A stretch of DNA of 45,251 nucleotides, taken from sequence record NC_007637.1. One strand, written 5' to 3'. Each line of letters starts with the position of its first letter. Positions within the stretch are counted from its first letter, which is position 1. Positions 1 through 45,251 of this stretch are shown here, piece by piece. A program made the position numbers and the translations under genes. Source of the DNA: Escherichia phage K1E. Below the pieces are notes generated by a model. That model did no database searches. It saw only the letters and a program-made list of their open reading frames with translations, and was not told the DNA's origin.

Positions 1-288
1 TCTCGCCCTCGCCCTCGCCGGATTTTCCCCATATGGGGCCGCGCTGCGGTTGGCTTGGGGATTGGGCTAGGCTGGGCCGTCTTCAACCTGCTGCCGCAGG
101 AAGCTCGATGGGTTGGCTGAGGGTTGCCGAGGGCTGCGCTTAGTGGTACACAAGTAGAACGCCTAGGAAGCGCTAGGGCACGCCTTAGTGTTGGACAAGG
201 TGATTGCCTTAGTGCAACCGTTTAGGGCTTACACAGGCCGTTTTAGGGCAATTCCTGAGTGTTTGACAGGGTGTGAGGGTGTGGGCTA
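1..288. repeat. Left direct terminal repeat (288 bp)
   Basis: The first 288 nt (tctcgccctcgccctcgccggattttcccc ... gggtgtgggcta) recur at 44964..45251 with a constant offset of 44963. Begins with three CTCGCC hexamers and is GC-rich. Confidence 0.85.
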
Positions 289-359
289 TCTGTTCGTTTC
301 GCTACGCTTCACTCACTGCTCCTCACTTCGCTGTCGCTCGCTACACTGCCTGTCGTGTA

Positions 360-490
360 CCTTAGGTTATTCCTTGAGGGATGGCTTAGGTTAGCCTTAG
401 TGGGCTACCTTAGTTAAAGCCTTAGTGCTTAGCTTAGTATCAACTTAGTAGTGTACCTTAGTTAGTCTTAGTGCCAGACCTTAGTGATTG
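360..490. repeat. Array of about 10 short CTTAG(T/G) repeats just inside the left terminal repeat
   Basis: CCTTAGT/CTTAGG units at roughly 361, 385, 395, 408, 420, 433, 444, 457, 467 and 478, spaced 10-13 bp. Two more copies lie inside the repeat (183, 206) and three near the right repeat (about 44797-44838). Confidence 0.6.
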
Positions 491-714
491 CATAGCTAAA
501 GCTATAAGATGCAATTAGGTCGCGGTCGGTAGACCGCTGAGAGTAGGTAATAGTGATAAGATGCAGTAGGAGGAACACCAGAAACCTAGCCATCCTAGCC
601 TATCCTAGCTCTGTATCTATTGCTTTCCTTAGTCTCACATGTTAGACAACCTAGGTTTATCTTAGTAGTTGTGACATGTATCACATAAATAATCTATCTT
701 AGTTAAATTTAGTG

Positions 715-743
715 TTGACACAGGCAATCAACAGATATACATT
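715..743 (+). promoter_or_regulatory. Candidate host sigma-70 early promoter
   Basis: Perfect -35 TTGACA at 715..720, then a 16-17 nt spacer and ATACAT/TACATT as -10; followed by an inverted repeat ctgagacgg...ctgtctcag (about 752..780). Upstream of the first early ORFs. Confidence 0.3.
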
Positions 744-884
744 AGCAATCACTGAGACGGACCTAGCAAGCTGTCTCAGGTTATAAGTAGGAGAATTGAT
801 GCGTAGGCCGTAGCTAGCGGATGTAGTCGCATGAAGGCTTGAGCAAGGGGCCGTTTAATACCTTCTTCCTCTGGAGACAAAGCT

Positions 885-915
885 TATAACATTGCTCTTT
901 AACAATTTGCTTAGT
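885..915 (+). promoter_or_regulatory. Early-region repeated element, copy 1 (core GCTCTTTAACAAT, 894..906)
   Basis: One of four copies of a conserved 13-14 nt core lying between early genes; candidate RNA processing or regulatory site. Confidence 0.35.
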
Positions 916-964
916 GTAACCTATGTATGCCGTGGTTAATTACTTATTGAATGAGGAATTAACT

Positions 965-1060
965 ATGAATTATGAAGAAATGTATGAAGTCTATTTCGAC
1001 TCATTAGATGAAGGCGAAGAAGCATTATCCTACGCTGAGTTTGTGGAGGCTTTATCATGA
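965..1060 (+). CDS. Hypothetical small acidic early protein (31 aa)
   Basis: ATG 965 with GAGGA 6 nt upstream; stop TGA 1058..1060 overlaps the next ATG (ATGA). Not in the track because it is under 60 aa. Confidence 0.3.
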   Translation: MNYEEMYEVYFDSLDEGEEALSYAEFVEALS

Positions 1061-1242
1061 TTCTGAATAACCGTGAACTGTCCGTTCTCTTCACTCTGTT
1101 ATGCTACATGATTCGTAATAACGAATTACTTACAGATGACGAGATGGCACTATATCACCGCTTTCTTAACGAAGGTTGGACAGATACAGTTAACCAGAAA
1201 CGTGACTTGATGAAGGAGTTAAGTAATGATTCAGTTGACTGA
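1057..1242 (+). CDS. Hypothetical early protein (61 aa)
   Basis: Track ORF starting at an ATG; coupled to the upstream ORF by an ATGA overlap. Confidence 0.4.
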   Translation: MILNNRELSVLFTLLCYMIRNNELLTDDEMALYHRFLNEGWTDTVNQKRDLMKELSNDSVD

Positions 1243-1381
1243 AGACCAACTAAAGCAACTCTTAGTCGACGCGTGGTTTGCTGGTCATGAAACCTCGCAA
1301 TACACGCCTAACTCTTACGGTGATGCTAACAGATATGCACGCTCTACATTAAAGGAGGTTAAAGAGGATGTATCAGCATGA
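1226..1381 (+). CDS. Hypothetical early protein (51 aa)
   Basis: ATG 1226 (aggagttaagtaATG), stop TGA 1379..1381; overlaps both neighbours; found by manual translation. Confidence 0.3.
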   Translation: MIQLTEDQLKQLLVDAWFAGHETSQYTPNSYGDANRYARSTLKEVKEDVSA

Positions 1382-1592
1382 GGTTTTCTTCGAATCAGCT
1401 AGTGAAGCTATCCGCTTCCATGATGATATGATGCAAGCTGGCGTAGGTGTTGATGTGTATCACTATTTGATAGATTACGACACTGAATATCACCGAGTTA
1501 CCTTAGTATCTGAGTATGACAACCAAGTCATTACTGAGTATCTAGGTAGTGAAGATTATGATTACGATGAAGTAATCACAACAAATCTCTAA
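1368..1592 (+). CDS. Hypothetical acidic early protein (74 aa)
   Basis: Track ORF with ATG start and AAGGAGG upstream (1352..1358). Confidence 0.45.
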   Translation: MYQHEVFFESASEAIRFHDDMMQAGVGVDVYHYLIDYDTEYHRVTLVSEYDNQVITEYLGSEDYDYDEVITTNL

Positions 1593-1654
1593 ATTAACTA
1601 TTGACAGCCACGGCATACAAGGCTACATTAAGCATCAAGACGGCGACGTCTTTA

Positions 1655-1698
1655 AACATCCCGCTCTTTAACAATCTGGCTAGTGCCTTGGTAGGCTA
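1655..1698 (+). promoter_or_regulatory. Early-region repeated element, copy 2 (core GCTCTTTAACAAT, 1663..1675)
   Basis: Core followed by ctggctagtgccttggtaggc, which resembles the dyad arm of copies 3 and 4. Confidence 0.35.
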
Positions 1699-1718
1699 AC
1701 TACTTACTAAGGTGAACT

Positions 1719-1931
1719 ATGAACTACTGCGACATCGCTCACGAATTACGCATGGAACGTGAGAAACAAGAGAAGCGGATTATCAAGAAGATGGCTGTAC
1801 TGCTTGCACACTATAAGGCAGACAAACAGCCAACACATGATGAGTTCGTGGACTTCTGTAACATGTATCTTAATGTGAGTAAGGCCACTGGTTACAGATG
1901 GCTTAAAGCACTGAATGATGGAGAATTGTAG
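1719..1931 (+). CDS. Hypothetical early protein (70 aa)
   Basis: ATG 1719 preceded by AAGGTGAACT; this same ribosome-binding context recurs at 2031 and 7406. Confidence 0.5.
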   Translation: MNYCDIAHELRMEREKQEKRIIKKMAVLLAHYKADKQPTHDEFVDFCNMYLNVSKATGYRWLKALNDGEL

Positions 1932-1936
1932 CAATA

Positions 1937-2007
1937 AGCCAGCTTAATAGCTGGCCTATCAAGGCACTAACCTAGCTCTTTAACAATCCGGTTTGTGTCT
2001 TGATAGG
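1937..2007 (+). promoter_or_regulatory. Early-region repeated element, copy 3: hairpin plus 13-bp dyad around core GCTCTTTAACAAT (1975..1987)
   Basis: Hairpin gccagc-ttaata-gctggc (1938..1955), then arms cctatcaaggcac (1955..1967) and gtgtcttgatagg (1995..2007) enclosing the core. Confidence 0.4.
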
Positions 2008-2030
2008 CTTACTAACAAAGGTGAACTATC

Positions 2031-2195
2031 ATGACTAACGCACAACGTAAACGCTATGATGCATTGCAAGAGAAACTTGCTGTTGCTTATGCCGCTTGGC
2101 AAGCTAACACAGACAAGAGCAAACACGATAAACTTTATAGTAAAGTGGTTGCAATTAATGCTAAAATAGATAAACTTGTGAATAGTATCTTATAA
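2031..2195 (+). CDS. Hypothetical early protein (54 aa)
   Basis: ATG 2031 with AAAGGTGAACT upstream; stop TAA 2193..2195; found by manual translation. Confidence 0.45.
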   Translation: MTNAQRKRYDALQEKLAVAYAAWQANTDKSKHDKLYSKVVAINAKIDKLVNSIL

Positions 2196-2206
2196 GATAG
2201 TTGCTG

Positions 2207-2272
2207 GCACTAGCCAGCCTATCAAGGCACAAGCCACGCTCTTTTAACAATATGGGTAGTCGCTTCTTAGTC
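2207..2272 (+). promoter_or_regulatory. Early-region repeated element, copy 4 (core GCTCTTTTAACAAT, 2237..2250)
   Basis: Hairpin gctggc-acta-gccagc, arm cctatcaaggcac, the core, then an imperfect partner arm gtctggatagg. Confidence 0.35.
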
Positions 2273-2345
2273 TGGATAGGTTAAACCTAGGGTATTCTTT
2301 TGAGTGCCCTATAATGTAACCTAACTAACTAATGAGGATTAAATC

Positions 2346-2672
2346 ATGGAACGCAATGCTAACGCTTACTACAATCTTCTGGCTGCAACTGTTGAAGCAT
2401 TCAACGAGCGCATTCAGTACGATGAGATCCGCGAAGGTGATGATTACTCTGATGCACTACATGAGGTTGTAGACAGCAATGTTCCAGTTTATTACAGCGA
2501 AATCTTTACTGTGATGGCTGCTGATGGCATTGATATTGAATTTGAGGATGCAGGTTTGATTCCTGATACGAAGGATGTAACCAAGATTCTACAAGCTCGC
2601 ATCTATGAGTCTCTTTATAATGATGTACCAAATGATAGTGATGTAGTTTGGTATGAAGACGAGGAAGAATAA
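2346..2672 (+). CDS. Ocr-like acidic protein (candidate DNA-mimic anti-restriction protein, 108 aa)
   Basis: Very acidic protein. The stretch IQYDEIREGDDYSDALHEVVDSNVPVYYSEIFTVMAADGIDIEFEDAGLIPDTKDVTKILQARIYESL closely parallels T7 gp0.3 (Ocr) as I remember it; needs alignment to confirm. Confidence 0.6.
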   Translation: MERNANAYYNLLAATVEAFNERIQYDEIREGDDYSDALHEVVDSNVPVYYSEIFTVMAADGIDIEFEDAGLIPDTKDVTKILQARIYESLYNDVPNDSDVVWYEDEEE

Positions 2673-2674
2673 AG

Positions 2675-2788
2675 ATGGAAAGGCAATATAACTTCATCTT
2701 CTCAGACGGTGTAACCCTGAAATGTTCCTTACGATTTGCGCAGATTCGTGAGGAAGTGCTAGGTACTACATACAAACTATTTAGCTGA
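2675..2788 (+). CDS. Hypothetical small protein (37 aa)
   Basis: ATG 2675 just after the upstream stop; weak evidence; its 3' end overlaps a promoter-like sequence. Confidence 0.2.
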   Translation: MERQYNFIFSDGVTLKCSLRFAQIREEVLGTTYKLFS

Positions 2789-2801
2789 CACTATAAGAGA
2801 A
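2779..2801 (+). promoter_or_regulatory. Weak SP6-type phage promoter-like sequence
   Basis: ATTTAGCTGACACTATAAGAG: two mismatches to the consensus, including A instead of G at +1. Confidence 0.35.
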
Positions 2802-2864
2802 GGCTTAACAAGGCGTTGCTACGGTAGCGCCTGATTAAACTTTCACTTACTAGGAGTTAAGACT

Positions 2865-3092
2865 ATGGATTTAGATAGCATCATTATGGCATTTGCTCTT
2901 ATTGGCTTAAGCTGGTGCTCCTATCACCTTTACCGTGAGTTCTTATTTGATAAAGCTAAACGCAAACTAAGAAAGGAAGGCGGTAACTACCTCTGTGTAA
3001 GAGGCGGTTTAGTCGAATATATTGCACCTAACGGCACGGAATGCGCCATTAACAAAGATGCATTTATAGAAACGTGGCATTACATCAAGTAA
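2865..3092 (+). CDS. Hypothetical small membrane protein (75 aa)
   Basis: ATG 2865 with TAGGAG upstream; hydrophobic N-terminal segment IIMAFALIGLSWCSY. Confidence 0.45.
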   Translation: MDLDSIIMAFALIGLSWCSYHLYREFLFDKAKRKLRKEGGNYLCVRGGLVEYIAPNGTECAINKDAFIETWHYIK

Positions 3093-3155
3093 CTAGCCTA
3101 TAGCCTGCCTGTGTGGGCTATGTGATATTTACTTACACTATATAAGGTGACTATT

Positions 3156-4040
3156 ATGACTACTGAAAACACCCTTCTGTCTGTTCGTGAAGCTGCAACC
3201 GCTGAAATCAAGCAGCACTTAGACAATATCGGCACTTCTTACATCAAAGTTGGCGCTTGTCTGAATGAATTACGCGGTGATTTCGAAGGTCAAAAAGACT
3301 TTTTAGCTTATGTAGAATCAGAGTTCGGCATCAAGAAGGCACAATGCTACAAGCTGATGAGTGTAGCCCGTGTCTTTGAAGGAGACGAACGCTTTAAAGG
3401 TGTGGCTATGCGTGTAATGCTGGCGCTTGTTCCTTTCGCTGATGAAAATATAATCATGGAGAAGGCCGCAGAACTCGCCGCAGATGGCAAGCTGGACACT
3501 AACGCCGTAAACGCCCTGATTGAGACTAAGAAAGAGATAAAGGCCGAAACGGTACAATCTAAGGCTGAGGCAGTAAAACCGCAGGAGAACGCGACTGAGG
3601 CCGCAGAATCACAGGAAATGCAAGCGCCGCAGGTAGTGCCACCCGCGAGCGAGCAGGAGGCCGACGAATCAGCACCATGGGAAGAGGAAAGCAAGCCGGA
3701 AGCGCCAAAGGCAGCGCCGCTGGATAACACGGCTAATACCGAAAACGCCGCTATGGCTAGCCTCTTAGCACAAATTAAGGCACTGACTGAGCAATTACAG
3801 GCAGCTAATGACCGCATCGCCTCCTTAAGTAGCGCACGCGAAAGCAAGAAGGCAGCCGCACCTATGCTGCCGCAATTCAAATCTTCCTGCTTCTATGCTC
3901 GCTTAGGGTTAAGCGCTGAGGAGGCAACGAAGAAAACAGCAGTTAACAAGGCGCGCCGCGAACTGGTTAAGCTAGGCTACGGTGAAGGACATGAAGCATG
4001 GCCCTTAATCTCTGAGGCAGTAGAAGAGTTGACTAAGTAA
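3156..4040 (+). CDS. Hypothetical early protein (294 aa) with acidic Pro/Glu/Ala-rich linker
   Basis: Track ORF starts at GTG 3147; first ATG is 3156 with AAGGTGA upstream. GC-rich low-complexity middle (about 3540..3720); sits immediately upstream of the RNA polymerase gene. Confidence 0.55.
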   Translation: MTTENTLLSVREAATAEIKQHLDNIGTSYIKVGACLNELRGDFEGQKDFLAYVESEFGIKKAQCYKLMSVARVFEGDERFKGVAMRVMLALVPFADENIIMEKAAELAADGKLDTNAVNALIETKKEIKAETVQSKAEAVKPQENATEAAESQEMQAPQVVPPASEQEADESAPWEEESKPEAPKAAPLDNTANTENAAMASLLAQIKALTEQLQAANDRIASLSSARESKKAAAPMLPQFKSSCFYARLGLSAEEATKKTAVNKARRELVKLGYGEGHEAWPLISEAVEELTK

Positions 4041-4103
4041 CCTTATCGGTGGCATCTCCTTAGGTGTCACCTATTAAGGTTTCTTTCACTAGGAGTAAAC
4101 AAG

Positions 4104-6731
4104 ATGCAAGACCTACACGCTATTCAACTTCAACTTGAAGAAGAAATGTTTAACGGCGGCATCCGTCGCTTTGAAGCGGACCAACAACGCCAGATTGCAT
4201 CCGGTAATGAATCAGACACGGCATGGAATCGCCGCTTATTGTCCGAACTAATCGCACCTATGGCGGAAGGTATTCAGGCTTACAAGGAAGAATACGAAGG
4301 CAAGAGAGGTCGTGCACCACGTGCATTAGCTTTCATTAACTGCGTAGGAAACGAAGTGGCAGCATATATCACCATGAAAATCGTTATGGATATGCTGAAT
4401 ACAGACGTTACCTTACAAGCTATCGCTATGAATGTAGCAGACCGCATCGAGGACCAAGTACGTTTTAGCAAGCTGGAAGGTCACGCAGCTAAGTACTTTG
4501 AGAAAGTGAAGAAGTCGCTTAAGGCTAGCAAGACTAAATCTTATCGTCATGCGCACAACGTAGCGGTAGTAGCTGAGAAATCTGTTGCTGACCGTGACGC
4601 GGATTTCTCCCGTTGGGAGGCATGGCCTAAAGACACCTTGCTGCAAATCGGTATGACCTTGCTCGAAATATTGGAGAATAGTGTATTCTTCAATGGTCAA
4701 CCTGTCTTCCTTCGTACCTTGCGCACTAACGGCGGAAAGCATGGTGTTTACTATTTACAGACCAGTGAACATGTTGGCGAGTGGATAACTGCATTTAAGG
4801 AACATGTAGCGCAGCTCAGCCCTGCCTATGCACCTTGCGTTATACCTCCCCGCCCTTGGGTATCACCTTTTAACGGTGGGTTTCATACTGAGAAAGTAGC
4901 AAGCCGTATTCGTCTGGTAAAAGGCAATCGTGAGCACGTCCGCAAGCTGACCAAAAAGCAAATGCCAGCCGTTTATAAGGCTGTTAACGCTTTGCAGGCA
5001 ACTAAGTGGCAGGTTAATAAAGAGGTTTTACAGGTTGTGGAGGACGTTATACGTCTAGACCTCGGCTATGGTGTACCTTCCTTTAAACCACTCATCGACC
5101 GTGAGAACAAGCCAGCTAATCCGGTGCCGTTAGAGTTCCAGCACCTGCGAGGCCGTGAACTGAAAGAAATGTTAACACCGGAACAATGGCAAGCCTTCAT
5201 CAACTGGAAAGGTGAATGCACCAAGCTGTATACCGCTGAGACTAAGCGCGGCAGCAAATCGGCGGCGACCGTCCGCATGGTAGGGCAGGCCCGTAAATAC
5301 AGCCAATTTGACGCAATATACTTCGTGTATGCTCTGGACAGCCGCAGCCGCGTCTACGCGCAATCTAGCACGCTCTCTCCGCAATCAAACGACTTAGGCA
5401 AGGCATTGCTCCGTTTTACCGAAGGGCAGCGTCTTGATAGCGCTGAGGCGCTTAAGTGGTTTTTGGTGAACGGGGCTAATAACTGGGGTTGGGATAAGAA
5501 AACTTTTGACGTGCGCACCGCTAACGTGCTGGATAGTGAATTTCAAGACATGTGCCGCGACATTGCAGCGGATCCGCTGACCTTCACTCAATGGGTAAAT
5601 GCCGACTCCCCTTACGGCTTCCTTGCATGGTGCTTTGAATATGCGCGTTATCTGGATGCACTGGATGAAGGCACGCAAGACCAATTCATGACGCACCTCC
5701 CAGTCCATCAAGATGGTAGTTGTTCTGGTATCCAGCACTACAGTGCTATGCTACGCGATGCAGTAGGTGCGAAAGCAGTAAACCTTAAGCCCTCTGACTC
5801 TCCTCAAGATATTTATGGTGCCGTTGCGCAGGTAGTAATTCAGAAGAATTATGCATACATGAATGCAGAGGATGCGGAAACCTTCACTTCTGGCAGCGTG
5901 ACTTTAACAGGTGCGGAACTGCGTAGTATGGCTAGTGCGTGGGATATGATAGGAATCACTCGCGGCCTGACCAAAAAGCCCGTAATGACACTACCTTATG
6001 GCAGCACACGTCTAACCTGCCGTGAGTCAGTGATTGATTATATCGTTGATTTAGAAGAAAAAGAGGCCCAACGGGCTATTGCGGAAGGGCGTACCGCCAA
6101 TCCTGTACACCCTTTTGATAATGACCGTAAAGACAGCCTGACACCTAGCGCAGCTTATAACTATATGACAGCTTTAATCTGGCCTTCTATCTCGGAAGTG
6201 GTTAAAGCCCCTATAGTGGCAATGAAAATGATTCGTCAGCTTGCACGTTTCGCAGCTAAAAGAAACGAAGGCTTAGAATATCCCTTACCAACTGGCTTCA
6301 TCTTGCAACAAAAGATAATGGCTACCGATATGCTCCGCGTATCCACTTGCTTGATGGGTGAAATCAAGATGAGTCTCCAGATTGAAACAGATGTAGTTGA
6401 TGAAACGGCAATGATGGGTGCGGCTGCTCCTAACTTCGTCCATGGTCACGATGCTAGCCACCTGATTCTGACTGTATGTGACCTAGTGGATAAAGGTATT
6501 ACATCCGTTGCAGTCATCCATGATTCTTTCGGTACTCATGCAGGACGTACCGCAGACCTGCGGGATAGCTTAAGGGAAGAAATGGTTAAGATGTATCAAA
6601 ACCATAATGCCCTGCAAAACCTGCTAGATGTGCACGAAGAGCGTTGGTTAGTAGACACCGGAATCCAAGTACCAGAGCAAGGGGAGTTTGACCTTAACGA
6701 AATCTTAGTTTCAGACTATTGTTTCGCATAA
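4104..6731 (+). CDS. Single-subunit DNA-dependent RNA polymerase (T7/SP6 type, 875 aa)
   Basis: AGGAG RBS; motifs [19 protein letters not shown] and C-terminal ...DYCFA parallel T7 RNAP ([19 protein letters not shown], ...FAFA). Confidence 0.95.
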
Positions 6732-6804
6732 TATTAATAGGCCATTCCTTCGGGAGTGGCTTTCTTTTACCTACTACCTGTAACATTTCATTAACATAAA
6801 ACGT

Positions 6805-6820
6805 GTCTCACATGTGAGAC
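6805..6820. repeat. Palindromic hairpin GTCTCACATGTGAGAC, copy A
   Basis: Perfect 16-bp palindrome followed by TTTATTT, immediately upstream of the promoter at 6824. Confidence 0.7.
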
Positions 6821-6823
6821 TTT

Positions 6824-6846
6824 ATTTACCGGACACTATAGGATAG
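6824..6846 (+). promoter_or_regulatory. SP6-type phage promoter (+1 G at 6841)
   Basis: ATTTACCGGACACTATAGGATAG; the transcript would begin with hairpin ccgtc-gga-gacgg. Confidence 0.75.
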
Positions 6847-6986
6847 CCGTCGGAGACGGGAAAGAAAGGGAAGATAAAGGATATAAAGGAAGTAATAGGT
6901 ATTAAAGGTTATATAGGTTATCTAGGAATACCTATTACCTTCTTCCTTCCTCTTATTACCACTTAGAGGAAGGGCAGACCTAGGTT
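6847..6986. promoter_or_regulatory. Candidate primary replication origin: AT/purine-rich dyad region between two phage promoters
   Basis: Purine-rich run, then 11-bp inverted repeat taataggtatt (6893..6903) / aatacctatta (6927..6937), then a pyrimidine-rich run. Position matches the T7 primary origin, just downstream of gene 1. Confidence 0.4.
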
Positions 6987-7002
6987 GTCTCACATGTGAG
7001 AC
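6987..7002. repeat. Palindromic hairpin GTCTCACATGTGAGAC, copy B
   Basis: Perfect 16-bp palindrome, immediately upstream of the promoter at 7008. Confidence 0.7.
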
Positions 7003-7007
7003 TTCGT

Positions 7008-7030
7008 ATTTACCGGACAGTATAGATAAG
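7008..7030 (+). promoter_or_regulatory. SP6-type phage promoter (+1 G at 7025)
   Basis: ATTTACCGGACAGTATAGATAAG; one mismatch in the core. Confidence 0.65.
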
Positions 7031-7055
7031 ATTAACTCACTTTGGAGATTTAACC

Positions 7056-7184
7056 ATGCGTAACTTTGAGAAGATGACCCGTAAAGCTAACCGTTTTGAC
7101 ATGGAAGAAGGGCAGAAGAAAGGCAAGAAGCTGAATAAACCTGTCCGTGACCGTGCATCTAAACGCGCAGCGTGGGAGTTCTAA
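7056..7184 (+). CDS. Hypothetical small basic protein (42 aa)
   Basis: ATG 7056 with GGAGA upstream; stop TAA 7182..7184; found by manual translation. Confidence 0.4.
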   Translation: MRNFEKMTRKANRFDMEEGQKKGKKLNKPVRDRASKRAAWEF

Positions 7185-7187
7185 GTT

Positions 7188-7406
7188 ATGGCTAAATACA
7201 GAATCAAGACCTGTTTAAATAGTCACGGGCAAGAGTGTTACATAGTGCAACGTAAAGTATTAGGCTTAATATGGGTCACATGTATGATGCCTATTGGATA
7301 TACTGATACAGAGGCTATCTTCTGCACCGAAAGGGATGCAAAGCAGTTTATCTCTAAGCGTAGAAAAGCTGACTCTTATCAACCCAGAACTATTAAGGTG
7401 AACTAA
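7188..7406 (+). CDS. Hypothetical protein (72 aa)
   Basis: Track ORF; its stop overlaps the primase ATG (TAATG). Confidence 0.45.
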   Translation: MAKYRIKTCLNSHGQECYIVQRKVLGLIWVTCMMPIGYTDTEAIFCTERDAKQFISKRRKADSYQPRTIKVN

Positions 7407-9394
7407 TGGCTATTATTAATAACATCCCGTGTCCTGCTTGTCAGAAGAATGGACACGATAAATCCGGCAACCACCTCATGATATTTGATGATGGTGCTGG
7501 CTATTGCAACCGTGGTCACTTCCATGATAATGGCAAGCCCTACTATCACAAGCCAGAGGGTGGCATCGAGATAACCGAATTGCCTATTACTGGCAATATC
7601 AAATATACACCTTCTCAATTCAAAGAGATGGAGAAGGAAGGGAAGATAAGCGACCCTAAGTTGCGCGCCATCGCACTTGGTGGTATGCGTATGAAAGACC
7701 GTTGGGAGGTCATGAATGAGCAAGAAAGGGCAGACCAAGAAGCAGAGTGGAAACTTGATGTTGAATGGTTCCTCACGCTTAAGCGTAAGAACCTTGTGTC
7801 CCGTCACATTCGAGGTGACATCGCAGCAATGTACGATGTGCGCGTTGGACACGATGAAGAGGGAAGAGTCAACCGTCACTATTATCCACGATATGAAAAG
7901 GGTGTGCTTGTTGGAGCAAAATGCCGGACGTTGCCGAAGGATTTTAAGTTCGGACACCTAGGTAAACTCTTTGGTATGCAAGACCTTTTCGGTATGAATA
8001 CTTTGTCTCACGTGTTAGACAAGGGAAGACGAAAGGATTGCTTGCTTATTGTGGGCGGCGAACTGGATGCACTAGCAGCACAGCAAATGCTCCTTGATTC
8101 TGCCAAGGGTACTAAGTGGGAAGGCCAGCCTTACCATGTATGGTCTGCCAATAAAGGTGAGTCTTGCCTTGAAGAGATAGTGCAAAACCGTGAGCACATA
8201 GCCCAATTCAAGAAGATTATATGGGGCTTTGATGGCGACGAGGTGGGGCAGAAGCAGAACCAACAAGCTGCTCGCCTGTTTCCTGGCAAATCCTACATCC
8301 TCGAATATCCCTCTGGTTGCAAAGATGCTAACAAGGCATTGATGGCTGGCAAGGCTAAAGAGTTTGTTGATGCTTGGTTTAATGCCAAGTCATCTGATGA
8401 AGTCTTTGGTAGCCAGATTAAATCTATCGCATCTCAAAGGGATAAGCTCAAGGCTGCACGTCCAGAGCAAGGACTATCATGGCCTTGGCCTAAGCTGAAC
8501 AAGGTAACGCTAGGTATTCGTAAGAACCAGCTTATCATTGTAGGTGCAGGCTCTGGTGTAGGTAAGACTGAGTTCCTTCGTGAAGTAGTTAAGCACCTCA
8601 TTGAAGAACACGGTGAATCTGTAGGCATCATTTCTACAGAAGACCCGATGGTCAAGGTGTCCCGTGCTTTTATCGGCAAGTGGATTGATAAGCGTATTGA
8701 GTTACCGCCAACCAACGACCCGAAAGAAGACGGATACCGTGAGGTGTTCGACTACACCGAGGAAGAAGCTAACGCTGCCATTGATTATGTGGCTGATACA
8801 GGAAAGTTATTTGTGGCTGACCTAGAAGGCGACTATTCTATGGAGAAGGTAGAGCAAACTTGCCTAGAGTTTGAGGCTATGGGCATTTCTAATATCATCA
8901 TTGATAACTTAACGGGGATTAAATTAGATGAGCGTGCTTTTGGTGGGAAGGTTGGTGCACTTGATGAATGCGTCAAACGAATTGGTACTATCAAAGACCG
9001 ACATGCGGTTACGATTTTCCTTGTCTCTCACCTTACACGTCCTCCGGCAAACCGTACCCAACACGAAGAAGGTGGCGAAGTTATCCTTTCTGACTTCCGA
9101 GGCTCAGGCGCTATCGGATTCTGGGCATCTTACGCCTTGGGGATTGAGCGTAATACAAGAGCTGAAACGCTTGACGAAAGGACTACCACGTACATCTCAT
9201 GTGTCAAAGACCGCGACCAAGGTATCTGGACTGGAACCAAGGTCATGCTTAAGGGTGACATTCAAACCGGACGTTTAATGGAACCACAAGCCCGTACTAA
9301 GTCATTTGATACAGGTGAAGCAAGGCAACAAGAAGTGCCGGATTTACCGGACACTATAGAAGAGACAACCTTTGACGATGAACAGGAGTTTTAA
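7406..9394 (+). CDS. DNA primase/helicase (T7 gp4-like, 662 aa)
   Basis: N-terminal Cys4 zinc ribbon (CPACQKNGHD...CNRGH), Walker A GAGSGVGKTEF, acidic C-terminus ...FDDEQEF ending in Phe as in T7 gp4. Confidence 0.9.
   Translation: MAIINNIPCPACQKNGHDKSGNHLMIFDDGAGYCNRGHFHDNGKPYYHKPEGGIEITELPITGNIKYTPSQFKEMEKEGKISDPKLRAIALGGMRMKDRWEVMNEQERADQEAEWKLDVEWFLTLKRKNLVSRHIRGDIAAMYDVRVGHDEEGRVNRHYYPRYEKGVLVGAKCRTLPKDFKFGHLGKLFGMQDLFGMNTLSHVLDKGRRKDCLLIVGGELDALAAQQMLLDSAKGTKWEGQPYHVWSANKGESCLEEIVQNREHIAQFKKIIWGFDGDEVGQKQNQQAARLFPGKSYILEYPSGCKDANKALMAGKAKEFVDAWFNAKSSDEVFGSQIKSIASQRDKLKAARPEQGLSWPWPKLNKVTLGIRKNQLIIVGAGSGVGKTEFLREVVKHLIEEHGESVGIISTEDPMVKVSRAFIGKWIDKRIELPPTNDPKEDGYREVFDYTEEEANAAIDYVADTGKLFVADLEGDYSMEKVEQTCLEFEAMGISNIIIDNLTGIKLDERAFGGKVGALDECVKRIGTIKDRHAVTIFLVSHLTRPPANRTQHEEGGEVILSDFRGSGAIGFWASYALGIERNTRAETLDERTTTYISCVKDRDQGIWTGTKVMLKGDIQTGRLMEPQARTKSFDTGEARQQEVPDLPDTIEETTFDDEQEF
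9342..9364 (+). promoter_or_regulatory. SP6-type phage promoter inside the 3' end of the primase/helicase gene (+1 G at 9359)
   Basis: ATTTACCGGACACTATAGAAGAG; perfect core. Confidence 0.7.
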
Positions 9395-9555
9395 TGGAAA
9401 TTATTAAACCAGTATTGAATATCGGTATTGAGATCCTATTCATGCTTGTGATCGCAGATTATGCTGCACGATATGGATTCAAGAAAGCTGTGAAACTTAT
9501 CGTTGCATCTGGTTTTCTTATGTCAATGTTCTTTATTGTAACACGCCTTATCTAG
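9394..9555 (+). CDS. Hypothetical small membrane protein (53 aa)
   Basis: ATG overlaps the primase stop (TAATG); AGGAG 5 nt upstream; two hydrophobic segments; found by manual translation. Confidence 0.45.
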   Translation: MEIIKPVLNIGIEILFMLVIADYAARYGFKKAVKLIVASGFLMSMFFIVTRLI

Positions 9556-9566
9556 TGTATTTATCA

Positions 9567-9594
9567 GGGCTTGTCTCACATGTGAGACAGGCTC
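9567..9594 (+). terminator. Palindromic hairpin (core GTCTCACATGTGAGAC, 9573..9588) with U-rich tail; terminator-like
   Basis: gggcttgtctcacatgtgagacaggctc followed by ttatta. Confidence 0.5.
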
Positions 9595-9627
9595 TTATTA
9601 AGTACATTAAATAACTGGAGATTGATT

Positions 9628-10311
9628 ATGTATAGATTAGTATTGAATGTAGGTGATTATGTTCGTAACATCAATGAAGCCTCACGTCGTTATCGTTGCC
9701 GTGGTGTAGTGGCTCGTGTAAGTGAGAACATGTATCATGTAGAATATGAGGATGGTATTAAGGCTTCTTACCACAAGAAAACAGCACATAAATATCTTGA
9801 AAAGATTGTAGAGATAAACAATCAATGTAAGTGCATACATGATGAGGTTTGCGATAAATGTGCTCGCCAGATGCTTAAGAATTTCCTAGCTCCTCTTTAT
9901 TATGGTGCTGGTCCTCAAACACTAGCAGAGTACATGGCAGAAAAGAAAACCACACTCAAGAAAGAGCGTCGCAATGTAATCACTGGTAAGACTCAAAGTG
10001 AAATGATTAAGCAATGTGGCACTGCATTAGGTGTTACACAGTTCAATACTCGTGCATTGGGTAAATCCACAGGGCAAGCTATGGTGAAAATTGGTGAAGC
10101 TATGATGCACCCAAATGTGCCTGTGCGAATCTTGGATGTTGACCATGCAATCACAGAGCATGGCACACCACGGCGTGTAGCTAATAATCATTTCGCCGAC
10201 ACTATAGAAGGTATTATTCGTAAGCAAGGGTTGAAGGGTCTTCACATCTTAAATGGTGAAGAATTACTGTACCTACCTATCGTTACTGAAGAAACCTACG
10301 TGAATATCTAA
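9628..10311 (+). CDS. Hypothetical protein (227 aa)
   Basis: Track ORF starts at TTG 9622; first ATG is 9628 with GGAG upstream. Confidence 0.55.
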   Translation: MYRLVLNVGDYVRNINEASRRYRCRGVVARVSENMYHVEYEDGIKASYHKKTAHKYLEKIVEINNQCKCIHDEVCDKCARQMLKNFLAPLYYGAGPQTLAEYMAEKKTTLKKERRNVITGKTQSEMIKQCGTALGVTQFNTRALGKSTGQAMVKIGEAMMHPNVPVRILDVDHAITEHGTPRRVANNHFADTIEGIIRKQGLKGLHILNGEELLYLPIVTEETYVNI

Positions 10312-10321
10312 GGAGTTAATC

Positions 10322-10540
10322 ATGACTAAGGTATTAATTTATATGCGTGGACCTCATAAATGCTATGCAGTTGTAGCACCAGATGGTGTCAAGACATATG
10401 GTACTTCAAAGGGGTTTGCATTAATAGGTGCCAGTCTTAGTGCAAGTTTTCAGATGGAACTTTTCGGTCATTGGACTGAAAAAGAGTTCCGTGAGGAGTT
10501 TAATGTAATCGGCAGCTTTATGGTGAAACATGCAAAATAA
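10322..10540 (+). CDS. Hypothetical protein (72 aa)
   Basis: ATG with AGGAG upstream. Confidence 0.5.
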   Translation: MTKVLIYMRGPHKCYAVVAPDGVKTYGTSKGFALIGASLSASFQMELFGHWTEKEFREEFNVIGSFMVKHAK

Positions 10541-10739
10541 ACACAGTCTTAAGATGTTTGATGGTCACGAAGACCTGCAAGCACAAATTACTAACCAAGC
10601 CTTCCTGTTTGCACAGTTAACTATGGCTGAAGCAAAGAAGAATAGCCTGACGCGCGAGCAAGTTATCAAAGAGGCAACTTGGGAGCCACACCAAGGCAAA
10701 TACATGGGCCAGAAATTAACTGTAACACGCAGTCGATAA
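10530..10739 (+). CDS. Hypothetical protein (69 aa)
   Basis: Track ORF overlapping the upstream stop; start uncertain (alternative ATG at 10554). Confidence 0.4.
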   Translation: MQNKHSLKMFDGHEDLQAQITNQAFLFAQLTMAEAKKNSLTREQVIKEATWEPHQGKYMGQKLTVTRSR

Positions 10740-10746
10740 GTAAAGG

Positions 10747-10768
10747 GTTGTCTCACACGTGAGACAGC
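10747..10768 (+). terminator. Palindromic hairpin variant GTCTCACACGTGAGAC (10750..10765); terminator-like
   Basis: ggttgtctcacacgtgagacagcc followed by tttcatc; same arms as the other copies with a different central dinucleotide. Confidence 0.45.
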
Positions 10769-10796
10769 CTTTCATCATATTGATTGGAGGTGCATT

Positions 10797-10904
10797 ATGC
10801 CACGTGATTATGATTCTGATTGGGATTTCCAAGATTCAATGAACTCAAAACCTGAACGTTCAGATGACTACTACGAAACAGAGGCAATGTATGAAAGCTA
10901 TTAA
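10797..10904 (+). CDS. Hypothetical small acidic protein (35 aa)
   Basis: ATG 10797 with GGAGG 7 nt upstream; found by manual translation. Confidence 0.35.
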   Translation: MPRDYDSDWDFQDSMNSKPERSDDYYETEAMYESY

Positions 10905-11109
10905 AGTCAGTAAGGTTTGCTCTTGCGGTAAAGGTTATCGCAGTCGTATTGATGGTAAGTGTGGGCATTGCAGGTCTAAGAAAGAGGCTGCTTTGTTTGA
11001 TAAGTACCACAATGAATTAGCATATAACTATCCTCATCTAACACCTAATTCTTTATTAGGACTTGGTTATAGGGTTAAATACTTTGGAGCAATCTATGAA
11101 ATCAATTGA
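10891..11109 (+). CDS. Hypothetical Cys-rich (zinc-ribbon-like) protein (72 aa)
   Basis: Track ORF trimmed to ATG 10891 (GAGG 6 nt upstream); CSCGKGYRSRIDGKCGHC. Confidence 0.45.
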   Translation: MKAIKVSKVCSCGKGYRSRIDGKCGHCRSKKEAALFDKYHNELAYNYPHLTPNSLLGLGYRVKYFGAIYEIN

Positions 11110-13642
11110 TTGGAAGAAGGAAGCAGAAGGCCGCATCTTAGTGATGGATTCTGAGGCTAAAGGCCTGCTGGATGCTATCCGATATGGCCACCGCGAAGAT
11201 GTGCACATCATTTGCTGCATGGATTTGCTTACTACAGAGGAGTTCCTCTTCTTTGACCCATACGAGATGCGTGACCCTGAAGCAAGAGAACGCCTAAAAG
11301 AATGGGAAGGCCATCAAGATGGAACATTGGTTGACGGTGTTAACTTCCTTAAACACTGCGAAGCCATCGTCTCACAGAACTTCCTAGGGTACGACGGCCT
11401 TCTATTTGAGAAAGCATTCCCTGATATCTGGAAAGGCTTTAACTATACCGAGAGACGCGGCAAGGGCAGACTCCGCGCTGACCTGTGTCCGGTACGCGTC
11501 ATGGATACGCTGGTCATGAGTCGCCTGTTAAACCCCGATAGACGCCTCCCTCCGCAAGCATACGCCAAAGGCATGGGTAACGTAGCCCCTCACTCAATTG
11601 AGGCGCACGGCATTCGTATAGGCCGTTATAAGCCGGAGAACGAGGATTGGTCTAAACTAACTGACCACATGGTACATCGTGTACGCGAGGACGTGGCGAT
11701 AGGCCGTGACCTATTCCTCTGGCTATTTAACGGAGAATGGACGGAGCACAAACGCCGTGGCGTGAATAAACGCACTGGCCTAGGTATTGAGACAGCCTTC
11801 CACATGGAGTCCATTGTGGCGCTGGAGATGAGCCGTCAGGCCGAGCGTGGATTCCGTCTGGATATAGATAAAGCATTAGCACGATGCGAGGAATTGGACG
11901 CTAAGATTGATGAGACAGTCGCAGCGTTCCGTCCGCACATGCCTATGCGTATCAAGTCTAAACCTTTTAAACCGGAAGAAAAGAATGAAGTATGCCAACG
12001 CGCAAATGAGTATGGAGCTAGCAACAATATACCTACTGTCCTTGACCCCTCTCACTTTCTTCACGCAGAGAGACGAGGAGATCGCAAGACAGTATGGAGT
12101 GTCACTACTAAGTCTGGTGATTGGTCGGCTAGCGTCAAGAAAGACTTTCCTCACCTTAGAGGAAACCGTAATGACACGCCAAGCATCAAGTGGATTGGCG
12201 CTTACTCGCCTGTTACTTTCGAAGAGATTCCCTTGGGTAACAGGGATACAGTTAAGCAAGTGCTCTATGATTATGGATGGAAAGGTGTTGAATTTAACGA
12301 TACCGAGCAAGCGCATCTCGATGAGCATGGCGTATTACCCAAGCCTTGGAGTGGGAAGATAAATGAAAAGTCCCTTACTTTATGGCAAGAGAGAGCCGCA
12401 CGTGAAGGTAAAACAGTCCCTGATTGGTGCTTGGGTATCGCTGCATGGTACATACTCGTATCCCGTCGTGGTCAGATCCTCAACCGTGGTGACGTTGAAG
12501 CCTTCGACCAGAAGGGGGTGTGGCCTTCGCAAGCTGGTATACGAAAGTGTCGCGGCCTTGTACCTGTAGCATTTAACAAGGAGTTAGGAATCAATGCGCA
12601 GCAATACTACGAAAGGTACGGATGCTGGCCTACGTCAGACAAGGATGACGGAGAATGGCGTGTGCCAGCTATTGCTATTAGTATTGGAACTTCTACGTTC
12701 CGTATGCGTCATCGTAACGTGGTTAATATTCCTGCCCGTGGTTTGTATCCTTTACGTGATTTATTCATAGCCGGTAAAGGTAAGCTAATCCTTGGTTGTG
12801 ATGGTGCTGGTCTTGAACTACGTGTACTGTCTCACTTCATGAATGACCCTGAATATCAAGATATTGTACTGCATGGTGACATTCACACCCATAATCAAAT
12901 GAAGGCTGGTCTTCCTAAGCGTGACATGGCGAAGACATTTATATATGCCTTCCTATATGGGTCTGGTATAGCTAACCTTGCAGCAGTATGTGGTGTTACT
13001 GAGGAAGAAATGGAGGAAGTTGTGGCAAGATTTGAGGTTGAACTACCATCTCTTGCACGTCTTCGTGAGAATGTTATCGCACAAGGTAACAAGTTTGGCT
13101 ACCTACAAGCACCTGATGGTCATTGGGGTCGCATCCGTATGTCTGGTGGTGAACTTAAAGAGCACACTATGCTTAACGTACTACTCCAGATGACTGGTTC
13201 TCTGTGTATGAAATACGCATTGGTCAGAGCGTTTGCAGTGATGCGCAAGGAAGGTGTGGCCTTAGATAGCATGGGAAACCCTTGCGGTATAGCTAACGTG
13301 CACGATGAAATCCAGATGGAAGTCCCTGAAGATGAGGTCTTGTATCTCAACTACGACTTGCCTTTCACCTTAGAAGGGTTCGAAACAGAGAAGGCTGCTG
13401 TGAAAGCAGTGTTCGATGCAGAGGAGAAACGTGTTCATGTGGATTCTGAAGGACGTATGTGGTCTGCTGCAAATCTCGTTAGCGTTGATGCTGATGCTGG
13501 TGTACTTCATTGCCAGCGTCGCTATCACCGTGCAGGGCATATCATTGCCGACGCAATGACTTGGGCGGGTCAGTATCTGAAGATGCGTTGTCCGATGGCA
13601 GGTGAGTATAAGATTGGTGCAAGTTGGAAGGAAACACACTGA
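11096..13642 (+). CDS. DNA polymerase, family A (848 aa)
   Basis: Track ORF trimmed to ATG 11096 (GGAG upstream). Exonuclease motif VMDSEAKG, motif A CDGAGLELRVL, motif B RDMAKTFIYAFLYG, motif C VHDEIQ. Confidence 0.9.
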   Translation: MKSIDWKKEAEGRILVMDSEAKGLLDAIRYGHREDVHIICCMDLLTTEEFLFFDPYEMRDPEARERLKEWEGHQDGTLVDGVNFLKHCEAIVSQNFLGYDGLLFEKAFPDIWKGFNYTERRGKGRLRADLCPVRVMDTLVMSRLLNPDRRLPPQAYAKGMGNVAPHSIEAHGIRIGRYKPENEDWSKLTDHMVHRVREDVAIGRDLFLWLFNGEWTEHKRRGVNKRTGLGIETAFHMESIVALEMSRQAERGFRLDIDKALARCEELDAKIDETVAAFRPHMPMRIKSKPFKPEEKNEVCQRANEYGASNNIPTVLDPSHFLHAERRGDRKTVWSVTTKSGDWSASVKKDFPHLRGNRNDTPSIKWIGAYSPVTFEEIPLGNRDTVKQVLYDYGWKGVEFNDTEQAHLDEHGVLPKPWSGKINEKSLTLWQERAAREGKTVPDWCLGIAAWYILVSRRGQILNRGDVEAFDQKGVWPSQAGIRKCRGLVPVAFNKELGINAQQYYERYGCWPTSDKDDGEWRVPAIAISIGTSTFRMRHRNVVNIPARGLYPLRDLFIAGKGKLILGCDGAGLELRVLSHFMNDPEYQDIVLHGDIHTHNQMKAGLPKRDMAKTFIYAFLYGSGIANLAAVCGVTEEEMEEVVARFEVELPSLARLRENVIAQGNKFGYLQAPDGHWGRIRMSGGELKEHTMLNVLLQMTGSLCMKYALVRAFAVMRKEGVALDSMGNPCGIANVHDEIQMEVPEDEVLYLNYDLPFTLEGFETEKAAVKAVFDAEEKRVHVDSEGRMWSAANLVSVDADAGVLHCQRRYHRAGHIIADAMTWAGQYLKMRCPMAGEYKIGASWKETH

Positions 13643-13758
13643 TGGACAGGTTTGATATTGTTTGCCTATTCTCCACCTTCTTTCTTATATTCCTTATGCT
13701 TGCTTGCTATGGAAGTATGCGATTAGATATACCTGATGAAGAGGAGGGTTACGATTGA
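13642..13758 (+). CDS. Hypothetical small hydrophobic protein (38 aa)
   Basis: ATG overlaps the polymerase stop (TGATG); found by manual translation. Confidence 0.3.
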   Translation: MDRFDIVCLFSTFFLIFLMLACYGSMRLDIPDEEEGYD

Positions 13759-13856
13759 TGCAGGCATCTTTTATTATTCTTGGAGTCATATTATTTATGG
13801 TAGTATTCTGGGCTTTCTCTGGCATTGACCCAGATTGTGATGGTAACTACGACTGA
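13758..13856 (+). CDS. Hypothetical small hydrophobic protein (32 aa)
   Basis: ATG overlaps the upstream stop (TGATG); GAGGAGG upstream; found by manual translation. Confidence 0.3.
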   Translation: MQASFIILGVILFMVVFWAFSGIDPDCDGNYD

Positions 13857-13866
13857 GTTATACTCA

Positions 13867-13891
13867 AGGTCACTTACGAGTGGCCTTTATG
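13867..13891 (+). terminator. Candidate hairpin terminator
   Basis: aggtcact-tacg-agtggcct (8-bp stem with one G-U pair) followed by tttatgaataa. Confidence 0.3.
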
Positions 13892-13924
13892 AATAACTTA
13901 TTCCTACTTATTTTGTCTAACATG

Positions 13925-13947
13925 ATTTACTGGACACTATAGAAGGA
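13925..13947 (+). promoter_or_regulatory. SP6-type phage promoter (+1 G at 13942)
   Basis: ATTTACTGGACACTATAGAAGGA; followed by an AT-rich leader with CTAGGT repeats. Confidence 0.8.
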
Positions 13948-14011
13948 AAGCCTAGGTAATCTAGGTTTATAAGGTAGTATAGGTAATTAAATAAATATAG
14001 GAGATATAAAT

Positions 14012-14389
14012 ATGTCTATGGTAACTACTCTGGTATTCGTGGCTCAATACTTTCGTGGTCTTGCTAATAAGTTCAAGTCCAAGGCTATCAAAGCTATTGA
14101 GGCTCGCATCGAAGCAGTACAGGCAGAGCAAGTTAAAGTTGAAGAACATCGTAGTTCTCAAATGATTGACTGTCATAACCGCTACTATGCATCTCGTGAT
14201 GAACTAAATGCACGTCAAGTCAAAGAGGTAGAAGATATGCTGGCACGTCACCAGCAAGAGCGTGACAGCCTGAAAGCTGAATTTGAAGAGAACAAGGCAT
14301 CAATTGCTCTTGTAAATCAAGCTGCATCTGACAGCCTGAAGAAAGAGATTGTTATGCTGGAAATAGAACTGGACAACTTGACTAAATAA
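14012..14389 (+). CDS. Hypothetical protein, probable coiled coil (125 aa)
   Basis: ATG with TAGGAGA upstream; heptad-like charged sequence. Confidence 0.55.
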   Translation: MSMVTTLVFVAQYFRGLANKFKSKAIKAIEARIEAVQAEQVKVEEHRSSQMIDCHNRYYASRDELNARQVKEVEDMLARHQQERDSLKAEFEENKASIALVNQAASDSLKKEIVMLEIELDNLTK

Positions 14390-14395
14390 GGAGTT

Positions 14396-14695
14396 ATGAT
14401 GGAAGAAGTGATTCAAGCTAAACATGTAGGTATCATCTTTCGTGACCTAGAGCAGCGTAAAGTTGCAGGTCACACTCGTCTGGCTAAAGAAGACGATACA
14501 GCAATCACTACTGTGGAACAAGCAGATGCCTATCGTGGTCCAGAGTTTACTCAAGGTGAAACTTGTCATCAATTGAGCCTTTCACTTTGTGACACTATGG
14601 CTAGTGTAAATGTACAAGAGGTTGAAGATGGTGAATGTGTTAGTTATGTCTACCCTCTCGATACTATTGCACGTATTAAGGTAGTTCATAAGTAA
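14396..14695 (+). CDS. Hypothetical protein (99 aa)
   Basis: ATG with AAGGAG upstream. Confidence 0.55.
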   Translation: MMEEVIQAKHVGIIFRDLEQRKVAGHTRLAKEDDTAITTVEQADAYRGPEFTQGETCHQLSLSLCDTMASVNVQEVEDGECVSYVYPLDTIARIKVVHK

Positions 14696-14716
14696 TTACT
14701 GGACACTATAGAACAA
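14694..14716 (+). promoter_or_regulatory. SP6-type phage promoter (+1 G at 14711)
   Basis: AATTACTGGACACTATAGAACAA; overlaps the upstream stop codon. Confidence 0.7.
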
Positions 14717-14864
14717 TAGGTCGGCTTAGTTCGGCCTATGATTGTAAAGTGTCGTTGATGTTGAACCATTGTGCACCTTGCACAACCCGATACCGTATCG
14801 GGCTTTCTAGTGAGCACATGCTTGTGCTCAGTACAAAGCTAACTGACAATAGGAGACTAAATAA

Positions 14865-15671
14865 ATGGCACGTGGTGATTTCGATTTTGGTGCTTCCGTA
14901 TCTAAAGCTGAAGGTAAAGTCTTTAAGAATCCAGAAGTAGGTGATCATGAAGCAGTAATCTCTGGCATCATTCATGTTGGTTCCTTCCAAGACATCTTTA
15001 AGAAAGGTAATACCACTGAAGTTAAGAAGCCAGCAAACTTTGTTCTGGTTAAGATTGTCCTGATGGGTGACGATGACAAGAACGAAGATGGTTCTCGCAT
15101 GGAACAATGGATGGCTGTGCCTCTGAAGTCTGGTGATAAGGCAACACTGACTAAGTTCCTGAATGCAGTTGACCCTAAAGAGTTGCTGGGTGGCTTCGAT
15201 GATTTTATCGGTGAATGTCTGACTGCAACTATGGTTGGCTCTGGCGACAAGAATGATGATGGTACTTTCAAGTATGTTAACTGGAAAGGCTTTGGCGGTA
15301 TGCCTGATAAGTTGAAGAAGCTTGTACTGGCTCAGGTAGAAGAGGAAGGTCTGTCTATGACAGGTCATATCACCTTCGACAAGCTGACCAAAGAAATCAT
15401 TGATGACATCCCAGCTAACTTGGTACGTCAATACTTCCTGAACGAGACACCTCGTGGTAAGAACCTGTCTGTTGCTGGCTCTCACGTAGAAGCTATTATC
15501 AAAGCTGCTCGTGAAGAAGACCCTGAATGGAAGAAGGCTAAGAAGAAAGACGAGGAAGATGCTACCCCAGCTAATCGTAAATCTCTGGATACTGGTGAGT
15601 CTGTTCCGCAGGAAGTACCTGAAGCAGAAGATACGCCTGCACCGGAGATGGATGAGGACGCGGAATATTAA
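14865..15671 (+). CDS. Hypothetical replication-associated protein with acidic C-terminal tail (268 aa); candidate ssDNA-binding protein
   Basis: AGGAGA RBS; C-terminus ...PEMDEDAEY (acidic, aromatic last residue) resembles the DNA-polymerase-binding tails of T7 gp2.5 and gp4. N-terminal DFDFGASVS motif is shared with the exonuclease. Confidence 0.4.
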   Translation: MARGDFDFGASVSKAEGKVFKNPEVGDHEAVISGIIHVGSFQDIFKKGNTTEVKKPANFVLVKIVLMGDDDKNEDGSRMEQWMAVPLKSGDKATLTKFLNAVDPKELLGGFDDFIGECLTATMVGSGDKNDDGTFKYVNWKGFGGMPDKLKKLVLAQVEEEGLSMTGHITFDKLTKEIIDDIPANLVRQYFLNETPRGKNLSVAGSHVEAIIKAAREEDPEWKKAKKKDEEDATPANRKSLDTGESVPQEVPEAEDTPAPEMDEDAEY

Positions 15672-15680
15672 GGAGAACGG

Positions 15681-15899
15681 ATGAAAGTACAAATCGTAAC
15701 TCTGCATTGCAAGAAAGGAATCACCACACTTGGCGGCAATACTTTTCACTCCTTCTCTGAAGGGGAGACATACGCCGACCTTCACTATATCTGGCGTGAC
15801 GGGCAGCACGTGGTGAACTACAGCGACCCTGCGACTGGTAAACGCCACGGCGTGTCGCTTCCGGCGCACGACATTGCTCAGGTGAACACAGTTTTATAA
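15681..15899 (+). CDS. Hypothetical protein (72 aa)
   Basis: ATG with AGGAGA upstream. Confidence 0.5.
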   Translation: MKVQIVTLHCKKGITTLGGNTFHSFSEGETYADLHYIWRDGQHVVNYSDPATGKRHGVSLPAHDIAQVNTVL

Positions 15900-15900
15900 A

Positions 15901-15916
15901 GTCTCACGTGTGAGAC
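15901..15916. repeat. Palindromic hairpin variant GTCTCACGTGTGAGAC
   Basis: Reverse complement of the 10750 variant; lies immediately upstream of the promoter at 15932. Confidence 0.6.
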
Positions 15917-15931
15917 AAATCGGTGTCCGGT

Positions 15932-15954
15932 ATTTACTGGACACTATAGAAGAG
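15932..15954 (+). promoter_or_regulatory. SP6-type phage promoter (+1 G at 15949)
   Basis: ATTTACTGGACACTATAGAAGAG; perfect core. Confidence 0.8.
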
Positions 15955-16004
15955 AAGAATTTTAATCGGCGATAATGCCATAACCAACAAAAGGAGAATT
16001 TAAT

Positions 16005-16376
16005 ATGTTCAAGATTGAAACTATCGTAAACCGTGTTGTTAAAGGTGCTGCTCTGGTATCCGTTGAGTCTTTCATTATCGTCGATGAAGCTGATCAACTG
16101 GTAGCTGGTACTAAGGCTTACGATACCCGTGAAGAAGCTCAGGCTAAGATTGACAGCATGGGTAACTTCGCTGCTGGTCTGGAGTTTGCTCGTGCTTGCT
16201 TCCCTGAGCAGGCTGACAAAGCCCAGATCGGTAAGGCTAACATCGTAGCTGAATATCTGGATTGGATTGCTGCTGGTAAACCAGTGAAAGAAGTTAAAGC
16301 TGCTGAAGAAGCTGAAGCTCCGGCAGTAGAAGTGTCTGCACCGGAAGCTCCGGTTAGCGAAGAGGAAGAGTTTTGA
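16005..16376 (+). CDS. Abundant small protein with acidic C-terminal tail ending in Phe (123 aa); candidate ssDNA-binding or polymerase accessory protein
   Basis: Strong RBS AAAGGAGA; codon usage typical of a highly expressed gene; C-terminus ...APVSEEEEF. Confidence 0.4.
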   Translation: MFKIETIVNRVVKGAALVSVESFIIVDEADQLVAGTKAYDTREEAQAKIDSMGNFAAGLEFARACFPEQADKAQIGKANIVAEYLDWIAAGKPVKEVKAAEEAEAPAVEVSAPEAPVSEEEEF

Positions 16377-16434
16377 TAATAGCAGGTGTAGCCTCTGTTA
16401 GTCCTAGTTGACTATCACGCTCACCTCATCTAAT

Positions 16435-16470
16435 GCCCTGTCTGCCTTAGTGTAGGCAGGGTCTTTTGCG
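16435..16470 (+). terminator. Candidate hairpin terminator
   Basis: ctgcct-tagtgt-aggcag stem-loop in a GC-rich context, followed by ggtcttttg. Confidence 0.35.
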
Positions 16471-16493
16471 TAATAGTTATTGGAGAATGAATT

Positions 16494-16766
16494 ATGCCGA
16501 CTATTGAATCTCGAATTGAACTGGACATTAGCTACAATGCAATCACCAGACAGTATATTGGGGTTGCCTATGATTACAAAACTGGTGAGAAGCTAGTGGA
16601 GGTGAGACAATGGGATGACTATTGGTTAAGACAGAACCTCCATGATGCGGTGTCCTCCTTCTTGAAGGAGTGGCCTACATGCGACCAAACTTCGACTTCG
16701 GAGCTACAGTATCGGAAGACAATAATCTCATCCTGTGGCCAACTGAAGGTAATCGAATCGCTTTAA
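16494..16766 (+). CDS. Hypothetical protein (90 aa as read); 3' end overlaps the exonuclease gene by 88 nt
   Basis: ATG with GGAGA upstream; the true C-terminus is uncertain. Confidence 0.3.
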   Translation: MPTIESRIELDISYNAITRQYIGVAYDYKTGEKLVEVRQWDDYWLRQNLHDAVSSFLKEWPTCDQTSTSELQYRKTIISSCGQLKVIESL

Positions 16767-17704
16767 TAGATGCTGATATGTTACCCTACATCGTAGGTTA
16801 TACAATCAGTGACATGACTTATTTACGAGCCACAACTCGTGTTAAGTCAGGACAAGTCCCATCAATCAAAGATACACCTGAGTGTAAGCAAGCATGTGAC
16901 CGTGTGAACTCCTTGCTTAACTCTTGGGTGTATGCAGCAGAGTGTGATGCAGCTAAGCTATTCATGACGAAATCAGAAGCTAACTTCCGTGTCCGCCTAG
17001 CATTCACAAAGCCTTATAAGGGTCAACGTAAGACCGAGAAGCCTCCGTTCTTCTATGAATTGCGAGAGCATCTCTTAGAGGTTCACGGTGCAATCTTGGC
17101 AGATGGTGAGGAAGCTGATGACCTCATGAGCATCGCACAATGGGATAGCCACCGCCGCTTCCAGCAAGATACAGGTAACGAGTTCGCTATCGGTAGTCCA
17201 GAGCATAAAGCATTCTCTGATACTTGCATCGTTTCCTTAGATAAGGATTTGATGATTGTTCCCGGTTGGCATCTACAGCCGGGTCAAGAGAAGAAGTGGG
17301 TAGAGCCTATGGGCTGGCTTGAGCTACGCCGTAAGGTTAATGGGCAAGTCAAAGATCTAAAAGGTGCTGGCCTCATGTTCCACTATGCACAGATGATTAT
17401 CGGTGATGATATTGATAACTATGCTGGCATACCAGGTCGTGGTGCTAAATATGCCTATGATCTTCTCAAAGATTGTAAGACAGAGAAAGAGTTGTACATG
17501 GCAGTGCTGGGTGCTTACAAGGCTAAGTTCGGGCATGGACAAGTTAAAATTAAGAATTACCGAGGTGGTTATCGTATCGGCAAAGCCTTTGACCTAATGC
17601 TTGAGTGTGGTCGCTTAGCTCACATGGCAAGATTCAAGGGTGATATATGGCGAGCCGATAAGAACCCAATCTTGTGGGGAGATGAAGGATGGCTACAAAG
17701 TTAA
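16679..17704 (+). CDS. 5'-3' exonuclease (FEN/T7 gp6-like, 341 aa)
   Basis: Track ORF starts at GTG 16670; first ATG is 16679 with AGGAG upstream; acidic active-site stretch ALIDADMLPYIVGY; lies in the replication module. Confidence 0.7.
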   Translation: MRPNFDFGATVSEDNNLILWPTEGNRIALIDADMLPYIVGYTISDMTYLRATTRVKSGQVPSIKDTPECKQACDRVNSLLNSWVYAAECDAAKLFMTKSEANFRVRLAFTKPYKGQRKTEKPPFFYELREHLLEVHGAILADGEEADDLMSIAQWDSHRRFQQDTGNEFAIGSPEHKAFSDTCIVSLDKDLMIVPGWHLQPGQEKKWVEPMGWLELRRKVNGQVKDLKGAGLMFHYAQMIIGDDIDNYAGIPGRGAKYAYDLLKDCKTEKELYMAVLGAYKAKFGHGQVKIKNYRGGYRIGKAFDLMLECGRLAHMARFKGDIWRADKNPILWGDEGWLQS

Positions 17705-18102
17705 AAGCATCTGAAGTTGCTGCTTATAAGAAAGAGTTGCTAGAGAAGCAGGGCTGGAAATGTCCTATTTGTGGAGCACCTCTTAAAGCAGTGGCCGAGA
17801 TTAACCGAGTACTAGACCATTGCCATCGCAGAGGTTACTGTAGAGCGGTACTCTGTCGTGGGTGCAATGGCGGTATCGGGAAGATAGAAAACCTAGTAAA
17901 GACTTATTGTAAGGCTGGGGATAATGAGTATTTCATTATCAAGACATTGCGAAACATTGCAGATTATCTAGACTTACATAGTAAGCCTCAGACTGATAAG
18001 ATTTATCATAAACATCAAACGGAGGCAGAGAAGCGCGAGGCTAAGAACCGTAAGGCACGCCTTGCTTATGCAAGAAAGAAGAAGGAGGTTAAAGTTGGGT
18101 AA
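17689..18102 (+). CDS. Endonuclease VII-like junction-resolving nuclease (137 aa)
   Basis: CPICGAPL...LDHCHRRGYCRAVLCRGCNGGIG matches the T4 endonuclease VII zinc/His-Me finger pattern. Confidence 0.7.
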   Translation: MATKLKASEVAAYKKELLEKQGWKCPICGAPLKAVAEINRVLDHCHRRGYCRAVLCRGCNGGIGKIENLVKTYCKAGDNEYFIIKTLRNIADYLDLHSKPQTDKIYHKHQTEAEKREAKNRKARLAYARKKKEVKVG

Positions 18103-19102
18103 GCTTCGCAGCTTGTACAAAGACTCCGAGGTACTTGATGCAATCGAGCAAGCTACCGACGAGAAAGGTAATGTTAATTACAATGAGATGGCACGGATAT
18201 TATCGTGCCACCCTGTGGGTAAGAAGATTACCCGCCAGTTGGCTAGATACTGGCATGGTCAATTCAAGAAGACCAAGAAGAATGGTGATTACTACCAGAC
18301 CCTTCTGCAAGAGGATAAGCGTATCAAGGAAGAGCGTAAGCTCAGGACTCCTGACCGCTACGAGGATTTGGCTATTGTACCATTGCCTGACTCGCCTCAT
18401 CGAAGTGTACTGGTAATCCCTGATACCCATGCACCGTATGAGCACCCAGATACCTTAGAGTTCCTTGCAGCAGTGGCAGCACGTTACCGTCCTGATACGG
18501 TGGTTCATCTTGGAGATGAGGCAGACAAACATGCCTTATCGTTCCACGATTCGGACCCAAATCTGGACAGTGCTGGCATGGAGTTAGAGAAGGCCCGTGT
18601 CTTTATGCATAAATTACACAAGATGTTTCCTGTGATGCGCCTGTGTCATTCTAATCACGGCTCTATGCACTTCCGTAAGGCAAGCGCCAAAGGTATTCCT
18701 GTACAATATCTGCGTACCTATCGTGAAGTCTTCTTTCCGCATGGGGGTGGCGACCAGTGGGATTGGCAGCATACACACGTTCTTGAGTTGCCGAATGGTG
18801 AACAGGTTGCATTTAAGCATCAACCCGCAGGCTCAGTCTTAGCAGATGCAGCGCATGAGCGCATGAACTTAGTGTGCGGTCACTTGCATGGTAAGATGTC
18901 GGTGGAGTATGCACGTAATACACATGAACAGTATTGGGCTGTGCAGGGCGGCTGTTTGATTGATGAGTCATCTCGTGCATTTGCCTATGGTCGTGAGTCC
19001 AAATACAAGCCAGCATTAGGTTGTGTGGTTATTCTGGAGGGTGTGCCGCACATTGTCCCGATGCAGACCAATAGTGACAATCGCTGGATTGGTAAGATTT
19101 AG
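18095..19102 (+). CDS. Calcineurin-like metallophosphoesterase (about 335 aa); start uncertain
   Basis: Motifs VIPDTHAPYEH, HLGDEADKH and CHSNHGS. Track ORF starts at TTG 18062; proposed start is TTG 18095 (AAGGAGG 8 nt upstream); the first in-frame ATG is at 18188. Confidence 0.55.
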   Translation: MGKLRSLYKDSEVLDAIEQATDEKGNVNYNEMARILSCHPVGKKITRQLARYWHGQFKKTKKNGDYYQTLLQEDKRIKEERKLRTPDRYEDLAIVPLPDSPHRSVLVIPDTHAPYEHPDTLEFLAAVAARYRPDTVVHLGDEADKHALSFHDSDPNLDSAGMELEKARVFMHKLHKMFPVMRLCHSNHGSMHFRKASAKGIPVQYLRTYREVFFPHGGGDQWDWQHTHVLELPNGEQVAFKHQPAGSVLADAAHERMNLVCGHLHGKMSVEYARNTHEQYWAVQGGCLIDESSRAFAYGRESKYKPALGCVVILEGVPHIVPMQTNSDNRWIGKI

Positions 19103-19119
19103 TTGACACTATAGAACAA
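19097..19119 (+). promoter_or_regulatory. SP6-type phage promoter (+1 G at 19114)
   Basis: ATTTAGTTGACACTATAGAACAA; overlaps the upstream stop codon. Confidence 0.75.
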
Positions 19120-19169
19120 AGGGTAGGTATTAGCTTACCCTTGATTGTATAGTGAATGGAGGAATTAAT

Positions 19170-19709
19170 ATGTCACAATATGTATGTGAGAAATGCGGCA
19201 ATCGATATGATAACTGCACCTGTGATTATAATAAAGGTAAAAGGATTAAATCAGGTGATTATGTTATACGACGTGCAGGCTGCCGCGACCCAGAGTGGGG
19301 CAGGGTGTGTAAACTATTAGGCAAGAAATCAGATGCAACATTCAAAGTTATAAAGGATGAGTCTGTCGGCAGCGCCATTATACTTGAAGGTATCGAAAAG
19401 CGAGAATGGTATGCACCTTATTTCGAGAGAGTGGCAACCCCACCAGTTGTACCTGAGTCTAATAACTCAAACGATAATATGGTTACGCAACCTAAGCACT
19501 ACGAGTTCTTCGATGGGGTAGAGGCAATCACTATCATTGCTCGTAGTATGACCGAGAAGCAATTTGCTGGATATTGCATGGGTAATGCTTTGAAGTATCG
19601 TCTGCGTGCAGGGAAGAAATTCAACACGGAAGAAGACCTGAAGAAAGCAGACTACTACAAAGAGCTATTCCAGAAGCATCGTCACGAATGTATTGATGAG
19701 GATATTTAA
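19170..19709 (+). CDS. Hypothetical protein with N-terminal Cys cluster (179 aa)
   Basis: Track ORF starts at GTG 19152; first ATG is 19170 with GGAGG upstream; CEKCGNRYDNCTCDY; conserved-looking C-terminal region PKHYEF...KYRLRAGKK. Confidence 0.5.
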   Translation: MSQYVCEKCGNRYDNCTCDYNKGKRIKSGDYVIRRAGCRDPEWGRVCKLLGKKSDATFKVIKDESVGSAIILEGIEKREWYAPYFERVATPPVVPESNNSNDNMVTQPKHYEFFDGVEAITIIARSMTEKQFAGYCMGNALKYRLRAGKKFNTEEDLKKADYYKELFQKHRHECIDEDI

Positions 19710-19710
19710 T

Positions 19711-19884
19711 ATGGAAGGTAAACTGTATAGAGGGTACTTCGGTAACTTATATAAAGTAAGCCCTCGCGGTTTTGTATTGACCTCTGATGATGAAGGTGCA
19801 ATGTGGTTCCTAAGTGCCTATGGTTCTGACTTAGCATACTTTAAAGAGGCAATAGTTAAAGGTGTGATGAAGGAGGTGAAATGA
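19711..19884 (+). CDS. Hypothetical small protein (57 aa)
   Basis: Track ORF starts at TTG 19693; ATG 19711 with GAGGA upstream. Confidence 0.4.
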   Translation: MEGKLYRGYFGNLYKVSPRGFVLTSDDEGAMWFLSAYGSDLAYFKEAIVKGVMKEVK

Positions 19885-20828
19885 ATATCTTCCAATTCCT
19901 AGGTCTTCCAGAAGACCACCGCAATCACCCATTCATGCTGGTGAAACATCGCGGTGAAGTACCTGAGAAGAAATTAACTTTTCCATGTTATGCACAGGTA
20001 AAACGAGATGGTATATTTAGTGCTGTGGTTGTTCGCAACGATGGTGTCGTTGGTGTCTTTGGACGCACTGGAAAGAAACTGGCTAACACGGAAACCTTGG
20101 AAGAATCTTATTCAGCTTTCCCTACTGGCATTTATCTCGGTGAGTTGCAATCTATGGCTATTGATGTCTACCTTGAAGCACTTTCTGGAGTAGTTAACCC
20201 TAACCGCACTGAGCCACTGGATTTCATAGGCCAGCAGATTAAAGACAACCTGTATATTGACTTCTTCGATATGTTAACTATTAAGGCATTCCATGATGGA
20301 TTCACTGATGTTTCTTATCTCAAACGTTACGATGCTTTACATCGTCGCATCGGCGCTCATCTTAGCGGGCACAACGCTATCCTTCCTATTACTCCTTGCC
20401 ATAATGAGCGAGAAGTTGAAGCGTTTGCGCAAGAGCAAATAGATGCAGGCCGAGAGGGTGCTGTGTTCAAACTGGACTGCGATTATGAAGCAGGCCACAA
20501 AGGTTATCGTCAAACTAAGATTGTACGCATGGTGTCTTATGACCTAACCTGTATTGGTTGGGAAGAGGGTAAAGGAAAATACAAGGGTAAGGTTGCTAAC
20601 CTGATCTTTAAATGGAAAGGAGGCAAGTCTGTTAAGGCTATGCTGGGTCGTGGCTGGTCGCATGAGGATGCAGCCCAAATGTATCACGATATTAAACACG
20701 GTGGCGAACTGAACGTCATTGGGAAAATCTTCGCTGTCAAGGCGTTGCAGGAATCTAGCAAGGGAGTCCTGAGACTTCCCAAGGTTTCTGAGTTGCGCCA
20801 CGATAAGGAGGTTCCTGATGTCTATTGA
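19881..20828 (+). CDS. ATP-dependent DNA ligase (315 aa)
   Basis: AAGGAGG RBS; adenylation motif I in AQVKRDGIF (KxDG); GREGAVFK and KGKYKGK stretches consistent with later ligase motifs. Confidence 0.7.
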   Translation: MNIFQFLGLPEDHRNHPFMLVKHRGEVPEKKLTFPCYAQVKRDGIFSAVVVRNDGVVGVFGRTGKKLANTETLEESYSAFPTGIYLGELQSMAIDVYLEALSGVVNPNRTEPLDFIGQQIKDNLYIDFFDMLTIKAFHDGFTDVSYLKRYDALHRRIGAHLSGHNAILPITPCHNEREVEAFAQEQIDAGREGAVFKLDCDYEAGHKGYRQTKIVRMVSYDLTCIGWEEGKGKYKGKVANLIFKWKGGKSVKAMLGRGWSHEDAAQMYHDIKHGGELNVIGKIFAVKALQESSKGVLRLPKVSELRHDKEVPDVY

Positions 20829-20943
20829 TTTGAACGAAGAGCAGCTTGAATTGTTAATAGAAGCCATTGAGCAATACTATTACATGTGTGGCTATCAATC
20901 AGAAGAACTAGACTCCTTATATTCACAATTAAAAGGAGGTTAA
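20818..20943 (+). CDS. Hypothetical small protein (41 aa)
   Basis: ATG 20818 with AAGGAGG upstream; found by manual translation. Confidence 0.35.
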   Translation: MSIDLNEEQLELLIEAIEQYYYMCGYQSEELDSLYSQLKGG

Positions 20944-20945
20944 TT

Positions 20946-21143
20946 ATGTCTTTTGATTCTATGAAGGCAACTCGTGCGGTTGAGGTAGCAGAGGCTATCT
21001 TCGAAACTTTATCCTGTGGTATGGAAGTACCATATACTTTACTGGCTGATGCAGAAGAGCTTGGTCTTTCTATAGAGGCCATCCAAGAGAAGGTTGAGGA
21101 ACTCTATGGTACAGACGAAGAAGAAACCGACGATTTCATTTGA
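20946..21143 (+). CDS. Hypothetical acidic protein (65 aa)
   Basis: Track ORF trimmed to ATG 20946 with AAAGGAGG upstream. Confidence 0.45.
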   Translation: MSFDSMKATRAVEVAEAIFETLSCGMEVPYTLLADAEELGLSIEAIQEKVEELYGTDEEETDDFI

Positions 21144-21276
21144 GGGTATGGAGATGCTTGAGATGATTCTCAAGCCTTCTTCTCCGAAGGTGACTAAGAC
21201 TCACGAAGAATTAATCGTAGATGAAGTGAAGCGTTACATAATGGATTGTGTCAGAGCACAACTGGTGGTCCAATGA
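21106..21276 (+). CDS. Hypothetical small protein (56 aa); start uncertain
   Basis: Track ORF starts at TTG 21094; ATG 21106 with GAGGA upstream; overlaps its neighbour. Confidence 0.25.
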   Translation: MVQTKKKPTISFEGMEMLEMILKPSSPKVTKTHEELIVDEVKRYIMDCVRAQLVVQ

Positions 21277-21734
21277 TACGTCCAGCTTCATTCTTAGATA
21301 TTCCTGAGATTATAAACCTTGGGAATAAGTACGTGGAAGAGGAAGTCAAGGTTGTAGCCCATCACTCAGCCTCATGGAATGCAGAACAAAGCGCACATAA
21401 CCTTTGTGCATCTCTTAGTAGAGAAGATTTATTCCTATGGGTGGCTGTAGATGAAGGGCAGATTGTAGGTTTTCTGTGGGCCGGCTATCATGAGTTAGCC
21501 CCTTGGACACCTGTAAGAGTTGCATCTGACATTCTCTTTTATATTGTACCAGAGAAGCGAGGGACACTGCTCGGTATGCGCCTCATCAAAGCCTTGAAGC
21601 AATGGGCTAATGATAGTGGGTGTTCCGAGGTCCGCCTGTCTATCGCTTCTGGTATTAATGAAGAACGTGTCGGACGTATGTATAAGCGACTTGGCTTTGA
21701 ACAGTTTGGCACTGTGTATAACCTGAAGTTCTAA
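21273..21734 (+). CDS. GNAT-family N-acetyltransferase (153 aa)
   Basis: Track ORF trimmed to ATG 21273 (ATGA overlap); acetyl-CoA-binding-like stretch QIVGFLW...EKRGTLLGMRLIKAL. Confidence 0.55.
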   Translation: MIRPASFLDIPEIINLGNKYVEEEVKVVAHHSASWNAEQSAHNLCASLSREDLFLWVAVDEGQIVGFLWAGYHELAPWTPVRVASDILFYIVPEKRGTLLGMRLIKALKQWANDSGCSEVRLSIASGINEERVGRMYKRLGFEQFGTVYNLKF

Positions 21735-21743
21735 GGAGATCAC

Positions 21744-21953
21744 ATGGGTATTGTAAAGAAAGCATTTAAGGCTGTCGGTCTTGCTCAAGATGCACCGCGT
21801 ATTGAAGCCAAGGTTCCTGCTCAGCAGCTTGAGCGTAAGCCTGAGACTGAAGCTGAAGATATACAGATTGGTGCAGGTGGTGATGATGCGACTGCATCTG
21901 CAAAAGGTAAGCGCGGGCTTGTCCGTCCGGTAGCTTCTAGCTTGAAGGTGTAA
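21744..21953 (+). CDS. Hypothetical small virion-associated protein (69 aa)
   Basis: AAGGAGA RBS; immediately upstream of the portal gene; basic Gly-rich C-terminus. Confidence 0.4.
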   Translation: MGIVKKAFKAVGLAQDAPRIEAKVPAQQLERKPETEAEDIQIGAGGDDATASAKGKRGLVRPVASSLKV

Positions 21954-21954
21954 T

Positions 21955-23505
21955 ATGAAACAGAGCACAGATTTGGAGTATGGAGGTAAGCGGTCTAAGA
22001 TACCTAAGCTATGGGAGAAGTTCTCCACTAAACGTAGCTCTTTCCTTGATAGGGCGAAGCATTACTCCAAATTAACCTTGCCCTATCTGATGAATGACAA
22101 AGGTGATAACGAGACTTCGCAGAACGGATGGCAAGGTGTAGGTGCTCAGGCAACTAACCACCTAGCCAACAAGCTAGCGCAAGTGCTATTCCCTGCACAG
22201 CGCTCCTTCTTCCGTGTAGACCTAACTGCACAAGGTGAGAAGGTTCTTAATCAGCGTGGCCTGAAGAAGACAGAGCTAGCTACTATCTTTGCTCAAGTGG
22301 AAACACGGGCAATGAAAGAGTTAGAGCAACGTCAATTCCGGCCTGCTGTAGTAGAAGCATTCAAGCATCTTATTGTTGCTGGTAGCTGTATGCTATACAA
22401 GCCAAGCAAAGGTGCAATCAGTGCAATCCCAATGCATCACTATGTAGTTAATCGTGACACTAATGGCGACCTGTTAGACATTATCTTACTGCAAGAAAAA
22501 TCCTTGCGTACATTTGACCCTGCTACACGTGCTGTAGTAGAGGTTGGCTTGAAAGGTAAGAAATGCAAGGAAGATGACAGCATTAAGCTGTACACACATG
22601 CTAAGTATCTTGGTGAGGGTTTTTGGGAACTCAAGCAATCTGCTGATGATATCCCTGTTGGTAAGGTAAGTAAAATCAAATCAGAAAAGCTACCATTTAT
22701 CCCGCTAACTTGGAAGCGAAGCTATGGTGAGGATTGGGGTCGTCCTTTAGCAGAGGATTACTCCGGTGATTTATTCGTTATCCAATTCTTATCTGAAGCA
22801 GTTGCCCGTGGTGCTGCACTGATGGCAGACATTAAGTACCTGATTCGTCCGGGTGCTCAGACTGATGTTGACCACTTTGTTAACTCTGGCACTGGTGAGG
22901 TTGTCACTGGTGTAGAAGAAGATATCCATATTGTACAGTTAGGTAAGTACGCAGACCTCACACCTATTAGCGCGGTTCTAGAGGTATACACTCGCCGTAT
23001 CGGTGTAGTCTTCATGATGGAGACAATGACACGTCGTGACGCTGAACGTGTTACTGCTGTAGAAATCCAGCGAGATGCGTTAGAAATTGAGCAGAACATG
23101 GGTGGTGTATATTCCCTCTTTGCTACTACTATGCAATCGCCAGTAGCGATGTGGGGTCTGCTGGAGGCAGGAGACTCCTTCACTAGTGACCTAGTGGACC
23201 CTGTGATTATCACAGGTATTGAAGCTTTAGGACGCATGGCTGAGTTGGATAAACTGGCAAACTTTGCTCAGTACATGTCACTGCCATTACAATGGCCTGA
23301 GCCTGTACTAGCTGCTGTGAAATGGCCTGACTATATGGATTGGGTACGAGGTCAAATCTCTGCTGAACTGCCGTTCCTTAAATCGGCTGAAGAGATGGAA
23401 CAAGAACAGGAAGCACAGATGCAAGCACAGCAAGCACAGATGCTTGAAGAAGGTGTGGCTAAGGCCGTGCCGGGTGTAATTCAACAAGAACTTAAGGAGG
23501 CGTAA
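21955..23505 (+). CDS. Portal (head-tail connector) protein (516 aa)
   Basis: WQGVGAQATNHLANKL and RVTAVEIQRDALEIEQNMGGVYS parallel T7 gp8 (WQAVGARGLNNLASKL; RVTAEEIRYVASELE...GGVYS). Confidence 0.85.
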   Translation: MKQSTDLEYGGKRSKIPKLWEKFSTKRSSFLDRAKHYSKLTLPYLMNDKGDNETSQNGWQGVGAQATNHLANKLAQVLFPAQRSFFRVDLTAQGEKVLNQRGLKKTELATIFAQVETRAMKELEQRQFRPAVVEAFKHLIVAGSCMLYKPSKGAISAIPMHHYVVNRDTNGDLLDIILLQEKSLRTFDPATRAVVEVGLKGKKCKEDDSIKLYTHAKYLGEGFWELKQSADDIPVGKVSKIKSEKLPFIPLTWKRSYGEDWGRPLAEDYSGDLFVIQFLSEAVARGAALMADIKYLIRPGAQTDVDHFVNSGTGEVVTGVEEDIHIVQLGKYADLTPISAVLEVYTRRIGVVFMMETMTRRDAERVTAVEIQRDALEIEQNMGGVYSLFATTMQSPVAMWGLLEAGDSFTSDLVDPVIITGIEALGRMAELDKLANFAQYMSLPLQWPEPVLAAVKWPDYMDWVRGQISAELPFLKSAEEMEQEQEAQMQAQQAQMLEEGVAKAVPGVIQQELKEA

Positions 23506-24425
23506 TGTCTTTCTCATTTACTGAACCGTCAACCACTCATCCTACTGCTGAAGAAAATCCGGTAGAAACCAAGGAGGTAACAACTGATGCTGCTACTACT
23601 GATGTTCCTGCTGATGCTGGCACTGCTGTACAAGATGACAATGCTGGTGCACAATCTACTGAAGACGCCGGAGGAGAAGCTTCTGGACAGCCTTCAGAAG
23701 AAGGAGACAATGGCGGAGAGAATGGTGAATCTAAGCCAGATGATACCGCGACCGACACTGAGGAAGTGCAGTACTTCTTCGGAGAATATGAAGTAACAGT
23801 AGATATACCACAGGATGTTACGGATAGCCTTAAAGAGAAGGGTATTGATGCTAAGCAGGTTGCCAAGGAACTCTATGCCAAAGATGGCAAGTTTGAGCTG
23901 TCTGATGCAACCAAGCAGAAATTGTATGATGCTTTTGGCAAGTTTGCGGTAGATGCTTACCTGTCAGGTCTTAAGGCTCAAAATGAAGCCTTCTTCCTGA
24001 AAGAAGCCAACGCAGCTAAAGAGTTGGAAGCAGCTAATACCCAACGCTTCTCTGATGTTTCTAAGGAAATTGGTGGAGAAGAAGGTTGGTCCCGTCTTGA
24101 GGCGTGGGCGCTTGAAACGCTATCCAATGACGAACTCACGGCATTCAATGCGGTGATGGAGTCTGGCAACCAATACCTCCAGCAATATGCTGTGCGTGAA
24201 CTAGAAAGCCGCCGTAAAGCTGCACAGGGTGATGACAAGCCAAACTTGATTGAGCCATCTGCACCTGCTGCCGCATCTGAGGATAATGGACCTCTGTCTC
24301 GCGAGCAGTATCTCCGTGAGATGATGACGCTGGGTTCCCGCTTCGGTACAGACAAGAAAGCTGCTGCTGAGTATCAGGCTAAGCTGGATGCTCGCCGCCG
24401 TGCGGGTATGGCTCGCGGACTTTAA
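23505..24425 (+). CDS. Capsid assembly scaffolding protein (306 aa)
   Basis: Acidic, Ala/Glu-rich protein between the portal and major capsid genes; TAATG coupling to the portal gene. Confidence 0.6.
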   Translation: MSFSFTEPSTTHPTAEENPVETKEVTTDAATTDVPADAGTAVQDDNAGAQSTEDAGGEASGQPSEEGDNGGENGESKPDDTATDTEEVQYFFGEYEVTVDIPQDVTDSLKEKGIDAKQVAKELYAKDGKFELSDATKQKLYDAFGKFAVDAYLSGLKAQNEAFFLKEANAAKELEAANTQRFSDVSKEIGGEEGWSRLEAWALETLSNDELTAFNAVMESGNQYLQQYAVRELESRRKAAQGDDKPNLIEPSAPAAASEDNGPLSREQYLREMMTLGSRFGTDKKAAAEYQAKLDARRRAGMARGL

Positions 24426-24430
24426 TCAGT

Positions 24431-24453
24431 ATTTACTGGACACTATAGAAGGG
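24431..24453 (+). promoter_or_regulatory. SP6-type phage promoter for the major capsid gene (+1 G at 24448)
   Basis: ATTTACTGGACACTATAGAAGGG; the transcript would start with hairpin gggaga-aatg-tctccc (24451..24466). Confidence 0.8.
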
Positions 24454-24501
24454 AGAAATGTCTCCCTAAATTATCAATTTGATTTATAAGGAGGTTTATT
24501 A

Positions 24502-25704
24502 ATGTCTACGCCGAATAACCTGACCAACGTTGCAGTTTCCGCTTCCGGTGAGGTAGACAGCCTTCTCATTGAGAAATTCAATGGTAAGGTAAATGAGCAG
24601 TACCTGAAAGGTGAGAATATCATGTCTTACTTCGATGTTCAGACTGTAACTGGTACTAACACTGTAAGCAACAAGTACTTGGGTGAAACCGAGTTGCAGG
24701 TTCTAGCACCGGGCCAGTCTCCGGCTGCAACCTCCACTCAGGCCGATAAAAACCAGCTGGTAATTGATGCCACTGTTATCGCGCGTAACACCGTTGCACA
24801 CCTGCATGATGTACAGGGTGATATTGACAGCCTGAAACCGAAGCTGGCTACCAACCAAGCTAAGCAGCTTAAGAAGATGGAAGACGAGATGCTTATTCAG
24901 CAGATGCTGCTGGGCGGTATTGCCAACACTCAGGCCAAGCGCACAAATCCTCGTGTGAAAGGTCATGGCTTCTCTGTAAACGTAGAGGTCAATGAAGGAG
25001 AAGCACTGGTTAACCCACAGTATGTAATGGCAGCTGTAGAGTTTGCTCTGGAGCAGCAGCTTGAGCAGGAAGTTGATATCTCTGATGTAGCTATTCTGAT
25101 GCCATGGCGTTACTTCAACGTACTGCGTGACGCAGACCGTATTGTTGATAAGAGCTACACGATTAGCCAGTCCGGTGCTACTATCCAGGGCTTCGTACTG
25201 TCTTCCTACAATTGTCCGGTGATCCCGTCTAACCGCTTCCCTAAATATTCTCAGGGGCAGAAACATCACCTTTTGTCTAACGAAGATAACGGCTATCGTT
25301 ATGACCCGATTGCAGAAATGAACGGTGCTATCGCTGTTCTGTTCACTGCTGATGCATTGCTGGTTGGTCGCTCTATCGACGTAATTGGTGATATCTTCTA
25401 TGAGAAGAAAGAGAAGACCTACTACATCGACACCTTCATGTCAGAAGGTGCAATCCCTGACCGTTGGGAGGCTGTGTCGGTTGTTACTACCAAGCGTCAA
25501 AGCACTGGAGCAGTTGACTCTGGTAATGCTGCACAGCACACTCAGGTTCTGAACCGTGCACAGCGCAAAGCTGTCTACGTTAAGAATGCTGCCCCTGCAG
25601 GTGCTTTCGCTGCTGCTAGCTTGTCTGCTGAAGACTTGGTTGCTGCTGTACGTGCAGTGATGGCTAATGACATTAAGCCGACTGCAATGAAACCTACTGA
25701 GTAA
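24502..25704 (+). CDS. Major capsid protein (400 aa)
   Basis: Strong promoter and RBS (AAGGAGG), position after the scaffold gene, followed by a strong terminator. Confidence 0.8.
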   Translation: MSTPNNLTNVAVSASGEVDSLLIEKFNGKVNEQYLKGENIMSYFDVQTVTGTNTVSNKYLGETELQVLAPGQSPAATSTQADKNQLVIDATVIARNTVAHLHDVQGDIDSLKPKLATNQAKQLKKMEDEMLIQQMLLGGIANTQAKRTNPRVKGHGFSVNVEVNEGEALVNPQYVMAAVEFALEQQLEQEVDISDVAILMPWRYFNVLRDADRIVDKSYTISQSGATIQGFVLSSYNCPVIPSNRFPKYSQGQKHHLLSNEDNGYRYDPIAEMNGAIAVLFTADALLVGRSIDVIGDIFYEKKEKTYYIDTFMSEGAIPDRWEAVSVVTTKRQSTGAVDSGNAAQHTQVLNRAQRKAVYVKNAAPAGAFAAASLSAEDLVAAVRAVMANDIKPTAMKPTE

Positions 25705-25712
25705 TACCTATG

Positions 25713-25748
25713 CCCTATCTACCTTGCGTAGGTAGGGTTCTTTTTGTT
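25713..25748 (+). terminator. Hairpin terminator after the major capsid gene
   Basis: ccctatcta-ccttgcg-taggtaggg (9-bp stem with one G-U pair) followed by ttctttttgtt. Confidence 0.6.
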
Positions 25749-25758
25749 AGGAGGATTC

Positions 25759-26496
25759 ATGCCTGTAATTAGACAAACCAGTAAAGTAGGACATATGATG
25801 GAAGATGTGGCCTTCCAGATTATTGATAGTAAGCTGGAAGCGGTAAACTTGTGTATGCGAGCTATTGGTCGTGAGGGTGTGGATTCTCTCGACTCAGGTG
25901 ACTTGGACGCAGAAGATGCAAGCAAGATGATCGACATCGTATCCCAGCGATTCCAGTACAACAAAGGAGGTGGCTGGTGGTTCAATCGTGAACCAAACTG
26001 GCAGATTGCACCTGATACCAATGGTGAAGTCAATCTACCTAACAACTGCCTAGCAGTATTGCAGTGTTATGCTTTGGGTGAGAAGAAAGTACCCATGACT
26101 ATGCGAGCAGGTAAGCTCTACTCTACATGGAGTCATACCTTTGATATGCGTAAGCATGTGAATGCTAATGGTATGATTCGTCTTACCTTACTTACCTTAC
26201 TTCCATATGAGCATCTACCTACTAGTGTAATGCAGGCTATTGCCTATCAAGCTGCTGTAGAGTTTATTGTGTCTAAGGATGCAGATCAGACTAAGCTAGC
26301 CACTGCACAGCAGATTGCCACTCAGCTTCTAATGGATGTGCAATCAGAACAAATGTCACAAAAGCGATTGAATATGCTTGTACATAATCCTACGCAGCGT
26401 CAGTTCGGTATTATGGCAGGTGGTTCTCAGAATGTACCTGCTTACTCTCATTCACCATATGACAGTTGGGCACTTCGTCCGTGGGAGGATCGTTAA
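25759..26496 (+). CDS. Tail tubular protein A (T7 gp11-like, 245 aa)
   Basis: Track ORF trimmed to ATG 25759 (AGGAGG upstream); ...IGREGVDSLDSGDLDAEDASKMIDIVSQRFQYNKGGGWWFN resembles T7 gp11. Confidence 0.7.
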   Translation: MPVIRQTSKVGHMMEDVAFQIIDSKLEAVNLCMRAIGREGVDSLDSGDLDAEDASKMIDIVSQRFQYNKGGGWWFNREPNWQIAPDTNGEVNLPNNCLAVLQCYALGEKKVPMTMRAGKLYSTWSHTFDMRKHVNANGMIRLTLLTLLPYEHLPTSVMQAIAYQAAVEFIVSKDADQTKLATAQQIATQLLMDVQSEQMSQKRLNMLVHNPTQRQFGIMAGGSQNVPAYSHSPYDSWALRPWEDR

Positions 26497-28898
26497 TGGA
26501 AGTACAAGGTTCATTAGGGAGGCAAATCCAAGGGATTAGCCAGCAACCTCCAGCGGTACGTCTTGATGGTCAATGTACGACTATGGTGAACATGGTCCCT
26601 GATGTAGTGAATGGAACTCAATCCCGCATGGGTACAACTCACATTGCTAAGCTCTTGGATGAAGGTACAGATAATATGGCAACGCACCATTATCGCAGGG
26701 GTGAGGGGGATGAAGAGTATTTCTTCACCTTAAAGAAGGGGCAAGTGCCAGAGATATTTGATAAGCATGGACGCAAGTGCAATGTCATCTCTCAAGATGC
26801 ACCTATGACCTACCTTTCTGAAGTTGTTAACCCTAGGGAAGATGTGCAATTCATGACTATAGCTGATGTTACTTTTATGCTTAACCGTAGGAAAGTGGTT
26901 AAAGTTAGTAATAGGAAGTCACCTAAAGTTGGAGATAAAGCCATTGTGTTTTGTGCATATGGTCAATACGGTACATCTTATTCTATCATAATTAATGGAA
27001 CTACAGCTGCTAGTTTTAAAACACCAGATGGGGGAAGTGCAGAACATGTTGAACAAATACGAACGGAACGTATCACTTCTGAATTGTACTCCAAGTTGCA
27101 GCAATGGAGTGGTGTGAATGACTATGAAATACAAAGAGATGGTACGAGCATATTTATAGAGAGACGCGATGGTAAAAGTTTCACAGTAACAACTACCGAT
27201 GGTGCAAAAGGTAAGGACTTAGTGGCTATCAAGAATAAAGTTAGCTCTACTGACCTACTCCCTTCTCGTGCGCCTGCTGGTTATAAAGTACAAGTGTGGC
27301 CTACTGGCAGCAAACCTGAGTCTCGTTACTGGCTGCAAGCTGAGCCTAAAGAGGGAAACCTTGTGTCTTGGAAAGAAACAATAGCTGCTGATGTATTACT
27401 TGGGTTTGATAAAGGCACAATGCCTTACATTATTGAACGTACAGGTATCATCGACGGCATAGCTCAATTCAAGATAAGACAAGGTGATTGGGAAGATCGT
27501 AAAGTAGGGGATGACTTGACTAACCCTATGCCCTCTTTTATTGATGAGGAAGTACCCCAGACAATAGGTGGAATGTTCATGGTGCAGAACCGCCTATGCT
27601 TTACAGCAGGTGAAGCGGTTATTGCTTCTCGTACATCATACTTCTTCGATTTCTTTCGTTATACGGTTATCTCTGCATTGGCAACTGACCCATTTGATAT
27701 TTTCTCAGATGCGAGTGAAGTCTACCAGCTAAAACATGCAGTGACCTTAGATGGCGCTACCGTATTGTTCTCTGATAAGTCACAATTCATACTGCCAGGA
27801 GATAAGCCTTTAGAGAAGTCAAATGCATTGCTTAAGCCTGTTACAACATTTGAAGTGAACAATAAAGTGAAGCCAGTAGTAACTGGTGAATCGGTAATGT
27901 TTGCCACTAATGATGGTTCTTACTCTGGTGTACGAGAGTTCTATACGGACTCTTATAGTGACACTAAGAAGGCACAAGCAATCACAAGTCATGTGAATAA
28001 ACTCATCGAAGGTAACATTACCAACATGGCAGCAAGCACCAATGTCAATAGGCTACTTGTCACTACTGATAAGTATCGTAACATAATTTACTGCTATGAT
28101 TGGTTATGGCAAGGTACAGACCGTGTACAATCAGCATGGCATGTATGGGAGTGGCCTATGGGTACAAAGGTGCGAGGTATGTTTTATTCTGGTGAATTAC
28201 TTTATCTACTCCTTGAGCGAGGCGATGGCGTCTATCTGGAGAAGATGGACATGGGTGATGCACTAACCTATGGTTTGAATGACCGCATCAGAATGGATAG
28301 GCAAGCAGAGTTGATCTTCAAGCATTTTAAAGCAGAAGATGAATGGATATCTGAACCACTTCCTTGGACTCCTACTAACCCAGAACTTTTGGATTGCATC
28401 TTAATAGAAGGGTGGGATTCATATATTGGAGGTTCTTTCCTGTTCAAATATAAACCTAGTGATAACACCTTGTCTACAACCTTTGACATGCATGATGATA
28501 ACCACGTAAAAGCGAAGGTTATTGTTGGTCAGATTTACCCTCAAGAGTTTGAACCTACACCTGTAGTTATCAGAGATAGGCAAGACCGTGTATCCTATAT
28601 TGATGTACCTGTTGTGGGGTTGGTTCACCTTAATCTTGATATGTATCCTGATTTCTCCGTGGAAGTTAAGAATGTGAAGAGTGGTAAAGTACGCAGGGTG
28701 CTAGCGTCAAACCGTATAGGTGGTGCTCTCAACAACACAGTAGGTTATGTTGAACCAAGGGAGGGTGTCTTCAGATTCCCACTGAGGGCTAAGAGTACGG
28801 ATGCTGTTTATCGTATTATTGTAGAATCACCTCATACATTCCAGCTTCGCGATATTGAGTGGGAAGGGAGCTACAATCCAACCAAAAGGAGGGTCTAA
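26496..28898 (+). CDS. Tail tubular protein B (T7 gp12-like, 800 aa)
   Basis: Track ORF trimmed to ATG 26496 (TAATG overlap, GGGAGG upstream); GISQQP motif near the N-terminus as in T7 gp12. Confidence 0.8.
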   Translation: MEVQGSLGRQIQGISQQPPAVRLDGQCTTMVNMVPDVVNGTQSRMGTTHIAKLLDEGTDNMATHHYRRGEGDEEYFFTLKKGQVPEIFDKHGRKCNVISQDAPMTYLSEVVNPREDVQFMTIADVTFMLNRRKVVKVSNRKSPKVGDKAIVFCAYGQYGTSYSIIINGTTAASFKTPDGGSAEHVEQIRTERITSELYSKLQQWSGVNDYEIQRDGTSIFIERRDGKSFTVTTTDGAKGKDLVAIKNKVSSTDLLPSRAPAGYKVQVWPTGSKPESRYWLQAEPKEGNLVSWKETIAADVLLGFDKGTMPYIIERTGIIDGIAQFKIRQGDWEDRKVGDDLTNPMPSFIDEEVPQTIGGMFMVQNRLCFTAGEAVIASRTSYFFDFFRYTVISALATDPFDIFSDASEVYQLKHAVTLDGATVLFSDKSQFILPGDKPLEKSNALLKPVTTFEVNNKVKPVVTGESVMFATNDGSYSGVREFYTDSYSDTKKAQAITSHVNKLIEGNITNMAASTNVNRLLVTTDKYRNIIYCYDWLWQGTDRVQSAWHVWEWPMGTKVRGMFYSGELLYLLLERGDGVYLEKMDMGDALTYGLNDRIRMDRQAELIFKHFKAEDEWISEPLPWTPTNPELLDCILIEGWDSYIGGSFLFKYKPSDNTLSTTFDMHDDNHVKAKVIVGQIYPQEFEPTPVVIRDRQDRVSYIDVPVVGLVHLNLDMYPDFSVEVKNVKSGKVRRVLASNRIGGALNNTVGYVEPREGVFRFPLRAKSTDAVYRIIVESPHTFQLRDIEWEGSYNPTKRRV

Positions 28899-29620
28899 TG
28901 GCTATAGGTTCAGCCGTTATGGCTGGTATGTCTTCTATTGGTAGCATGTTTGCAGGCAGTGGTGCAGCAGCCGCTGCTGGAGGTGCTGCCGCAGGTGGCG
29001 GAGGTTTGCTAGGTTCACTAGGTGGATTCCTAAGTGGCTCCACTGCTGGTTTCTCTAATGCTGGCCTTCTTGGTGCTGGCCTTCAAGGGTTAGGCTTGAT
29101 TGGTGATCTATTTGGTGGAAGTGATGAAGCCAAGGCGATGAAGAAAGCACAAGAAGAGCAATGGCGGCAGCAGCTTATTGCTACACAAGAGGCGTACAAG
29201 ACAGTGGCAGACGCAGAACGTTCTGCTGCTAAACAATATCATGCAGATGCAATCAGTAATCAGGCTTCACTGCTACAGCAGCGAGCACAGGTTGCATTAC
29301 TTGCTGGGGCTACTGGTACTGGTGGTAATTCTGTGTCCTCTATGCTTAATGACTTAGCAGCAGATGGCGGCAGGAACCAGAGTACCATCATTGATAACTA
29401 TGAGAATCAGAAGATTAATTTCACCAACCAACTTAAGTCTATCCAACGTGGTGGTCAGATGCAGATGCGTGAGTTTAAGAAGCCTTCTGCTATGAGTACC
29501 TTGGTTCAAGGTATTCCAAGTCTGGCATCTGCCTATGTAACTGGTAGTAAGTCTGGCAAGGCATTGGGTAAAGCCTTAACTGATTCTCGTACATATTCAT
29601 CTGGAACAAGAGGTATTTAA
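28898..29620 (+). CDS. Internal virion protein, Gly/Ala-rich (240 aa)
   Basis: Track ORF trimmed to ATG 28898 (TAATG overlap, AAAGGAGGG upstream); position matches the T7 gp13/gp14 region. Confidence 0.55.
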   Translation: MAIGSAVMAGMSSIGSMFAGSGAAAAAGGAAAGGGGLLGSLGGFLSGSTAGFSNAGLLGAGLQGLGLIGDLFGGSDEAKAMKKAQEEQWRQQLIATQEAYKTVADAERSAAKQYHADAISNQASLLQQRAQVALLAGATGTGGNSVSSMLNDLAADGGRNQSTIIDNYENQKINFTNQLKSIQRGGQMQMREFKKPSAMSTLVQGIPSLASAYVTGSKSGKALGKALTDSRTYSSGTRGI

Positions 29621-32568
29621 TGGCAATTGAGCGACAAGCAGTACAAGGTCTGCCACAAGTGCAGGCCACTTCTCCTAATGTCATGACCTTTGCACCTCAA
29701 CAAGTGGGAGGTGTGGAGGCTGGCGTGGCTTCTACCTCCGGTAGTAGGTTTATCGAAGACCTTATTCGTGCAGCCAGCAGTGTGGCTGATGTTACCACTG
29801 GTATCCTTAATCAGAAGATTGAGGAAGATAAGGTTGTTCAAATGGAACGGGCATATAACGGACTAATGCCTTCTGAGGATGCAACTCGTGGTGGCGCTCG
29901 TGCTAACATGCTTGTCAAAGCTCAACTGCTAGCTAATGATGAAGCAGCACGAATGAAAGACATGGCTACTCGTTTCCAAGGGACGGATGACGAGTGGACA
30001 CAACTTATGGTTGACTCTCGTAATGAGATGCAGAATAAGCTGTTCCAGCAATACCCTGAGTTGCAAGGTGACAAAGATACTATGCGTATGGTCACTAATG
30101 TCTTCCAAGAACAGCAGCCTCAGATTTGGGCTACACGAACCCAGCATAAACTTGACCGTGAACAAGCAGACCGGGAGGATACCTTTGACGGGCGAGTGGC
30201 TTCTACTTGGGATCCTAATATTGACCCTGAAGCATCTGGCTATGCTTTACAGGAACGAATCCGCGAAGGTCTTACTCAAGGATTACTACCTGAACAGATG
30301 CACAAGAAGTTAGTCCAGCGAGCAATTTCACTTGCACAAGGCGGTGATGTTAGCATGGCTGAAGCCCTGAAGTATGTGAAGGACGATAAGGGTGTTTCTG
30401 TTTATGCTAAGAATCCACAGCTTATCACAGCCATCACTAGTGGTAATGCAGTTTGGGCTAGGAATAATGTAGCTGATGTAACTCGTATGTCTTTCGAAGT
30501 TAAAGAATCATACCTTGCAGGTGATTTAACTGATGAAGAATTGTTGGAACGAGCACAGCACATTAATAATCTGACAGGTAACTCTGTCTTCTCTAATCCA
30601 GAACTAGAGGCACTGATGCGCCAACGGGCTAAGCAGAATGCAGAGCTAGGTGCAATGCAGGATATGCGACGTGAGCTTTACTCCGACCGCCTGACTGGCT
30701 TCCAAGGTAAGACTGATAAAGAGAAGAAGGCTTACATTGATGTTATCAAACAGGATAGCCAACTTTATGCAGACCAGCAAATCAAACAACGTGGCTTGGA
30801 CCCTTACAGTCAAGAGGCTGAAGCTATTCGTGGTGCAGTGGAAGTGCAGCGCCTGCAATTCATGAACTCCAAAGGTTTAGTGGATGATACCTTTGAATCT
30901 CGTATCAAGGCTATGGAATCCATGCTATCACCTGAGCACTTTGCTAAAGGTGAACCACAGGAGTTAATGACCATTCGTCAGTTGTGGGAGCAGTTACCTG
31001 AAGAAAGTCGAGGTGTCTTCGGTGACACTGTGAACGGTTATATGGATAACTACAATACTGCATTACAAATGGGAGAGACACCTTTGCAGGCTGCAAGGTT
31101 TGCCCGTGAAGCACAGCAGAAATTCTCTCGTACTGAGAAGGAAACCAAGAAGTTCAACTCCGCTATTGGAGATGCACTGGATGAGGTATCTGGTGCTGGC
31201 TGGTTTGATGGTAAAACCGAGGTGTCAGACTTAGGTAAAGCTATTGCGGAAGAAGAGTTACGAGCTAAGGCCAATATGTTGTGGTCTAGCGGTATGCGTA
31301 ACATGGATTCTATCAAGAAGGCTTTAATCACTTGGGGCAATAAACGCTACACTCAATCAGAGGATGCAAAGACTTCCGGTGGCTATTTCATTAAAGGTGA
31401 TTACACTTCTGCATCTGATATGCTTATGTCAGTTGGGAAAGGTGTAAACCCTACCGATGTCCCTCTGGCGCTTGGTAGGTATGTAGAAACACAGATGCCA
31501 GAATTGAAGAAGGAGCTTCAAGAGTGGGAAACTAAGGATGATGTGTACATTGATTACAATGAACAGAAAGGAACTTTTGTGATTCGTGCTGGTGCAGCAG
31601 GTCGCCCTCTTTCTGGAGTAATCCCTGTAACTTCTTTGGATACCACTTCACTACTGGATTCTGCCTATCAGAAGAAAGTAGAAGAACGAGATAAAGGCGA
31701 GTATGTTCATCCCTATCGTACAGATATCGGTGCACAAGAACCAATGCCAGCTAAGCCAACTGCCAAAGATATTGGTAAATTAGGATTAGCTAACTTCCTC
31801 ATGTCTTCTGCTTTTGCTTCTGGTGAGAATCTACCTTCTAACTTCGAGATTAACTATCGAGGCAATATGCAACAATTCTATGACAAGCTAGCTATGGATG
31901 AGAATAAAGATAAAGTTGGCTTTAATAAGGCAACTGGAACCTTTACTCCATATAAAGACGCTCACGGTGAGTCTATCGGTTACGGTCATTTCTTAACGGA
32001 AGAAGAGAAGCGAGACGGGTATATTAAGATTGGCGATGAACTAGTTCCCTATCGAGGGTCTATGTCTCAGCTTACAGAGAGTAAGGCTCGCGCTCTTATG
32101 GAGCAAGATGCTAGGAAGCATGTGCCTCCTACTCGTGACTGGAAGATTCCGTTTGACCAGATGCATCCTGCACAGCAACGTGGCTTGATGGATTTAACCT
32201 ACAATTTAGGTAAAGGTGGAATCCAGAACTCACCGCGTGCTCTTGCTGCATTCAAAGCTGGTAAGCTTACGGAAGGCTTTATCGAAATGCTGGGTACTGC
32301 ATCAAGTGAAGGTAAACGTATTCCGGGCCTACTGAAGCGACGCGCTGAGGCATACAATATGGCAGCTGCTGGTGGTGTACCTAAGATCACAGAAGTGGAG
32401 ACGAGGGAAGATGGCTCTATGTGGGTTAAGTTTGGTGGACCTATGCCAGCAGGCTCTGTTTCTGCGTGGACGCATAAACGTATTGGAGCCGATGGCTGGT
32501 ATCAGGTTTATGAGGCTGCACCTACCAAGTTAGCTAAAGACTCTAAGGTAGGTAAAGTTAAATTGTAG
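29620..32568 (+). CDS. Internal virion protein with C-terminal lysozyme-like (T4 lysozyme/GH24-type) domain (982 aa)
   Basis: GESIGYGHFLTEEEK, QRGLMDLTYNLGKGG and KRIPGLLKRRAEAYN parallel T4 lysozyme (YYTIGIGHLLTK, RCALINMVFQMGETG, NRAKRVITTFRTG). Confidence 0.65.
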   Translation: MAIERQAVQGLPQVQATSPNVMTFAPQQVGGVEAGVASTSGSRFIEDLIRAASSVADVTTGILNQKIEEDKVVQMERAYNGLMPSEDATRGGARANMLVKAQLLANDEAARMKDMATRFQGTDDEWTQLMVDSRNEMQNKLFQQYPELQGDKDTMRMVTNVFQEQQPQIWATRTQHKLDREQADREDTFDGRVASTWDPNIDPEASGYALQERIREGLTQGLLPEQMHKKLVQRAISLAQGGDVSMAEALKYVKDDKGVSVYAKNPQLITAITSGNAVWARNNVADVTRMSFEVKESYLAGDLTDEELLERAQHINNLTGNSVFSNPELEALMRQRAKQNAELGAMQDMRRELYSDRLTGFQGKTDKEKKAYIDVIKQDSQLYADQQIKQRGLDPYSQEAEAIRGAVEVQRLQFMNSKGLVDDTFESRIKAMESMLSPEHFAKGEPQELMTIRQLWEQLPEESRGVFGDTVNGYMDNYNTALQMGETPLQAARFAREAQQKFSRTEKETKKFNSAIGDALDEVSGAGWFDGKTEVSDLGKAIAEEELRAKANMLWSSGMRNMDSIKKALITWGNKRYTQSEDAKTSGGYFIKGDYTSASDMLMSVGKGVNPTDVPLALGRYVETQMPELKKELQEWETKDDVYIDYNEQKGTFVIRAGAAGRPLSGVIPVTSLDTTSLLDSAYQKKVEERDKGEYVHPYRTDIGAQEPMPAKPTAKDIGKLGLANFLMSSAFASGENLPSNFEINYRGNMQQFYDKLAMDENKDKVGFNKATGTFTPYKDAHGESIGYGHFLTEEEKRDGYIKIGDELVPYRGSMSQLTESKARALMEQDARKHVPPTRDWKIPFDQMHPAQQRGLMDLTYNLGKGGIQNSPRALAAFKAGKLTEGFIEMLGTASSEGKRIPGLLKRRAEAYNMAAAGGVPKITEVETREDGSMWVKFGGPMPAGSVSAWTHKRIGADGWYQVYEAAPTKLAKDSKVGKVKL

Positions 32569-32582
32569 TACCTAACTCAAGG

Positions 32583-32604
32583 CTTGTCTCACATGTGAGA
32601 CAGG
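32583..32604 (+). terminator. Palindromic hairpin (core GTCTCACATGTGAGAC, 32586..32601); terminator-like
   Basis: cttgtctcacatgtgagacagg followed by tcttta. Confidence 0.5.
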
Positions 32605-32632
32605 TCTTTATGATAGGCACTATGGAGGAACT

Positions 32633-35600
32633 ATGGAACAAGATATTAAGACTAATTGGGCTGGATATGTCCAGTCTACTCCTGAGCCGTTTTCTATTGA
32701 GGCGGCTCCGGTATCGGCTCCTACGATACGCCAGCGTAATGAGTTACAAGAGCAAGTTCTTGAAGCCAAAGCTGATGCGGACATCTTAGGTGCTGTAGGT
32801 GCTGCCTTCCAGAATGAATGGTTGGCATTCGGAGGTAAGCGATGGTATGACCGTGCCACTGCTGATTTCACACCCCAACCTGACTTTGAAATCCAACCAG
32901 AGCAACGTGAAGCACTACGTTTCAAATATGGTACGGATATGATGCAGACAATCACTGAGGGTGTTCGTTCTGAGGATGAATTGAACTTCCGTATTCAGAA
33001 TGCTGATGAAGACCTTGAGCGCAATAAGCGCATTGCTCAGGCTGGATGGGCCGGCTCTGTGGCAACGATTGGCGCTGCTGTGCTTGACCCAGTGGGTTGG
33101 GTTGCCTCTATTCCAACCGGTGGTGCAGCTAAAGTTGGACTCGTAGGCCGTGCTGTGCGTGGCGCTATCGCCGCTGGCGTGAGTAATGCCGCTATTGAAT
33201 CCGTATTGGTCCAAGGTGACATGACTCGTGATTTAGATGACATTATGGTAGCACTAGGTTCCGGTATGGCTATGGGTGGCGTTATTGGAGCTGTAGCGCG
33301 TGGTAGGGCCACTAAGCTCAGTGAGCAAGGGGATGACAGGGCTGCGAGCATTGTGCGCAGTGCAGACGCAGGGGACCGCTATGTGCGTGCTGTTGCTGAT
33401 GACAGTATCGGTGCGATGCGTGTTAAGGGCGAAGAGGTACTCACTGAGGGTGCATTTGATATCTCTAGCAAAGGTGAAGATTTGCTGAAAACCCTACAGC
33501 GGGAAGGTAATGCAATTGATATGACACCTCGCCGCTGGGCCGGAACTATGTCTGCCCTTGGGACTGTCGTGCACTCCTCTCAGGATGCTAGTGTTCGTGG
33601 CCTCGGTGCTCGCCTGTTTGAGTCTCCGCAAGGTTTAGGTATGCAAAAGGCATCTGCCAGTCTTATGCAGAATACCAACTTGAATCGACTGAAGTCTGCT
33701 GATATGAACCGTTTCAATGACGGGTTTGACTTATGGCTCAAAGAAAATAATATCAATCCAGTTGCAGGCCATACTAACTCTCACTATGTGCAGCAATATA
33801 ATGAGAAGGTATGGGAAGCTGTACGCATCGGTATGGATGAGGCTACGCCTAAGTCTATCCGTATGGCAGCAGAGGGGCAGCAAGCTATGTATCGTGAAGC
33901 ATTAGCATTACGTCAACGCTCTGGTGAAGCTGGGTTTGAAAAGGTTAAAGCAGATGATAAGTACATGCCTGATATTTTTGACAGTATGAAGGCTCGTCGT
34001 CAATTCGGTATGCACGATAAAGAAGATATCATTGAGTTATTCTCTCGTGCTTATCAGAACGGCGCTCGTAAAATTCCAAAAGAAGTAGCGGATGAAATTG
34101 CACGAGCACAAGTAAACCGTGTTGTGGATGCCACTCTGACAGGACGTATGAGTTTCGAAAAGGCTATGTCTGGTCAGACTAAAGCAGAGTATGAAGCAAT
34201 AATGCGCAAGGCAGGCTTCAGTGATGAAGAAATTGAAAAGATGGTAGAAGCTCTGGATAATAAAGAAACCAAAGATAATATCTCTAACCGAGCTAAGATG
34301 AGTTTAGGCTTAGATGTTACTCAAGAGTACAATGGCATTCGTATGCGTGACTTTATGAATACTAACGTGGAAGAGTTAACAGATAACTACATGAAGGAAG
34401 CGGCAGGTGGTGCTGCCTTGGCTCGTCAAGGTTTCTCTACCTATCAGGCTGCACTTAATGCAATTGACCTTGTAGAGCGAAATGCACGAAATGCAGCTAA
34501 AGATACAAAAGCACACGCACAATTTGAAGCGGAGTCTGCTAAGATTCGTCAATCAGAGCCTGATTACAAGAAGGCACAAGAGAAGATTGAAGAGCTAAAG
34601 AAGCGACTTAAATTGAAAGAGAAAGATGAAGCAGCAGGTCTGGCTATTGATGAAGAAATCCGTCAGATGCGAGAAGGGCTTCGCTTGATTATGGGTAAAT
34701 CTATCGATGCAGACCCACAGGCTTTGTCTACTAAAATGCTGCGTCGTGGTCGTGACATCACAGGCGTACTTCGCTTAGGTCAGATGGGTTTCGCACAGCT
34801 AGGTGAACTTGCTAACTTCATGGGTGAGTTTGGTATTGCTGCAACCACTATAGCTTTAGGTAAGCAATTCCGCTTTACATCTAAGGCTTTGCGGAGCGGT
34901 GATGGCTTCTTCCGAGATAAGAACTTGGCAGAAGTAGAGAGGATGGTAGGTTACATTGGTGAGGATAACTGGCTAACAACCAAGGGTGCACGTCCAGATG
35001 AGTTTGGTGATGTAACCACAGTAAAAGGAATGATGGCTCACTTTGACCAATCCATGAACTCAATACGTCGTGCTCAAACCAACCTATCACTCTTCCGCAT
35101 GGCACAGGGTTCTCTGGAGCGAATGACCAATAGGCAAATAGCTTTGTCTTTCATTGACCACCTTGAAGGCAAGAAGATTATTCCTCAGAAGAAACTGGAG
35201 GAACTTGGTCTTACTCAGGAGTTCATGACTAACCTACAGAAGCACTATGATGCTAACTCTAAAGGTTCTGGCTTGCTTGGCTTTGATACAATGCCTTATG
35301 CCATGGGTGAAACTTTAGCTAATGCTATTCGTCGTAAGTCAGGTCTAATTATCCAACGTAACTTCATTGGTGATGAAGGTATCTGGATGAACAAAGCACT
35401 AGGTAAGACATTTGCACAGCTTAAGTCATTCTCTCTTGTATCTGGTGAGAAGCAATTTGGTCGAGGGATTCGCCACGATAAAATTGGTCTTGCTAAGAAG
35501 ACAGCTTACGGGTTTGCTTTGGGTTCAATAGTGTATGCGGCAAAAGCCTATGTGAACTCTATTGGGCGAGAAGACCAAGATGAATATTTGGAAGAGAAGT

Positions 35601-35941
35601 TATCGCCTAAAGGGTTGGCCTTTGGTGCAATGGGTATGATGAGTACAACTGCTGTATTTAGTCTAGGTGGAGATTTCTTAGGTGGCCTAGGTGTTCTACC
35701 TTCTGAGTTAGTACAATCCCGTTATGAGGCTGGCTTTCAGACTAAAGGTTTGATAGACCAAATACCACTAGTAGGTGTTGGTCAAGATGCATATCGTTTA
35801 GCAGATTCTATAACTAAATATGCAGAGGGTGATACAGAAGGTGTAGATGTGGCACGTAGGGCTTTACGCTTAGTGCCTCTAACTAATGTAATAGGAATCC
35901 AGAACGCATTGCGTTATGGCTTAGATGAACTGGAGGATTGA
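32633..35941 (+). CDS. Large internal virion protein (T7 gp16-like ejection protein, 1102 aa)
   Basis: GGAGG RBS; size and position between the lysozyme-domain protein and the tail-fiber adaptor. Confidence 0.6.
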   Translation: MEQDIKTNWAGYVQSTPEPFSIEAAPVSAPTIRQRNELQEQVLEAKADADILGAVGAAFQNEWLAFGGKRWYDRATADFTPQPDFEIQPEQREALRFKYGTDMMQTITEGVRSEDELNFRIQNADEDLERNKRIAQAGWAGSVATIGAAVLDPVGWVASIPTGGAAKVGLVGRAVRGAIAAGVSNAAIESVLVQGDMTRDLDDIMVALGSGMAMGGVIGAVARGRATKLSEQGDDRAASIVRSADAGDRYVRAVADDSIGAMRVKGEEVLTEGAFDISSKGEDLLKTLQREGNAIDMTPRRWAGTMSALGTVVHSSQDASVRGLGARLFESPQGLGMQKASASLMQNTNLNRLKSADMNRFNDGFDLWLKENNINPVAGHTNSHYVQQYNEKVWEAVRIGMDEATPKSIRMAAEGQQAMYREALALRQRSGEAGFEKVKADDKYMPDIFDSMKARRQFGMHDKEDIIELFSRAYQNGARKIPKEVADEIARAQVNRVVDATLTGRMSFEKAMSGQTKAEYEAIMRKAGFSDEEIEKMVEALDNKETKDNISNRAKMSLGLDVTQEYNGIRMRDFMNTNVEELTDNYMKEAAGGAALARQGFSTYQAALNAIDLVERNARNAAKDTKAHAQFEAESAKIRQSEPDYKKAQEKIEELKKRLKLKEKDEAAGLAIDEEIRQMREGLRLIMGKSIDADPQALSTKMLRRGRDITGVLRLGQMGFAQLGELANFMGEFGIAATTIALGKQFRFTSKALRSGDGFFRDKNLAEVERMVGYIGEDNWLTTKGARPDEFGDVTTVKGMMAHFDQSMNSIRRAQTNLSLFRMAQGSLERMTNRQIALSFIDHLEGKKIIPQKKLEELGLTQEFMTNLQKHYDANSKGSGLLGFDTMPYAMGETLANAIRRKSGLIIQRNFIGDEGIWMNKALGKTFAQLKSFSLVSGEKQFGRGIRHDKIGLAKKTAYGFALGSIVYAAKAYVNSIGREDQDEYLEEKLSPKGLAFGAMGMMSTTAVFSLGGDFLGGLGVLPSELVQSRYEAGFQTKGLIDQIPLVGVGQDAYRLADSITKYAEGDTEGVDVARRALRLVPLTNVIGIQNALRYGLDELED

Positions 35942-36903
35942 TGAGTTATACTTTCACAGAACATATAGCCAACGGTACGCAAGTAACCTATCCCTTTAGC
36001 TTTGCTGGCAGGGATAAAGGCTATCTTCGTGCCTCAGATGTGATAGTGGAATCTCTTCAAGGTAACACTTGGATTGAGATTACATCTGGCTGGCAATTAA
36101 CTGGTACGCATCAAATCACTTTTGATGTAGCACCCGTTGCAGGTTTGAAGTTCCGTATTCGAAGGGAAGTACAAAAGGAATATCCATACGCTGAGTTTGA
36201 CCGTGGTGTTACCTTGGATATGAAGTCTTTAAATGGTTCTTTCATTCATATACTGGAGATTACACAGGAGTTACTTGATGGGTTTTATCCAGAAGGATAC
36301 TTCATTAAGCAGAATGTAAGCTGGGGCGGCAATAAGATTACTGACCTAGCTGATGGTGAGAATCCAAAAGATGCAGTAAATAAATCACAGCTAGATGCTA
36401 TCGACAAGAAGCATACTGATTGGAACTCTGCACAAGATATAGAGATTGCTGGTATTAAGAGAGGGATGGTGTCTGGTGTGTCGCATCGAACTATTCCTTG
36501 GTATATGGTTGCCTCCGGTGGAGAGCAAATCATTCGACCACCTTACTCATTTGATGATGCTATGGTGTTTATAAACGGTGTATTCCAGCATGAACTAGCA
36601 GGTGCAGTATCCGTGGGGTATGATGTTATAACCCTGTCCAAGCCATTACAGGCTGGGGATGAAGTTTATGTGCTTATCGGTAGTCGCTTAACCCCACCTA
36701 CAAGTGCGGATACTATCCTCTTTACACAAGCAGTGAGTGAAGGCACACAATCTATCGACATTGTAACGGCTTTCCAACGTCTTGATGTATACTTGGATGG
36801 CCTGTATCAACCTAATAATGCTTATGAAATCGTAGGGTCTACTATCACTTTCAGTGAGCCATTACCTGAGTGTGTCGTAAGTATGAAGCTACAACTAGTG
36901 TAA
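35941..36903 (+). CDS. Tail fiber N-terminal-like adaptor protein (320 aa)
   Basis: Track ORF starts at TTG 35938; ATG 35941 with GGAGG upstream; TYPFSFAGRDKGYL and LADGENPKDAVNKSQL parallel the tail-binding N-terminal domain of T7 gp17. Confidence 0.7.
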   Translation: MSYTFTEHIANGTQVTYPFSFAGRDKGYLRASDVIVESLQGNTWIEITSGWQLTGTHQITFDVAPVAGLKFRIRREVQKEYPYAEFDRGVTLDMKSLNGSFIHILEITQELLDGFYPEGYFIKQNVSWGGNKITDLADGENPKDAVNKSQLDAIDKKHTDWNSAQDIEIAGIKRGMVSGVSHRTIPWYMVASGGEQIIRPPYSFDDAMVFINGVFQHELAGAVSVGYDVITLSKPLQAGDEVYVLIGSRLTPPTSADTILFTQAVSEGTQSIDIVTAFQRLDVYLDGLYQPNNAYEIVGSTITFSEPLPECVVSMKLQLV

Positions 36904-36912
36904 GGAGGTGAG

Positions 36913-37107
36913 ATGATTAACTCCGAACTGGTAGATAGTGGTGTGAAGCTTGCGCCACCTGCATTAGTCTCAGGTGGGTACTTCCTCGGTATCAGTTGGG
37001 ATAATTGGGTGTTAATAGCAACATTCATTTATACCGTGTTGCAAATTGGAGACTGGTTTTATACCAAGATTAAACTATGGAGGAAGAACCGTGAGCGTCC
37101 ACAATAA
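36913..37107 (+). CDS. Holin (T7 gp17.5-like, 64 aa)
   Basis: AAGGAGG RBS; single transmembrane segment NWVLIATFIYTVLQIGDWFYTKIKLWRK parallels T7 gp17.5 as I remember it. Confidence 0.65.
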   Translation: MINSELVDSGVKLAPPALVSGGYFLGISWDNWVLIATFIYTVLQIGDWFYTKIKLWRKNRERPQ

Positions 37108-37390
37108 ACATGCAGCTACAGAAGATGAGGTTGGCATCCTGCATGGTGCTATTACCAAAATCTTTAATAAGAAAGCACAGGCAATACTGGACACTATAGA
37201 AGAAGACCCAGATGCAGCACTGCATTTAGTCTCTGGTAAAGACATTGGAGCTATGTGTAAGTGGGTTCTTGATAATGGTATTACCGCTACACCTGCTGCA
37301 CAGCAGGAGGAGTCCAAGCTATCTAAGCGCCTCAAGGCTATCCGAGAGGCATCAAGTGGCAAGATTATTCAATTCACTAAGGAGGATTGA
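37091..37390 (+). CDS. Putative terminase small subunit (99 aa from GTG start)
   Basis: Track ORF starts at TTG 37046 inside the holin gene; proposed start is GTG 37091 with GGAGG 7 nt upstream; position matches T7 gene 18. Confidence 0.45.
   Translation: MSVHNKHAATEDEVGILHGAITKIFNKKAQAILDTIEEDPDAALHLVSGKDIGAMCKWVLDNGITATPAAQQEESKLSKRLKAIREASSGKIIQFTKED
37182..37204 (+). promoter_or_regulatory. Weak SP6-type promoter-like sequence inside coding sequence (+1 G at 37199)
   Basis: CAATACTGGACACTATAGAAGAA; perfect core with mismatches at -17 to -15. Confidence 0.4.
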
Positions 37391-38556
37391 TGGCTAAGGC
37401 AAGAGAATCACAAGCGGAGGCTCTTGCCAGATGGGAGATGCTACAGGAGTTACAGCAGACCTTTCCTTACACAGCGGAAGGTTTGCTTCTCTTTGCAGAC
37501 ACAGTTATTCATAACTTAATTGCAGGCAACCCTCATCTGATTCGTATGCAGGCTGATATCTTGAAGTTCCTATTCTACGGACACAAGTATCGCCTCATCG
37601 AAGCGCCTCGTGGTATCGCTAAGACAACACTATCAGCAATCTATACAGTATTCCGTATCATTCATGAACCGCATAAGCGTATCATGGTTGTATCCCAAAA
37701 CGCCAAGCGAGCAGAGGAAATCGCAGGTTGGGTAGTTAAAATCTTCCGTGGCCTAGACTTTCTTGAGTTTATGCTACCGGACATCTACGCAGGGGACCGT
37801 GCCTCAGTTAAGGCATTTGAGATTCATTACACCCTACGTGGCAGTGACAAGTCGCCTTCTGTGTCTTGTTACTCAATCGAAGCAGGTATGCAGGGTGCGC
37901 GTGCAGATATCATCCTAGCAGATGACGTTGAGTCAATGCAGAATGCTCGTACAGCGGCAGGACGTGCCTTGCTTGAGGAACTGACCAAGGAGTTTGAATC
38001 TATTAACCAGTTTGGTGATATTATCTACCTTGGTACTCCTCAGAACGTAAACTCTATCTACAATAACCTACCTGCTCGTGGTTACTCTGTTCGTATCTGG
38101 ACTGCACGTTATCCCTCAGTGGAGCAGGAGCAATGCTATGGTGACTTCCTTGCACCTATGATTGTGCAGGATATGAAGGACAACCCAGCACTTCGCTCAG
38201 GGTATGGCTTGGATGGCAATAGTGGTGCCCCTTGTGCACCTGAAATGTATGATGATGATGTGCTGATTGAGAAGGAAATCTCGCAGGGTGCGGCTAAGTT
38301 CCAGCTTCAGTTCATGCTTAACACTCGCATGATGGATGCTGACCGCTATCCGCTACGCCTGAACAACCTCATCTTCACTTCATTCGGTACAGAGGAAGTC
38401 CCTGTGATGCCTACGTGGAGCAATGATTCCATCAATATTATTGGCGATGCACCGAAGTATGGCAATAAGCCTACAGACTTCATGTATCGACCTGTGGCTC
38501 GCCCGTATGAATGGGGCGCTGTCACTCGTAAGATTATGTATATTGACCCTGCTGGT
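37390..38556 (+). CDS. Terminase large subunit, exon 1 (389 codons)
   Basis: ATG 37390 with AAGGAGG upstream; Walker A-like PRGIAKTT and Walker B ADIILADDVE; similarity to T7 gp19 stops at ...IDPAG, where an insertion begins. Confidence 0.85.
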
Positions 38557-39311
38557 AAACACCTCTGCCAGCGTAAAACCCTCTTAATTCGGTGGAACTC
38601 TCACTGAGACAATACCGAGCGAAGCCTGTTGCAATAACAGGAACGTGTAGAGACTAACTGTAAGGCCAAGCGGTCTGAAACAGAGGGAGGCGCAAGCCTA
38701 AGATATAGTCCGACCTACTAGGTGACTAGTAGAAGTTAAAGTAGCGAATTAACGTAACAATTGAAGGGAGTTAAATATGACAGAGCATAAAGTTTATCAT
38801 ATTCGTGTTGTTGGTGAAACTGATGTAATGCAAGGTTATATTGGTGTAACCTCCGATATTAAGAAGCGTATGAGAGAGCACAAGTGTGCAGGCCGTCTTT
38901 GTGATGGCCGCGAGTACGTTATCTTATTCACTGGTAGCAAAGAAGAGTGTTATGCACTAGAAGAGAAGCTACGCCCACATGACAACATGGGTTGGAATAA
39001 GGGTAAAGGTGGTTATCGCAAAGCAGGTAACATCGAGAAAGGTGAACGCATAAGTATTGCCACTGAAATCAAGAAAGGACAGCACTTGTCTGTTGCCACT
39101 GAGTTCAAGAAAGGCATGACACCTTACAACAAAGGTACTGGCAAAGATTACATATTCACTTCTCCAGATGGTGAAGAGTTTCTTGTAACTTGCATTACTG
39201 ACTTCTGTAAAGAGCACAACCTAACACCTCAGAATATGCGTAAGGTGGCACGTGGTTTACGTAAACACCACAAGGGTTGGCTCGCACGTCACGTTCAAAC
39301 CGGGAGGTAAG
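38557..39311 (+). mobile_element. Group I intron (candidate, self-splicing) carrying a homing endonuclease gene
   Basis: Conserved elements in canonical order: P AATTCGGTGGAA (38586..38597), Q AATACCGAGC (38611..38620), R GTAGAGACTAACTG (38647..38660), S AAGATATAGTCC (38700..38711). P1 pairing of exon GCTGGT (38551..38556) with GCCAGC (38567..38572). The 3' boundary is uncertain: G39311 or G39302. Confidence 0.75.
38777..39310 (+). CDS. GIY-YIG homing endonuclease (I-TevI-like, 177 aa) encoded within the intron
   Basis: AAGGGAG RBS; N-terminal KVYHIRVV...GYIGVTSDIKKRMREH (GIY-YIG with conserved Arg/Glu); central repeated GERISIATEIKKG / HLSVATEFKKG units; basic C-terminal DNA-binding-like region. 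Confidence 0.8.
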   Translation: MTEHKVYHIRVVGETDVMQGYIGVTSDIKKRMREHKCAGRLCDGREYVILFTGSKEECYALEEKLRPHDNMGWNKGKGGYRKAGNIEKGERISIATEIKKGQHLSVATEFKKGMTPYNKGTGKDYIFTSPDGEEFLVTCITDFCKEHNLTPQNMRKVARGLRKHHKGWLARHVQTGR

Positions 39312-40034
39312 AATGGGGATGAAACGGGTGTGGCTATCGTCTTCCTGCACGGCACATTCATTTATGTGTATCAGTGCTTTGGTGTGCCGGGAGGATACCG
39401 CGAATCGTCCCTGAATCGCATTGTGCAGGCCGCAAAGCAGGCAGGTGTTAAAGAGGTATTCATTGAAAAGAACTTTGGTCATGGCGCGTTTGAGGCCGTT
39501 ATAAAGCCATACTTTGAACGAGAGTGGCCTGTGACTCTGGAGGAAGATTACGCCACCGGACAGAAAGAGTTGCGTATCATTGAAACACTAGAGCCACTAA
39601 TGGCGGCCCACAGGCTCATCTTCAACGCAGAGATGGTCAAGTCTGATTTTGAGTCGGTACAGCACTATCCGCTTGAGCTACGCATGTCATACAGCCTTTT
39701 CAATCAAATGTCGAACATCACGATTGAGAAGAACAGCCTACGACACGATGACCGCTTAGACGCTCTGTATGGCGCTATACGGCAATTAACTTCTCAGATA
39801 GACTATGACGAGGTTACACGGATTAATCGCCTCAGAGCGCAGGAGATGCGCGATTACATCCATGCTATGAACACACCTCACCTCCGTAGGGCAATGCTCT
39901 ATGGAGATTATGGCACTGAGCGAAGAGTAACCAACACTTCCGTGGCTATGCAGCAAAGAGTATACGGTCAGAATTACAGGAGTAAATCGGCAAGCAGAAA
40001 TACACTTTCTGCAAGGATTTCAAGGACTTATTAA
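39312..40034 (+). CDS. Terminase large subunit, exon 2 (240 codons; may instead begin at 39303)
   Basis: NGDETGVAIVFLHG...EKNFGHGAFEAV...QKELRIIETLEPLMAAHRLIFN...HDDRLDAL parallels the C-terminal nuclease domain of T7 gp19. Confidence 0.85.
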   Translation, partial: NGDETGVAIVFLHGTFIYVYQCFGVPGGYRESSLNRIVQAAKQAGVKEVFIEKNFGHGAFEAVIKPYFEREWPVTLEEDYATGQKELRIIETLEPLMAAHRLIFNAEMVKSDFESVQHYPLELRMSYSLFNQMSNITIEKNSLRHDDRLDALYGAIRQLTSQIDYDEVTRINRLRAQEMRDYIHAMNTPHLRRAMLYGDYGTERRVTNTSVAMQQRVYGQNYRSKSASRNTLSARISRTY

Positions 40035-40055
40035 TTACCGGACACTATAGAAGGA
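40033..40055 (+). promoter_or_regulatory. SP6-type phage promoter (+1 G at 40050)
   Basis: AATTACCGGACACTATAGAAGGA; followed by an AT/purine-rich leader that shares AGGTTATATAGGTATT with the 6847..6986 region. Confidence 0.75.
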
Positions 40056-40198
40056 AGGCCCAGATAATAAGAGAAATAACAAGGATAATATAGGTTAACC
40101 TAGGTTATATAGGTATTCCTTAGTATGGGTGTACTCCTGTACACCCTATTCCTTACTTCCTTACTATACTTACATAATAGGAGAGAGAGAGAGAGAGA

Positions 40199-40477
40199 AT
40201 GTCTAATAGTTATAGTACACAACCTCTTACAGGTAAGTCTGCTCGTAAGCAGATACAACCTGTTAGTGAAGCCCTTATGCTTCCTGTAGTTTACGAGGAC
40301 ACTGTTGAGAAGAAAGGTGATGTTATTAATGATGCCACCAAATCAGGTAAGCAGAAAGGGGCCATGGTGTGTCTTGATACACATGATAACCTGGTTATTG
40401 CTATCGCAGTTGATGGCAAAGAAGATTCCAATTGGTTGACAGCTAATAAAGCGGTCACTACTATTACCCCAGCTTAA
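40199..40477 (+). CDS. Hypothetical protein (92 aa), paralog of the next gene
   Basis: ATG 40199 preceded by AGGA plus a (GA)9 run; shares SGKQKGAMV and overall layout with the 40490 product. Confidence 0.55.
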   Translation: MSNSYSTQPLTGKSARKQIQPVSEALMLPVVYEDTVEKKGDVINDATKSGKQKGAMVCLDTHDNLVIAIAVDGKEDSNWLTANKAVTTITPA

Positions 40478-40489
40478 GAGGAGAGTTAC

Positions 40490-40777
40490 ATGTCTAAATA
40501 TGGAACCGCAGGTACTGTTACTGGTCAGGCTTTTCGAGTAAAAACTGTACAAACCACTGCAACGGCAATCCCTTTGCCTATTGTTGCTGAAGCAGACCTT
40601 AAGAAGAAAGATCATCCTATCAACATTAAACACCTCTCTGGTAAACAGAAAGGTGCCATGGTTGCTGTAGAGAAAACAGACCAATCCTTGTACATCGCTA
40701 TTGCACGTGGGAGTGAACCCACCGACAAGTGGGATGCAACTACTATGGAGTTGGACCCTGTAACACCTGCGGCTTAA
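40490..40777 (+). CDS. Hypothetical protein (95 aa), paralog of the previous gene
   Basis: AGGAGAG RBS; shared motifs LSGKQKGAMVAV and IAIA. Confidence 0.55.
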   Translation: MSKYGTAGTVTGQAFRVKTVQTTATAIPLPIVAEADLKKKDHPINIKHLSGKQKGAMVAVEKTDQSLYIAIARGSEPTDKWDATTMELDPVTPAA

Positions 40778-40797
40778 TTGTAAAGACGAGGTCAATA

Positions 40798-41142
40798 GTG
40801 CTTAACAAACACTTCAAGCGCCGTGAGTTCGCTTGCCGTTGTGGGTGCGGTACATCCACAGTAGATGCTGAGTTACTACAGGTAGTCACAGATGTACGTG
40901 AGCACTTTGGTGCTCCTGTAGTTATTACTTCTGGACACCGCTGTGCTAAGCACAATGCTAATGTGGGAGGTGCTAAGAACTCCATGCATCTTACTGGTAA
41001 GGCTGCTGACATTAAGGTACAAGGTATTACACCTTACCGTGTATGGTCCTATCTAACAGCACGCTACCCCAATAAATATGGCATTGGGTCTTATCCTAAT
41101 TTCACCCACATTGATGTAAGAGAGGGATGTGCACGATGGTAA
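40798..41142 (+). CDS. Endolysin, zinc peptidase M15-like (114 aa from GTG start)
   Basis: VVITSGHRCAKHNANVGGAKNSMHLTGKAADI...FTHIDV fits the M15 zinc-binding pattern. Track ORF starts at GTG 40729 inside the upstream gene; proposed start is GTG 40798 with GAGG upstream. Confidence 0.6.
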   Translation: MLNKHFKRREFACRCGCGTSTVDAELLQVVTDVREHFGAPVVITSGHRCAKHNANVGGAKNSMHLTGKAADIKVQGITPYRVWSYLTARYPNKYGIGSYPNFTHIDVREGCARW

Positions 41143-41250
41143 GATGTATTGAATGGTGCGAGCGCATGGTTGCTCAAGCTGCCGAGGATGGCAACTATGA
41201 TGACTGGAAGAACTACTCTGACTTGTTAGCTCAATGGAAAGGGAGATGCA

Positions 41251-41400
41251 ATGAAAAAGCTGTTTAAGTCTAAGAAAGTGGTAGGTGCACTGGTTGCACT
41301 AGTGATTGCTCTTGTTTCTGTAGGTCTTGGCGTAGACCTAGGTGAAGGTGCGGAAGGTTCCGTCACTGACGTGGTATGCCAAGTAATCACCTGTGAATAA
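41251..41400 (+). CDS. Hypothetical small membrane protein (49 aa); lysis-cassette component
   Basis: ATG 41251 with GGGAG upstream; basic N-terminus followed by a hydrophobic segment; found by manual translation. Confidence 0.35.
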   Translation: MKKLFKSKKVVGALVALVIALVSVGLGVDLGEGAEGSVTDVVCQVITCE

Positions 41401-41614
41401 GGTGCTAGAGGTGGTAGCAGGTCTTATTGGCCTGCTGCTTGCCGCTAAGAAGAAGAAGGAAGAGAAGGAGGCACAAAGTGAGGCGAATCATGCTAGCGAC
41501 AATCCTGCTGATTGGTTCACTGATCACTTCAGGGTGTCAGACGGCGTTACCAGAGAATCCAAAGGTGAAGCCTCTGAAGCCGACGCTTACGGCAGTCTAC
41601 GAGGTGGACGATAA
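41393..41614 (+). CDS. Putative i-spanin (Rz-like, 73 aa); start uncertain
   Basis: GTG start; N-terminal transmembrane segment VLEVVAGLIGLLLAA followed by a charged region; overlaps the o-spanin candidate in another frame. Confidence 0.35.
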   Translation: MNKVLEVVAGLIGLLLAAKKKKEEKEAQSEANHASDNPADWFTDHFRVSDGVTRESKGEASEADAYGSLRGGR

Positions 41615-41687
41615 AGTCTGCTTCAGTAAGCCTGACGCTACAAAATTAGGTCTGTACATTCTCTCGCTAGAACGCGGGTATAATTAA
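41490..41687 (+). CDS. Putative o-spanin (Rz1-like lipoprotein, 65 aa)
   Basis: Track ORF trimmed to ATG 41490; signal peptide ending ...LITSGC (lipobox-like) followed by Pro-rich PENPKVKPLKP; overlaps the i-spanin candidate. Confidence 0.5.
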   Translation: MLATILLIGSLITSGCQTALPENPKVKPLKPTLTAVYEVDDKVCFSKPDATKLGLYILSLERGYN

Positions 41688-41716
41688 TACATAGTTTTAT
41701 GTATCAGTGTCTTACG

Positions 41717-41739
41717 ATTTACTGGACACTATAGAAGAG
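41717..41739 (+). promoter_or_regulatory. SP6-type phage promoter upstream of the tailspike region (+1 G at 41734)
   Basis: ATTTACTGGACACTATAGAAGAG; perfect core. Confidence 0.8.
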
Positions 41740-41818
41740 ATAAGATAGTGCCGTTCTTTTGAGCGGCCTATTACTAGCCAATCTTCATAGGGAGGGTTGG
41801 GAAGTAATAGGAGAGTAT

Positions 41819-42154
41819 ATGGCTAAGTTAACTAAACCCAAGACAACGGGCTTACTACATAGAGATACTGTACTAGCTACCTTATTAGATAATTTACTAT
41901 CTAAAAGGCGTGTTACATTTGAAGGTGTAGTTCCAAGTGAAGATACTAAAATTGAGATAGAAGTACCTACAGCATGGGATTTAGATTCTTCGTGGGCATC
42001 ACTTGTATCATTAAGTACACCTACACTTTGTACAGCTTGGATTACTAAAGTGTCAGATACTAGATTAGAAGTACATGTGTTCCATACAGCACAAGTTGAA
42101 ATAGACATAGATGTAGATGTTTACATTCTAGGTAAACACATTGTCAGTGCGTAA
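41819..42154 (+). CDS. Hypothetical protein (111 aa) upstream of the tailspike gene
   Basis: Track ORF starts at an upstream ATG (41759); ATG 41819 has AGGAGA upstream; AT-rich composition. Confidence 0.45.
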   Translation: MAKLTKPKTTGLLHRDTVLATLLDNLLSKRRVTFEGVVPSEDTKIEIEVPTAWDLDSSWASLVSLSTPTLCTAWITKVSDTRLEVHVFHTAQVEIDIDVDVYILGKHIVSA

Positions 42155-42221
42155 GCACTGCTTTTCGCGCAACTTTTCTTAAAGGTTATCATGATGGTAG
42201 CCTTTCAGAAAAGGAGGTTAC

Positions 42222-44657
42222 ATGATTCAAAGACTAGGTTCTTCATTAGTTAAATTCAAGAGTAAAATAGCAGGTGCAATCTGGCGTAACTTGGATGACA
42301 AGCTCACCGAGGTTGTATCGCTTAAAGATTTTGGAGCCAAAGGTGATGGTAAGACAAACGACCAAGATGCAGTAAATGCAGCGATGGCTTCAGGTAAGAG
42401 AATTGACGGTGCTGGTGCTACTTACAAAGTATCATCTTTACCTGATATGGAGCGATTCTATAACACCCGCTTCGTATGGGAACGTTTAGCAGGTCAACCT
42501 CTTTACTATGTGAGTAAAGGTTTTATCAATGGTGAACTCTATAAAATCACGGATAACCCTTATTACAATGCTTGGCCTCAAGACAAAGCGTTTGTATATG
42601 AGAACGTGATATATGCACCTTACATGGGTAGCGACCGTCATGGTGTTAGTCGTCTGCATGTATCATGGGTTAAGTCTGGTGACGATGGTCAAACATGGTC
42701 TACTCCAGAGTGGTTAACTGATATGCATCCAGATTACCCTACAGTGAACTATCATTGTATGAGTATGGGTGTATGTCGCAACCGTCTGTTTGCCATGATT
42801 GAAACACGTACTTTAGCCAAGAACGAACTAACCAATTGTGCATTGTGGGATCGCCCTATGTCTCGTAGTCTGCATCTTACTGGTGGTATCACTAAGGCTG
42901 CAAATCAGAGATATGCAACAATCCATGTACCTGATCACGGACTCTTCGTTGGTGATTTTGTTAACTTCTCTAACTCTGCGGTAACAGGTGTATCTGGTGA
43001 TATGAAGGTTGCAACAGTAATAGATAAGGACAACTTCACGGTTCTTACACCTAACCAGCAGACTTCAGATTTGAATAACGCTGGAAAGAATTGGCACATG
43101 GGTACTTCTTTCCATAAGTCTCCGTGGCGTAAGACAGATCTTGGTCTAATCCCTCGTGTCACAGAGGTGCATAGCTTTGCTACTATTGATAACAATGGCT
43201 TTGTTATGGGCTATCATCAAGGTGATGTAGCTCCACGAGAAGTTGGGCTTTTCTACTTCCCTGATGCTTTCAATAGCCCATCTAATTATGTTCGTCGTCA
43301 GATACCATCTGAGTATGAACCAGATGCGGCAGAGCCATGCATCAAGTACTATGACGGTGTATTATACCTTATCACTCGTGGTACTCGTGGCGACCGACTA
43401 GGAAGCTCTCTGCATCGTAGTAGAGATATAGGTCAGACTTGGGAGTCACTAAGATTTCCACATAATGTGCATCATACTACTTTACCGTTTGCTAAGGTAG
43501 GAGATGACCTTATTATGTTTGGTTCAGAACGTGCAGAAAATGAATGGGAAGCAGGTGCACCAGATGATCGTTACAAGGCATCTTATCCTCGTACCTTCTA
43601 TGCACGATTGAATGTAAACAATTGGAATGCAGATGATATTGAATGGGTTAACATCACAGACCAAATCTATCAGGGTGACATTGTGAACTCTAGTGTAGGT
43701 GTAGGTTCTGTTGTAGTTAAAGACAGCTTCATTTACTATATCTTTGGTGGTGAAAACCATTTCAACCCAATGACTTATGGTGACAACAAAGACAAAGACC
43801 CATTTAAAGGTCATGGACACCCTACTGATATATACTGCTATAAGATGCAGATTGCAAATGACAATCGTGTATCTCGTAAGTTTACATATGGTGCAACTCC
43901 AGGTCAAGCTATACCTACTTTCATGGGTACTGATGGAATACGAAATATCCCTGCACCTTTGTATTTCTCAGATAACATTGTTACAGAGGATACTAAAGTT
44001 GGACACTTAACACTTAAAGCAAGCACAAGTGCCAATATACGATCTGAAATGCAGATGGAAGGTGAGTATGGCTTTATTGGCAAGTCTGTTCCAAAGGACA
44101 AACCAACAGGTCAACGTTTGATTATTTGTGGTGGAGAAAGGACTTCATCATCTTCAGGTGCACAGATAACTTTGCACGGTTCTAATTCAAGTAAGGCTAA
44201 GCGTATCACTTATAACGGAAACGAGCACCTATTCCAAGGTGCACCAATCATGCCTGCTGTAGATAACCAGTTTGCTGCTGGTGGACCTAGTAACCGATTC
44301 ACTACCATCTACCTAGGCAGTGACCCTGTTACAACTTCAGATGCTGACCACAAGTACGGTATCTCTAGTATTAATACCAAGGTGTTAAAGGCTTGGAGCA
44401 GGGTTGGTTTTAAACAGTATGGTTTGAATAGTGAAGCAGAGAGGAACCTTGATAGCATACACTTCGGTGTCTTGGCTCAGGATATTGTAGCTGCTTTTGA
44501 AGCTGAAGGGTTGGATGCCATTAAGTATGGAATTGTGTCCTTCGAAGAAGGTAGGTATGGTGTGAGATATAGTGAAGTTCTAATCCTAGAGGCTGCCTAT
44601 ACTCGCCATCGTCTTGATAAATTAGAGGAGATGTATGCCACTAATAAAATCAGTTAA
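42222..44657 (+). CDS. Tailspike endosialidase (endo-N-acetylneuraminidase) with C-terminal intramolecular chaperone domain (811 aa)
   Basis: AAGGAGG RBS; sialidase Asp-boxes SGDDGQTW and SRDIGQTW; C-terminal region (about 44300..44657) resembles tailspike chaperone (S74-type) domains; overall sequence recognised from memory as K1-phage endosialidase. Confidence 0.8.
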   Translation: MIQRLGSSLVKFKSKIAGAIWRNLDDKLTEVVSLKDFGAKGDGKTNDQDAVNAAMASGKRIDGAGATYKVSSLPDMERFYNTRFVWERLAGQPLYYVSKGFINGELYKITDNPYYNAWPQDKAFVYENVIYAPYMGSDRHGVSRLHVSWVKSGDDGQTWSTPEWLTDMHPDYPTVNYHCMSMGVCRNRLFAMIETRTLAKNELTNCALWDRPMSRSLHLTGGITKAANQRYATIHVPDHGLFVGDFVNFSNSAVTGVSGDMKVATVIDKDNFTVLTPNQQTSDLNNAGKNWHMGTSFHKSPWRKTDLGLIPRVTEVHSFATIDNNGFVMGYHQGDVAPREVGLFYFPDAFNSPSNYVRRQIPSEYEPDAAEPCIKYYDGVLYLITRGTRGDRLGSSLHRSRDIGQTWESLRFPHNVHHTTLPFAKVGDDLIMFGSERAENEWEAGAPDDRYKASYPRTFYARLNVNNWNADDIEWVNITDQIYQGDIVNSSVGVGSVVVKDSFIYYIFGGENHFNPMTYGDNKDKDPFKGHGHPTDIYCYKMQIANDNRVSRKFTYGATPGQAIPTFMGTDGIRNIPAPLYFSDNIVTEDTKVGHLTLKASTSANIRSEMQMEGEYGFIGKSVPKDKPTGQRLIICGGERTSSSSGAQITLHGSNSSKAKRITYNGNEHLFQGAPIMPAVDNQFAAGGPSNRFTTIYLGSDPVTTSDADHKYGISSINTKVLKAWSRVGFKQYGLNSEAERNLDSIHFGVLAQDIVAAFEAEGLDAIKYGIVSFEEGRYGVRYSEVLILEAAYTRHRLDKLEEMYATNKIS

Positions 44658-44963
44658 GCAATCTGCTGCACGCCAGAACACATAAGAACTTATACAATCA
44701 GGACGTGACCCTAAGCAGGCATACGCCATTGCCAAGGATGTACAACGTCGTGCCATGAAGAAACCTTCTGCATCTTCTGCGTAAGCAGGTTAATATCTTA
44801 GTGTACACAAGGGCAGACTTAGGTTTGCTCTTAGTGTAATCCAAGGAGGTAACATGCAAGAGGAGAATTGGGATGTGTAATGTTGGATATGGAGAAGGTT
44901 GAACCTCAGTGTTGTACAAGGATTAACCAAAGTAAAAATTTTGATATAGGCGTGTGTCAGCTC

Positions 44964-45251
44964 TCTCGCCCTCGCCCTCGCCGGATTTTCCCCATATGGG
45001 GCCGCGCTGCGGTTGGCTTGGGGATTGGGCTAGGCTGGGCCGTCTTCAACCTGCTGCCGCAGGAAGCTCGATGGGTTGGCTGAGGGTTGCCGAGGGCTGC
45101 GCTTAGTGGTACACAAGTAGAACGCCTAGGAAGCGCTAGGGCACGCCTTAGTGTTGGACAAGGTGATTGCCTTAGTGCAACCGTTTAGGGCTTACACAGG
45201 CCGTTTTAGGGCAATTCCTGAGTGTTTGACAGGGTGTGAGGGTGTGGGCTA
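44964..45251. repeat. Right direct terminal repeat (288 bp)
   Basis: Copy of 1..288 running to the last base of the window; matched by eye over the visible stretches. Confidence 0.85.

Follow-up and report, generated by a model that had tools for sequence, protein, structure and literature searches.

What does a lysozyme do at the end of a large structural protein of a bacteriophage? This question is raised by gene 35 of Escherichia phage K1E (NC_007637.1; the window analysed here is the whole stretch of 45,251 nucleotides), which encodes a protein of 982 amino acids with a lysozyme-like segment near its C-terminus. The product of this gene is very probably the ejection protein that occupies the gp15 position in a K1E/K1-5-type podovirus (Vectrevirus), and its last quarter a GH24 muramidase that serves entry into the host. 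The feature is already known: the arrangement is textbook knowledge for SP6/K1-5/K1E and for the phiKMV-like phages, and the domain swap relative to T7 is covered in reviews.

Gene 35 among the ejection protein genes

Gene 35 (29620..32568, + strand) belongs to a run of structural genes in which a nozzle gene (PF25675) is followed by a gene of the T7_gp14 family (PF24072), gene 35 itself and a gp16-like gene (PHROG 342). The gene directly upstream, gene 34 (28859..29620, + strand), encodes the gp14-like internal virion protein B (Pfam PF24072 T7_gp14, E 5e-33); translation probably begins only at the ATG at 28898, where an ATGA overlap is visible and which gives the published length of 240 amino acids for K1E gp34 (PMC8954989). 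Downstream lies gene 36 (32633..35941, + strand), which encodes the gp16-like ejection protein of 1102 amino acids. A location downstream of the nozzle and between the gp14-like and gp16-like genes is characteristic of proteins of the phiKMV gp36 type, as are a length of ~900–1000 amino acids and a muralytic domain within the last ~300 residues; the gene 35 product, with 982 amino acids and the domain at residues 746–917, shares all these features. The product matches PHROG 4290 (‘lysozyme domain-containing protein’) over its full length, and K1E gp35 is listed with the same 982 amino acids in the literature (PMC8954989). The gp15 position and this listing bear out the view of the sequence-only reading that the carrier of the domain is an internal virion protein, namely, internal virion protein C or the periplasmic-tunnel protein.

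The label ‘gp15 homologue’ is based on gene order and on published work. Pairwise BLASTP, a weak test in this case, detected no similarity between the gene 35 product and T7 gp15 (E 1.1), and in the same type of comparison the N-terminal part showed no homology to either T7 gp15 or phiKMV gp36. Proteins of the gp15 type are known to lose all recognizable sequence similarity as they diverge (PMC4819975). The N-terminal ~745 amino acids (29620..31854, + strand) contain no recognizable enzymatic domain, and there is no Pfam match in the protein outside of residues 776–910; gene order and published work suggest that this large portion would form the tunnel or the core.

The genome as a whole is that of a Vectrevirus, with a terminase intron as in the published phage K1E and with the gp35 and gp36 lengths of 982 and 1102 amino acids, respectively. 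A promoter-like string, CACTATGG, at 32618 in the spacer between genes 35 and 36 was rejected as a promoter: its upstream half differs from the 11 good phage-promoter copies of the genome (ATTTACTGGACACTATAGAAG), and it overlaps with the ribosome-binding site of gene 36.

The lysozyme domain and its catalytic residues

The match to the Pfam family Phage_lysozyme (PF00959) spans amino acids 776–910 of the gene 35 product (nt 31945..32349) and profile positions 9–124 of 125, with an E-value of 3.9e-10 and a score of 40.6 bits, well above the gathering cutoff of 22.3 bits. The sequence-only reading had placed a lysozyme-like domain in this 982-amino acid ORF at 31930..32360 (amino acids 771–914) and had proposed a profile search of residues ~770..910; the match is significant and falls almost exactly on that span. 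The start, however, has to be moved upstream. The complete GH24 (T4/P22-type) lysozyme catalytic domain comprises amino acids 746–917 (31855..32370, + strand), with the first helix at residues ~746–762 (nt 31855 onward), and the codon of Glu761, the predicted catalytic glutamate, lies 28 nt upstream of 31930. Likewise, the placement of the domain in the C-terminal part holds insofar as it resides in the last quarter of the protein, but it is not terminal: another ~65 residues follow (amino acids 918–982; 32371..32565, + strand). This conserved extension consists mostly of beta strands, occurs only in the SP6/Vectrevirus-type homologues and has no structural relative.

When the protein was compared with all PDB sequences using phmmer, T4 lysozyme (T4L) was the sole match (E 0.003; amino acids 777–890 aligned to T4L 17–133). 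A search of the PDB with an alignment profile retrieved T4L at ~1e-26, but this result is circular, given that the query alignment included a T4L row, and is not counted. The AlphaFold2 (AF2) model of the domain shows the two-lobed alpha+beta lysozyme fold expected of GH24; the input alignment of this model contained 37 rows, 36 of them natural homologues and one T4L (a sequence that is one residue short), so that the model has some dependence on T4L. The homologues were collected in an exhaustive search of representatives, which gave 302 matches, compared with three proteins from a word-indexed search with amino acids 721–982. Among the 153 relatives listed, 33 are at least 700 amino acids long and carry the domain in the C-terminal part.

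The catalytic signatures of T4 lysozyme that the sequence-only reading had recognized can be assigned to individual residues. The predicted general acid is Glu761 (GAG codon at 31900..31902, + strand), which aligns with T4L Glu11 in a MAFFT sequence alignment. This column is occupied by glutamate in all 79 homologues aligned there, and the AF2 model places the residue at the C-terminal end of the first helix (helix 12–28). The stretch from Asp780 to Ser785 (D-A-H-G-E-S; 31957..31974, + strand), directly before the GYGH motif, contains the equivalents of T4L Asp20 and Thr26 in the HMMER alignment, which pairs the YKD around Asp780 with the YKD of T4L; the codons were confirmed. These two positions are less strictly maintained, with an aspartate or a glutamate at the first in 71 of the 129 homologues and a threonine or a serine at the second in 107 of 142; the serine that the gene 35 product has in place of Thr26 is a conservative change. 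The catalytic glutamate and aspartate are separated by 19 residues, compared with nine in T4L, due to an inserted hairpin of ~10 residues; this spacing and the serine are departures from T4L that weigh against the muramidase reading. Judging by the alignments, Glu761, Asp780 and Ser785 would correspond to Glu11, Asp20 and Thr26 of T4L, with a predicted active-site geometry. The strict conservation of Glu761, together with the largely kept acidic and hydroxyl positions, argues for selection on catalysis.

Muralytic domains on the ejection proteins of other phages

In phage T7, the comparable activity belongs to a soluble lytic transglycosylase-type (SLT) domain at the N-terminus of gp16, and the sequence-only reading had noted that both the type of the domain and its place differ in K1E. 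This contrast is confirmed. The positive control, T7 gp16, yields an SLT match at residues 15–127 with E 1.7e-31, whereas no SLT match (PF01464, Pfam) was detected on the product of either gene 35 or gene 36. The gene 36 product shows no Pfam family match at all. Its relationship to gp16 comes from PHROG 342, which it covers at profile positions 162–1227 only, and from BLASTP against T7 gp16 (E 1e-7), where query residue 89 is aligned with T7 residue 275, an offset of ~186 residues. The combination of a gene 36 product without SLT and a GH24 domain on the gene 35 product implies that the latter replaces the N-terminal SLT of T7 gp16, and published work assigns to gp35 of both K1E and K1-5 the lysozyme activity that resides on gp16 in T7 (PMC8954989). 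The inferred job is the same in both cases, local cleavage of peptidoglycan by an ejected core protein for the trans-envelope channel; the differences lie in the fold family (SLT versus GH24), the chemistry, the carrier (gp16 versus the gp15-position protein) and the N-terminal location in T7.

The closest known system is the gene 35 product of phage K1-5 (YP_654136.1, 982 amino acids), an orthologue of the same length that is encoded between genes 34 and 36, with 96.9% nucleotide identity over the full length, and is annotated in RefSeq as ‘lysozyme domain-containing protein’. The SP6 orthologue (NP_853596.1) is called gp35 or gp36 depending on the numbering. There is essentially no difference between the K1E protein and these orthologues beyond a few percent of substitutions, and none of the substitutions in the 97%-identical cluster representative (P0004) affects Glu761, Asp780 or Ser785. 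That the K1-5 and SP6 proteins are present in the virion and muralytic is taken from the literature: a review lists both among the virion-associated lysozymes, citing Moak and Molineux 2004 (PMC5380687). Published cryo-EM and reviews are likewise the source for a location in the virion core and for ejection in K1E and K1-5 (PMC5380687, PMC8954989).

The same architecture and gene position, with a T4-lysozyme-like domain at the end, are found in phiKMV gp36 (898 amino acids, NP_877475.1), Ar-KM gp42 and the OEP protein of PhiM1. In BLASTP, the K1E protein shares with phiKMV gp36 only the 15-residue motif YKDAxGxSxGxGH (E 0.003). The phiKMV-like proteins among the matches end 1–11 residues after the domain, in contrast to the gene 35 product with its 65 additional residues. 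The phiKMV domain, gp36C, has been demonstrated experimentally to be muralytic and thermostable (PMC5380687), and in PhiM1 and the phiKMV-like phage Ar-KM, cryo-EM locates such lysozyme domains on an octameric gp15-like core protein. PhiM1 TEP and the annotation of phiKMV gp37 suggest that in some of these phages the gp16-like protein bears a muralytic-like domain as well; no such domain was found by Pfam on the gene 36 product. A 2026 preprint on Autographivirales, in which 127 of the 205 genomes analysed have an identifiable ejectosome muralytic domain, assigns 31 of these 127 to the configuration ‘C-terminus of the periplasmic-tunnel protein’.

Other GH24 enzymes are employed differently. 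The endolysins P22 gp19, DLP12 RrrD, phage 21 R21 and T4 gpe are free-standing lysis enzymes of ~150–165 amino acids, some with SAR signals; the gene 35 domain differs from these in being fused to a 745-amino acid virion protein part, in the ~10-residue hairpin between Glu and Asp and in a sequence identity of only 17–24%. The tail lysozyme of T4, gp5, is likewise a virion-borne GH24 domain used at entry (PMC5380687), but it belongs to the baseplate spike of a contractile tail instead of being ejected from a capsid core, and its lysozyme domain is located mid-protein.

Proposed role at entry and competing explanations

Most likely, the lysozyme domain perforates the cell wall locally at the time of DNA ejection. 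By analogy with T7, phiKMV and PhiM1, gp35 would be packaged in the internal core atop the portal and expelled at infection through the tail before the DNA, along with gp34 and gp36; once in the periplasm, it would refold and form part of the trans-envelope tunnel. The lysozyme domains, facing outward, would then open a way for the tunnel through the peptidoglycan by local hydrolysis of MurNAc-beta-1,4-GlcNAc bonds, with Glu761 acting as the putative general acid and Asp780 and Ser785 presumably positioning the water. The same analogies suggest that the activity may be required only under certain conditions.

The domain could also have a second use at the end of the infection cycle, if late gp35 that was not packaged reached the periplasm through the holin lesions and aided, or provided, lysis. 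An older proposal holds that SP6 has a single muralytic gene for both entry and lysis, and the muralytic domain of T7 gp16 can evolve to offset the loss of T7 lysozyme (PMC2680503). The genome, however, encodes a separate enzyme of the M15 peptidase family in the endolysin position (Peptidase_M15_3, E 9.9e-33; ORF 40729..41142); its K1-5 counterpart is annotated as the endolysin and adjoins the holin and Rz-like spanin genes, and in the genome note on phage phD2B, lysis in that phage group is likewise attributed to an M15 lytic peptidase. Therefore, gene 35, which sits in the structural operon and not in the lysis cassette, is not needed as a lysis enzyme. Moreover, gp35 has neither a signal sequence nor a SAR-like hydrophobic segment, the best 20-residue window containing only 14 residues out of 20 from the set A, I, L, M, F, V, W, G. 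A dual use is thus unlikely, although it is the least improbable of the alternatives.

A different chemistry appears still less plausible: instead of being a hydrolase, the domain with its GH24 fold might act as a lytic transglycosylase, with 1,6-anhydro-MurNAc as the product, as in lambda R and T7 gp16. The least credible of the alternatives is that the domain is now mainly structural and determines the shape of the internal core and the course of the packaged DNA, while its catalytic role at entry is small or absent. Some room for this view comes from T7, where the muralytic activity of gp16 is said to have been found dispensable under optimal conditions by Moak and Molineux in 2000. The invariant catalytic glutamate and the largely retained acidic and hydroxyl positions in the homologues speak against a purely structural role, as does the inclusion of the K1-5 and SP6 orthologues among the virion-associated lysins in two publications (PMC5380687, PMC8954989).

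For the preferred reading, a muramidase that acts at entry, the practical value of the present analysis is modest: it locates the catalytic residues and the domain borders exactly, at the level of both residues and nucleotides, and flags the C-terminal add-on. As thermostable enzybiotics, virion-associated lysins like gp35 hold some interest, as phiKMV gp36C has done. For phage biology, there is nothing new in this finding: as already described in reviews and cryo-EM studies, podoviruses vary in a mosaic fashion as to which ejection protein bears the enzyme that cuts the wall, with an SLT domain on gp16 in T7 and, in the lineages of SP6/K1E and phiKMV, a GH24 domain on the protein in the gp15 position.

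Gene 35 and its genomic setting

The order of genes around the 982-aa ORF (gene 35; 29620..32568) is that of the T7-supergroup podoviruses: before it come a gene for a nozzle protein (26466..28898; PF25675, E 2.4e-177) and a T7 gp14-family gene that ends at 29620 (PF24072, E 5e-33), and after it gene 36, for a gp16-like ejection protein of 1102 aa (32633..35941), and a tail-fibre/adaptor gene. The ORF matches 63 phage records in megablast, with coverage of at least 80% in all and identity of 90-99.3%, nearly all of them Escherichia Vectrevirus of the K1E/K1-5 group; the identity to the K1-5 orthologue is 96.9% at the nucleotide level. The lengths published for K1E (gp34, 240 aa; gp35, 982 aa; gp36, 1102 aa; PMC8954989) agree exactly with those of the window's proteins, and the window carries the K1E hallmarks, namely, an endosialidase tailspike, a stub ORF at the position of the second tailspike and an intron-split large terminase gene. 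Because of these matches, lengths and hallmarks, the ORF is treated here as a K1E-type gene 35.

The endosialidase gene (42222..44657; End_beta_propel, E 2.1e-222) is full-length, encoding 811 aa with a Peptidase_S74 chaperone domain. Where K1-5 has a second (K5 lyase) tailspike, the window has, before the endosialidase gene, a 131-aa ORF without a Pfam match (41759..42154), which fits the published view that K1E has lost all of that gene except a truncated remnant (PMC5380687). K1-5 has an uninterrupted large terminase gene, whereas here the exons of this gene (37387..38556 and 39303..40034) are split by a 746-bp insertion (38557..39302). The insertion, a group I intron (Rfam RF00028, 38525..38732, 63.6 bits, E 5.8e-14) already reported for K1E (PMC2504315, PMC4246154), contains an ORF (38777..39310) for a homing endonuclease, whose GIY-YIG and I-HmuI NUMOD-like matches are weak and below threshold; among 84 related phage records, 12 have the insertion too, with an annotated homing endonuclease between two terminase CDSs.

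Sequences resembling the SP6-type phage RNA-polymerase promoter (consensus ATTTACTGGACACTATAGAAG) occur in about eleven copies, all on the plus strand, at 6834, 9352, 13935, 14704, 15942, 19107, 24441, 37192, 40043 and 41727, with a weaker one at 10200. In the spacer between genes 35 and 36, 11 nt past the gene 35 stop, lies a perfect 13-bp stem-loop, GGCUUGUCUCACAUGUGAGACAGGUC (32579..32608; -17.6 kcal/mol, z -4.05 vs shuffles), followed by UCUUUAU; it may serve as a terminator-like or RNA-processing hairpin. The CACTATGG close by, at 32618, departs from the phage-promoter consensus of the genome.

The lysozyme domain of gp35

A sequence-only reading had placed a lysozyme-like domain of gp35 at 31930..32360. 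The profile search bears this out, with gp35 residues 776-910 (nt 31945..32349) matching Pfam PF00959 (Phage_lysozyme) at E 3.9e-10 with 40.6 bits (gathering score 22.3). The match lies inside the proposed range, but the domain itself begins earlier: the first helix, from about nt 31855, and the codon of the predicted catalytic Glu761 (GAG, 31900..31902) lie upstream of the start of that range. T4 lysozyme (T4L) is the single phmmer match among all PDB sequences (E 0.003), with gp35 777-890 paired with T4L 17-133, YKD on YKD and GYGH on GIGH. PHROG 4290 (‘lysozyme domain-containing protein') spans the entire gp35, and residues 777-945 match the endolysin PHROG 7. HMMER, run exhaustively against 1.84 billion representative proteins with residues 740-982 as the query, yielded 302 relatives at E <= 0.001; among the 153 relatives listed, 33 of at least 700 aa have the domain near the C-terminus, so that this architecture is a recurrent class.

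Residues 735-982 were modelled with a mean pLDDT of 95.9 and a pTM of 0.89. The domain is genuine and a member of the T4/P22 lysozyme family, and its predicted structure is somewhat nearer to the P22/lambdoid branch than to T4L itself. In a MAFFT alignment of 36 relatives and the query, to which a T4L row, one residue short, was added, Glu761 pairs with T4L Glu11 and is invariant in 37 of 37 rows; a search of the PDB with the profile of this alignment was disregarded because the T4L row makes it circular. When the 153 listed relatives were aligned to the family HMM, all 79 sequences that reach this column had Glu. In the predicted structure, the first helix (model residues 12-28) has Glu761 at its C-terminal end, equivalent to the position of Glu11 in the T4L structure. 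The HMMER alignment puts Asp780 on T4L Asp20 and Ser785 on Thr26, in columns that hold D/E in 71 of 129 homologues and T/S in 107 of 142, respectively. The T4L catalytic signatures proposed earlier are present, and further family signatures are kept (G789-H790, D830, N862, G864, R907); the alignment is the basis for the predicted geometry of the active site. Between Glu761 and Asp780 lies an insertion of about 10 residues (motif E-N-x4-G-[FY]-[ND]-x3-G-x-[WFY]-x-P-[YH]), typical of the virion-associated subfamily and predicted to form an extra beta hairpin.

Predicted wall-degrading enzymes for entry and exit

In T7 gp16, used as a control, the transglycosylase (SLT) domain was found at residues 15-127 (E 1.7e-31). 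In the 1102 aa of gp36, the Pfam search found no domain and no enzymatic domain was detected, the match to the gp16 PHROG begins only at profile position 162, and residue 89 lies opposite T7 residue 275 in the pairwise alignment; gp36 therefore lacks the muralytic N-terminus, that is, the first ~160-190 residues of T7 gp16, where SLT resides. The strongest conservation between the two is near the C-terminus (aa 922-1048 vs T7 1100-1253, E 1e-7). Domain type and placement differ from T7, as had been proposed: the module here is of another fold family, on the neighbouring protein and at the opposite chain end. With BLASTP, no homology to T7 gp15 could be shown for the N-terminal 745 residues of gp35.

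The Asp/Ser pair of the gp35 domain and its nearest structural neighbours make it unlikely that the domain acts as a transglycosylase and not as a hydrolase, and a role in structure alone is at odds with the strictly conserved catalytic Glu. A dual role in entry and lysis, once suggested for SP6 (PMC2680503), is improbable except perhaps as a minor contribution; a separate Peptidase_M15_3 endolysin (40729..41142, E 9.9e-33), the K1-5 counterpart of which is annotated as endolysin and adjoins holin and spanin genes, makes it unnecessary. This endolysin is a peptidase, not a glycosidase, and hence the genome would carry two different wall-degrading chemistries, for entry and for exit. Since the K1-5 homologue of the endolysin is annotated with 114 aa, the listed GTG start, for 137 aa, probably lies upstream of the real one.

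Proposed role of gp35 in entry

The finding is correct and already known, since the K1-5 gene 35 product is named ‘lysozyme domain-containing protein' in RefSeq, phiKMV gp36, which gp35 resembles in its working, has a purified and characterised C-terminal lysozyme (gp36C), and a 2026 preprint that distinguishes three layouts of muralytic domains in Autographivirales ejectosomes assigns ‘C-terminus of the tunnel protein' to 31 of 127 genomes with an identifiable muralytic domain. The lysozyme activity that T7 has on gp16 is said to be carried by gp35 in K1E and K1-5 (PMC8954989), and the virion-associated lysozymes listed in PMC5380687, citing Moak & Molineux 2004, include K1-5 YP_654136.1 and the SP6 orthologue. 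In PhiM1 and the phiKMV-like Ar-KM, cryo-EM resolved an octameric gp15-like core protein that bears such lysozyme domains; in the assembled tunnel, according to the prediction of the Ar-KM authors, the domains point outward, level with the cell wall.

In the best-supported reading, which draws from this analysis on family, fold, catalytic residues, synteny, the lack of SLT on gp36 and the separate endolysin, gp35 would be packed as part of the core stacked on the portal, expelled before the DNA and reassembled as the periplasmic part of the ejectosome, where its lysozyme domains would cut glycan strands locally, letting the channel reach the inner membrane. By analogy, gp35 may unfold and refold during passage, and its lysozyme domain, like the SLT domain of T7 gp16, may be required only under demanding conditions.

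Follow-up and report, generated by a model that had tools for sequence, protein, structure and literature searches.

The window analysed here, a stretch of 45,251 nt, is the whole genome of Escherichia phage K1E. It has direct terminal repeats of 288 nt (1-288 = 44964-45251), carries about 12 SP6-type promoters with the consensus ATTTACTGGACACTATAGAAGA and is 99% identical to the genomes of the Vectrevirus phages vB_EcoP_C, D and R. [quoted passage not shown] The features of the locus are the following (^ marks a junction):

37180..37203, plus strand: phage RNA polymerase promoter upstream of terS/terL (PWM score 32), the probable source of the pre-mRNA
37390..40034, plus strand: terL, whole span including the intron, 2645 nt
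37390..38556, plus strand: terL exon 1, coding for the ATPase domain and the first strand of the nuclease domain; it ends in ...MYIDPAG and is annotated in K1E as Gp40A
38557..39302, plus strand: group I intron of 746 nt, IA-type with a P7.1 insertion (from the 746-nt length difference and RF00028)
38763..38770, plus strand: Shine-Dalgarno-like sequence GAAGGGAG upstream of the AUG of the endonuclease, read from the sequence
38777..39310, plus strand: homing endonuclease gene gp40.5 (177 aa), whose final 8 nt, with the UAA, belong to exon 2
39302..39302, plus strand: omegaG, the final intron nucleotide, with the junction taken from intron-less alleles
39303..40034, plus strand: terL exon 2, coding for the remainder of the RNase H-like nuclease domain plus the C terminus; it begins with GGAGGUAAGAAU, translated GGKN
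Peptide across the exon-exon junction of TerL: MYIDPAGGGKNGDETG

The borders of the insert were derived from intron-less alleles. Exon 1 is colinear with the intron-less gp40 of phage K1-5 and with an intron-less K1E record (KY435490) through T38556. Past this nucleotide the terL frame loses homology and runs into a UGA at 38605-07, and homology is back at G39303. The initial annotation had noticed that the similarity to TerL ends at ...IDPAG (T38556) and restarts about 0.75 kb downstream in another frame, and the same is seen in the comparison with K1-5 and KY435490. Since intron-less terL genes comprise 1899 nt and the span in K1E 2645 nt, the insert is exactly 746 nt long (38557..39302). 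The junction reads GCGGGT^GGTGGTAAGAAC in K1-5, GCGGGT^GGCGGTAAGAAC in KY435490 and GCTGGT^intron^GGAGGTAAGAAT in K1E. Excision of 38557..39302 gives a TerL of 632 aa (...MYIDPAG^GGKNGDETG...) that is 99.5% and 99.8% identical to the intron-less proteins of K1-5 and K1E-KY435490, respectively. The alignment with intron-less K1-5-like terminase genes, which the initial annotation had recommended, thus fixes the exon junction at 38556^39303. The junction named first in the initial annotation, 38556^39312, with an intron end at 39311, had to be discarded: it is 9 nt off, is without P10 and gives a TerL that is three residues short (IDPAG^NGDETG), and the length difference of 746 nt puts the end at 39302. 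The second option, splicing after G39302 to give ...IDPAG^GGKNGDETG..., had been called weakly favoured and is the one that matches the intron-less alleles. Identical boundaries are found in eight phage isolates and seven metagenomic lineages.

On the spliced protein, the Pfam domain PF22530 (T7 terminase RNase H-like domain) is unbroken (residues 385-494, profile positions 1-108, 121.9 bits); with exon 2 by itself, the match (1e-32) sets in at profile position 5. The gene is split inside the first RNase H-like strand, with profile positions 1-4 encoded by exon 1 and positions 5-108 by exon 2. K1E and 13 other plaque-forming isolates presumably need an intact terminase nuclease domain.

The 5' part of the intron, together with the end of exon 1, can be arranged into the elements of a group I ribozyme:

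38551..38572, plus strand: P1 hairpin, exon GCUGGU 38551-56 with guide GCCAGC 38567-72; U38556.G38567 at the 5' splice site
38561..38566, plus strand: P10 strand ACCUCU, the 5' part of the internal guide, complementary to the start of exon 2, GGAGGU 39303-08
38579..38753, plus strand: ribozyme core overall, P3 to P9.1
38579-84/38682-87, plus strand: P3, ribozyme core
38589-94/38613-18, plus strand: P4, ribozyme core
38599-602/38606-09, plus strand: P5, ribozyme core
38605..38607, plus strand: UGA stop in the frame of exon 1, 17 codons into the intron and inside P5
38619-21/38646-48, plus strand: P6, ribozyme core
38625-30/38636-41, plus strand: P6a, ribozyme core
38652-56/38706-10, plus strand: P7 (R/S), GACUA with UAGUC, invariant in 12 related introns
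38663-67/38672-76, plus strand: P7.1a, ribozyme core
38689-98, plus strand: P8, ribozyme core
38715-21/38726-32, plus strand: P9, ribozyme core
38735-53, plus strand: P9.1, ribozyme core

A scan with Rfam covariance models, one of the checks proposed in the initial annotation, gave a match to RF00028 at 38525..38732 that covers the full model (1-253) with 63.6 bits, above the gathering score of 50 (E 5.8e-14). RF00028 is the sole Rfam family that reaches its gathering score in the window. Of 12 homologous introns scanned from this terL site or its vicinity, 9 likewise exceed the threshold, and the scores of the homologues are 50.6-64.3 bits. Homologous cores from phages of E. coli, Klebsiella, Salmonella, Lelliottia, Vibrio, Pseudomonas, Bacillus and Staphylococcus were aligned (12 sequences), and RNAalifold independently found P1, P3, P4, P5, P6/P6a, the P7.1 hairpin and P9 on this alignment. 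With P7 included as a pseudoknot, 95.3% of the pair-cells are canonical, as compared to 30-42% when the partners are slid by 1-3 columns. Compensatory double changes were found in 30 of the 48 pairs across the 12 introns, none of 500 shuffles reached the observed score, and P9 plus P9.1 are 97% paired (16-45% in slid controls). Covariation is strong in P1, P3-P6a, P7.1a, P9 and P9.1. P7, which had been predicted from the group I elements R (GACUA) and S (UAGUC), was confirmed; being invariant in the 12 introns, it is neutral with respect to covariation. The K1E sequence folded alone (MFE) gave the same helices with z = -3.05.

The insertion between the 5' strand of P7 and the 3' strand of P3 (38657-38681) holds the hairpin P7.1a, in which five of five pairs are compensatory. 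There is no obvious P2 in the K1E intron, and its closest relatives outside terL, TMP-IVS1 and TMP-IVS2 of the B. cereus group, have been assigned to class IA2 by their authors (PMC2504315). The 18-nt core motif GACAATACCGAGCGAAGC is present in at least 120 IMG/VR contigs, in six of them at the terL site. Group I introns of phages typically have an early in-frame stop (PMC3073962), such as the UGA inside P5, and the read-in of 17 codons is longer than in most of them. Since the frame of exon 1 enters the ribozyme this far, ribosomes could disturb its folding.

The ribozyme is matched to both exons. The P10 strand ACCUCU lies directly 5' of the P1 guide strand, which is the canonical, contiguous P10/P1 guide. 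The 6-bp P1 (GCUGGU/GCCAGC) with a U.G pair at the splice site had been recognised from the beginning and was recovered by RNAalifold and by covariation, five of its six pairs being compensatory in the 12-sequence alignment; Rfam's own alignment of P1/P2 is poor and P1 was therefore defined by hand and by RNAalifold. The P10 first suggested, 38561..38565 with 39304..39308, is real as a pairing but one pair too short: it comprises 6 bp (38561-66 with 39303-08) and not 5. Seven metagenomic lineages, recovered via homologues of the endonuclease, and the phage PA28 served as natural compensatory tests. P1 is GCGGGU/GCUCGC in lineages L017 and L018, GCGGGU/GCCCGC in L019, GCCGGU/GCCGGC in L022 and AACGGU/GCCGUU in PA28, and P10 varies in a compensatory manner to ACCACU/GGUGGU in L020 and AUCACU/GGUGAU in PA28. 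In independent lineages both helices thus covary with the exons. Every K1E-type allele with the intron carries a T at position -4 and an A at position +3, and with these bases P1 and P10 are complete; in alleles without it, -4 is G or A and +3 is T or C. The intron ends with G in 11 of 11 lineages examined. Neither a conserved P9.0 pairing (by inspection) nor a conserved long-range pairing between the segment after P9.1 and the 3' end of the intron was found in 11 lineages, and the 3' splice site is about 550 nt away from P9.1.

The database records contain two terminase CDSs, no intron feature and inconsistent starts of the second half. Taken literally, they would mean that the endonuclease gene is a free-standing cassette and that gp40A and gp40B, two separate TerL polypeptides, assemble in trans. 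Free-standing homing endonuclease genes do cause split genes in other phages, and all 10 annotated records with the intron list two terminase CDSs plus the endonuclease. However, neither an in-frame start codon nor a ribosome-binding site is present where exon 2 begins, and the annotated starts of the second half vary from a GTG at 39252 inside the endonuclease gene (vB_EcoP_C) to positions 27 to 45 nt into exon 2 (ULIP33, phD2B). Moreover, it is the first strand of the RNase H-like fold that is broken, and the insert has a complete, covarying group I ribozyme whose P1 and P10 are matched to both exon ends. We consider two separate polypeptides extremely improbable and return to a single terL gene interrupted by an intron.

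The ORF 38777..39310, which had been placed in the 3' part of the intron, is intact according to the list of ORFs. Its product is identical to CAJ29450.1/YP_425019.1, and the product of exon 1 is identical to CAJ29449.1 ('Gp40A'). AAGGAG-like motifs are found at the position of the Shine-Dalgarno-like sequence also in VEN, PA28, L016, L019 and L020. gp40.5 is composed of an N-terminal GIY-YIG domain, NUMOD3-like repeats and a C-terminal I-HmuI-type DNA-binding domain. A set of 5.8 billion proteins contained 26 full-length homologues (39-98% identity) and one partial one. All 28 sequences compared have V6-Y7-H8, G20-Y21-(I22)-G23, R31, H35, E62 and N74 in common; these residues presumably correspond to Y6/Y17/R27/E75/N90 of I-TevI. 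The Pfam profile GIY-YIG (PF01541) scores 21.1 bits with gp40.5 of K1E, below the gathering cut-off of 22.6, and matches 20 of the 28 homologues at E<=0.01 (best 5.6e-6); PF22083 (I-HmuI NUMOD-like domain) matches 23 of 28 relatives. The N-terminal domain has the GIY-YIG alpha/beta fold, as in I-TevI. Sequence-profile and Foldseek searches of the PDB were productive for the C-terminal domain of gp40.5 only, and NCBIfam had no match. PHROGs matches only the DNA-binding module and labels it 'HNH endonuclease', which is misleading with respect to the catalytic domain. A linker with zinc finger and a C-terminal helix-turn-helix of the I-TevI type are absent. The description as I-TevI-like therefore holds for the catalytic domain but not for the DNA-binding domain, which is I-HmuI-like (PF22083), and judged by its sequence, gp40.5 is a putative GIY-YIG nuclease joined with a DNA-binding module of the I-HmuI type. 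No paralogue of either the intron or the endonuclease gene was found elsewhere in the window. A weak tblastn match at 17159-17263 is due to chance; it lies in an ORF of 344 aa that we take to be a phage exonuclease similar to T7 gp6.

In many group I introns of bacteria and phages the function of the endonuclease has been lost (PMC2504315). Decay is also visible in some copies of the present family: the copy of Klebsiella phage cp4 has the exchange G20C in the invariant GYIG and a dN/dS of about 0.8, and it may be decaying. The K1E intron could likewise be an immobile relic, with a ribozyme still competent for splicing and an inactive endonuclease, that is inherited vertically or exchanged by ordinary recombination only. 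However, the ORF of K1E is intact with all invariant catalytic residues, and the dN/dS of gp40.5 against the copies of ULIP33, PST_H2, P433.1 and phD2B is 0.05-0.14. These values, obtained against diverged copies, show that gp40.5 is under purifying selection.

The distribution of the intron also speaks against a relic. The insert is present in 14 of 119 matching phage records, about 100 relatives are cleanly without it, and for most intron-less records the alignment is in two pieces, which meet exactly at the junction. The identity of the intron to that of K1E is 98.8% in cp4, 96% in VR702 and Kpp-61 and 95% in PST_H2 and SE29, but the terL exons of the carriers from Klebsiella and Salmonella are only 83-84% identical to K1E. 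In these phages the 50-nt exon flanks are only 66% and 86% identical, and therefore the boundary of identity is at the splice sites. Near-identical introns with sharp borders thus reside in exons of E. coli, Klebsiella and Salmonella phages that are 16-17% diverged. A comparison of vB_EcoP_C, which has the intron, with its sibling from the same collection, vB_EcoP_B, which does not, revealed differences at -52, -46, -40, -34, -28, -25, -16 and -4 upstream and at +3, +12, +31 and +84 downstream, and the next ones only at -205 and +438. This cluster is a short co-conversion patch; it is denser upstream, which a break in exon 1 would lead one to expect. That such a patch separates these two siblings is a further argument against an immobile intron, and we regard this possibility as very unlikely.

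Metagenomic contigs were fetched for seven of the 26 homologues of the endonuclease gene that were found, and in all seven the gene lies between the N-terminal half of terL and the C-terminal half with PF22530. Vibrio phage VEN (Colwellvirinae) has a related intron with a homologous endonuclease at the same codon boundary, and Pseudomonas phage PA28 (Slopekvirinae) has a related intron two codons further on (IDPAGNG^GDE). Presence and absence among siblings, the gap between intron identity (96-99%) and exon identity (83-84%) across host genera and the co-conversion tracts indicate that the intron probably spreads by homing. It is a clean natural example of a recent transfer between genera among the Molineuxvirinae, and the guide sequence has been re-tuned to the respective exon in the copies of VEN and PA28.

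Two phage promoters, 37180-37203 and 40031-40054, flank the terS-terL unit; the PWM was built from the window's own promoters, and genuine sites score 27 or more. The hairpin P9, in which CTACTAGGTGACTAGTAGAAG resembles TAGGTGACACTATAGAAG, was considered as an internal SP6-type promoter and rejected, as the PWM maximum anywhere in the intron is 2.9. Sigma-70 promoters or terminators beyond chance were not found inside the intron either. Since no promoter was found inside the intron, the message for the endonuclease must be either the terL precursor or the excised intron.

The two RNAs would not be equivalent as messages. In K1E the endonuclease ORF continues across omegaG and the P10 strand to 8 nt beyond the 3' splice site. 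Its stop is the UAA at 39308-10, where GGA GGU AAG of exon 2 is read as G^GG AGG UAA; the stop codon does not abut the end of the intron at G39311, as had been thought, but lies inside exon 2. A stop at +6..+8 of exon 2 is also used in phD2B, VEN, L016, L017 (UAG), L018, L020 and L021. In L022, with GGUGCUAAU as exon 2, the ORF runs on to a stop at +12..+14, and only in L019 and PA28 is the stop within the intron. A C terminus ...G-R/W encoded by the exon is found in about 24 of 28 proteins. In these members of the family the stop in exon 2 looks ancestral. A literature search for a homing endonuclease ORF that enters the downstream exon of a phage intron found none, which is absence of evidence only. 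The stop in exon 2 takes the idea of 'core creep' (PMC3073962) on into the exon.

An ORF that ends inside exon 2 implies that the intron, once excised, is left with a non-stop reading frame. It is a tentative and rather doubtful idea that an ORF without a stop of its own, ending on a UAA or UAG of exon 2, makes translation and ligation mutually exclusive for each RNA and so acts as a switch for nuclease dosage. If this were functional, complete endonuclease would be made from the unspliced precursor only, the excised intron would be a non-stop message for which tagging by tmRNA is expected, and P10 and omegaG would be hidden under a ribosome that terminates 6 nt beyond the 3' splice site. Such a switch would exceed the 'core creep' described so far. 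The exon-borrowed stop offers a simple case in which coupling of endonuclease expression to splicing can be tested.

Altogether, it is highly probable that terL of K1E is split after the IDPAG codons by a mobile group I intron with a GIY-YIG homing endonuclease gene. This was the central proposal of the initial annotation, and it is borne out by RF00028, the covariation, the restoration of TerL and the GIY-YIG fold. Splicing, endonuclease activity and the cleavage site we infer from the sequence, and the following model is proposed. terL would be transcribed by the phage RNA polymerase within a late terS-terL message. The first 200 nt or so of the intron would adopt the fold of a compact IA-type ribozyme (P1, P3-P9.1, P7.1 insertion), whose internal guide ACCUCU-GCCAGC would pair with both exon ends to form P10 and P1. 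Guanosine would attack after U38556, omegaG39302 would then dock, and ligation would give ...GCUGGU^GGAGGU... and restore the TerL of 632 aa. The 3' three-quarters of the intron, beyond P9.1, would serve as an ORF with its own ribosome-binding site for the modular homing endonuclease. In a mixed infection the endonuclease is expected to cut intron-less terL near IDPAG^GG, and repair off the intron-plus genome would copy the intron in, along with short co-conversion of the flanks.

The intron itself is not new. Contrary to the suspicion in the initial annotation that it might be unrecorded, the intron in gene 40 of K1E is already known in silico: the K1E record (gp40A/gp40.5) and two publications (PMC2504315, PMC4246154) refer to it. 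Table 3 of Tourasse & Kolsto 2008 has 'Enterobacterial phage K1E (large terminase)' among the phage group I introns similar to TMP-IVS1/2 (PMC2504315), and Nowicki et al. 2014 described that an intron which carries a homing endonuclease gene parts the terL exons of phD2B, with the same layout in K1E (PMC4246154). A 2014 review counts terminases among the typical targets of phage introns. Since terminase genes are recognised targets of introns and inteins, the value as a discovery is small. However, the earlier sources on K1E are without structure, exact splice junction, endonuclease family and splicing data, of which the first three are supplied here; a literature search found no splicing or cleavage experiment for the K1E intron. 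What is left as novelty is the exon-borrowed stop codon, of which we found no description. About 12 genomes of therapeutic-candidate phages (E. coli K1, Klebsiella K1, Salmonella) list the gene as two 'terminase' CDSs, and the exact junction ...GCTGGT^GGAGGT... allows correction to a joined CDS.

The nearest relatives by core sequence (blastn) are the introns TMP-IVS1/IVS2 (IA2) of B. cereus-group prophages and those of Twort-like Staphylococcus phages. They align with the K1E intron helix by helix, are the source of much of the covariation and have in common with it the P7.1 insertion and the P9.1 loop UAACGA. However, they reside in other host genes (tape measure, DNA polymerase; in phiSA_BS1 at a different position of terL), are mostly without ORF or have HNH genes, and their P1/P10 are fitted to other sites. 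In the td intron of T4 the ORF for I-TevI is in the loop of P6 and overlaps P6a/P7 with its 3' end, whereas the ORF of K1E follows P9.1 and overlaps omegaG, P10 and exon 2; I-TevI binds DNA by a zinc finger and a helix-turn-helix and gp40.5 by an I-HmuI-type domain (PF22083), and in K1E, in contrast to td, no internal promoter was found.

Similar in architecture is the T4 nrdD (sunY) intron, in which Michel and colleagues are said to have described, in 1992, a remote 3' splice junction. As in K1E, the core of sunY is at the 5' end, the ORF (I-TevII) precedes a distant 3' splice site and the junction is defined by P10 and omegaG. The sunY intron is described as having a non-coding 3'-terminal domain after the ORF; K1E has none, and the coding sequence goes through the splice site. 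Among T7-like phages, group I introns were reportedly found by Bonocora and Shub in 2004 in the DNA polymerase genes of PhiI and W31. The cyanophage Pf-WMP3 also has a group I intron in its DNA polymerase gene (PMC3428280). PhiI/W31, Pf-WMP3 and, by prediction, K1E thus share the combination of a self-splicing-type group I intron and a homing endonuclease in an Autographiviridae-type podovirus, but the introns of PhiI/W31 and Pf-WMP3 interrupt the DNA polymerase gene, and their endonucleases are nicking enzymes of the HNH type.

The intron is absent from the second GenBank genome named 'Escherichia phage K1E' (KY435490, 44246 bp), as is evident from its comparison with the terL region of the window (37390-40034). 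Exon 2 of terL is nearly the same in both genomes, with only 5 differences in the first 700 nt, but the identity drops to about 90% in exon 1. This argues that both 'K1E' sequences are, as judged from the comparison of their terL exons, mosaics whose ancestry changes at the intron site. The window itself is a complete linear genome; direct terminal repeats of 288 nt are found at 1-288 and 44964-45251. Two of its proteins, gp40A and gp40.5, match those of phage K1E exactly, which identifies the genome.

In the public records in which terL is annotated in two halves (L001, L005, L006, L007, L008 and L024), the start codons chosen for the second half differ and are in conflict with each other. 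The one chosen for vB_EcoP_C, a GTG, is located within the endonuclease ORF. An intron feature is annotated in none of these six records.

Phage promoters of the SP6 type, whose consensus is GGATTTACTGGACACTATAGAAGA, are also distributed over the window:

SP6-type promoters in the window
Starts of 24-nt sites: 9340, 10188, 13923, 14692, 15930, 19095, 24429, 37180, 40031, 41715
Weaker sites: 2777, 6822, 7006

One SP6-type promoter lies within the ORF 5' of terS/terL and another immediately 3' of terL, where it is followed by a terminator-like hairpin (40127-40146). A (GA)9 run (40181-40198) forms the ribosome-binding region directly 5' of the ATG of the ORF 40199..40477.

The 18-nt core motif GACAATACCGAGCGAAGC of the intron is present in at least 120 viral contigs of IMG/VR (L026-L145). 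Among the matches listed, only 6 are at the IDPAG site of terL and the other 114 are elsewhere. The stem of the core hairpin P9.1 (window 38735-38758 region) covaries freely, while its loop, U-A-A/G-C-G-A, and the GUAAC that follows are kept in introns of phages from E. coli through to Staphylococcus; such conservation next to a variable stem suggests a putative tertiary contact.

The endonuclease of the Klebsiella phage cp4 intron has 8 nucleotide differences and 6 amino acid changes (dN/dS about 0.8), among them G20C at codon 20; the GYIG motif is invariant in the other copies. The cp4 endonuclease may be an inactivated copy in an intact ribozyme. In one metagenomic relative (L019), an ORF with an HNH_3 domain (1-192) is located directly 5' of the N-terminal half of terL, so that the terminase region of this contig has two different nuclease genes.

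Pseudomonas phage PA28 of the Slopekvirinae has a related intron (2492-3286) whose GIY-YIG gene is homologous to that of K1E, with the stop codon of the endonuclease within the intron by 18 nt. It is inserted two codons further downstream than the K1E intron (IDPAGNG|GDEVS), and both P1, the 5' exon/guide helix (AACGGU/GCCGUU), and P10, the guide/exon 2 helix (AUCACU/GGUGAU), are re-tuned to the PA28 site.

Follow-up and report, generated by a model that had tools for sequence, protein, structure and literature searches.

A probable self-splicing group I intron in the terminase large-subunit gene of Escherichia phage K1E, with a putative homing-endonuclease reading frame that crosses the predicted 3' splice site

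The window analysed here, the whole 45,251-nt stretch of Escherichia phage K1E DNA (NC_007637.1), comes from a K1E/K1-5/SP6-like podophage (Molineuxvirinae, Vectrevirus); the record closest to its positions 38300..39600 is that of phage vB_EcoP_C (98.7% identity). The terminase large-subunit gene is found there in two halves, corresponding to ORFs 37387..38607 and 39252..40034, which lie on the plus strand like every feature described below. Predicted exon 1 spans 37390..38556 (ATG at 37390, the ORF-finder start being TTG 37387) and predicted exon 2 spans 39303..40034, its boundary being taken from intron-less relatives. The 746-nt segment between them (38557..39302) exhibits the features of a group I intron, IA-like in subgroup, as judged from intron-less relatives and from its core helices. 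The exon-1 frame meets a TGA stop at intron codon 17 (38605..38607, at the junction of the P5 loop and 3' strand). A further ORF of 177 aa (38777..39310; ATG start, TAA stop) was identified as a putative homing-endonuclease gene from the ORF list, its codon bias and its domains.

A comparison of relatives having and lacking the insertion fixed its boundaries. Three intron-less phage records (K1E KY435490, vB_EcoP_K and SHAK7704) read ATTGACCCTGCTGGT/GGCGGTAAGAA (the slash marks the insertion site), and the consensus of the intron-less relatives is ...GCTGGT/GGYGGTAAG. Since the intron-less sequence allows only one placement that satisfies a U at position -1, a terminal G and an in-frame product, the insertion is delimited to 38557..39302; the 5' splice site follows U38556 and the 3' site follows G39302. 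Splicing after G39302 was the case considered in an earlier sequence-only reading of this DNA, and it agrees with the P1 and P10 pairings described below. Removing 38557..39302 restores an uninterrupted terminase frame, with the junction IDPAG/GGKNGDETG as in intron-less relatives; the insertion site falls within the conserved terminase motif IDPAG/GGKNGDET. The spliced CDS from ATG 37390 is 1899 nt, the same length as the intron-less K1E CDS. The predicted ligated-exon junction is ...GCUGGU/GGAGGUAAG.

An intron is present at the same site in six lineages: the window group (phages of E. coli, Klebsiella and Salmonella), Lelliottia phage phD2B, the Vibrio phage VEN, and three metagenomic lineages (L021-23, L024/L156 and L164). 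The last of these was the one further lineage that a metagenome scan revealed at the terminase site, along with related ribozymes in other genes. The group I intron is the single Rfam family matched across the whole window (RF00028, 38525..38732, 63.6 bits against a gathering score of 50, E-value = 5.8e-14, model positions 1-253). We scored a hand-drawn structure, comprising P1, P3-P9, P7.2, a P9.1-like hairpin, a start-codon hairpin and P10, on an alignment of 12 sequences. Standard pairs occupy 99.4% of the cells and 24 pairs have changed on both sides, values reached by none of 500 shuffles; slid controls pair at 33-45%. P4 and P7 are uninformative for covariation because they are invariant across the 12 sequences. 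The conserved core P3-P9, including the P3/P7 pseudoknot, is backed by covariation.

The catalytic core, delimited by the Rfam match and by covariation, extends over 38579..38732. It consists of P3 (38579-84/38682-87), P4 (38589-94/38613-18), P5 (38599-602/38606-09), P6/P6a (38619-46), P7 (38652-56/38706-10), P7.2 (38663-76), P8 (38688-99), the S element recognized by its sequence (AAGATATAGTCC, 38700-11) and the P9 hairpin CUACUAG-GUGA-CUAGUAG (38715..38732), in which six of seven pairs exhibit compensatory changes. Of the extra P7.1/P7.2 helices between P7 and P3' that mark subgroup IA2 (the type of T4 td, nrdB and sunY), P7.2 occurs with covariation in every lineage, and P7.1 as a hairpin in VEN, L021, L024 and L164 only. 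Downstream of P9 comes a P9.1-like hairpin, GUUAA-N9-UUAAC (38735..38753), replaced by the compensatory GUUGA/UCAAC in L024/L164. In this structure P9 is located upstream of the ORF. As the sequence-only reading had noted, the ORF is wholly downstream of the S element; it lies equally downstream of the entire Rfam match. Its start (38777) comes after both P9 and P9.1, in the 3' periphery of the intron.

Both predicted splice sites are matched by pairings with the exons. The last six bases of exon 1, GCUGGU (38551..38556), form P1 with the internal guide sequence GCCAGC (38567..38572), placing a U.G wobble pair at the 5' splice site. P1 is paired, with this U.G, in 12 of the 12 aligned sequences. 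In L024/L164 one U-A pair of P1 is changed to G-C, together with a synonymous change of the exon-1 alanine codon from GCU to GCG. Directly 5' of the P1 guide, the sequence CCUCU (38562..38566) pairs with the first five bases of exon 2, GGAGG (39303..39307), forming a 5-bp P10 that is invariant in the 12 sequences. A G precedes GGAGG in every lineage. The 3' splice site would accordingly be specified by this omega-G (G39302, the last intron base) and the 5-bp P10. The bases concerned are read in two frames: GGAGG belongs to the terminase codons GGA GG(T) and, with omega-G as first base of codon Gly176, to the ORF codons (G)GG AGG, read as Gly-Arg.

These pairings leave a trace in the host gene at synonymous sites. 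All 34 intron-bearing loci have GGA as the codon that opens exon 2; none of the 31 intron-less loci has it, with GGT in 20 and GGC in 11. Only A in this codon completes P10. The same base, A39305, has three roles: it is a synonymous site of the terminase, it opens the last arginine codon of the endonuclease, and it forms the middle pair of P10. The last alanine codon of exon 1 is GCU with a guide base A in 32 intron-bearing loci and GCG with a guide base C in three; its third base varies freely in the intron-less loci (T14, G9, A7, C1).

Most GenBank records annotate two "terminase large subunit" CDSs and a "homing endonuclease" at this locus, without an intron. Taken at face value, they describe a gene that is unspliced and permanently fractured, producing two terminase polypeptides and a free-standing endonuclease. 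We regard this as highly improbable, given that a complete covarying group I ribozyme lies exactly at the break and that exon synonymous sites covary with the guide sequence. The break is also inside a conserved motif, the halves rejoin in frame at the exact intron-less length, and records disagree on the start of the annotated "exon 2", each taking an arbitrary internal codon. From these comparisons we infer that splicing of the intron 38557..39302 occurs. The insertion is probably a mobile, self-splicing group I intron in the DNA-packaging (terminase) large-subunit gene, an assessment that includes the whole explanation by core creep developed below.

The mobility of the intron is suggested by its similarity between phages. 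Identity to the Klebsiella and Salmonella phage relatives is 95-99% in the intron and 72-78% in the flanking 250 nt of each exon. Nucleotide diversity among 16 close relatives is 0.0125-0.036 in the intron versus 0.14-0.18 in the exons. With the intron far more alike than its flanking exons, this contrast in identity indicates a recent horizontal transfer, which would have occurred by homing. The intron of Lelliottia phage phD2B is more distant, with 77% DNA identity to the window group.

The ORF is intact and in the same place in the six lineages, with protein identities of 53-99%. Among 16 distinct close relatives, variable sites are distributed over codon positions 1, 2 and 3 as 14, 11 and 47; the ORF is more than a chance reading frame and is under purifying selection. 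Its N-terminus exhibits a match to the GIY-YIG family (PF01541) at E-value = 4e-4, which covers only residues 20-42 and scores just below the cut-off (21.1 versus 22.6 bits). The invariant N-terminal residues include Y7, G20-Y21-x-G23, R31, H35, E62 and N74, an order that we take to be the one expected for the GIY-YIG motif. In an AF2 model (mean pLDDT 69), residues 1-65 reach block-mean pLDDT values of 78-88 and adopt a beta-beta-alpha-beta-alpha layout, for which Foldseek returned weak matches to the GIY-YIG nuclease Slx1 (E-value 0.3-1, probability 0.3-0.7) and to HIGLE. The C-terminus is similar to the NUMOD-like domain of I-HmuI (PF22083, E-value = 5e-4). A PDB profile search matched residues 93-172 to I-HmuI itself (1u3e, E-value = 0.0019), and Foldseek superposed the C-terminal module on the same structure with an rmsd of 1.3 A, 38% identity and a probability of 1.0. 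Profile, fold and pLDDT agree in setting this predicted DNA-binding module apart by a flexible linker, residues 80-122 being disordered in the AF2 model (pLDDT below 50). The protein also matches PHROG 2081 (E-value = 9e-11); a search of NCBIfam with it gave zero matches. Matches to TAL effectors in the PDB profile search were discarded as sums of insignificant matches (E-value >300 per stretch) to the motif FCKEHNLTPQNMRKVA. The protein thus resembles a homing endonuclease whose N-terminus is GIY-YIG-like and whose DNA-binding C-terminus is similar to that of I-HmuI, and endonuclease activity of the 177-aa product is predicted from these similarities.

The start region of the ORF exhibits conservation of its own. 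A Shine-Dalgarno sequence, GAAGGGAG (38763-70), precedes the ATG and is AGGAG-like in all lineages. The start codon is enclosed in a weak candidate hairpin, AAUAUGA/UCAUAUU (38774..38803), which is AAUGUGA/UCACAUU in phD2B, where a GUG start is compensated by a synonymous change of a histidine codon (CAC). This hairpin belongs to the predicted minimum-energy fold of the three lineages tested (-6 to -8 kcal/mol); its z-scores (-0.3 to -1.2) are unremarkable and it is thermodynamically weak. Codons 3-9 (GAG CAT AAA GTT TAT CAT ATT) are identical at the nucleotide level across the six lineages, with CAC in phD2B as the sole exception. Nucleotide-invariant codons amount to 6 of 7 in this segment versus 5 of 50 elsewhere (Fisher p = 8e-5). 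There are 14 GACACTATAGAAG-type phage promoters in the window and none within 38557..39302, the nearest being at 37190 and 40041; the ORF must therefore be translated from the long terminase transcript. The P9 hairpin bears only a loose resemblance to the promoter.

The other end of the ORF is peculiar in its position. It has no stop inside the intron, crosses the 3' splice site and reads 8 nt of exon 2 (39303..39310), as anticipated by the sequence-only reading and as follows from the intron end at G39302. Its TAA (39308..39310) is borrowed in the -1 frame from the terminase codons GG-T AA-G. The same exon TAA, at +6..+8 relative to the splice site, is used in the window group, phD2B, VEN and L021. 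In L024 and L164 the ORF has its own stop (TAG or TAA), followed by UACUG, so that the stop ends 5 nt before the splice site. In the intron-bearing contig L017 a synonymous change of the exon codon GGT to GGC has removed the TAA, and the ORF is three codons longer, ending in ...GRQER before a TGA at +15..+17. In all lineages the ORF thus ends close to the splice site, from -5 to +17 nt, a position that could itself be under selection. A literature search for a group I intron ORF running into the downstream exon found nothing explicit.

The protein encoded around this end is variable. Conservation of the protein stops with the element FCKxHNLTPQNxRKVAxGxRxxHKGWxA, 10-20 nt short of the splice site, and the tail after A170 differs by lineage (RHVQTGR, ILVSGR, IQIGR, EYII, EYLH); such a C-terminal tail is probably dispensable. 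Over the last 40 alignment columns, 16 of the 17 invariant residues vary at synonymous sites, which argues against an RNA structure overlaid on the 3' coding sequence of the ORF.

The sequence-only reading had proposed that the 3' coding sequence of the ORF also provides P9, P9.0 and the terminal G, and that the same bases are consequently under joint coding and structural constraints. The terminal G is indeed contributed by the ORF. P9 is not, because its hairpin (38715..38732) is situated upstream of the ORF. As for P9.0, the ORF end supplies at most one pair: the base before omega-G is C or U in every lineage and could pair with G38712 in J7/9, so that a single P9.0-type pair may exist there; the base at -3 is invariably A. 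The bases shared by the ORF and the RNA are therefore omega-G and GGAGG, plus at most this pair.

In its stronger version, this proposal would have the last codons of the ORF serve also as a structured 3'-terminal RNA element under strong dual constraint. Such an element might be a helix of P9.0/P9.2 type, looping out the ORF and bringing the splice site into place. We listed all helices of at least 4 bp joining the ORF 3' end to the ribozyme or to the spacer before the ORF in five lineages. Two candidates would fit the proposal: UUGAA (38767-71) with UUCAA (39294-98), which pairs in the window group, phD2B and L021, and GAACGUG (38640-46, the 3' side of P6a/P6) with CACGUUC (39290-96), which pairs in the window group and phD2B. 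Both were rejected, as neither is kept in VEN, L024 or L164, and some 70-105 chance helices of this size occur between tail and ribozyme in each lineage. A conserved local hairpin in the last 96-180 nt was likewise rejected: the consensus fold reaches merely -2 to -3 kcal/mol, and the single-sequence z-scores (0 to -3) are not accompanied by a shared structure. Across the final 40-180 nt of the intron, neither the cross-lineage helix listing nor consensus folding revealed a helix that is conserved. In favor of a structured end, 16 close relatives share the same last 33 nt of intron sequence; the close group exhibits other invariant runs of 13-19 codons elsewhere in the ORF, however, and the excess conservation of the last 11 codons is neither exceptional nor significant. 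Synonymous sites vary freely as far as codon 170. With P9 placed upstream as well, we consider a strongly constrained RNA element in the last codons to be quite unlikely, even though the T4 sunY intron discussed below would offer a precedent. What joint constraint there is at the ORF 3' end appears weak. A short or non-canonical tertiary contact within the last 15 nt may still be present, from a comparison of the six lineages: CACGUUCAAACCG is identical in the window group and phD2B despite their overall identity of 77%. The host gene is more clearly constrained than the ORF 3' end, where the constraint is light. On the sequence evidence, the nucleotide-level constraint is located at the ORF 5' end and at the host-exon synonymous sites forming P1 and P10.

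The T4 sunY intron reportedly carries its ORF in the 3' periphery, after P9. Its catalytic core is said to be made hundreds of nt before the 3' splice site, which would be chosen by P9.0/P10-type contacts. It is also said to possess a structured 3'-terminal domain downstream of the ORF, needed to activate the remote splice junction. The present intron is similar in having its ORF after P9, its core far upstream of the 3' splice site and a P9.0/P10-type choice of that site. It differs in that the ORF extends to or through the splice site and that no structured 3'-terminal domain was detected. A sunY-type non-coding structured domain between ORF end and splice site is absent from all lineages (ORF ends from -5 to +17). 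The T4 sunY (nrdD) intron with I-TevII is mentioned in PMC3984707.

The placement of the ORF is best explained, in our judgement with good probability, by "core creep" carried across the splice site. In the core-creep model of Edgell, Chalamcharla & Belfort (2011; PMC3073962), exemplified by I-TevI of the T4 td intron, an intron ORF is lengthened as far as the next stop in its frame, and its new end is variable and dispensable. Here an endonuclease gene located after P9 and P9.1 would fill the whole 3' part of the intron; for this reason no non-coding 3'-terminal RNA domain would follow the ORF. Once a stop near the intron end had been lost or displaced, the ORF would extend to the next in-frame stop, wherever located, and the TAA now used would simply happen to exist in the -1 frame of the terminase codons GGT AAG. 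The varying tails and stop positions match the prediction of the model. Coding and RNA needs would barely be in conflict, because the overlapped codons encode a dispensable tail. The arrangement is unusual yet readily explained; it would be a tidy natural case rather than a new kind of element.

The parallel with td/I-TevI is close. In both, an endonuclease ORF has grown beyond its former end until it meets an in-frame stop, its overlapped codons specify a variable C-terminal tail that can probably be dispensed with, a hairpin holds the ribosome-binding or start region, and a phage subgroup-IA intron is associated with a GIY-YIG-type enzyme (here with a Pfam match below the cut-off). The td ORF occupies the P6 loop, and its final 20 nt coincide with P6a/P7, within the intron itself (PMC3073962). 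In the present intron, by contrast, the ORF is located downstream of P9.1 and creeps from there across omega-G and P10 and on into the exon, so that its stop belongs to the host gene. The td intron also contains a late promoter, whereas none was found in 38557..39302.

In E. coli, the products of mRNAs lacking a stop codon are tagged by tmRNA and degraded (trans-translation). The overlap between ORF and exon might alternatively be a selected regulatory device. The excised intron would be a non-stop mRNA, cleared by trans-translation with its product tagged and degraded, and normally terminated, full-length untagged enzyme would be made from unspliced terminase pre-mRNA only. With a ribosome at the stop (39308-10), omega-G and P10 would be hidden beneath it, and a given RNA molecule could undergo either endonuclease translation or exon ligation but not both. 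The endonuclease gene would thereby have ceded its termination signal to the host exon, creating a built-in switch between homing-enzyme synthesis and exon ligation, a scenario that we hold to be rather unlikely. In its favor, four of the six lineages have an ORF that continues across the splice site, and in all six its end is within a ribosome footprint of the site; the ORF depends on the long terminase transcript; the weak start-codon hairpin and the unusually invariant ORF 5' end hint at translational control; and ribosome occupancy of core sequences is known to impair splicing of the td intron (PMC3073962). Against it, an in-intron stop is kept in L024 and L164, a three-codon extension is tolerated in L017, the tail is not conserved, giving no sign of selection for read-through itself, and the energy of the hairpin is unremarkable. 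The internal stop of two lineages and the extension in L017 argue for a coupling of ORF and splicing that is merely tolerated rather than exploited. More speculatively, in a full-length circular intron the ORF frame would close six codons later, at UAA 38574-76.

Looser comparisons come from phage group I introns in other terminase genes and in polymerase genes. The T7-like phages PhiI and W31 reportedly carry an intron in their DNA polymerase gene, the ORF of PhiI being in P6a. Group I introns with endonuclease ORFs, including overlaps between ribozyme and nuclease gene, have been noted in Bastillevirinae (PMC11878797). Both sets are like the present intron in being self-splicing, in carrying endonuclease ORFs and in interrupting conserved catalytic motifs of essential phage genes. 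They differ by their insertion sites, their mostly HNH endonucleases and the location of their ORFs in internal loops. The element itself has previously been mentioned in passing and belongs to a well-known kind of intron. The genome announcement of phD2B (PMC4246154) described a terminase large-subunit gene split by an intron with a homing-endonuclease gene, and named K1E as well. This is the same intron; the announcement gives no boundaries, structure, splice sites or relation of the ORF to the splice site.

The current understanding of group I introns is unchanged by these results. They supply exact boundaries and a secondary structure for an intron mostly annotated in database records as a broken terminase gene, and should allow a better annotation of K1E/SP6-like therapeutic phages. 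The lineages, whose stops fall short of the splice site, within the exon or deeper in it, form a compact natural series for testing core creep. They also show that synonymous positions in a host gene can become fixed by the mobile intron it carries, here GCU for P1 and GGA for P10.

The reading frame of exon 1 of the terminase large-subunit gene stays open for 17 codons into the group I intron (window 38557..38607), crossing the guide sequence as well as P3 and P4 and entering P5 before a TGA at 38605-38607 closes it. For phage introns, a stop "immediately downstream" has been described as the typical arrangement, and the present one lies farther in. At the other end of the intron, the annotation concerns window 39252..39310 and the GenBank records behind the loci L001, L004, L005, L007 and L008. 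The start codons assigned to exon 2 in public records are arbitrary, being either a GTG overlapping the endonuclease ORF or an internal codon 20-64 nt into exon 2, and neither the intron nor a joined CDS is annotated in any of the public records checked. The endonuclease ORF itself does not always end at the same point of the exon. In the intron-bearing contig L017 (1501..2043), exon 2 exhibits GGC instead of GGT. This exchange removes the TAA, so that the ORF is three codons longer (ending in ...GRQER*) and terminates at a TGA within the terminase codons GGT GAC.

A potential hairpin (AAUAUGA/UCAUAUU, window 38774..38803) contains the codon at which translation of the endonuclease ORF would begin. 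The phage phD2B exhibits the form AAUGUGA/UCACAUU, in which a GUG start is accompanied by a compensating synonymous His codon. Apart from this His codon, codons 3-9 of the ORF have the same nucleotides across the six lineages carrying the intron, with a protein identity among them of only 53-77% (Fisher p = 8e-5). The predicted stability of the hairpin is low (-6 to -8 kcal/mol), with z-scores that are not significant.

An imperfect direct repeat also borders the endonuclease ORF on its two sides: the copies GGGAGTTAAATATG (window 38766..38779) and GGGAGGTAAGAATG (39302..39315) are identical at 11 of 14 positions. Each copy resembles a Shine-Dalgarno sequence followed by ATG, and the Shine-Dalgarno sequence of the phD2B ORF, GGAGGT, is the same as the first six bases of exon 2. 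The repeat could be a chance resemblance or a trace of the entry of the ORF into the intron. Such an origin has been proposed for the flanks of I-TevII in the phage T4 sunY intron (PMC3984707).

Within the ORF, residues 140-158 (window 39195..39245) contain a motif, FCKEHNLTPQNMRKVA, similar to the TAL-effector repeat LCQAHGLTPQQVVAIA. It matches many TALE structures with summed E-values near 1e-8, the matches to single repeats being all insignificant. Downstream of the terminase gene, a (GA)9 dinucleotide tract (40181..40198) lies directly 5' of an ATG at 40199, shortly after a phage promoter (40041..40055).

A second terminase site is occupied by a related ribozyme with shared core motifs in the locus L158 (minus strand, about 2190..2450). 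The upstream exon ends in ...VVIEGNFG|, its counterpart in the window being EKNFGHG at about 39470. This ribozyme has a P1 of its own (UUCGGU/GCCGAA), and the 90 nt that follow its P9 show no endonuclease start resembling that of the window.

The intron-bearing and intron-less terminase alleles are fully distinct at a synonymous site, the first codon of exon 2 (window 39303..39305). This codon is GGA in all 34 intron-bearing loci, whereas it is GGT or GGC in 31/31 intron-less loci (L176-L203, L002, L003 and L010). Similarly, the last Ala codon of exon 1 (38551..38553) is tied to the guide sequence in intron-bearing copies only. Such allelic differences at synonymous sites of the terminase gene could be explained by co-conversion or by selection for P1/P10 pairing.

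Follow-up and report, generated by a model that had tools for sequence, protein, structure and literature searches.

Tandem repeats between two distance-sensitive signals give graded or on/off expression in bacterial chromosomes as slippage adds or removes whole units. Described cases are the TA repeat between the -35 and -10 elements of H. influenzae hifA/hifB and the poly-G promoter spacer of N. meningitidis porA, for both of which the switching and its phenotype were shown experimentally (PMC3899988). Simple repeats also regulate from the 5'-UTR. The heptamer repeat of H. influenzae hmw1A and the poly-G tract of M. tuberculosis espR modulate translation or mRNA processing by their length, through leader RNA structure or RNase III processing (PMC12721329, PMC11898584). 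Synthetic, unstructured CA/AU dinucleotide tails, placed 5' of the hairpin-sequestered ribosome-binding site (RBS) of the MS2 coat gene, likewise put a repeat beside the site of initiation (PMC5934652).

Here, we analyze a perfect (GA)9 repeat that fills the spacer between the Shine-Dalgarno (SD) sequence and the start codon of gp41, a small late gene of a K1E-type SP6-like coliphage (genus Vectrevirus). The whole stretch of DNA analyzed, 45,251 bp, is referred to as the window. As in hifA/hifB and porA, the repeat stands between two distance-sensitive signals and changes by whole units, apparently through slippage, but the signals are an SD sequence and a start codon rather than promoter elements, the carrier is a lytic phage rather than a bacterial chromosome, and the effect on expression is modelled. 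It shares with hmw1A and espR a position in a transcribed leader; unlike those repeats it is part of no conserved structure, and the plausible variable is the SD-AUG distance. Like the MS2 tails it is a dinucleotide repeat of about 16-18 nt beside an RBS, although it consists of GA and occupies another position (PMC5934652). SP6 gp42 and the other Molineuxvirinae homologs have the same gene, promoter, leader hairpin, pyrimidine tract and SD core, but a non-repeat spacer of 5-8 nt where the window has a 15-nt perfect-repeat spacer. The repeat is a genuine, non-random and mutationally active feature, a modest addition to an already known kind.

Results

The repeat, GAGAGAGAGAGAGAGAGA, occupies positions 40181-40198, with a G before it at 40180 and an ATG (40199-40201) directly after it that starts a 92-aa open reading frame on the + strand. 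The features of the locus are the following.

40038-40054, + strand: core of an SP6/K1E-type phage RNA polymerase promoter, CCGGACACTATAGAAGG, an exact match to the consensus
40050-40198, + strand: 5' leader of the gp41-gp42 late transcript, 149 nt from the presumed start at the promoter to the ATG
40127-40146, + strand: conserved GC hairpin, GGGTGTAC-TCCT-GTACACCC, 8 bp, -13.1 kcal/mol
40147-40176, + strand: pyrimidine-rich stretch, 73% C+U, with the unit TTCCTTAC in tandem twice at 40149-40164
40179-40183, + strand: Shine-Dalgarno core AGGAG, sharing bases with the first GA unit and pairing with the 16S 3' end over 5 bp, -7.3 kcal/mol
40181-40198, + strand: (GA)9 microsatellite, forming the entire SD-to-AUG spacer and overlapping the SD, 3-9 units among relatives
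40199-40477, + strand: gp41 gene of K1E, 92 aa, homolog of K1-5 gp41 and SP6 gp42
40490-40777, + strand: gp42 gene, 95 aa, tandem paralog of gp41 (38% identical) with its own RBS, GAGGAG, and a 5-nt spacer

The last three bases of the SD sequence lie within the GA tract and what is left of the tract makes up the whole spacer before the ATG, which bears out the original prediction that (GA)9 forms the ribosome-binding region of the gene at 40199. Complementarity to the 3' end of 16S rRNA, as expected of an SD site, is found twice: AGGAG forms 5 bp and, inside the tract, GAGAGAG can pair with the anti-SD sequence 3'-UUCCUC-5' through 6 bp with one bulged A (-5.3 kcal/mol), 5 nt from the AUG. The canonical SD ends 15 nt before the AUG in the window, compared with 5-8 nt in relatives without an expanded tract, and is thereby three times as far from it as normal. 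This is outside the usual range of a canonical SD (~4-9 nt), into which the modal alleles of the relatives (5-7 nt) and the weaker in-tract site (5 nt) both fall. By our measure, SD spacings of the credible genes in the window are 2-9 nt throughout, with gp41 the outlier at 14-15 nt.

No dinucleotide repeat in the window other than (GA)9 reaches five units, the runner-up being (AG)4 at 12388. When the window was simulated 200 times with a first-order Markov model, the longest dinucleotide repeat had 4-7 units and in no case 9, and the expected number of (GA)9 runs is ~3e-6. The tract therefore has the first property of a microsatellite, a perfect array of a 1-6 nt unit longer than chance provides (nine units in 0 of 200 simulations). 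(GA)9 is beyond chance, the ancestral-looking (GA)4 form is compatible with it, and the earlier remark that such a repeat is unusual in a compact phage genome holds for this genome.

We compared this region across ~40 related genomes and contigs, drawn from annotated phage genomes, IMG/VR contigs and public-assembly contigs; the pattern scan of IMG/VR contributed three new contigs only. Among 32 distinct haplotypes the unit count n is 3 (5 haplotypes), 4 (17), 5 (5), 6 (2), 7 (2) or 9 (1, the window), and direct reading gave the further alleles NIC06P3 (n=7) and PhiNW-E1 (n=6). Four units are commonest, and the window, representing the K1E reference type, has with nine the longest allele seen. 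Tract differences are always whole GA units in an otherwise near-invariant leader, the second property of a microsatellite being such whole-unit copy-number polymorphism among close relatives with conserved flanks. The SD-AUG distance ranges from 3 to 15 nt with tract length. An identical 92-aa protein is encoded in genomes with n=4, 5, 7 and 9, and an identical P0078 protein in two contigs, one with n=3 and the other with n=4. The (U)A(A)GGAG SD is kept in every relative except the low-coverage metagenome contig L047 (AGGCG). The mode of the K1-5 clade is also n=4, but an extra CA brings its modal spacing to 7 nt.

On a neighbour-joining tree of 700 nt of flanking sequence, these alleles require at least 12 independent length changes by Fitch parsimony and 22 or more unit steps by Wagner parsimony, counts that are approximate because the tree derives from a short, possibly recombinant region. 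Since three separate clades each vary in n, many events are needed under any topology; the tract varies independently in the K1E-type, K1-5-type and Salmonella-phage sublineages. The closest relative of the window in this region, vB_EcoP_B, has n=4 and 5 differences in ~700 flank sites, and alleles with n>=6 are single tips of the tree in every case. In one n=4 lineage 7 of 7 contigs have n=4, which would fit a lower instability of short tracts, although the sample is too small for a rate estimate. The repeat had been predicted to be slippage-prone, and 3-9 units between near-identical flanks with at least 12 independent changes agree with this; the proposed check for length heterogeneity, here run between genomes rather than within one population, returned that range.

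In the phage ULINTec6 (L007, MZ997840), GGAGAGAGAAAAAAA stands ~15 nt ahead of the ATG, which is at locus position 546. The allele is as long as (GA)7 with three G's changed to A, that is, (GA)4 followed by A7, and could represent either an expanded tract that has decayed or a mistake of sequencing or assembly.

The more distant relatives SP6, CC1, Koku, PM85, mutPK1A2, K13PH07C1L and PP1 have the promoter, leader, pyrimidine tract and SD in common with the window, with non-repeat spacers of 5-8 nt. Because they keep this design with ordinary spacers, the GA tract is derived. It would have originated at a site where SD and spacer happened to read AGGAGAGAGA. The starting point would have been an ordinary ribosome-binding site, AGGAG-AGAGA-ATG, in one subclade of SP6-like coliphages in which the SD and a 5-nt spacer spell (GA)4, presumably long enough for slipped-strand mispairing. 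From there the tract would have grown by replication slippage, the spacer gaining or losing whole GA units far more often than the flanks change. We infer slippage as the mechanism of length change, and likewise the lack of an adaptive role. Our preferred reading, which we regard as probable, is that the tract is a hypermutable dinucleotide microsatellite whose length drifts by mutation about a selected spacing of 5-8 nt, the changes being neutral or mildly deleterious, with no evolved switch. Instead of selection, a mutational threshold could account for the mode at n=4.

The model of the consequences for translation combines ViennaRNA duplex energies with a spacing penalty of the Salis-2009 form, with the parameter values reportedly used by Salis et al. 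2009. It takes no account of mRNA folding, of ribosomal protein S1 or of the pyrimidine tract upstream. Relative initiation is 0.50 at n=3, 1.00 at n=4 (the optimum), 0.74 at n=5 and 0.46 at n=6. For n>=7 it plateaus at 0.41 if the in-tract GAGAGAG is used, whereas it is 0.039 at n=9 if AGGAG alone counts; the predicted drop from n=4 to n=9 is accordingly 2.5-fold with in-tract pairing and ~25-fold without. The natural mode of n=4 coincides with the modelled optimum for the flank of the window, an argument that is only approximate given that the modal spacing in K1-5 is 7 nt and the modelled optimum 5. In this model, n=9 would lower gp41 translation initiation relative to n=4. A moderate reduction, ~2- to 3-fold, is probable, since a GAGAGAG anywhere in the tract can pair with the anti-SD at the optimal distance. 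With anti-SD pairing offered in every 2-nt register, the effect of tract length on expression may be buffered, and such buffering would make expansions cheap and explain why they are tolerated. Of the original prediction that repeat length alters both SD spacing and expression, the first half stands (3 to 15 nt); the second stays at the level of the model, in which buffering is possible.

SP6/K1E-type promoters occur at 10 sites in the window (0.02 expected by chance), and the one before the gp41 leader is kept in all relatives. Transcription presumably starts at the G at ~40050, taken as +1 by the SP6 promoter convention. The leader folds no better than shuffled sequence (z = -0.9), and an Rfam search with it gave no family matches. 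SP6, Koku, PM85, K13PH07C1L and PP1 each have a hairpin at the same place (-12 to -14 kcal/mol) but with other stem sequences, so that its structure is conserved and its sequence is not across at least five genera. One relative has it annotated as a putative terminator, though it lies downstream of the promoter. The stretch 3' of the hairpin is pyrimidine-rich in most of nine relatives examined (53-87% C+U), and the unit TTCCTTAC is present threefold in VEc3 and L027. Candidate roles for the hairpin and the pyrimidine stretch are stability, processing, attenuation or an S1 landing pad.

Other indels in the leader also fall at small repeats, namely an A-run at 40074-40076 (2-4 A), a TA-run at 40086-40092 that is expanded to ATATATATATA in K1-5, and the 8-nt unit TTCCTTAC with its third copy in VEc3 and L027. 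L040 and L041 have a 9-nt duplication in the leader, and UTI89UKE2 has a C-run indel after the hairpin. The loci with such indels include L015, L017, L027, L040, L041 and L061. The GA tract is the busiest of the indel-bearing repeats of the leader.

Gp41 and gp42 are K1E's own names for the two small genes (PMC4837284). Both products contain an invariant SGKQKGAM motif and match PHROG 2725, and searches of Pfam, NCBIfam and PADLOC assigned neither to a family. The name 'acetyl-CoA acetyltransferase', given to the homologs by PHROG 2725, RefSeq and several GenBank records, lacks credibility: at 92-95 aa the proteins are much too short for it, and they match no thiolase in Pfam or NCBIfam. It appears to be a mis-annotation that has spread from record to record. 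For gp41, a profile search against the PDB sequences returned nothing, and its AF2 model (pLDDT 69) had no significant fold match in the PDB; among viral models it matched uncharacterised podophage proteins only, some of them ~235 aa. A faint match to GroES (E = 0.05) was rejected at an hhalign probability of 0.1%, and a faint match of one homolog to the lambda gpD family was ruled out likewise by hhalign. The gp41/gp42 pair is conserved from Vibrio to Escherichia podophages, with T11, G12, P29, S49-G50-K51, A55-M56, A70, W79 and P91 invariant, and some homologs form the N-terminal third of proteins of ~235 aa.

These observations bear on whether the tract might instead be an evolved contingency locus, that is, a heritable and reversible rheostat of gp41 dosage whose variants are selected under different hosts or conditions, as with the phase-variable simple sequence repeats (SSRs) of bacteria. 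Bacterial SSRs do tune expression from promoters and 5'-UTRs (PMC3899988, PMC12721329, PMC11898584), and the GA tract sits within an expression signal, where its length sets a functional distance; it is, however, the sole SSR in the genome and the design recurs at no other locus. Length changes are recurrent and come in unit steps, yet other leader indels at small repeats suggest general slippage rather than a dedicated device. There is no sign of a long state maintained by selection, most relatives having n=4 and no clade being fixed long, and sister lineages are without any repeat. The modelled output is graded over n=3 to 7, but its range is small, and no particular fluctuating selection can be proposed for gp41, whose searches gave neither a family nor a fold nor a defence-related match. 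We consider an evolved contingency locus unlikely, and it is quite unlikely that a strictly lytic phage of the T7 supergroup has a true one, with the GA tract as a reversible gp41 dial and every population comprising a range of expression levels for selection to sort between hosts.

Folding of the leader speaks to a further reading, in which the purine tract is an unstructured spacer or enhancer that, for want of self-pairing, keeps the start region open or serves as a standby-like landing, longer tracts being neutral or stimulating. The tract is indeed unpaired in the centroid structure of the leader, but in MFE folds tracts with n>=7 pair with the upstream TTCCTTAC repeat, a pairing absent from the centroid structure. 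A helix sequestering the SD and AUG, in which the MFE fold pairs AGGAGAG with CCUCUU (codons 9-10), was rejected as not conserved, the partner being CCCCUU or CCAUUA in relatives through silent changes; this leaves no structure for an enhancer to override. In E. coli reporters, CA/AU tails of 16-18 nt strongly raise translation, but the standby tails that have been published are located upstream of a structured RBS and not between SD and AUG (PMC5934652). The tract is 3' of the SD and is not the single-stranded stretch 5' of a structure-sequestered RBS that makes a standby site. In-tract anti-SD pairing would give a usable site in every register, but relatives keep short spacers, and we find an enhancer role improbable.

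That the tract itself is real but its count of nine an artefact of cloning, PCR, sequencing or laboratory passage of the stock, and no property of the natural phage, is a very unlikely reading. Length variation extends across many independent assemblies and technologies, and n=7 is found in three unrelated genomes. Dinucleotide repeats are prone to polymerase stutter, but nine units are a short, easily sequenced tract. Nine units occur in no other record or contig, and n>=6 was seen only in named cultured isolates, the public-run and metagenome contigs of the sample read having 3-5; an origin in passage would, however, still be true biological slippage. An action on DNA or transcription is highly improbable: (GA)n.(TC)n is a classical H-DNA-forming sequence, and this homopurine-homopyrimidine mirror repeat on a heavily transcribed late leader might form a triplex or pause the phage RNA polymerase, but 18 bp are marginal for a triplex, most relatives have only 8 bp and the more distant ones none, and no conserved partner sequence was found.

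One open reading frame of the window is what we take to be an endosialidase-like tailspike. The large-terminase gene (37387-40034) is split by a group I intron (RF00028 at 38525-38732, 63.6 bits, E = 6e-14), and the intron match is followed by a GIY-YIG/NUMOD-like homing-endonuclease reading frame at 38777-39310; this intron has already been published for phage K1E (PMC2504315, PMC4246154). KY435490 and most relatives lack the intron and have the gene in one piece of 1899 nt. It probably occurs in vB_EcoP_C, SE29, L040 and L050, in which the called gene is limited to a C-terminal part of 260 aa. The phage collection contained no record at least 99% identical to the window. KY435490.1 (L001, L030), recorded as 'K1E' with n=7, was considered as a resequencing of the same phage and set aside, having 96.5% identity over 23 kb and no terminase intron. 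It is 1 kb shorter than the window, and the name K1E is thus borne by two different genomes.

Discussion

The view of these phages is unchanged by the GA tract before gp41 unless gp41 has a dosage-sensitive role. In practice, the GA tract marks a site of likely heterogeneity in therapeutic or laboratory stocks of K1E-like phages, where assemblies can legitimately differ.

If the predicted effect on initiation is real, K1E and its relatives constitute a natural allelic series with SD-AUG spacings of 3, 5, 7, 9, 11 and 15 nt within a single leader that is strongly transcribed and elsewhere constant. Such a series would lend itself to in vivo studies of spacing tolerance and of register-independent SD pairing. 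The locus would then be a rare case in which a virulent phage has its translation initiation tuned by a simple repeat, and, were it a contingency locus after all, it would place the logic of phase variation inside a virulent phage, at the step of translation initiation.

Follow-up and report, generated by a model that had tools for sequence, protein, structure and literature searches.

The gp41/gp42 gene pair of a K1E-like coliphage and a candidate capsid-surface domain family in SP6-like phages

Two small tandem genes lie between the terminase and endolysin genes of K1E-like coliphages. What are their products, and do they belong to the virion, to lysis or, as their database label has it, to the acetyl-CoA acetyltransferases? 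A first-pass annotation had described them as a pair of paralogs behind strong expression signals, encoding abundant and possibly virion-associated or lysis-related proteins. We followed these proposals in the window (the whole stretch of DNA analysed, 45,251 bases), which is a complete K1E-like coliphage genome (Autographiviridae, Molineuxvirinae, Vectrevirus), and in its relatives.

The locus and its expression signals

Across region 40000-40900 the window shares 98.3% identity with Escherichia phage vB_EcoP_B and 93.7% with K1E. Its genes run from the small and large terminase subunits through the two small ORFs, here called gp41 and gp42, to an M15 endolysin, small membrane and spanin ORFs and then the tailspike region, which holds a 131-aa ORF followed by an 811-aa endosialidase tailspike (Table 1). 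The pair had been placed correctly after the terminase gene, as the stop codon of the large subunit lies at 40032-40034. The GTG start of the endolysin was placed from the vB_EcoP_B annotation, and nothing stands between gp42 and the endolysin in the window, at the site where a third paralog sits in three-copy relatives.

Table 1 Features of the gp41/gp42 locus, with positions in the window
Feature	Position	Strand	Details
SP6/K1E-type phage RNA polymerase promoter	40033..40055	+	Core GACACTATAGAAG, exact at 40041-40053
RNA hairpin in 5' leader	40127..40146	+	GGGTGTAC-TCCT-GTACACCC, 8-bp stem, between promoter and gp41
gp41 ribosome-binding region	40179..40198	+	AGGAG, then a (GA)n tract running into the ATG
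gp41-type paralog	40199..40477	+	ATG start, 92 aa, 9.8 kDa, pI 5.7; first gene of the module
gp42 Shine-Dalgarno	40478..40483	+	GAGGAG, 6 nt before the ATG
gp42-type paralog	40490..40777	+	ATG start, 95 aa, 10.1 kDa, pI 9.0; second gene of the module
M15 peptidase endolysin	40798..41142	+	GTG start, 114 aa; Peptidase_M15_3 E 1e-32; follows the module in all relatives
Candidate holin and spanin ORFs	41251-41687		Downstream of gp41/gp42

A phage promoter core follows directly on the terminase large-subunit stop codon. The 23-nt limits given for the promoter are set from the published SP6 promoter consensus, and transcription would start near 40050. Counting this one, the window contains 8 exact copies of the 13-nt core and 13 near ones with up to 2 mismatches, every one of them on the + strand, where chance would predict 1.35. 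One of the other exact copies immediately precedes the major capsid gene. The promoter ahead of gp41 is conserved in vB_EcoP_B, K1E, SHAK7704 and PP1.

The leader hairpin between promoter and gp41 has no U-run after its stem and so is probably not a terminator but an RNase III or mRNA-stabilising element. In SHAK7704 two compensatory pair changes (G-C to A-T and T-A to G-C) preserve the stem, and the PP1 leader has a different stem, GGGAC/GTCCC. The (GA)n tract in the gp41 ribosome-binding region varies in length among near-identical relatives: the ATG comes directly after AGGAGAGAGA in vB_EcoP_B, with 6 more bases between them in K1E and 10 more in the window. Such variation could tune gp41 translation. 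The phage promoter and strong ribosome-binding sites reported at first pass are present, and from these signals the two products would be abundant, although a dedicated promoter is not proof of abundance.

Two further features of the flanking genes were observed. The terminase large-subunit gene (37387-40034) is interrupted by ~745 nt that are absent from vB_EcoP_B, K1E and SHAK7704; this insert divides the conserved nuclease-domain motif IDPAG|GGKNGDETG and contains a group I intron at 38525-38732 (Rfam RF00028, 63.6 bits against a gathering score of 50, E 2.5e-15) and a 177-aa ORF at 38777-39310 with weak GIY-YIG and NUMOD-like matches. Downstream, the 131-aa ORF (41759-42154), just upstream of the endosialidase gene, has its own exact phage promoter core at 41725-41737 and no Pfam match.

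Paralogy and the wider domain family

In a BLASTP alignment gp41 and gp42 share 35 of 94 positions (37% identity, 54% positives, E 1e-14). The motif SGKQKGAMV is identical in the two proteins, IAIA is common to both, and both C-termini read (T/V)TPA(A); at the DNA level, the 26-nt segment that encodes SGKQKGAMV is repeated at a spacing of 294 nt with 88% identity. Both products match phrog_2725 (E 5e-41 for gp41 and 1e-46 for gp42) and our family HMM (E 1e-30 and 2e-34, respectively). Pairwise alignment and profile search alike therefore bear out the proposed paralogy and place the products in one family: judged by their sequences, gp41 and gp42 are true diverged duplicates whose similarity lies far beyond chance. 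The family HMM found no third copy and no early-region copy in the six frames of the window. Values of dN/dS against relatives are 0.18-0.33 for the two genes, which are therefore both under purifying selection; the gp41 protein is identical to K1E gp41 (pN = 0).

The family domain is ~85 aa long and is marked by an N-x4-SGK-x-G motif, a conserved Trp and a C-terminal TPA, all of which are present in gp41 and gp42; its N-terminal arm is basic (TG-x3-R/K). With a profile built from the two paralogs, a search of 1.84 billion representative proteins found 201 family members at E<=0.001. We counted domains in the best 150 of these 201 after re-scoring with a broader profile. Single domains of ~90 aa make up 88 of the 150, and a further 17 consist of one domain with a C-terminal extension. 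Three tandem domains are found in 36, three of which carry a further C-terminal extension of ~130 aa. In six, two scored domains precede a ~97-aa tail that probably represents a degenerate third domain; another two proteins consist of just two domains. No protein among these 150 has four or more domains, and one, P0301 with its eight Big_7 repeats, was a false positive of the first profile.

The domains inside one fused protein are only 26-28% identical to each other, and each tends to resemble its counterpart in other fused chains: the nearest neighbour occupies the same position for 26 of 36 first domains (T1), 29 of 36 second domains (T2) and 22 of 36 third domains (T3). The three fused positions are therefore not interchangeable. 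In the 17 extended single-domain and three extended triple-domain representatives, a conserved anchor is combined with a variable C-terminal domain. Such extensions include an Ig domain (I-set/Ig_3, in P0261 and Kp7_47) and, in P0264, the Sf6 tail-needle knob (PF16532, E 1.7e-30); other C-terminal extensions on family members measure 150-360 aa. A third paralog that bears an extension is present at full length in 31 phage records.

Some 190 phage records from the SP6-like lineage carry the domain family, which has the same taxonomic spread as the capsid-protein type (214 records). Wherever flanks are visible in the window and its relatives, the module lies between a T7-type terminase large subunit and the endolysin. 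The fused three-domain gene was found in no cultured phage; it occurs on short contigs, of which only L006 shows the terminase upstream.

Within this shared position the arrangement of the module varies. The window, K1E and vB_EcoP_B have two plain genes, and K1-5, like K1E, has only two plain copies. Pectobacterium phage PP1 has three plain genes, and the close relative Escherichia phage SHAK7704 has two plain genes and a 229-aa third gene with a 150-aa extension. In metagenomic locus L005 and in Klebsiella phage Kp7, two plain genes are accompanied by a 178-aa third gene that ends in an Ig domain. In other metagenomic loci a fused triple stands alone, precedes an extended single copy or occurs twice, and SP6 has two full copies with a truncated third (gp44) and then a 55-aa ORF (gp45). 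Because the modules of relatives are three-part, the pair in the window represents a reduced two-gene state; and because the third copy is absent in the window and degraded in SP6, at least this copy is dispensable. A fused triple and a fourth, extension-bearing copy stand together at locus L012, so a rule of three per unit does not fix the composition of the module.

Several individual records deserve comment. SP6 gp44 (81 aa; L015 3298-3733 together with gp45) contains only the first two thirds of the domain, and gp45 (55 aa) is similar to the C-terminus of the extension on the third SHAK7704 paralog; the two are probably a disrupted third copy. A 95-aa protein, P0097 (L016 1632-1919 and L017 1023-1310), joins a gp41-type N-terminal half to a gp42-type C-terminal half at SGKQKGAMV. 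It arose either naturally, by an unequal crossover that would leave a one-gene module, or as an artefact of assembly; each of the two contigs stops immediately behind this gene. The SHAK7704 record (L007, OR594181, Escherichia phage vB_EcoM_SHAK7704; UNVERIFIED) has annotated frames full of stop codons and is filed under Kayfunavirus, although its genes are Vectrevirus-like. An apparent family match to an early gene of this phage was discarded, as it arose from feature coordinates that are out of register with the sequence.

Candidate place of the proteins on the particle

We think it probable, with moderate confidence, that gp41 and gp42 are minor capsid or decoration proteins that form three-subunit units on the capsid exterior. 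From the evidence below we infer their presence in the virion, their attachment to the capsid rather than elsewhere, a homo- or heterotrimeric stoichiometry and any stabilising or adhesive role that they may have.

Klebsiella phage Kp7 (ON148527) provides the strongest outside support: its depositors, who also solved its virion, label its three orthologs as minor capsid protein (twice) and as minor capsid protein with Ig-domain. Kp7 gp45, gp46 and gp47 are members of the gp41/gp42 family (HMM E 3e-25, 4e-31 and 5e-22) and are likewise encoded between terminase and endolysin; Kp7_45 is the ortholog of gp41 (46% identity, E 9e-17) and Kp7_46 that of gp42 (50% identity, E 5e-19). Kp7 differs from the window, which has two plain copies, in possessing a third gene with a pb10-like Ig domain. 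K1E gp41/gp42, K1-5 gene 42 and SP6 gp42/gp43 are direct orthologs that differ in nothing of substance (gp42 and the product of SP6 gene 43, gp43, are 53% identical), and all are recorded as hypothetical proteins. Ig and knob extensions of the kind found on family members are typical of particle-surface proteins, which supports surface display. The proposed virion association of the pair accordingly gains indirect support, through the Ig-like and Sf6-knob fusions in relatives and through the Kp7 label.

On the capsid-surface reading, gp41 and gp42 would be co-transcribed late with the lysis genes from a phage promoter of their own. The soluble ~10 kDa products would associate through their cores and N-terminal arms into three-subunit units, and these would sit on the outer face of the T=7 capsid, their C-termini (TPA) directed outward. 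In many relatives a display domain (Ig-like, Sf6-type knob or others) would stand at this end, so placed that one subunit, or the end of a fused chain, bears an adhesion-type domain. The module usually consists of three tandem genes, of which the last bears the display domain, or of one fused chain of three domains. In the window phage plain units alone would remain, and these may aid shell stability or be nearly neutral.

Predicted structures are compatible with such units. In the AlphaFold2 model of gp42 (pLDDT 83), the N-terminal ~30 residues form an arm of low confidence and residues 31-85 a small alpha/beta core; the predicted secondary structure is mainly beta, consisting of strands and two short helices. 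For the fused three-domain form the model reaches a pLDDT of 90.3 and a pTM of 0.86, inter-domain arms included, and these two scores imply that the chain would fold as a compact pseudo-trimer. Searches of the PDB with two profiles and Kp7_46 found no solved homolog, the predicted models had no fold match there, and neither gp41 nor gp42 matches a Pfam family at E<=1.

Small trimer-forming capsid accessory proteins are known from other phages, among them lambda gpD, phage L Dec and phi29 gp8.5, and some of these have N-terminal arms or distal fibre or knob domains. The gp41/gp42 family does not belong to the lambda gpD/SHP-like decoration class, as it shows neither the gpD fold nor the Pfam family of that class. 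A 'head fiber' lead from phiAS7 was also set aside, because phiAS7 belongs to a different subfamily.

Two other systems resemble the family in layout. In T5 pb10, a small N-terminal anchor is followed by a C-terminal Ig-like domain, as in Kp7_47 and P0261, and the Ig domain of Kp7_47 is homologous to that of this head-decoration protein (8zvi_a 6e-17; 5lxk 2.8e-16). However, the anchors are unrelated, as no match covers Kp7_47 residues 1-85. Furthermore, gp41 and gp42 are without an Ig domain, and pb10 is reported to bind as a monomer at hexamer centres (PMC5292684).

[quoted passage not shown] In PhiM1 (gp43/gp44) and the phiKMV-like Ar-KM (gp54/gp55), a capsid-binding N-terminal core is common to both proteins and one paralog has a variable outward C-terminal domain, a logic that matches the plain and extended copies of the gp41/gp42 family. 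[quoted passage not shown] Membership in their group (PhiM1, Ar-KM, HRP29, Buco) was rejected, since the family has no predicted helix-turn-helix four-helix-bundle core and no PDB sequence or fold match.

The Kp7 structures bear on the question from the other side. The only PDB match of the window capsid protein is the Kp7 capsid, 7Y3T (E 9.5e-175 over 360 aa), and PDB entries also exist for the Kp7 tail (7Y22) and fibres (7Y5S and, by its title, 7XYC). No chain of the gp41/gp42 family is modelled in these capsid, tail and fibre entries. A cement protein that is ordered and at full occupancy would normally appear in the Kp7 model; the family, if on the particle, is probably flexible, sub-stoichiometric or lost from the averaged maps. 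As a separate observation, the major capsid ORF of the window (24502-25704, 400 aa) aligns to the 363-aa Kp7 capsid protein over residues 1-361 only and has ~39 extra C-terminal residues.

The same absence from the Kp7 capsid and tail deposits could be explained if gp41 and gp42 were non-structural late proteins, for example helpers of assembly or packaging or regulators of lysis timing, that are missing from the mature particle. The genes do share a transcription unit with the lysis genes and stand between terminase and endolysin, and the literature searched, whose coverage lay outside the main SP6, K1E and Kp7 papers, contained no virion proteomics, cryo-EM or genetics on the family in SP6-like phages, and hence no proteomic evidence for it. 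We nevertheless regard a non-structural role as unlikely. Proteins of the particle surface typically show features such as the Ig-like and knob fusions and the pb10-like layout of the third paralog, and the Kp7 annotation says capsid. Neither protein has a transmembrane segment, signal sequence or lipoprotein signal of the kind that marks holins, antiholins or spanins (the maximum Kyte-Doolittle 19-residue mean is 1.09 for gp41 and 0.83 for gp42, and GRAVY is negative), neither matches a lysis family, and a search with PADLOC returned no defence or anti-defence match. The suggestion of a lysis-related function finds no support in these results: the proteins lack a hydrophobic segment, and Ig or knob fusions would not suit a cytoplasmic or membrane lysis factor.

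A location at the tail or neck, where the proteins would serve as a trimeric anchor for accessory fibres or whiskers at the adaptor, nozzle or portal region, would also place them on the particle. We judge this location quite improbable, as it is weakened both by the Kp7 tail structure, of whose ordered part the family is not obviously a member, and by the Kp7 annotation.

Finally, RefSeq, PHROG 2725 and many GenBank records label these genes as acetyl-CoA acetyltransferase, and the UAB_Phi78 paper gives the label in its gene table without evidence (PMC4837284). That gp41 and gp42 are thiolases has next to no chance of being true: beyond the label itself nothing speaks for it, and the proteins have 92 and 95 aa, a quarter of the ~390 aa of thiolases; the two-domain fold (Pfam Thiolase_N and Thiolase_C) is absent from their Pfam searches, which gave no match at E<=1; NCBIfam yields only a chance-level GroES hit for gp41 (E 0.048, 13.8 bits against a cut-off of 122); the predicted small alpha/beta fold has no thiolase match; and gp41 has one cysteine and gp42 none, so that in gp42 the catalytic cysteines of a thiolase cannot exist. 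The label is wrong and refuted, and its replacement is due.

Returning to the capsid surface, a more specific and more tentative proposal can be made, to which we give rather less than even weight. The family may represent an undescribed capsid-surface fold in which three non-equivalent paralogs, or one fused chain, form a hetero- or pseudo-trimer on the SP6-type T=7 shell, a socket into which different adhesion domains can be exchanged. The two-gene state of K1E-like phages would be the minimal form of this trimer and would still be able to assemble, for example in a 2:1 ratio.

Meaning for SP6-like phages

The genes themselves are already known, having been catalogued as ORFs, and one group has labelled their orthologs as minor capsid proteins. 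What appears to be undescribed is the picture at the level of the family: a domain without a solved or matching fold, encoded by two or three genes or by a position-specific three-domain chain, and serving as a socket for variable display domains. The unfounded acetyl-CoA acetyltransferase label has meanwhile spread through RefSeq, PHROGs and dozens of genomes.

K1E, K1-5 and SP6-like phages serve as chassis for therapy and engineering. If gp41 and gp42 do form a dispensable, surface-exposed and fusion-tolerant capsid module, they would be a natural display site, and they could affect particle stability or adhesion, as has been reported for pb10 and Hoc. The alternation between three genes and one three-domain chain would, moreover, illustrate cleanly how the subunits of a virion protein become fused and how its paralogs specialise.

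Follow-up and report, generated by a model that had tools for sequence, protein, structure and literature searches.

The right end of the coliphage K1E genome carries an endolysin gene and, 3' of it, three small genes to which RefSeq, PHROG-based pipelines, the updated SP6 record and a curated spanin census attach labels that are incompatible with one another. Which of these small proteins would breach the outer membrane, and how does the cassette relate to a holin gene that lies elsewhere? The window analysed here, meaning the whole stretch of 45,251 nucleotides, is K1E, and the coordinates listed for NC_007637 in the spanin census agree with it exactly. A literature search for functional studies of the lysis genes of K1E, K1-5 or SP6 found none. 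Our preferred reading, to which we assign a probability of roughly 55%, is that K1E keeps its lysis genes at two sites and that a 73-aa ORF, termed x below, forms an overlapped two-component spanin architecture with the lipoprotein gene overlapping it. The cassette itself is an ordinary, catalogued kind of cell-lysis gene set and adds nothing new.

Position of the holin gene and the right-end cassette

All features described here lie on the plus strand, and every ORF named in the original prediction, which was made from the DNA letters, was recovered at the position it had given. An exact match to the SP6-type phage promoter core (GACACTATAGAAG) at 40041..40053 probably heads, judging from its position, the transcription unit to which the cassette belongs. 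The next exact match, at 41725..41737, marks where the cassette ends and the tailspike-adaptor/endosialidase unit begins. Over the whole window 13 such exact matches were counted against 1.35 expected.

A 64-aa holin of the T7 gp17.5 family is encoded at 36913..37107, upstream of the cassette at a distance of 3.7 kb, so the predicted placement of the holin away from the cassette, at 36913 and about 4 kb off, holds. The protein matches PF10746 (Phage_holin_2_2) with an E-value of 3.2e-27 and 94.4 bits (cutoff 25.4) as well as PHROG 920 'holin', and contains one hydrophobic segment with a 17-residue uncharged run. On one side of its gene lies a gp17-like gene (Phage_T7_tail) and on the other a gp18-like one for the small terminase (DNA_Packaging_2), which is the T7 order 17 - 17.5 - 18. 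K1E and T7 (gp17.5) have a homologous holin at an equal position, within a T7-supergroup gene order common to both.

The other lysis genes of the two phages differ. T7 uses the gp3.5 amidase as its endolysin, whereas the K1E enzyme is encoded at the right end of the genome and is unlike that amidase, as had been predicted. Similarly, T7 gp18.5/gp18.7 (Rz/Rz1) are embedded, whereas the K1E spanin candidates are overlapped and unrelated to them in sequence. The K1E site matching T7 18.5/18.7, between genes 18 and 19, is empty, the small terminase gene ending at 37390 and the large one starting at 37387. Because this site is empty, some replacement would be expected.

The endolysin and the adjoining 43-aa ORF

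The endolysin gene (40798..41142) starts with GTG and encodes a 114-aa zinc peptidase of family M15 (PF08291 Peptidase_M15_3; PHROG 894 endolysin). The M15 signatures noticed earlier were confirmed by a profile search, in which Peptidase_M15_3 matched over domain positions 1-108 of 108 (E 5.5e-33, 113.8 bits, cutoff 23.2), and by the presence of the zinc ligands. The signature HxxxxxxD…H is made up of H64-x6-D71 and H104. The segment from H64 to D71 aligns with SRHMYGHAAD, the zinc site region of PDB 1lbu, and H104 was read off the sequence within FTHID. A PDB sequence search with the endolysin gave 1lbu as its sole match, over 38 residues (36-73) at E 2e-4. The HxxxxxxD…H signature is common to the K1E enzyme, the Streptomyces albus Zn D-Ala-D-Ala carboxypeptidase (1lbu) and M15 endolysins of phages, among them the T5 L-alanyl-D-glutamate peptidase, and the match to the Pfam M15 clan extends over the full length of the K1E protein. 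Unlike these relatives, the K1E endolysin consists of the 114-aa catalytic core alone and has no cell-wall-binding domain.

At its N-terminus (MLNKHFKRREFACRCG) the endolysin is hydrophilic, and the sequence contains neither a signal nor a SAR segment. A SAR endolysin/pinholin system is ruled out by this lack of an N-terminal hydrophobic segment, which also suggests that the enzyme would depend on a holin.

Overlapping the endolysin stop codon (ATGGTAA) is an ORF of 43 aa (41136..41267) that the original prediction had passed over. It encodes a conserved soluble protein with a CxxxC motif (PHROG 1312, E 2e-18), its pN/pS is 0.22 in its own frame vs 1.1-1.2 in the other frames, and homologues occur in Edwardsiella phage and Vibrio JSF38 loci.

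The Rz1-like lipoprotein

The last gene of the cassette (41478..41687) encodes an Rz1-like outer-membrane lipoprotein and candidate o-spanin (PHROG 8971 'Rz-like spanin', E 3e-39), listed as PK1Ep59 in the census, which names it the o-spanin of K1E (Kongari 2018, PMC6139136). The 69-aa precursor (MRRIMLATILLIGSLITSG/CQ) yields a mature form of 50 aa with four prolines in the first 16 residues, a cysteine in KVCF and a conserved C-terminal domain (...YILSLERGYN). The lipobox LITSG/C lies in the +1 frame and is kept in all 46 homologues; the +2 residue is Q, G, S, A, V or K, and Asp occurs there in none of the 46, in keeping with sorting to the outer membrane. A unimolecular spanin of the T1 gp11 type was rejected, as the lipoprotein ends in ...LGLYILSLERGYN without a C-terminal hydrophobic span.

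The lipobox, the Pro-rich mature region and the end at 41687 are as originally predicted; the predicted start at ATG 41490 is not. GTG 41478 serves as the start codon in 28/28 SP6-like loci and is preceded, 6 nt upstream, by AAGGAGG (AGGGAGG in one of the 28), while the ATG 41490 of K1E is TGG in SP6. From these alignments, GTG 41478 appears the more likely start.

x is a real gene of a broad family

x (73 aa, 41393..41614) belongs to PHROG 9219, labelled 'unknown', and comprises a long helix at the N-terminus, the motif DPxxWFxxHF and an acidic tail without constraint. In every SP6-like locus its GTG start falls among the final codons of the 49-aa gene, and it is coupled to the stop of that gene; no Shine-Dalgarno sequence was found at the start. 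x is also missing from the RefSeq annotations of the close relatives vB_EcoP_B and SHAK7163 and from the K1-5 record. These omissions and the lack of a Shine-Dalgarno sequence could be taken to mean that the ORF is a chance open frame that the overlapping lipoprotein gene produces through its composition, an explanation that we regard as scarcely credible, as the following evidence shows x to be a real gene.

The x frame is open in 34/34 of the module-bearing relatives first examined, and purifying selection is specific to it, with pN/pS values of 0.31 and 0.22 in its own frame and 0.69–2.5 in the others. The first value is the pooled one for codons 4-28, 25 codons free of any overlapping gene, where the other frames gave 1.75 and 2.48; the second is that of codons 33-53, against 1.02 in the lipoprotein frame. 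Over the last 36 lipoprotein codons, pN/pS is 0.12 in the lipoprotein frame and 1.6 in the x tail frame over 12 of them. Each of the two genes is constrained where the other is relaxed.

A word-index homologue search with x returned close relatives only, and a profile search returned 270 clusters at 50% identity, nearly all of 58-92 aa. Vibrio phage PVP-XSN carries x as a gene standing on its own, and x has been annotated independently in SP6 (gp48), Klebsiella phages and VL73. The frame-specific selection together with the breadth of the family refutes the idea of a spurious ORF. In Pfam there is no family for x, the lipoprotein, the 49-aa protein or the 43-aa protein.

Proposed pairing of x with the lipoprotein

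x is accompanied by a homologue of the PHROG 8971 lipoprotein in 46/46 loci, and the two genes overlap out of frame in 45 of these, by 89-221 nt. The loci include eight distant metagenomic contexts with other endolysins (Amidase_3, Phage_lysozyme) and other upstream membrane genes; the overlapping lipoprotein gene had been missed by gene callers in all eight. In K1E the lipoprotein ORF ends 73 nt past the end of x. This downstream extension excludes an embedded architecture and, with the overlap repeated across the loci, bears out the prediction of genes that are overlapped rather than embedded. The reality of the genes, their family homology, the selection on them, their co-inheritance and their overlap are direct observations.

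The arrangement resembles that of overlapped two-component spanins such as P2 LysB/LysC (classes per Kongari 2018, PMC6139136). In both, the lipoprotein gene begins inside its upstream partner, is read in a different frame and runs on past the partner's end; the pair is located in the lysis cassette 3' of the endolysin, and the lipoprotein is short and proline-rich with a periplasmic cysteine. Unlike the P2 type, the upstream partner of the K1E type has only 58-92 aa, and the periplasmic parts together amount to about 100 residues at most; the partner's helix is amphipathic and weakly hydrophobic, basic residues follow directly, and no coiled coil is predicted. Combined, these lengths seem too short to bridge the periplasm.

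An AlphaFold2 model of x joined to the lipoprotein by a linker reached a pTM of 0.51, and a control fusion of the 49-aa protein with the lipoprotein reached 0.35, both being single-chain fusions and carrying no inter-chain error estimate. In the x model, helices span residues 2-36 and 38-46, residues 38-55 are confident, and the strand at 52-55 can pair only with the lipoprotein hairpin; in the control, the tail of the 49-aa protein has a pLDDT of 43-50. A Foldseek search of the PDB with the x-lipoprotein model found nothing at E <= 0.001. Together with the co-inheritance, these models make x the leading candidate as partner of the lipoprotein, in an overlapped i-spanin-like role.

That the lipoprotein, with or without x, acts outside lysis, for instance in superinfection exclusion or receptor masking like T5 Llp or Cor, is highly improbable in our view, and the same holds for the idea that K1E breaches the outer membrane in some other way. 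Such a role would fit the notes of the census curators, who call the periplasmic lengths 'too short' (Kongari 2018, PMC6139136), as well as the PVP-XSN locus, where the lipoprotein gene adjoins an integrase gene, apart from x. Yet in the SP6-like phages, and in the majority of the distant contexts that were examined, the pair is found near an endolysin gene, a holin-like gene or both, and the emptiness of the T7-type Rz/Rz1 site in K1E would lead one to expect a replacement.

The N-terminal helix of x

The ORF at 41393..41614 had been predicted to contain a transmembrane segment. The ORF stands, and the transmembrane label is generous, since its longest uncharged run is 12 residues. Membrane spans were assessed by the length of the uncharged run and by Eisenberg <H> and hydrophobic moment; crude Kyte-Doolittle/Hessa-type 19-residue sums were dropped because they did not separate true spans and scored T7 gp18.5 poorly. 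The longest uncharged run has a median of 9 residues in the x family, vs 19-23 in lambda Rz and T7 gp18.5. K1E x has an <H> of 0.58. The best 18-residue window of the family has a median <H> of 0.43, a moment of 0.44 and about 1.6 K/R plus 1.1 D/E, vs an <H> of 0.75-0.85, a moment of 0.04-0.14 and no charges in the controls with proven spans. On these measures, the N-terminal helix is predicted to be amphipathic across the family and to be no canonical membrane span. Moreover, the family averages 3.7 K/R in the 12 residues past the helix vs 0.26 ahead of it. Because the positive charges cluster after the helix, the positive-inside rule argues against the N-in/C-out orientation that an i-spanin needs. 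P0176 looked like x joined naturally to the upstream membrane protein, a fusion that might have settled how x is oriented, but it was rejected as a gene-calling artefact, an in-frame TAG being present between the two genes.

For the UAB_Phi78 homologue of x, the census accepted a TMHMM span, and no coiled coil was predicted (Kongari 2018, PMC6139136). Tentatively, x may instead be an amphipathic cytoplasmic or peripheral protein, which we consider unlikely on balance. It would then either meet the lipoprotein after the holin has opened the inner membrane or serve as the connector of a three-part spanin. The first version would make it a holin-gated outer-membrane disruptor; in the second, the upstream small membrane protein would be the spanin anchor. 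A non-anchored x would explain why the curated spanin pairs of K1E, SP6 and ICP3 appear too short for the periplasm.

The 49-aa membrane protein and competing spanin assignments

The small membrane ORF foreseen 3' of the endolysin corresponds to a 49-aa bitopic membrane protein (41251..41400; PHROG 4712, E 1.4e-26; census entry PK1Ep58). It consists of a basic N-terminus, a strong 19-residue hydrophobic span and a 21-residue tail ending in CxxxxC. The span is uncharged and has an Eisenberg <H> of 0.85, with five K/R before it and none after it. The basic N-terminus predicts an N-in/C-out topology, which would place two conserved cysteines in the periplasm. The pN/pS of the gene is 0.24.

The protein is a 'holin' in RefSeq and the PHROGs and an 'i-spanin' in the updated SP6 record AY288927.2. 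Given the RefSeq/PHROG label, a second holin-like gene may be present in the cassette. The family of the 49-aa protein occurs in every T7-supergroup locus as well as in L045, and is missing from seven of the 46 x-lipoprotein loci, all distant ones, where PHROG 9685 proteins, a protein of the Phage_holin_10 family or one of 59 aa that has two hydrophobic segments take up the slot. The same slot is held by unrelated small membrane or holin proteins in other phages. Most likely, the 49-aa protein is a membrane lysis factor in its own right, which would either resemble a holin or antiholin or serve as an anchor in the inner membrane.

A different assignment was made in the census, which names PK1Ep58 the i-spanin of K1E, 'separated' from the lipoprotein, with the curators' flag 'too small?', and lists K1E, K1-5 and SP6 as pairs of the 49-aa protein and the lipoprotein (Kongari 2018, PMC6139136). 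For UAB_Phi78 the x homologue was chosen as an overlapped i-spanin, and the census flags the o-spanin family as occurring across two architectures (Kongari 2018, PMC6139136). However, all four phages have an identical arrangement of the same three genes, so this discrepancy is one of assignment and not of biology.

Could the 49-aa protein be the i-spanin all the same, with the lipoprotein as o-spanin and x as an accessory or unrelated lysis regulator? We think this unlikely. Besides the census tables for K1E, K1-5 and SP6 (PMC6139136) and the label in AY288927.2, this assignment has in its favour the strong span, the basic N-terminus and the two cysteines. The vibriophage ICP3 also speaks for it. 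There a homologue of the 49-aa protein (PHROG 4712, E 7e-23) and an adjacent lipoprotein, with no x, replace Rz/Rz1 at exactly the T7 18.5/18.7 position, between genes 18 and 19. In ICP3/VP4 the homologue has 47 aa and the lipoprotein gene lies directly 3' of it; unlike in K1E, the 65-aa lipoprotein is of an unrelated family (PHROG 10167), no x-like ORF is present, and the two genes lie between those for the terminase, whereas the K1E set sits 3' of the endolysin. Against the assignment, the predicted periplasmic tail of only 21 residues, the object of the curators' flag (PMC6139136), falls short of reaching and binding an o-spanin, as an i-spanin has to do, and it is of low confidence in the fusion model. 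Moreover, the 49-aa family is missing from 7/46 loci that retain the x-lipoprotein pair, and the constant overlap of the x and lipoprotein genes would be left unexplained.

A three-part system in which all components are needed, the 49-aa protein as inner-membrane anchor, x as connector and the lipoprotein as the outer-membrane end, seems quite unlikely to us. It would accord with the contiguity and translational coupling of the three genes, with purifying selection on all three, and with the constant position of x, which always lies 3' of a small membrane-protein gene with stop and start codons overlapping or abutting. Either x alone or the 49-aa protein alone, moreover, looks like an incomplete i-spanin. 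However, the upstream partners come from varying families (PHROG 4712, PHROG 9685, Phage_holin_10 and others) with different predicted topologies, the 49-aa family occurs without x in ICP3, and it is not obvious how x would cross the inner membrane.

We therefore retain the pairing of x with the lipoprotein as the preferred reading. Of the originally predicted pair of overlapping spanin-like genes, the overlap and the lipoprotein identity stand; the inner-membrane part is weaker, as the census pairs the 49-aa protein instead and the anchor of x is weak.

Proposed lysis sequence and significance

We infer the biochemical roles, the contact between x and the lipoprotein, the topology that x adopts and the order of the steps in the following scheme. 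The T7-type holin (36913..37107), made along with the structural genes, would permeabilise the inner membrane at a programmed time. The hole would then free the cytoplasmic M15 zinc peptidase (40798..41142) to cut peptidoglycan cross-links. Finally, the Rz1-like lipoprotein (41478..41687) and x (41393..41614) would breach the outer membrane, with the x segment DPxxWFxxHF(R/N)(V/G) predicted to add a strand to the C-terminal beta-hairpin-plus-helix domain of the lipoprotein.

K1-specific phages of the K1E group are used in therapy research, which calls for correct naming of their lysis genes. Beyond K1E, x and the lipoprotein make up a very small Rz/Rz1-like module that is widespread and that has an inner partner without a clear membrane span. 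Its mechanism would test whether a spanin needs to bridge the periplasm physically.

Gene content of the K1E lysis region

All ORFs named in the original prediction were found in the window, namely an endolysin gene (40798..41142, 114 aa, GTG start), a 49-aa ORF (41251..41400), a 73-aa ORF hereafter called x (41393..41614), a lipobox ORF in the +1 frame ending at 41687 and a separate T7-family holin gene (36913..37107, 64 aa). A 43-aa ORF missing from that list (41136..41267) overlaps the endolysin stop. Its product, encoded between the endolysin gene and those for the membrane proteins, is conserved and soluble with a CxxxC motif (PHROG 1312, pN/pS 0.22), and homologues also occur in Edwardsiella phage and Vibrio JSF38 relatives. 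The 45,251-nt window is coliphage K1E (NC_007637): the ORFs 41251..41400 and 41478..41687 encode proteins identical to the K1E entries PK1Ep58 (41250..41400, 0-based start) and PK1Ep59 (41477..41687, 0-based start) in the supplementary tables that accompany the spanin census by Kongari et al. (2018, PMC6139136). Within the phage collection, the nearest relatives belong to the K1-specific Vectrevirus phages (94-99% identity), and the 13 SP6-type promoter cores in the window, the endosialidase gene (42222..44657) and the T7-supergroup gene order are consistent with K1E identity.

Two neighbouring loci deserve mention. Immediately upstream of the endolysin lie tandem paralogues (40199..40477 and 40490..40777; 37% identity, E 1e-14) labelled 'acetyl-CoA acetyltransferase' in PHROG 2725 and RefSeq. 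They gave no Pfam match, and the genes at this position in Klebsiella phage Kp7 are named 'minor capsid protein', one of them carrying an Ig domain; the annotation as an enzyme seems doubtful. At 38525..39310 the gene for the large terminase subunit (37387..40034) is split by a group I intron (38525..38732; Rfam RF00028, 63.6 bits, E 1.5e-15). Behind the intron lies an ORF of 177 aa (38777..39310), probably a homing endonuclease, whose matches to GIY-YIG and NUMOD-like domains are weak.

Endolysin and holin

The M15 assignment of the endolysin was borne out by Pfam Peptidase_M15_3 across the entire model (E 5.5e-33) and by PHROG 894 'endolysin'. Its H64-x6-D71 aligns with the matching zinc-site segment of 1lbu, the zinc D-Ala-D-Ala carboxypeptidase of Streptomyces albus, and the third His lies within FTHID. 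As the N-terminus is hydrophilic, the enzyme is predicted to be cytoplasmic and holin-dependent. The gp17.5-like holin, placed at 36913 and apart from the cassette, also held: the protein matches Phage_holin_2_2, the family of the T7 holin (E 3e-27), and its gene is flanked by a T7 tail-fibre N-domain gene and a gp18-like small terminase gene, the same surroundings as T7 gene 17.5. The small and large terminase genes of K1E abut (37390/37387), hence the site occupied in T7 by Rz/Rz1 (18.5/18.7) is empty in K1E.

ORF x and the lipoprotein are two genuine overlapping genes

ORF x is unannotated in the RefSeq records of close relatives; it is gp48 in the SP6 RefSeq record and is also annotated in three Klebsiella phage records and Erwinia phage VL73. 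Its frame was uninterrupted in each of the 34 module-bearing loci of the initial collection. According to pooled Nei-Gojobori estimates over 26 distinct SP6-like sequences, x codons 4-28, overlapped by no other gene, gave a pN/pS of 0.31 versus 1.75 and 2.48 in the other frames, and codons 33-53, over the lipoprotein signal peptide, gave 0.22 versus 1.02 in the lipoprotein frame. Past these codons the constraint was reversed (0.12 in the lipoprotein frame versus 1.6 in the x tail). Each is thus conserved where the other varies freely, the pattern expected of two genuine overlapping genes. ORF x is a real gene, and a spurious ORF is hardly credible.

A profile of 12 diverse members (E <= 1e-3) retrieved 270 clusters at 50% identity, nearly all of 58-92 aa, with the consensus LLxxLxxLxxL…KxEQxxAQxExDxIxxDPAxWFxxHFNG, after which comes an acidic tail that varies. 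No Pfam family was found for x, and all 42 scanned members fell into PHROG 9219, 'unknown function'. At the 41393..41400 overlap, x begins in all SP6-like relatives with a GTG that sits inside the Cys-Glu-stop end of the 49-aa gene (TGTGAATAA), and no Shine-Dalgarno sequence precedes it, which suggests translation through termination-reinitiation coupling.

The lipoprotein matched PHROG 8971 'Rz-like spanin' (E 3e-39) and is named as the o-spanin of K1E in the census (PMC6139136). Purifying selection on its last 36 codons is strong (pN/pS 0.12). A lipoprotein with no part in lysis seems very improbable. The lipobox and the end at 41687 stood as predicted, while translation probably starts 12 nt before the proposed ATG 41490: the position equal to 41478 is a start codon in 28/28 SP6-like loci (GTG in 26, ATG in 2), preceded by AAGGAGG (AGGGAGG in one) at 6 nt; SP6 carries TGG at the codon matching 41490; and a start at 41478 gives the signal peptide a basic n-region, MRRI. 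No Asp follows the lipidated Cys among the homologues examined, which is compatible with outer-membrane sorting. Because the ORF runs 73 nt past the end of x, an embedded architecture was ruled out and the pair is overlapped, as originally described.

The lipoprotein was present in all 46 x-bearing loci and overlapped x by 89-221 nt, out of frame, in 45. In the exception, Vibrio phage PVP-XSN, x stands free behind genes for an amidase and a membrane protein, and the lipoprotein gene is on the far side of a reverse-strand gene, at a distance of 780 nt. Eight distant x family members were examined in their own metagenomic contigs (L040, L041, L043, L045-L048, L050). In every one, x is overlapped by an other-frame ORF whose product has a lipobox and the C-terminal sequence Y-I/L-x-x-L-E-R, and all lipoproteins scanned (7 of these 8 plus that of PVP-XSN) matched PHROG 8971. 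Automatic gene calls in all eight contigs included x and missed the lipoprotein ORF, seemingly a systematic weakness in detecting genes that overlap out of frame. The nearby endolysin varies (M15 peptidase, Amidase_3 or Phage_lysozyme), and so does the gene directly upstream of x: PHROG 4712 (the 49-aa family), PHROG 9685, Phage_holin_10 or a 59-aa protein with two hydrophobic segments. Judged by gene layout, the x-lipoprotein pair has the architecture by which overlapped two-component spanins are defined, which supports the original reading of overlapping spanin-like genes.

The PHROG 9685 proteins ('unknown') are small, single-span and end in ...ILDRLGFNPDxSKARKPK; they take the place of the 49-aa protein upstream of x in L040, L041, L048 and locus L037. 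In L048 a separate gene has a weak holin-family match, so the PHROG 9685 protein may not itself be the holin. An apparent 157-aa PHROG 9685-x 'fusion' (protein P0176, L050/L051 214..687) was rejected as an artefact, the caller having read through an in-frame TAG between the genes.

The inner partner: x or the 49-aa protein

Existing labels conflict. The census pairs the lipoproteins of K1E, K1-5 and SP6 with the 49-aa protein as 'separated', with the curators' notes 'too small?' and 'too short', pairs that of UAB_Phi78 with the x homologue as 'overlapped', and flags this o-spanin family as covering two architectures (PMC6139136). As all four phages carry the identical three-gene set in identical arrangement, the discrepancy is a matter of assignment. 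The updated SP6 record AY288927.2 names the 49-aa gene 'i-spanin' and places 'o-spanin' on the x-frame ORF 39607..39804 (1225..1422 of the extracted locus L032); the lipobox protein is read in another frame, at 39683..39880. It seems that the frame chosen for 'o-spanin' is the wrong one. In RefSeq and in annotation based on PHROGs, the 49-aa protein goes by the name 'holin'.

An i-spanin requires an N-in/C-out orientation. The 49-aa protein combines a basic N-terminus with a textbook span, and its periplasmic CxxxxC is conserved. Moreover, in Vibrio phage ICP3 (L049 1465..1805) a homologue of the 49-aa protein (PHROG 4712, E 7e-23) and an unrelated 65-aa lipoprotein (PHROG 10167) lie between genes 18 and 19, precisely where T7 has Rz/Rz1, and no x-like ORF was found at that locus. 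The 73-aa ORF had been described as TM-containing; the ORF is real, but its N-terminal helix does not clearly look like one that spans the membrane. Uncharged residues run for at most 12 positions in K1E x (family median 9), compared with 23 for lambda Rz and 19 for T7 gp18.5. On the Eisenberg scale, the best 18-residue window of the family had a median <H> of 0.43 and a hydrophobic moment of 0.44, with charged residues inside, versus 0.75-0.85 and 0.04-0.14 for proven spans. The family carries 3.7 basic residues (K/R type) in the 12 residues past the helix versus 0.26 before it, hence the positive-inside rule disfavours N-in/C-out.

Structure prediction on single-chain fusions with paired alignments, which is weak evidence, gave a pLDDT of 70.5 and pTM of 0.51 for x-linker-lipoprotein, versus 61.8 and 0.35 for 49-aa-linker-lipoprotein (49-aa tail 43-50). 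In the former, x formed helices 2-36 and 38-46 and a strand 52-55; since the only other strands are those of the lipoprotein hairpin (C-domain pLDDT 88-92), this hairpin is all that the x strand can pair with in the model. Both models together favour x over the 49-aa protein as the lipoprotein's binding partner. We consider the census assignment of the 49-aa protein as i-spanin unlikely, and a three-part system slightly more so.

The lysis cassette as a whole is real and was correctly read, and it is the already known lysis apparatus of a published phage. At a probability of roughly 0.55, we prefer the reading in which the T7-type holin (36913..37107) and the cytoplasmic M15 endolysin (40798..41142) would act together with x and the lipoprotein, which as an overlapped pair would breach the outer membrane, and the 49-aa protein would be another small membrane protein with a lysis role of its own.

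Follow-up and report, generated by a model that had tools for sequence, protein, structure and literature searches.

Coliphage K1E has been reported to cleave alpha-2,8-polysialic acid, to depend on the K1 capsule and to infect K1 strains only (PMC6966330). According to the passages of PMC6872550 and PMC6966330 that cite Leiman 2007, gp46 and gp47 are joined to the K1E virion by gp37. The peptides used for docking have been described as the heptapeptide MAKLTKP, which binds the adaptor gp37 in slot 46, and the undecapeptide MIQRLGSSLVK in slot 47 (PMC6872550). In the review PMC6966330, also in a passage citing Leiman 2007, K1E gp46 is presented as small, truncated and apparently non-enzymatic, and its presence in the virion is taken here from this secondary citation. 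Virion location, adaptor docking and K1 host range are thus literature data, while gene identities, domains, conserved catalytic residues, cassette borders and selection on the small ORF come from the present analysis.

The window, which is the whole stretch of 45,251 nucleotides analysed, comprises a K1E-type phage genome in its entirety, including terminal repeats of 288 bp. Its bases 41600-44800 share 99.9% nucleotide identity with GenBank X78310, which holds the K1E gp90 endosialidase gene. The promoter, the ribosome-binding sites (RBSs) and the two ORFs of that record (the "12 kDa ORF" and "gp90", or K1E gp46 and gp47) are all as in the window, with four mismatches and one gap over 3956 bp, and with a single amino-acid difference between the 111-aa proteins. 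This locus, the tailspike module at the right end of the coliphage K1E genome, is well studied and already known. Its features, together with the adaptor gene, are the following:

35938..36903, + strand: adaptor gp37, 321 aa, outside the reported coordinates of the module, identified by Pfam and PDB
41717..41739, + strand: SP6/K1E-type phage RNA polymerase promoter ATTTACTGGACACTATAGAAGAG, identical in sequence to 15932-15954, annotated in X78310
41734..41818, + strand: conserved 5' UTR, the left cassette arm, with the RBS AGGAG at 41809-41813
41819..42154, + strand: ORF46 (the "12 kDa ORF", K1E gp46), 111 aa, with an ATG start and AGGAG 6 nt upstream
41845..42144, + strand: K1E-type cassette-specific DNA, 300 bp, 35% GC, delimited by blastn junctions with K1-5
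42145..42221, + strand: conserved intergenic linker, the right cassette arm, with two hairpins
42222..44657, + strand: endosialidase tailspike endoNE (gp47/gp90), 811 aa, identified by Pfam and PDB

The explanation that accounts best for the module, and which we hold to be very probably correct as a whole, combines an endosialidase tailspike, a stub (ORF46) that caps the second adaptor site, and cassette exchange.

The sequence of the 811-aa protein identifies it as a phage endosialidase (GH58), with a predicted six-bladed propeller, an inserted beta-barrel, a stalk and the active-site residues. All four endosialidase Pfam domains are present (PF12217, E=2e-222; PF12219, E=1e-84; PF12195, E=9e-47; PF12218, E=2e-35), and the endoNF structures 1V0E and 3GVL in the PDB match endoNE with E=0. 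An N-terminal module (aa 1-37), which includes an exact copy of the docking undecapeptide MIQRLGSSLVK at aa 1-11, is followed by the End_N_terminal domain (39-102), the beta-propeller (103-545, with the beta-barrel inserted at 214-296), the stalk (546-705) and a chaperone domain (706-811) predicted to be self-cleaving. Residues E371, R386 and R437 align to E581, R596 and R647 of endoNF, whose roles as active-site residues are known from the endoNF literature. Two Asp-boxes are found, SGDDGQTW at aa 152 and SRDIGQTW at aa 400. At the C-terminus, a Peptidase_S74 domain (PF13884) covers aa 706-763 (E=9e-10, 39 bits, the cut-off being 22), and S706 and K711, the Ser/Lys autocleavage dyad at the start of the chaperone domain, align to S911 and K916 of endoNF. 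These features identify a Peptidase S74 intramolecular chaperone (CIMCD), for which autocleavage is predicted. The preliminary description of this DNA had recognized an 811-aa tailspike with two Asp-boxes and a C-terminal chaperone domain, all of which are present, and had proposed an endosialidase with K1 specificity, a proposal now borne out by Pfam, by near-identity to the endoNF structures, by identity to X78310 and by PMC6966330.

The adaptor onto which this protein would dock is encoded upstream. The N-terminal domain of gp37 corresponds to Pfam Phage_T7_tail, and the protein matches PDB 7Y22, a "tail adaptor protein", with E=1.3e-83. The MIQRLGSSLVK peptide and the gp37 gene, which lie within the same genome, place the endosialidase in slot 47. 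An adaptor role was also considered for ORF46, the expected features being a tail-binding domain at the N-terminus that resembles T7 gp17, and docking domains of the T4 gp10 type. ORF46 was rejected as a gp37-type tail adaptor: it has no Pfam match, and the Phage_T7_tail domain sits in the 321-aa ORF at 35938..36903. The earlier suggestion that the small ORF might be a separate adaptor was therefore abandoned, since gp37 is the adaptor and ORF46 carries a peptide that docks onto it.

The promoter at 41717-41739 belongs to a family of seven near-identical 23-mers in the genome (up to three mismatches), when none is expected by chance. Its core GGACACTATAG occurs 12 times, always on the + strand, and the copy in the module is the last, with none downstream. 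Transcription presumably starts at the G at 41734, a position deduced from the SP6 consensus. No promoter was found between ORF46 and the endosialidase gene, so that the promoter at 41717 serves the whole module and not ORF46 alone; the small ORF had been credited with its own promoter, which exists but is shared by both genes. A scan of the region for sigma-70 promoters and terminators yielded no enrichment over shuffled sequences. According to the proposed mechanism, the late phage RNA polymerase would transcribe ORF46 and then the endosialidase gene from this promoter. Folding of the endosialidase trimer would be assisted by the chaperone domain at the C-terminus, which would then cleave itself off at Ser706, and the mature trimer would dock through MIQRLGSSLVK onto the C-terminal site of gp37. 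Binding and depolymerization of the alpha-2,8-polysialic acid K1 capsule would allow the phage to reach the outer membrane.

The 5' UTR is almost invariant in K1E, K1-5, Mt1B1_P10, ACG-C91 and KAW1A4500, irrespective of the gene behind it, and the left homology arm shared with K1-5 extends over 41405-41844 (blastn). Homology to K1-5 is lost at 41844 and regained at 42145, and the 300 bp of K1E-specific DNA in between sit where K1-5 has the 1881-bp body of its K5 lyase. The linker on the right contains hairpin 1 (CAGUGC-GUAA-GCACUG, 42145-42160, followed by CUUUUC), whose loop includes the ORF46 stop codon, and hairpin 2 (42173-42213), which adjoins the endosialidase RBS AAGGAGG. Its fold has a z-score of -3.8, none of 200 shuffled sequences being as stable, and its columns are 95% identical over eight phages with three different upstream cassettes. 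In a relative, a putative terminator is annotated at hairpin 1. These conserved non-coding arms flanking slot 46 may serve as homology for cassette exchange by recombination.

The GC content of the module is 41.1%, compared with 45.1% for the genome (among the lowest 1.2% of equal-size windows), and the 35% GC of the cassette-specific 300 bp of ORF46 is among the lowest 0.3% of 300-bp windows. The early region around 300-3500 is just as rich in AT, and a low GC content by itself therefore argues only weakly for transfer. Mosaicism is seen directly in the sharp cassette borders with respect to K1-5 and in the beta-propeller of endoNE, which shares 95% identity with its counterpart in a T7-like Kayfunavirus, the modules at the two ends of the protein being different. 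The AT-richness reported in the preliminary description is thus confirmed by the GC window analysis, and the horizontal exchange read from it finds better evidence in these borders and in the shared propeller.

ORF46 starts at the ATG at 41819. A 131-aa version starting from the TTG at 41759 was rejected, since an RBS precedes the ATG, from which the gene is also annotated in relatives and in X78310. The gene lies directly behind the conserved promoter and 5' UTR, and its residues 1-7 are exactly the published heptapeptide MAKLTKP. The protein consists of this docking heptapeptide, a conserved N-terminal region of about 24 aa, for which a helix is predicted at aa 15-24, and an orphan domain predicted to consist of six beta strands. 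As the preliminary description stated, relatives carry a second tailspike gene in this position (the K5 lyase gp46 in K1-5, a 479-aa tailspike in Mt1B1_P10). DNA-level homology to the slot-46 tailspike genes comprises the promoter, the 5' UTR and the first nine codons. In hhalign, ORF46 aligns only over aa 1-24 with the Mt1B1_P10 tailspike and only over aa 1-44 with the K5 lyase, and its PDB match is to the K5 lyase N-terminus only. No Pfam match was obtained; a word-indexed search of 5.8e9 proteins for distant homologues returned only three near-identical clusters, an exhaustive phmmer search of 1.84e9 cluster representatives only its own cluster, and PHROGs only its own family, phrog_15083, with no function assigned. 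The term "remnant", used previously for this ORF, hence suits the 5' DNA through the first nine codons and the N-terminal 24-44 residues or so, but not the other ~85 residues, for which no known tailspike was found as the source. Derivation by deletion from the K5 lyase or from the 479-aa Mt1B1_P10 tailspike was rejected for these two donors, since blastn (word size 7), blastp and hhalign detected no similarity to them outside the initial 26 nt and 24-44 residues.

In place of the beta-helix or propeller that forms the enzymatic or receptor-binding body of a tailspike, ORF46 has about 85 residues predicted to form a small beta domain, and thus qualifies as a stub, not as a complete tailspike. 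The best reading, already present in the literature, is that of a stub tailspike on the second adaptor site. ORF46 retains the MAKLTKP module with which the K5 lyase and further slot-46 tailspikes dock at the middle site of gp37, but its enzymatic beta-helix is replaced by no more than ~85 residues, predicted to be beta-rich. Most likely, it fills and thereby caps an adaptor site that would otherwise be empty, and has no activity as an enzyme. An AlphaFold2 (AF2) model reached a pLDDT of 56, a low confidence that leaves the fold and the trimeric state unproven.

ORF46 is under purifying selection. Of 25 full-length phage records, 23 have the frame unbroken and exactly 111 codons long, with dS up to 0.37 and dN/dS of 0.23-0.44 (binomial p=1e-4 against neutrality for the most distant pair), although selection is stronger on the endosialidase (dN/dS 0.05-0.20). 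The two exceptions, PK1A (EF507428) and mutPK1A2, belong to the PK1A lineage and are recorded with frameshifts; one of these records explicitly annotates premature termination, and the phage is viable, which means that any role of ORF46 is dispensable, at least in the laboratory. These frameshifts would suit a functionless, decaying remnant, in which an accidental frame left by the loss of the second tailspike runs into the stop codon of the linker. The location of that stop within the loop of the conserved hairpin, the orphan cassette of 35% GC and the lack of DNA or protein similarity to the K5 lyase beyond the N-terminus fit the same idea. Nevertheless, a decaying frame would hardly be expected to keep its length in nearly all records at such dS, with dN/dS significantly below 1, a good RBS and a promoter, and attachment of gp46 through gp37 is reported in the part of PMC6966330 that deals with it; we judge functionless decay improbable.

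A further reading is that of a miniature receptor-binding protein, namely a trimeric, lectin-like beta-sandwich on the adaptor that lacks depolymerase activity and aids adsorption by binding a secondary ligand such as a sugar of the LPS or the capsule. Such a minimal knob, which selection would maintain in every K1-only Vectrevirus, would be the smallest known adaptor-docked receptor-binding protein, but we consider it unlikely. A third proposal, for which we see very little chance, is that of a non-virion helper, such as a factor assisting the assembly of the endosialidase or of the adaptor. ORF46 is encoded immediately upstream of the endosialidase gene and is co-transcribed with it; however, K1-5 and Mt1B1_P10 assemble endosialidases that are 96-97% identical without the ORF46 body, the endosialidase has its own intramolecular chaperone, and the docking heptapeptide points to a location in the virion.

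The role of the conserved 111-aa stub would tell whether an empty adaptor site needs capping, a point of importance when phages are engineered by exchanging or deleting tailspikes. The module is a classic case of host-range gain in capsule-specific podophages, in which enzymatic tailspike cassettes are swapped between conserved arms and attached to a two-site adaptor, and endosialidases are in addition reagents for polysialic acid and candidate therapeutics.

Among the named systems, K1-5 is arranged in the same way, with a K5 lyase (gp46) and an endosialidase (gp47) on gp37. Its promoter, 5' UTR and linker are as in K1E, its endosialidase gene is 97% identical at the nucleotide level, and the slot-46 proteins of both phages have MAKLTKP and about 44 N-terminal residues in common; the difference lies in slot 46, which holds a 632-aa K5 lyase in K1-5 and a 111-aa stub in K1E. 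In Mt1B1_P10, the 479-aa tailspike at this position resembles ORF46 over aa 1-24. Klebsiella phage Kp7 (PDB 7Y22, 7Y5S) has an adaptor homologous to K1E gp37 (E=1.3e-83) and a tail fibre (7Y5S) whose N-terminus matches residues 2-46 of endoNE, yet it infects another host and bears other enzymatic bodies. EndoNF of phage K1F (GH58; PDB 1V0E, 3GVL, 3GW6) has the same catalytic architecture as endoNE. When the endosialidase of Kayfunavirus vB_EcoP_F, which is of the endoNF type, is used for the comparison, the beta-propellers are 95% identical, and the E/R/R active site, the stalk and an S74 chaperone that includes the Ser/Lys dyad are present in both, although the chaperone domain of endoNE is shorter and 32% identical. 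EndoNE lacks the T7 gp17-like N-terminal capsid-binding domain of endoNF (~245 aa) and has instead the 37-aa docking module.

The window has exact direct terminal repeats of 288 bp (bases 1-288 = 44964-45251) and is therefore a complete linear phage genome; these repeats are rich in G+C and contain short CCCTCG and GGGNTGGG-type motifs. Over bases 41600-44800 the window matches GenBank X78310 ('Bacteriophage K1E gp90 gene') at 99.9% identity, and that record has its promoter, '12kDa ORF' and endosialidase annotated at matching places, so the feature is the tailspike locus already published for coliphage K1E; the module is also present in about 30 other Vectrevirus phages (87-98% identity). The tailspike module is thus already known, and the modest additions made here are its exact cassette borders, a near-invariant hairpin linker, a body of the small ORF (ORF46) that is not derived from the K5 lyase or from a 479-aa tailspike, and evidence for purifying selection on ORF46 alongside alleles that look dispensable. 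A lysis cluster lies just 5' of the module (40729-41687), in which the small overlapping ORFs after the endolysin are Rz-like spanin by annotation in relatives.

Features of the tailspike module and associated loci
35938..36903: tail adaptor gp37, 321 aa (Pfam Phage_T7_tail; PDB 7Y22 'tail adaptor protein', E=1e-83)
40729..41142 as listed: Peptidase_M15_3 endolysin of the lysis cluster, then small overlapping ORFs
41819-42154, + strand: ORF46
42222..44657, + strand: endosialidase (endoNE), with the following Pfam domains
aa 39-102: End_N_terminal
aa 103-545: End_beta_propel
aa 214-296: End_beta_barrel, inserted in the propeller
aa 546-705: End_tail_spike
aa 706-763: Peptidase_S74 chaperone, C-terminal
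mutPK1A2 record (L010), 301-441: ORF46 frameshift, equivalent to window 41819-42154
PK1A record (L011, EF507428), 297-630: ORF46 frameshift, equivalent to window 41819-42154

As the preliminary description had stated, a small ORF of 111 aa precedes the tailspike; it starts at the ATG at 41819, downstream of an AGGAG, and a mechanical ORF listing extends it to an upstream TTG. Its N-terminus is MAKLTKP, which Latka et al. (PMC6872550, citing Leiman 2007) give as the heptapeptide docking the K5 lyase to the middle site of gp37, the corresponding undecapeptide being MIQRLGSSLVK. The latter sequence opens the endosialidase. The likeness of ORF46 to the tailspikes that occupy the same position in other phages (slot 46) is confined to aa 1-24 or 1-44 (blastp, PDB 2X3H, hhalign). 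No relative of the rest of the protein turned up: only three near-identical clusters were found among 5.8e9 proteins, an exhaustive search of 1.84e9 representatives returned only its own cluster, and its PHROG family is of unknown function. A K1E-specific cluster of substitutions (41969-41977) makes residues 51-53 TAW, these being ATG or VTG in the relatives compared. The proposal that ORF46 is a separate adaptor is ruled out, because the adaptor is gp37, the ORF at 35938..36903; in all other respects the earlier interpretation was essentially right.

It had also been stated that related phages carry a second tailspike gene at this place, and alignment with their tailspike regions agrees. Against K1-5, the cassette borders computed here fall at 41844 and 42145: homology of 89% over 41405-41844 ends nine codons into ORF46 and is back at 97% from 42145, and in place of the 300 bp between them in K1E, K1-5 has the body of its K5 lyase gene, gp46 (1881 bp). 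The Mt1B1_P10 (L003, 720-2159) and T145P2 records contain a third cassette, the 479-aa tailspike, which starts MAKITKP. The endosialidase region 3' of it is 96.6% identical, so these phages, with a second tailspike and a near-identical endosialidase, may be bispecific like K1-5.

Of 25 full-length phage records, 23 keep ORF46 at exactly 111 codons (81-99% identity). Its dN/dS is 0.23-0.44 among six divergent alleles, compared to 0.05-0.20 for the endosialidase, and the most distant pair shows 23 synonymous differences in 79 sites and 23 non-synonymous in 254 (p = 1e-4 against neutrality). A functionless remnant would account for the orphan status of ORF46, its frameshifted alleles and the position of its stop codon within a linker hairpin, but does not fit this selection signal. 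In the PK1A lineage, different single-A indels in A-runs shift the frame in two records; for one of them, from the viable phage mutPK1A2, the annotation states that the protein terminates prematurely. These frameshifts count against an essential role, and suggest either that propagation in the laboratory does not require ORF46 or that there is a sequencing error in one of the records. Selection and weak fold matches also fit a lectin-like mini receptor-binding protein, a reading without firm support, while a helper in assembly is unlikely, since K1-5 and Mt1B1_P10 lack ORF46 and still make an endosialidase that is 96-97% identical.

The 23-mer promoter at 41717-41739 reproduces 15932-15954 exactly and belongs to a set of seven near-identical phage promoters in the genome (none expected by chance); of 12 GGACACTATAG promoter cores, all on the + strand, its own comes last. 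The promoter first ascribed to the small ORF does exist, but it serves the whole module, as none lies between the two genes. This left arm (promoter and 5' UTR) hardly varies between the three types of cassette. The right arm, a 77-nt intergenic linker (42145-42221), is nearly invariant in eight phages, whereas the coding DNA on either side of it diverges, with dS reaching 0.9. The linker folds into two hairpins (z = -3.8), the first with the K1E-type ORF46 stop codon in its loop and the second adjoining the endosialidase RBS, and might serve as a partial terminator, as a site for RNase III or as a linker for recombination. We infer that the conserved arms plausibly provide the homology permitting cassette exchange. 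The module is AT-richer than the genome, as had been noted (41.1% versus 45.1% GC, lowest 1.2% of equal-size windows), and the cassette-specific 300 bp of ORF46 reach 35% GC (lowest 0.3%); composition alone proves little, because the early region near 300-3500 is AT-rich to the same degree.

The 811-aa tailspike has the two Asp-boxes (SGDDGQTW, aa 152; SRDIGQTW, aa 400) and the C-terminal chaperone (Peptidase_S74) originally described. Gene identities, domains and conserved residues, like the selection on ORF46, were computed here. Pfam E-values over the five domains range from 2e-222 to 9e-10, aa 38-705 align at E=0 to crystal structures of endoNF (1V0E, 3GVL), and the protein also aligns to the chaperone-containing fragment 3GW6. 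By alignment to the full-length K1F-type enzyme of Kayfunavirus vB_EcoP_F, E371, R386 and R437 correspond to endoNF E581, R596 and R647, and S706 and K711 to its autocleavage dyad, S911 and K916; the residue roles are those given in the endoNF literature. The endosialidase gene is overlapped at its 3' end by the small gene '48' (44635-44784, 49 aa). Intact copies of gene '48' are present in K1-5, ACG-C91, KAW1A4500, ULINTec4 and vB_EcoP_C, whereas in both the K1E genome and X78310 its codon 17 has changed from GAA to TAA, which interrupts it (stop 44683-44685).

In the most likely mechanism, the late promoter at 41717 drives transcription of ORF46 and the endosialidase, whose chaperone domain helps it to trimerise and is released at Ser706; the trimer then docks on gp37 via its undecapeptide and depolymerises the K1 polysialic acid capsule. 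ORF46 retains the module for docking at the second tailspike position, and is most likely a small, non-enzymatic cap filling the second adaptor site. Adaptor docking, virion location and K1 host range are taken from the literature, and the capping role is our inference. This mechanism agrees with the review PMC6966330, which, where it cites Leiman 2007, describes gp46 and gp47 as connected to the K1E virion by gp37, and gp46 as a truncated protein of very small size that apparently lacks enzymatic activity.

The profile phrog_14895, whose length of 632 equals that of the K5 lyase, matches 44150-44640 (endoNE aa 644-806), the C-terminal stalk and chaperone, so the two alternative tailspikes of K1-5 appear to have a related C-terminal chaperone module. 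Between endoNE and the K1F-type enzyme of vB_EcoP_F, the beta-propellers are 95% identical, the N-terminal extensions and stalks about 60% and the chaperones 32%, and nothing in the 245-aa T7 gp17-like domain of the K1F enzyme corresponds to the 37-aa N-terminal module of endoNE. At the DNA level, K1F-like phages match only the propeller segment (~90%), which is direct evidence of exchange at domain level, and stronger than the GC argument for the horizontal exchange originally suggested.
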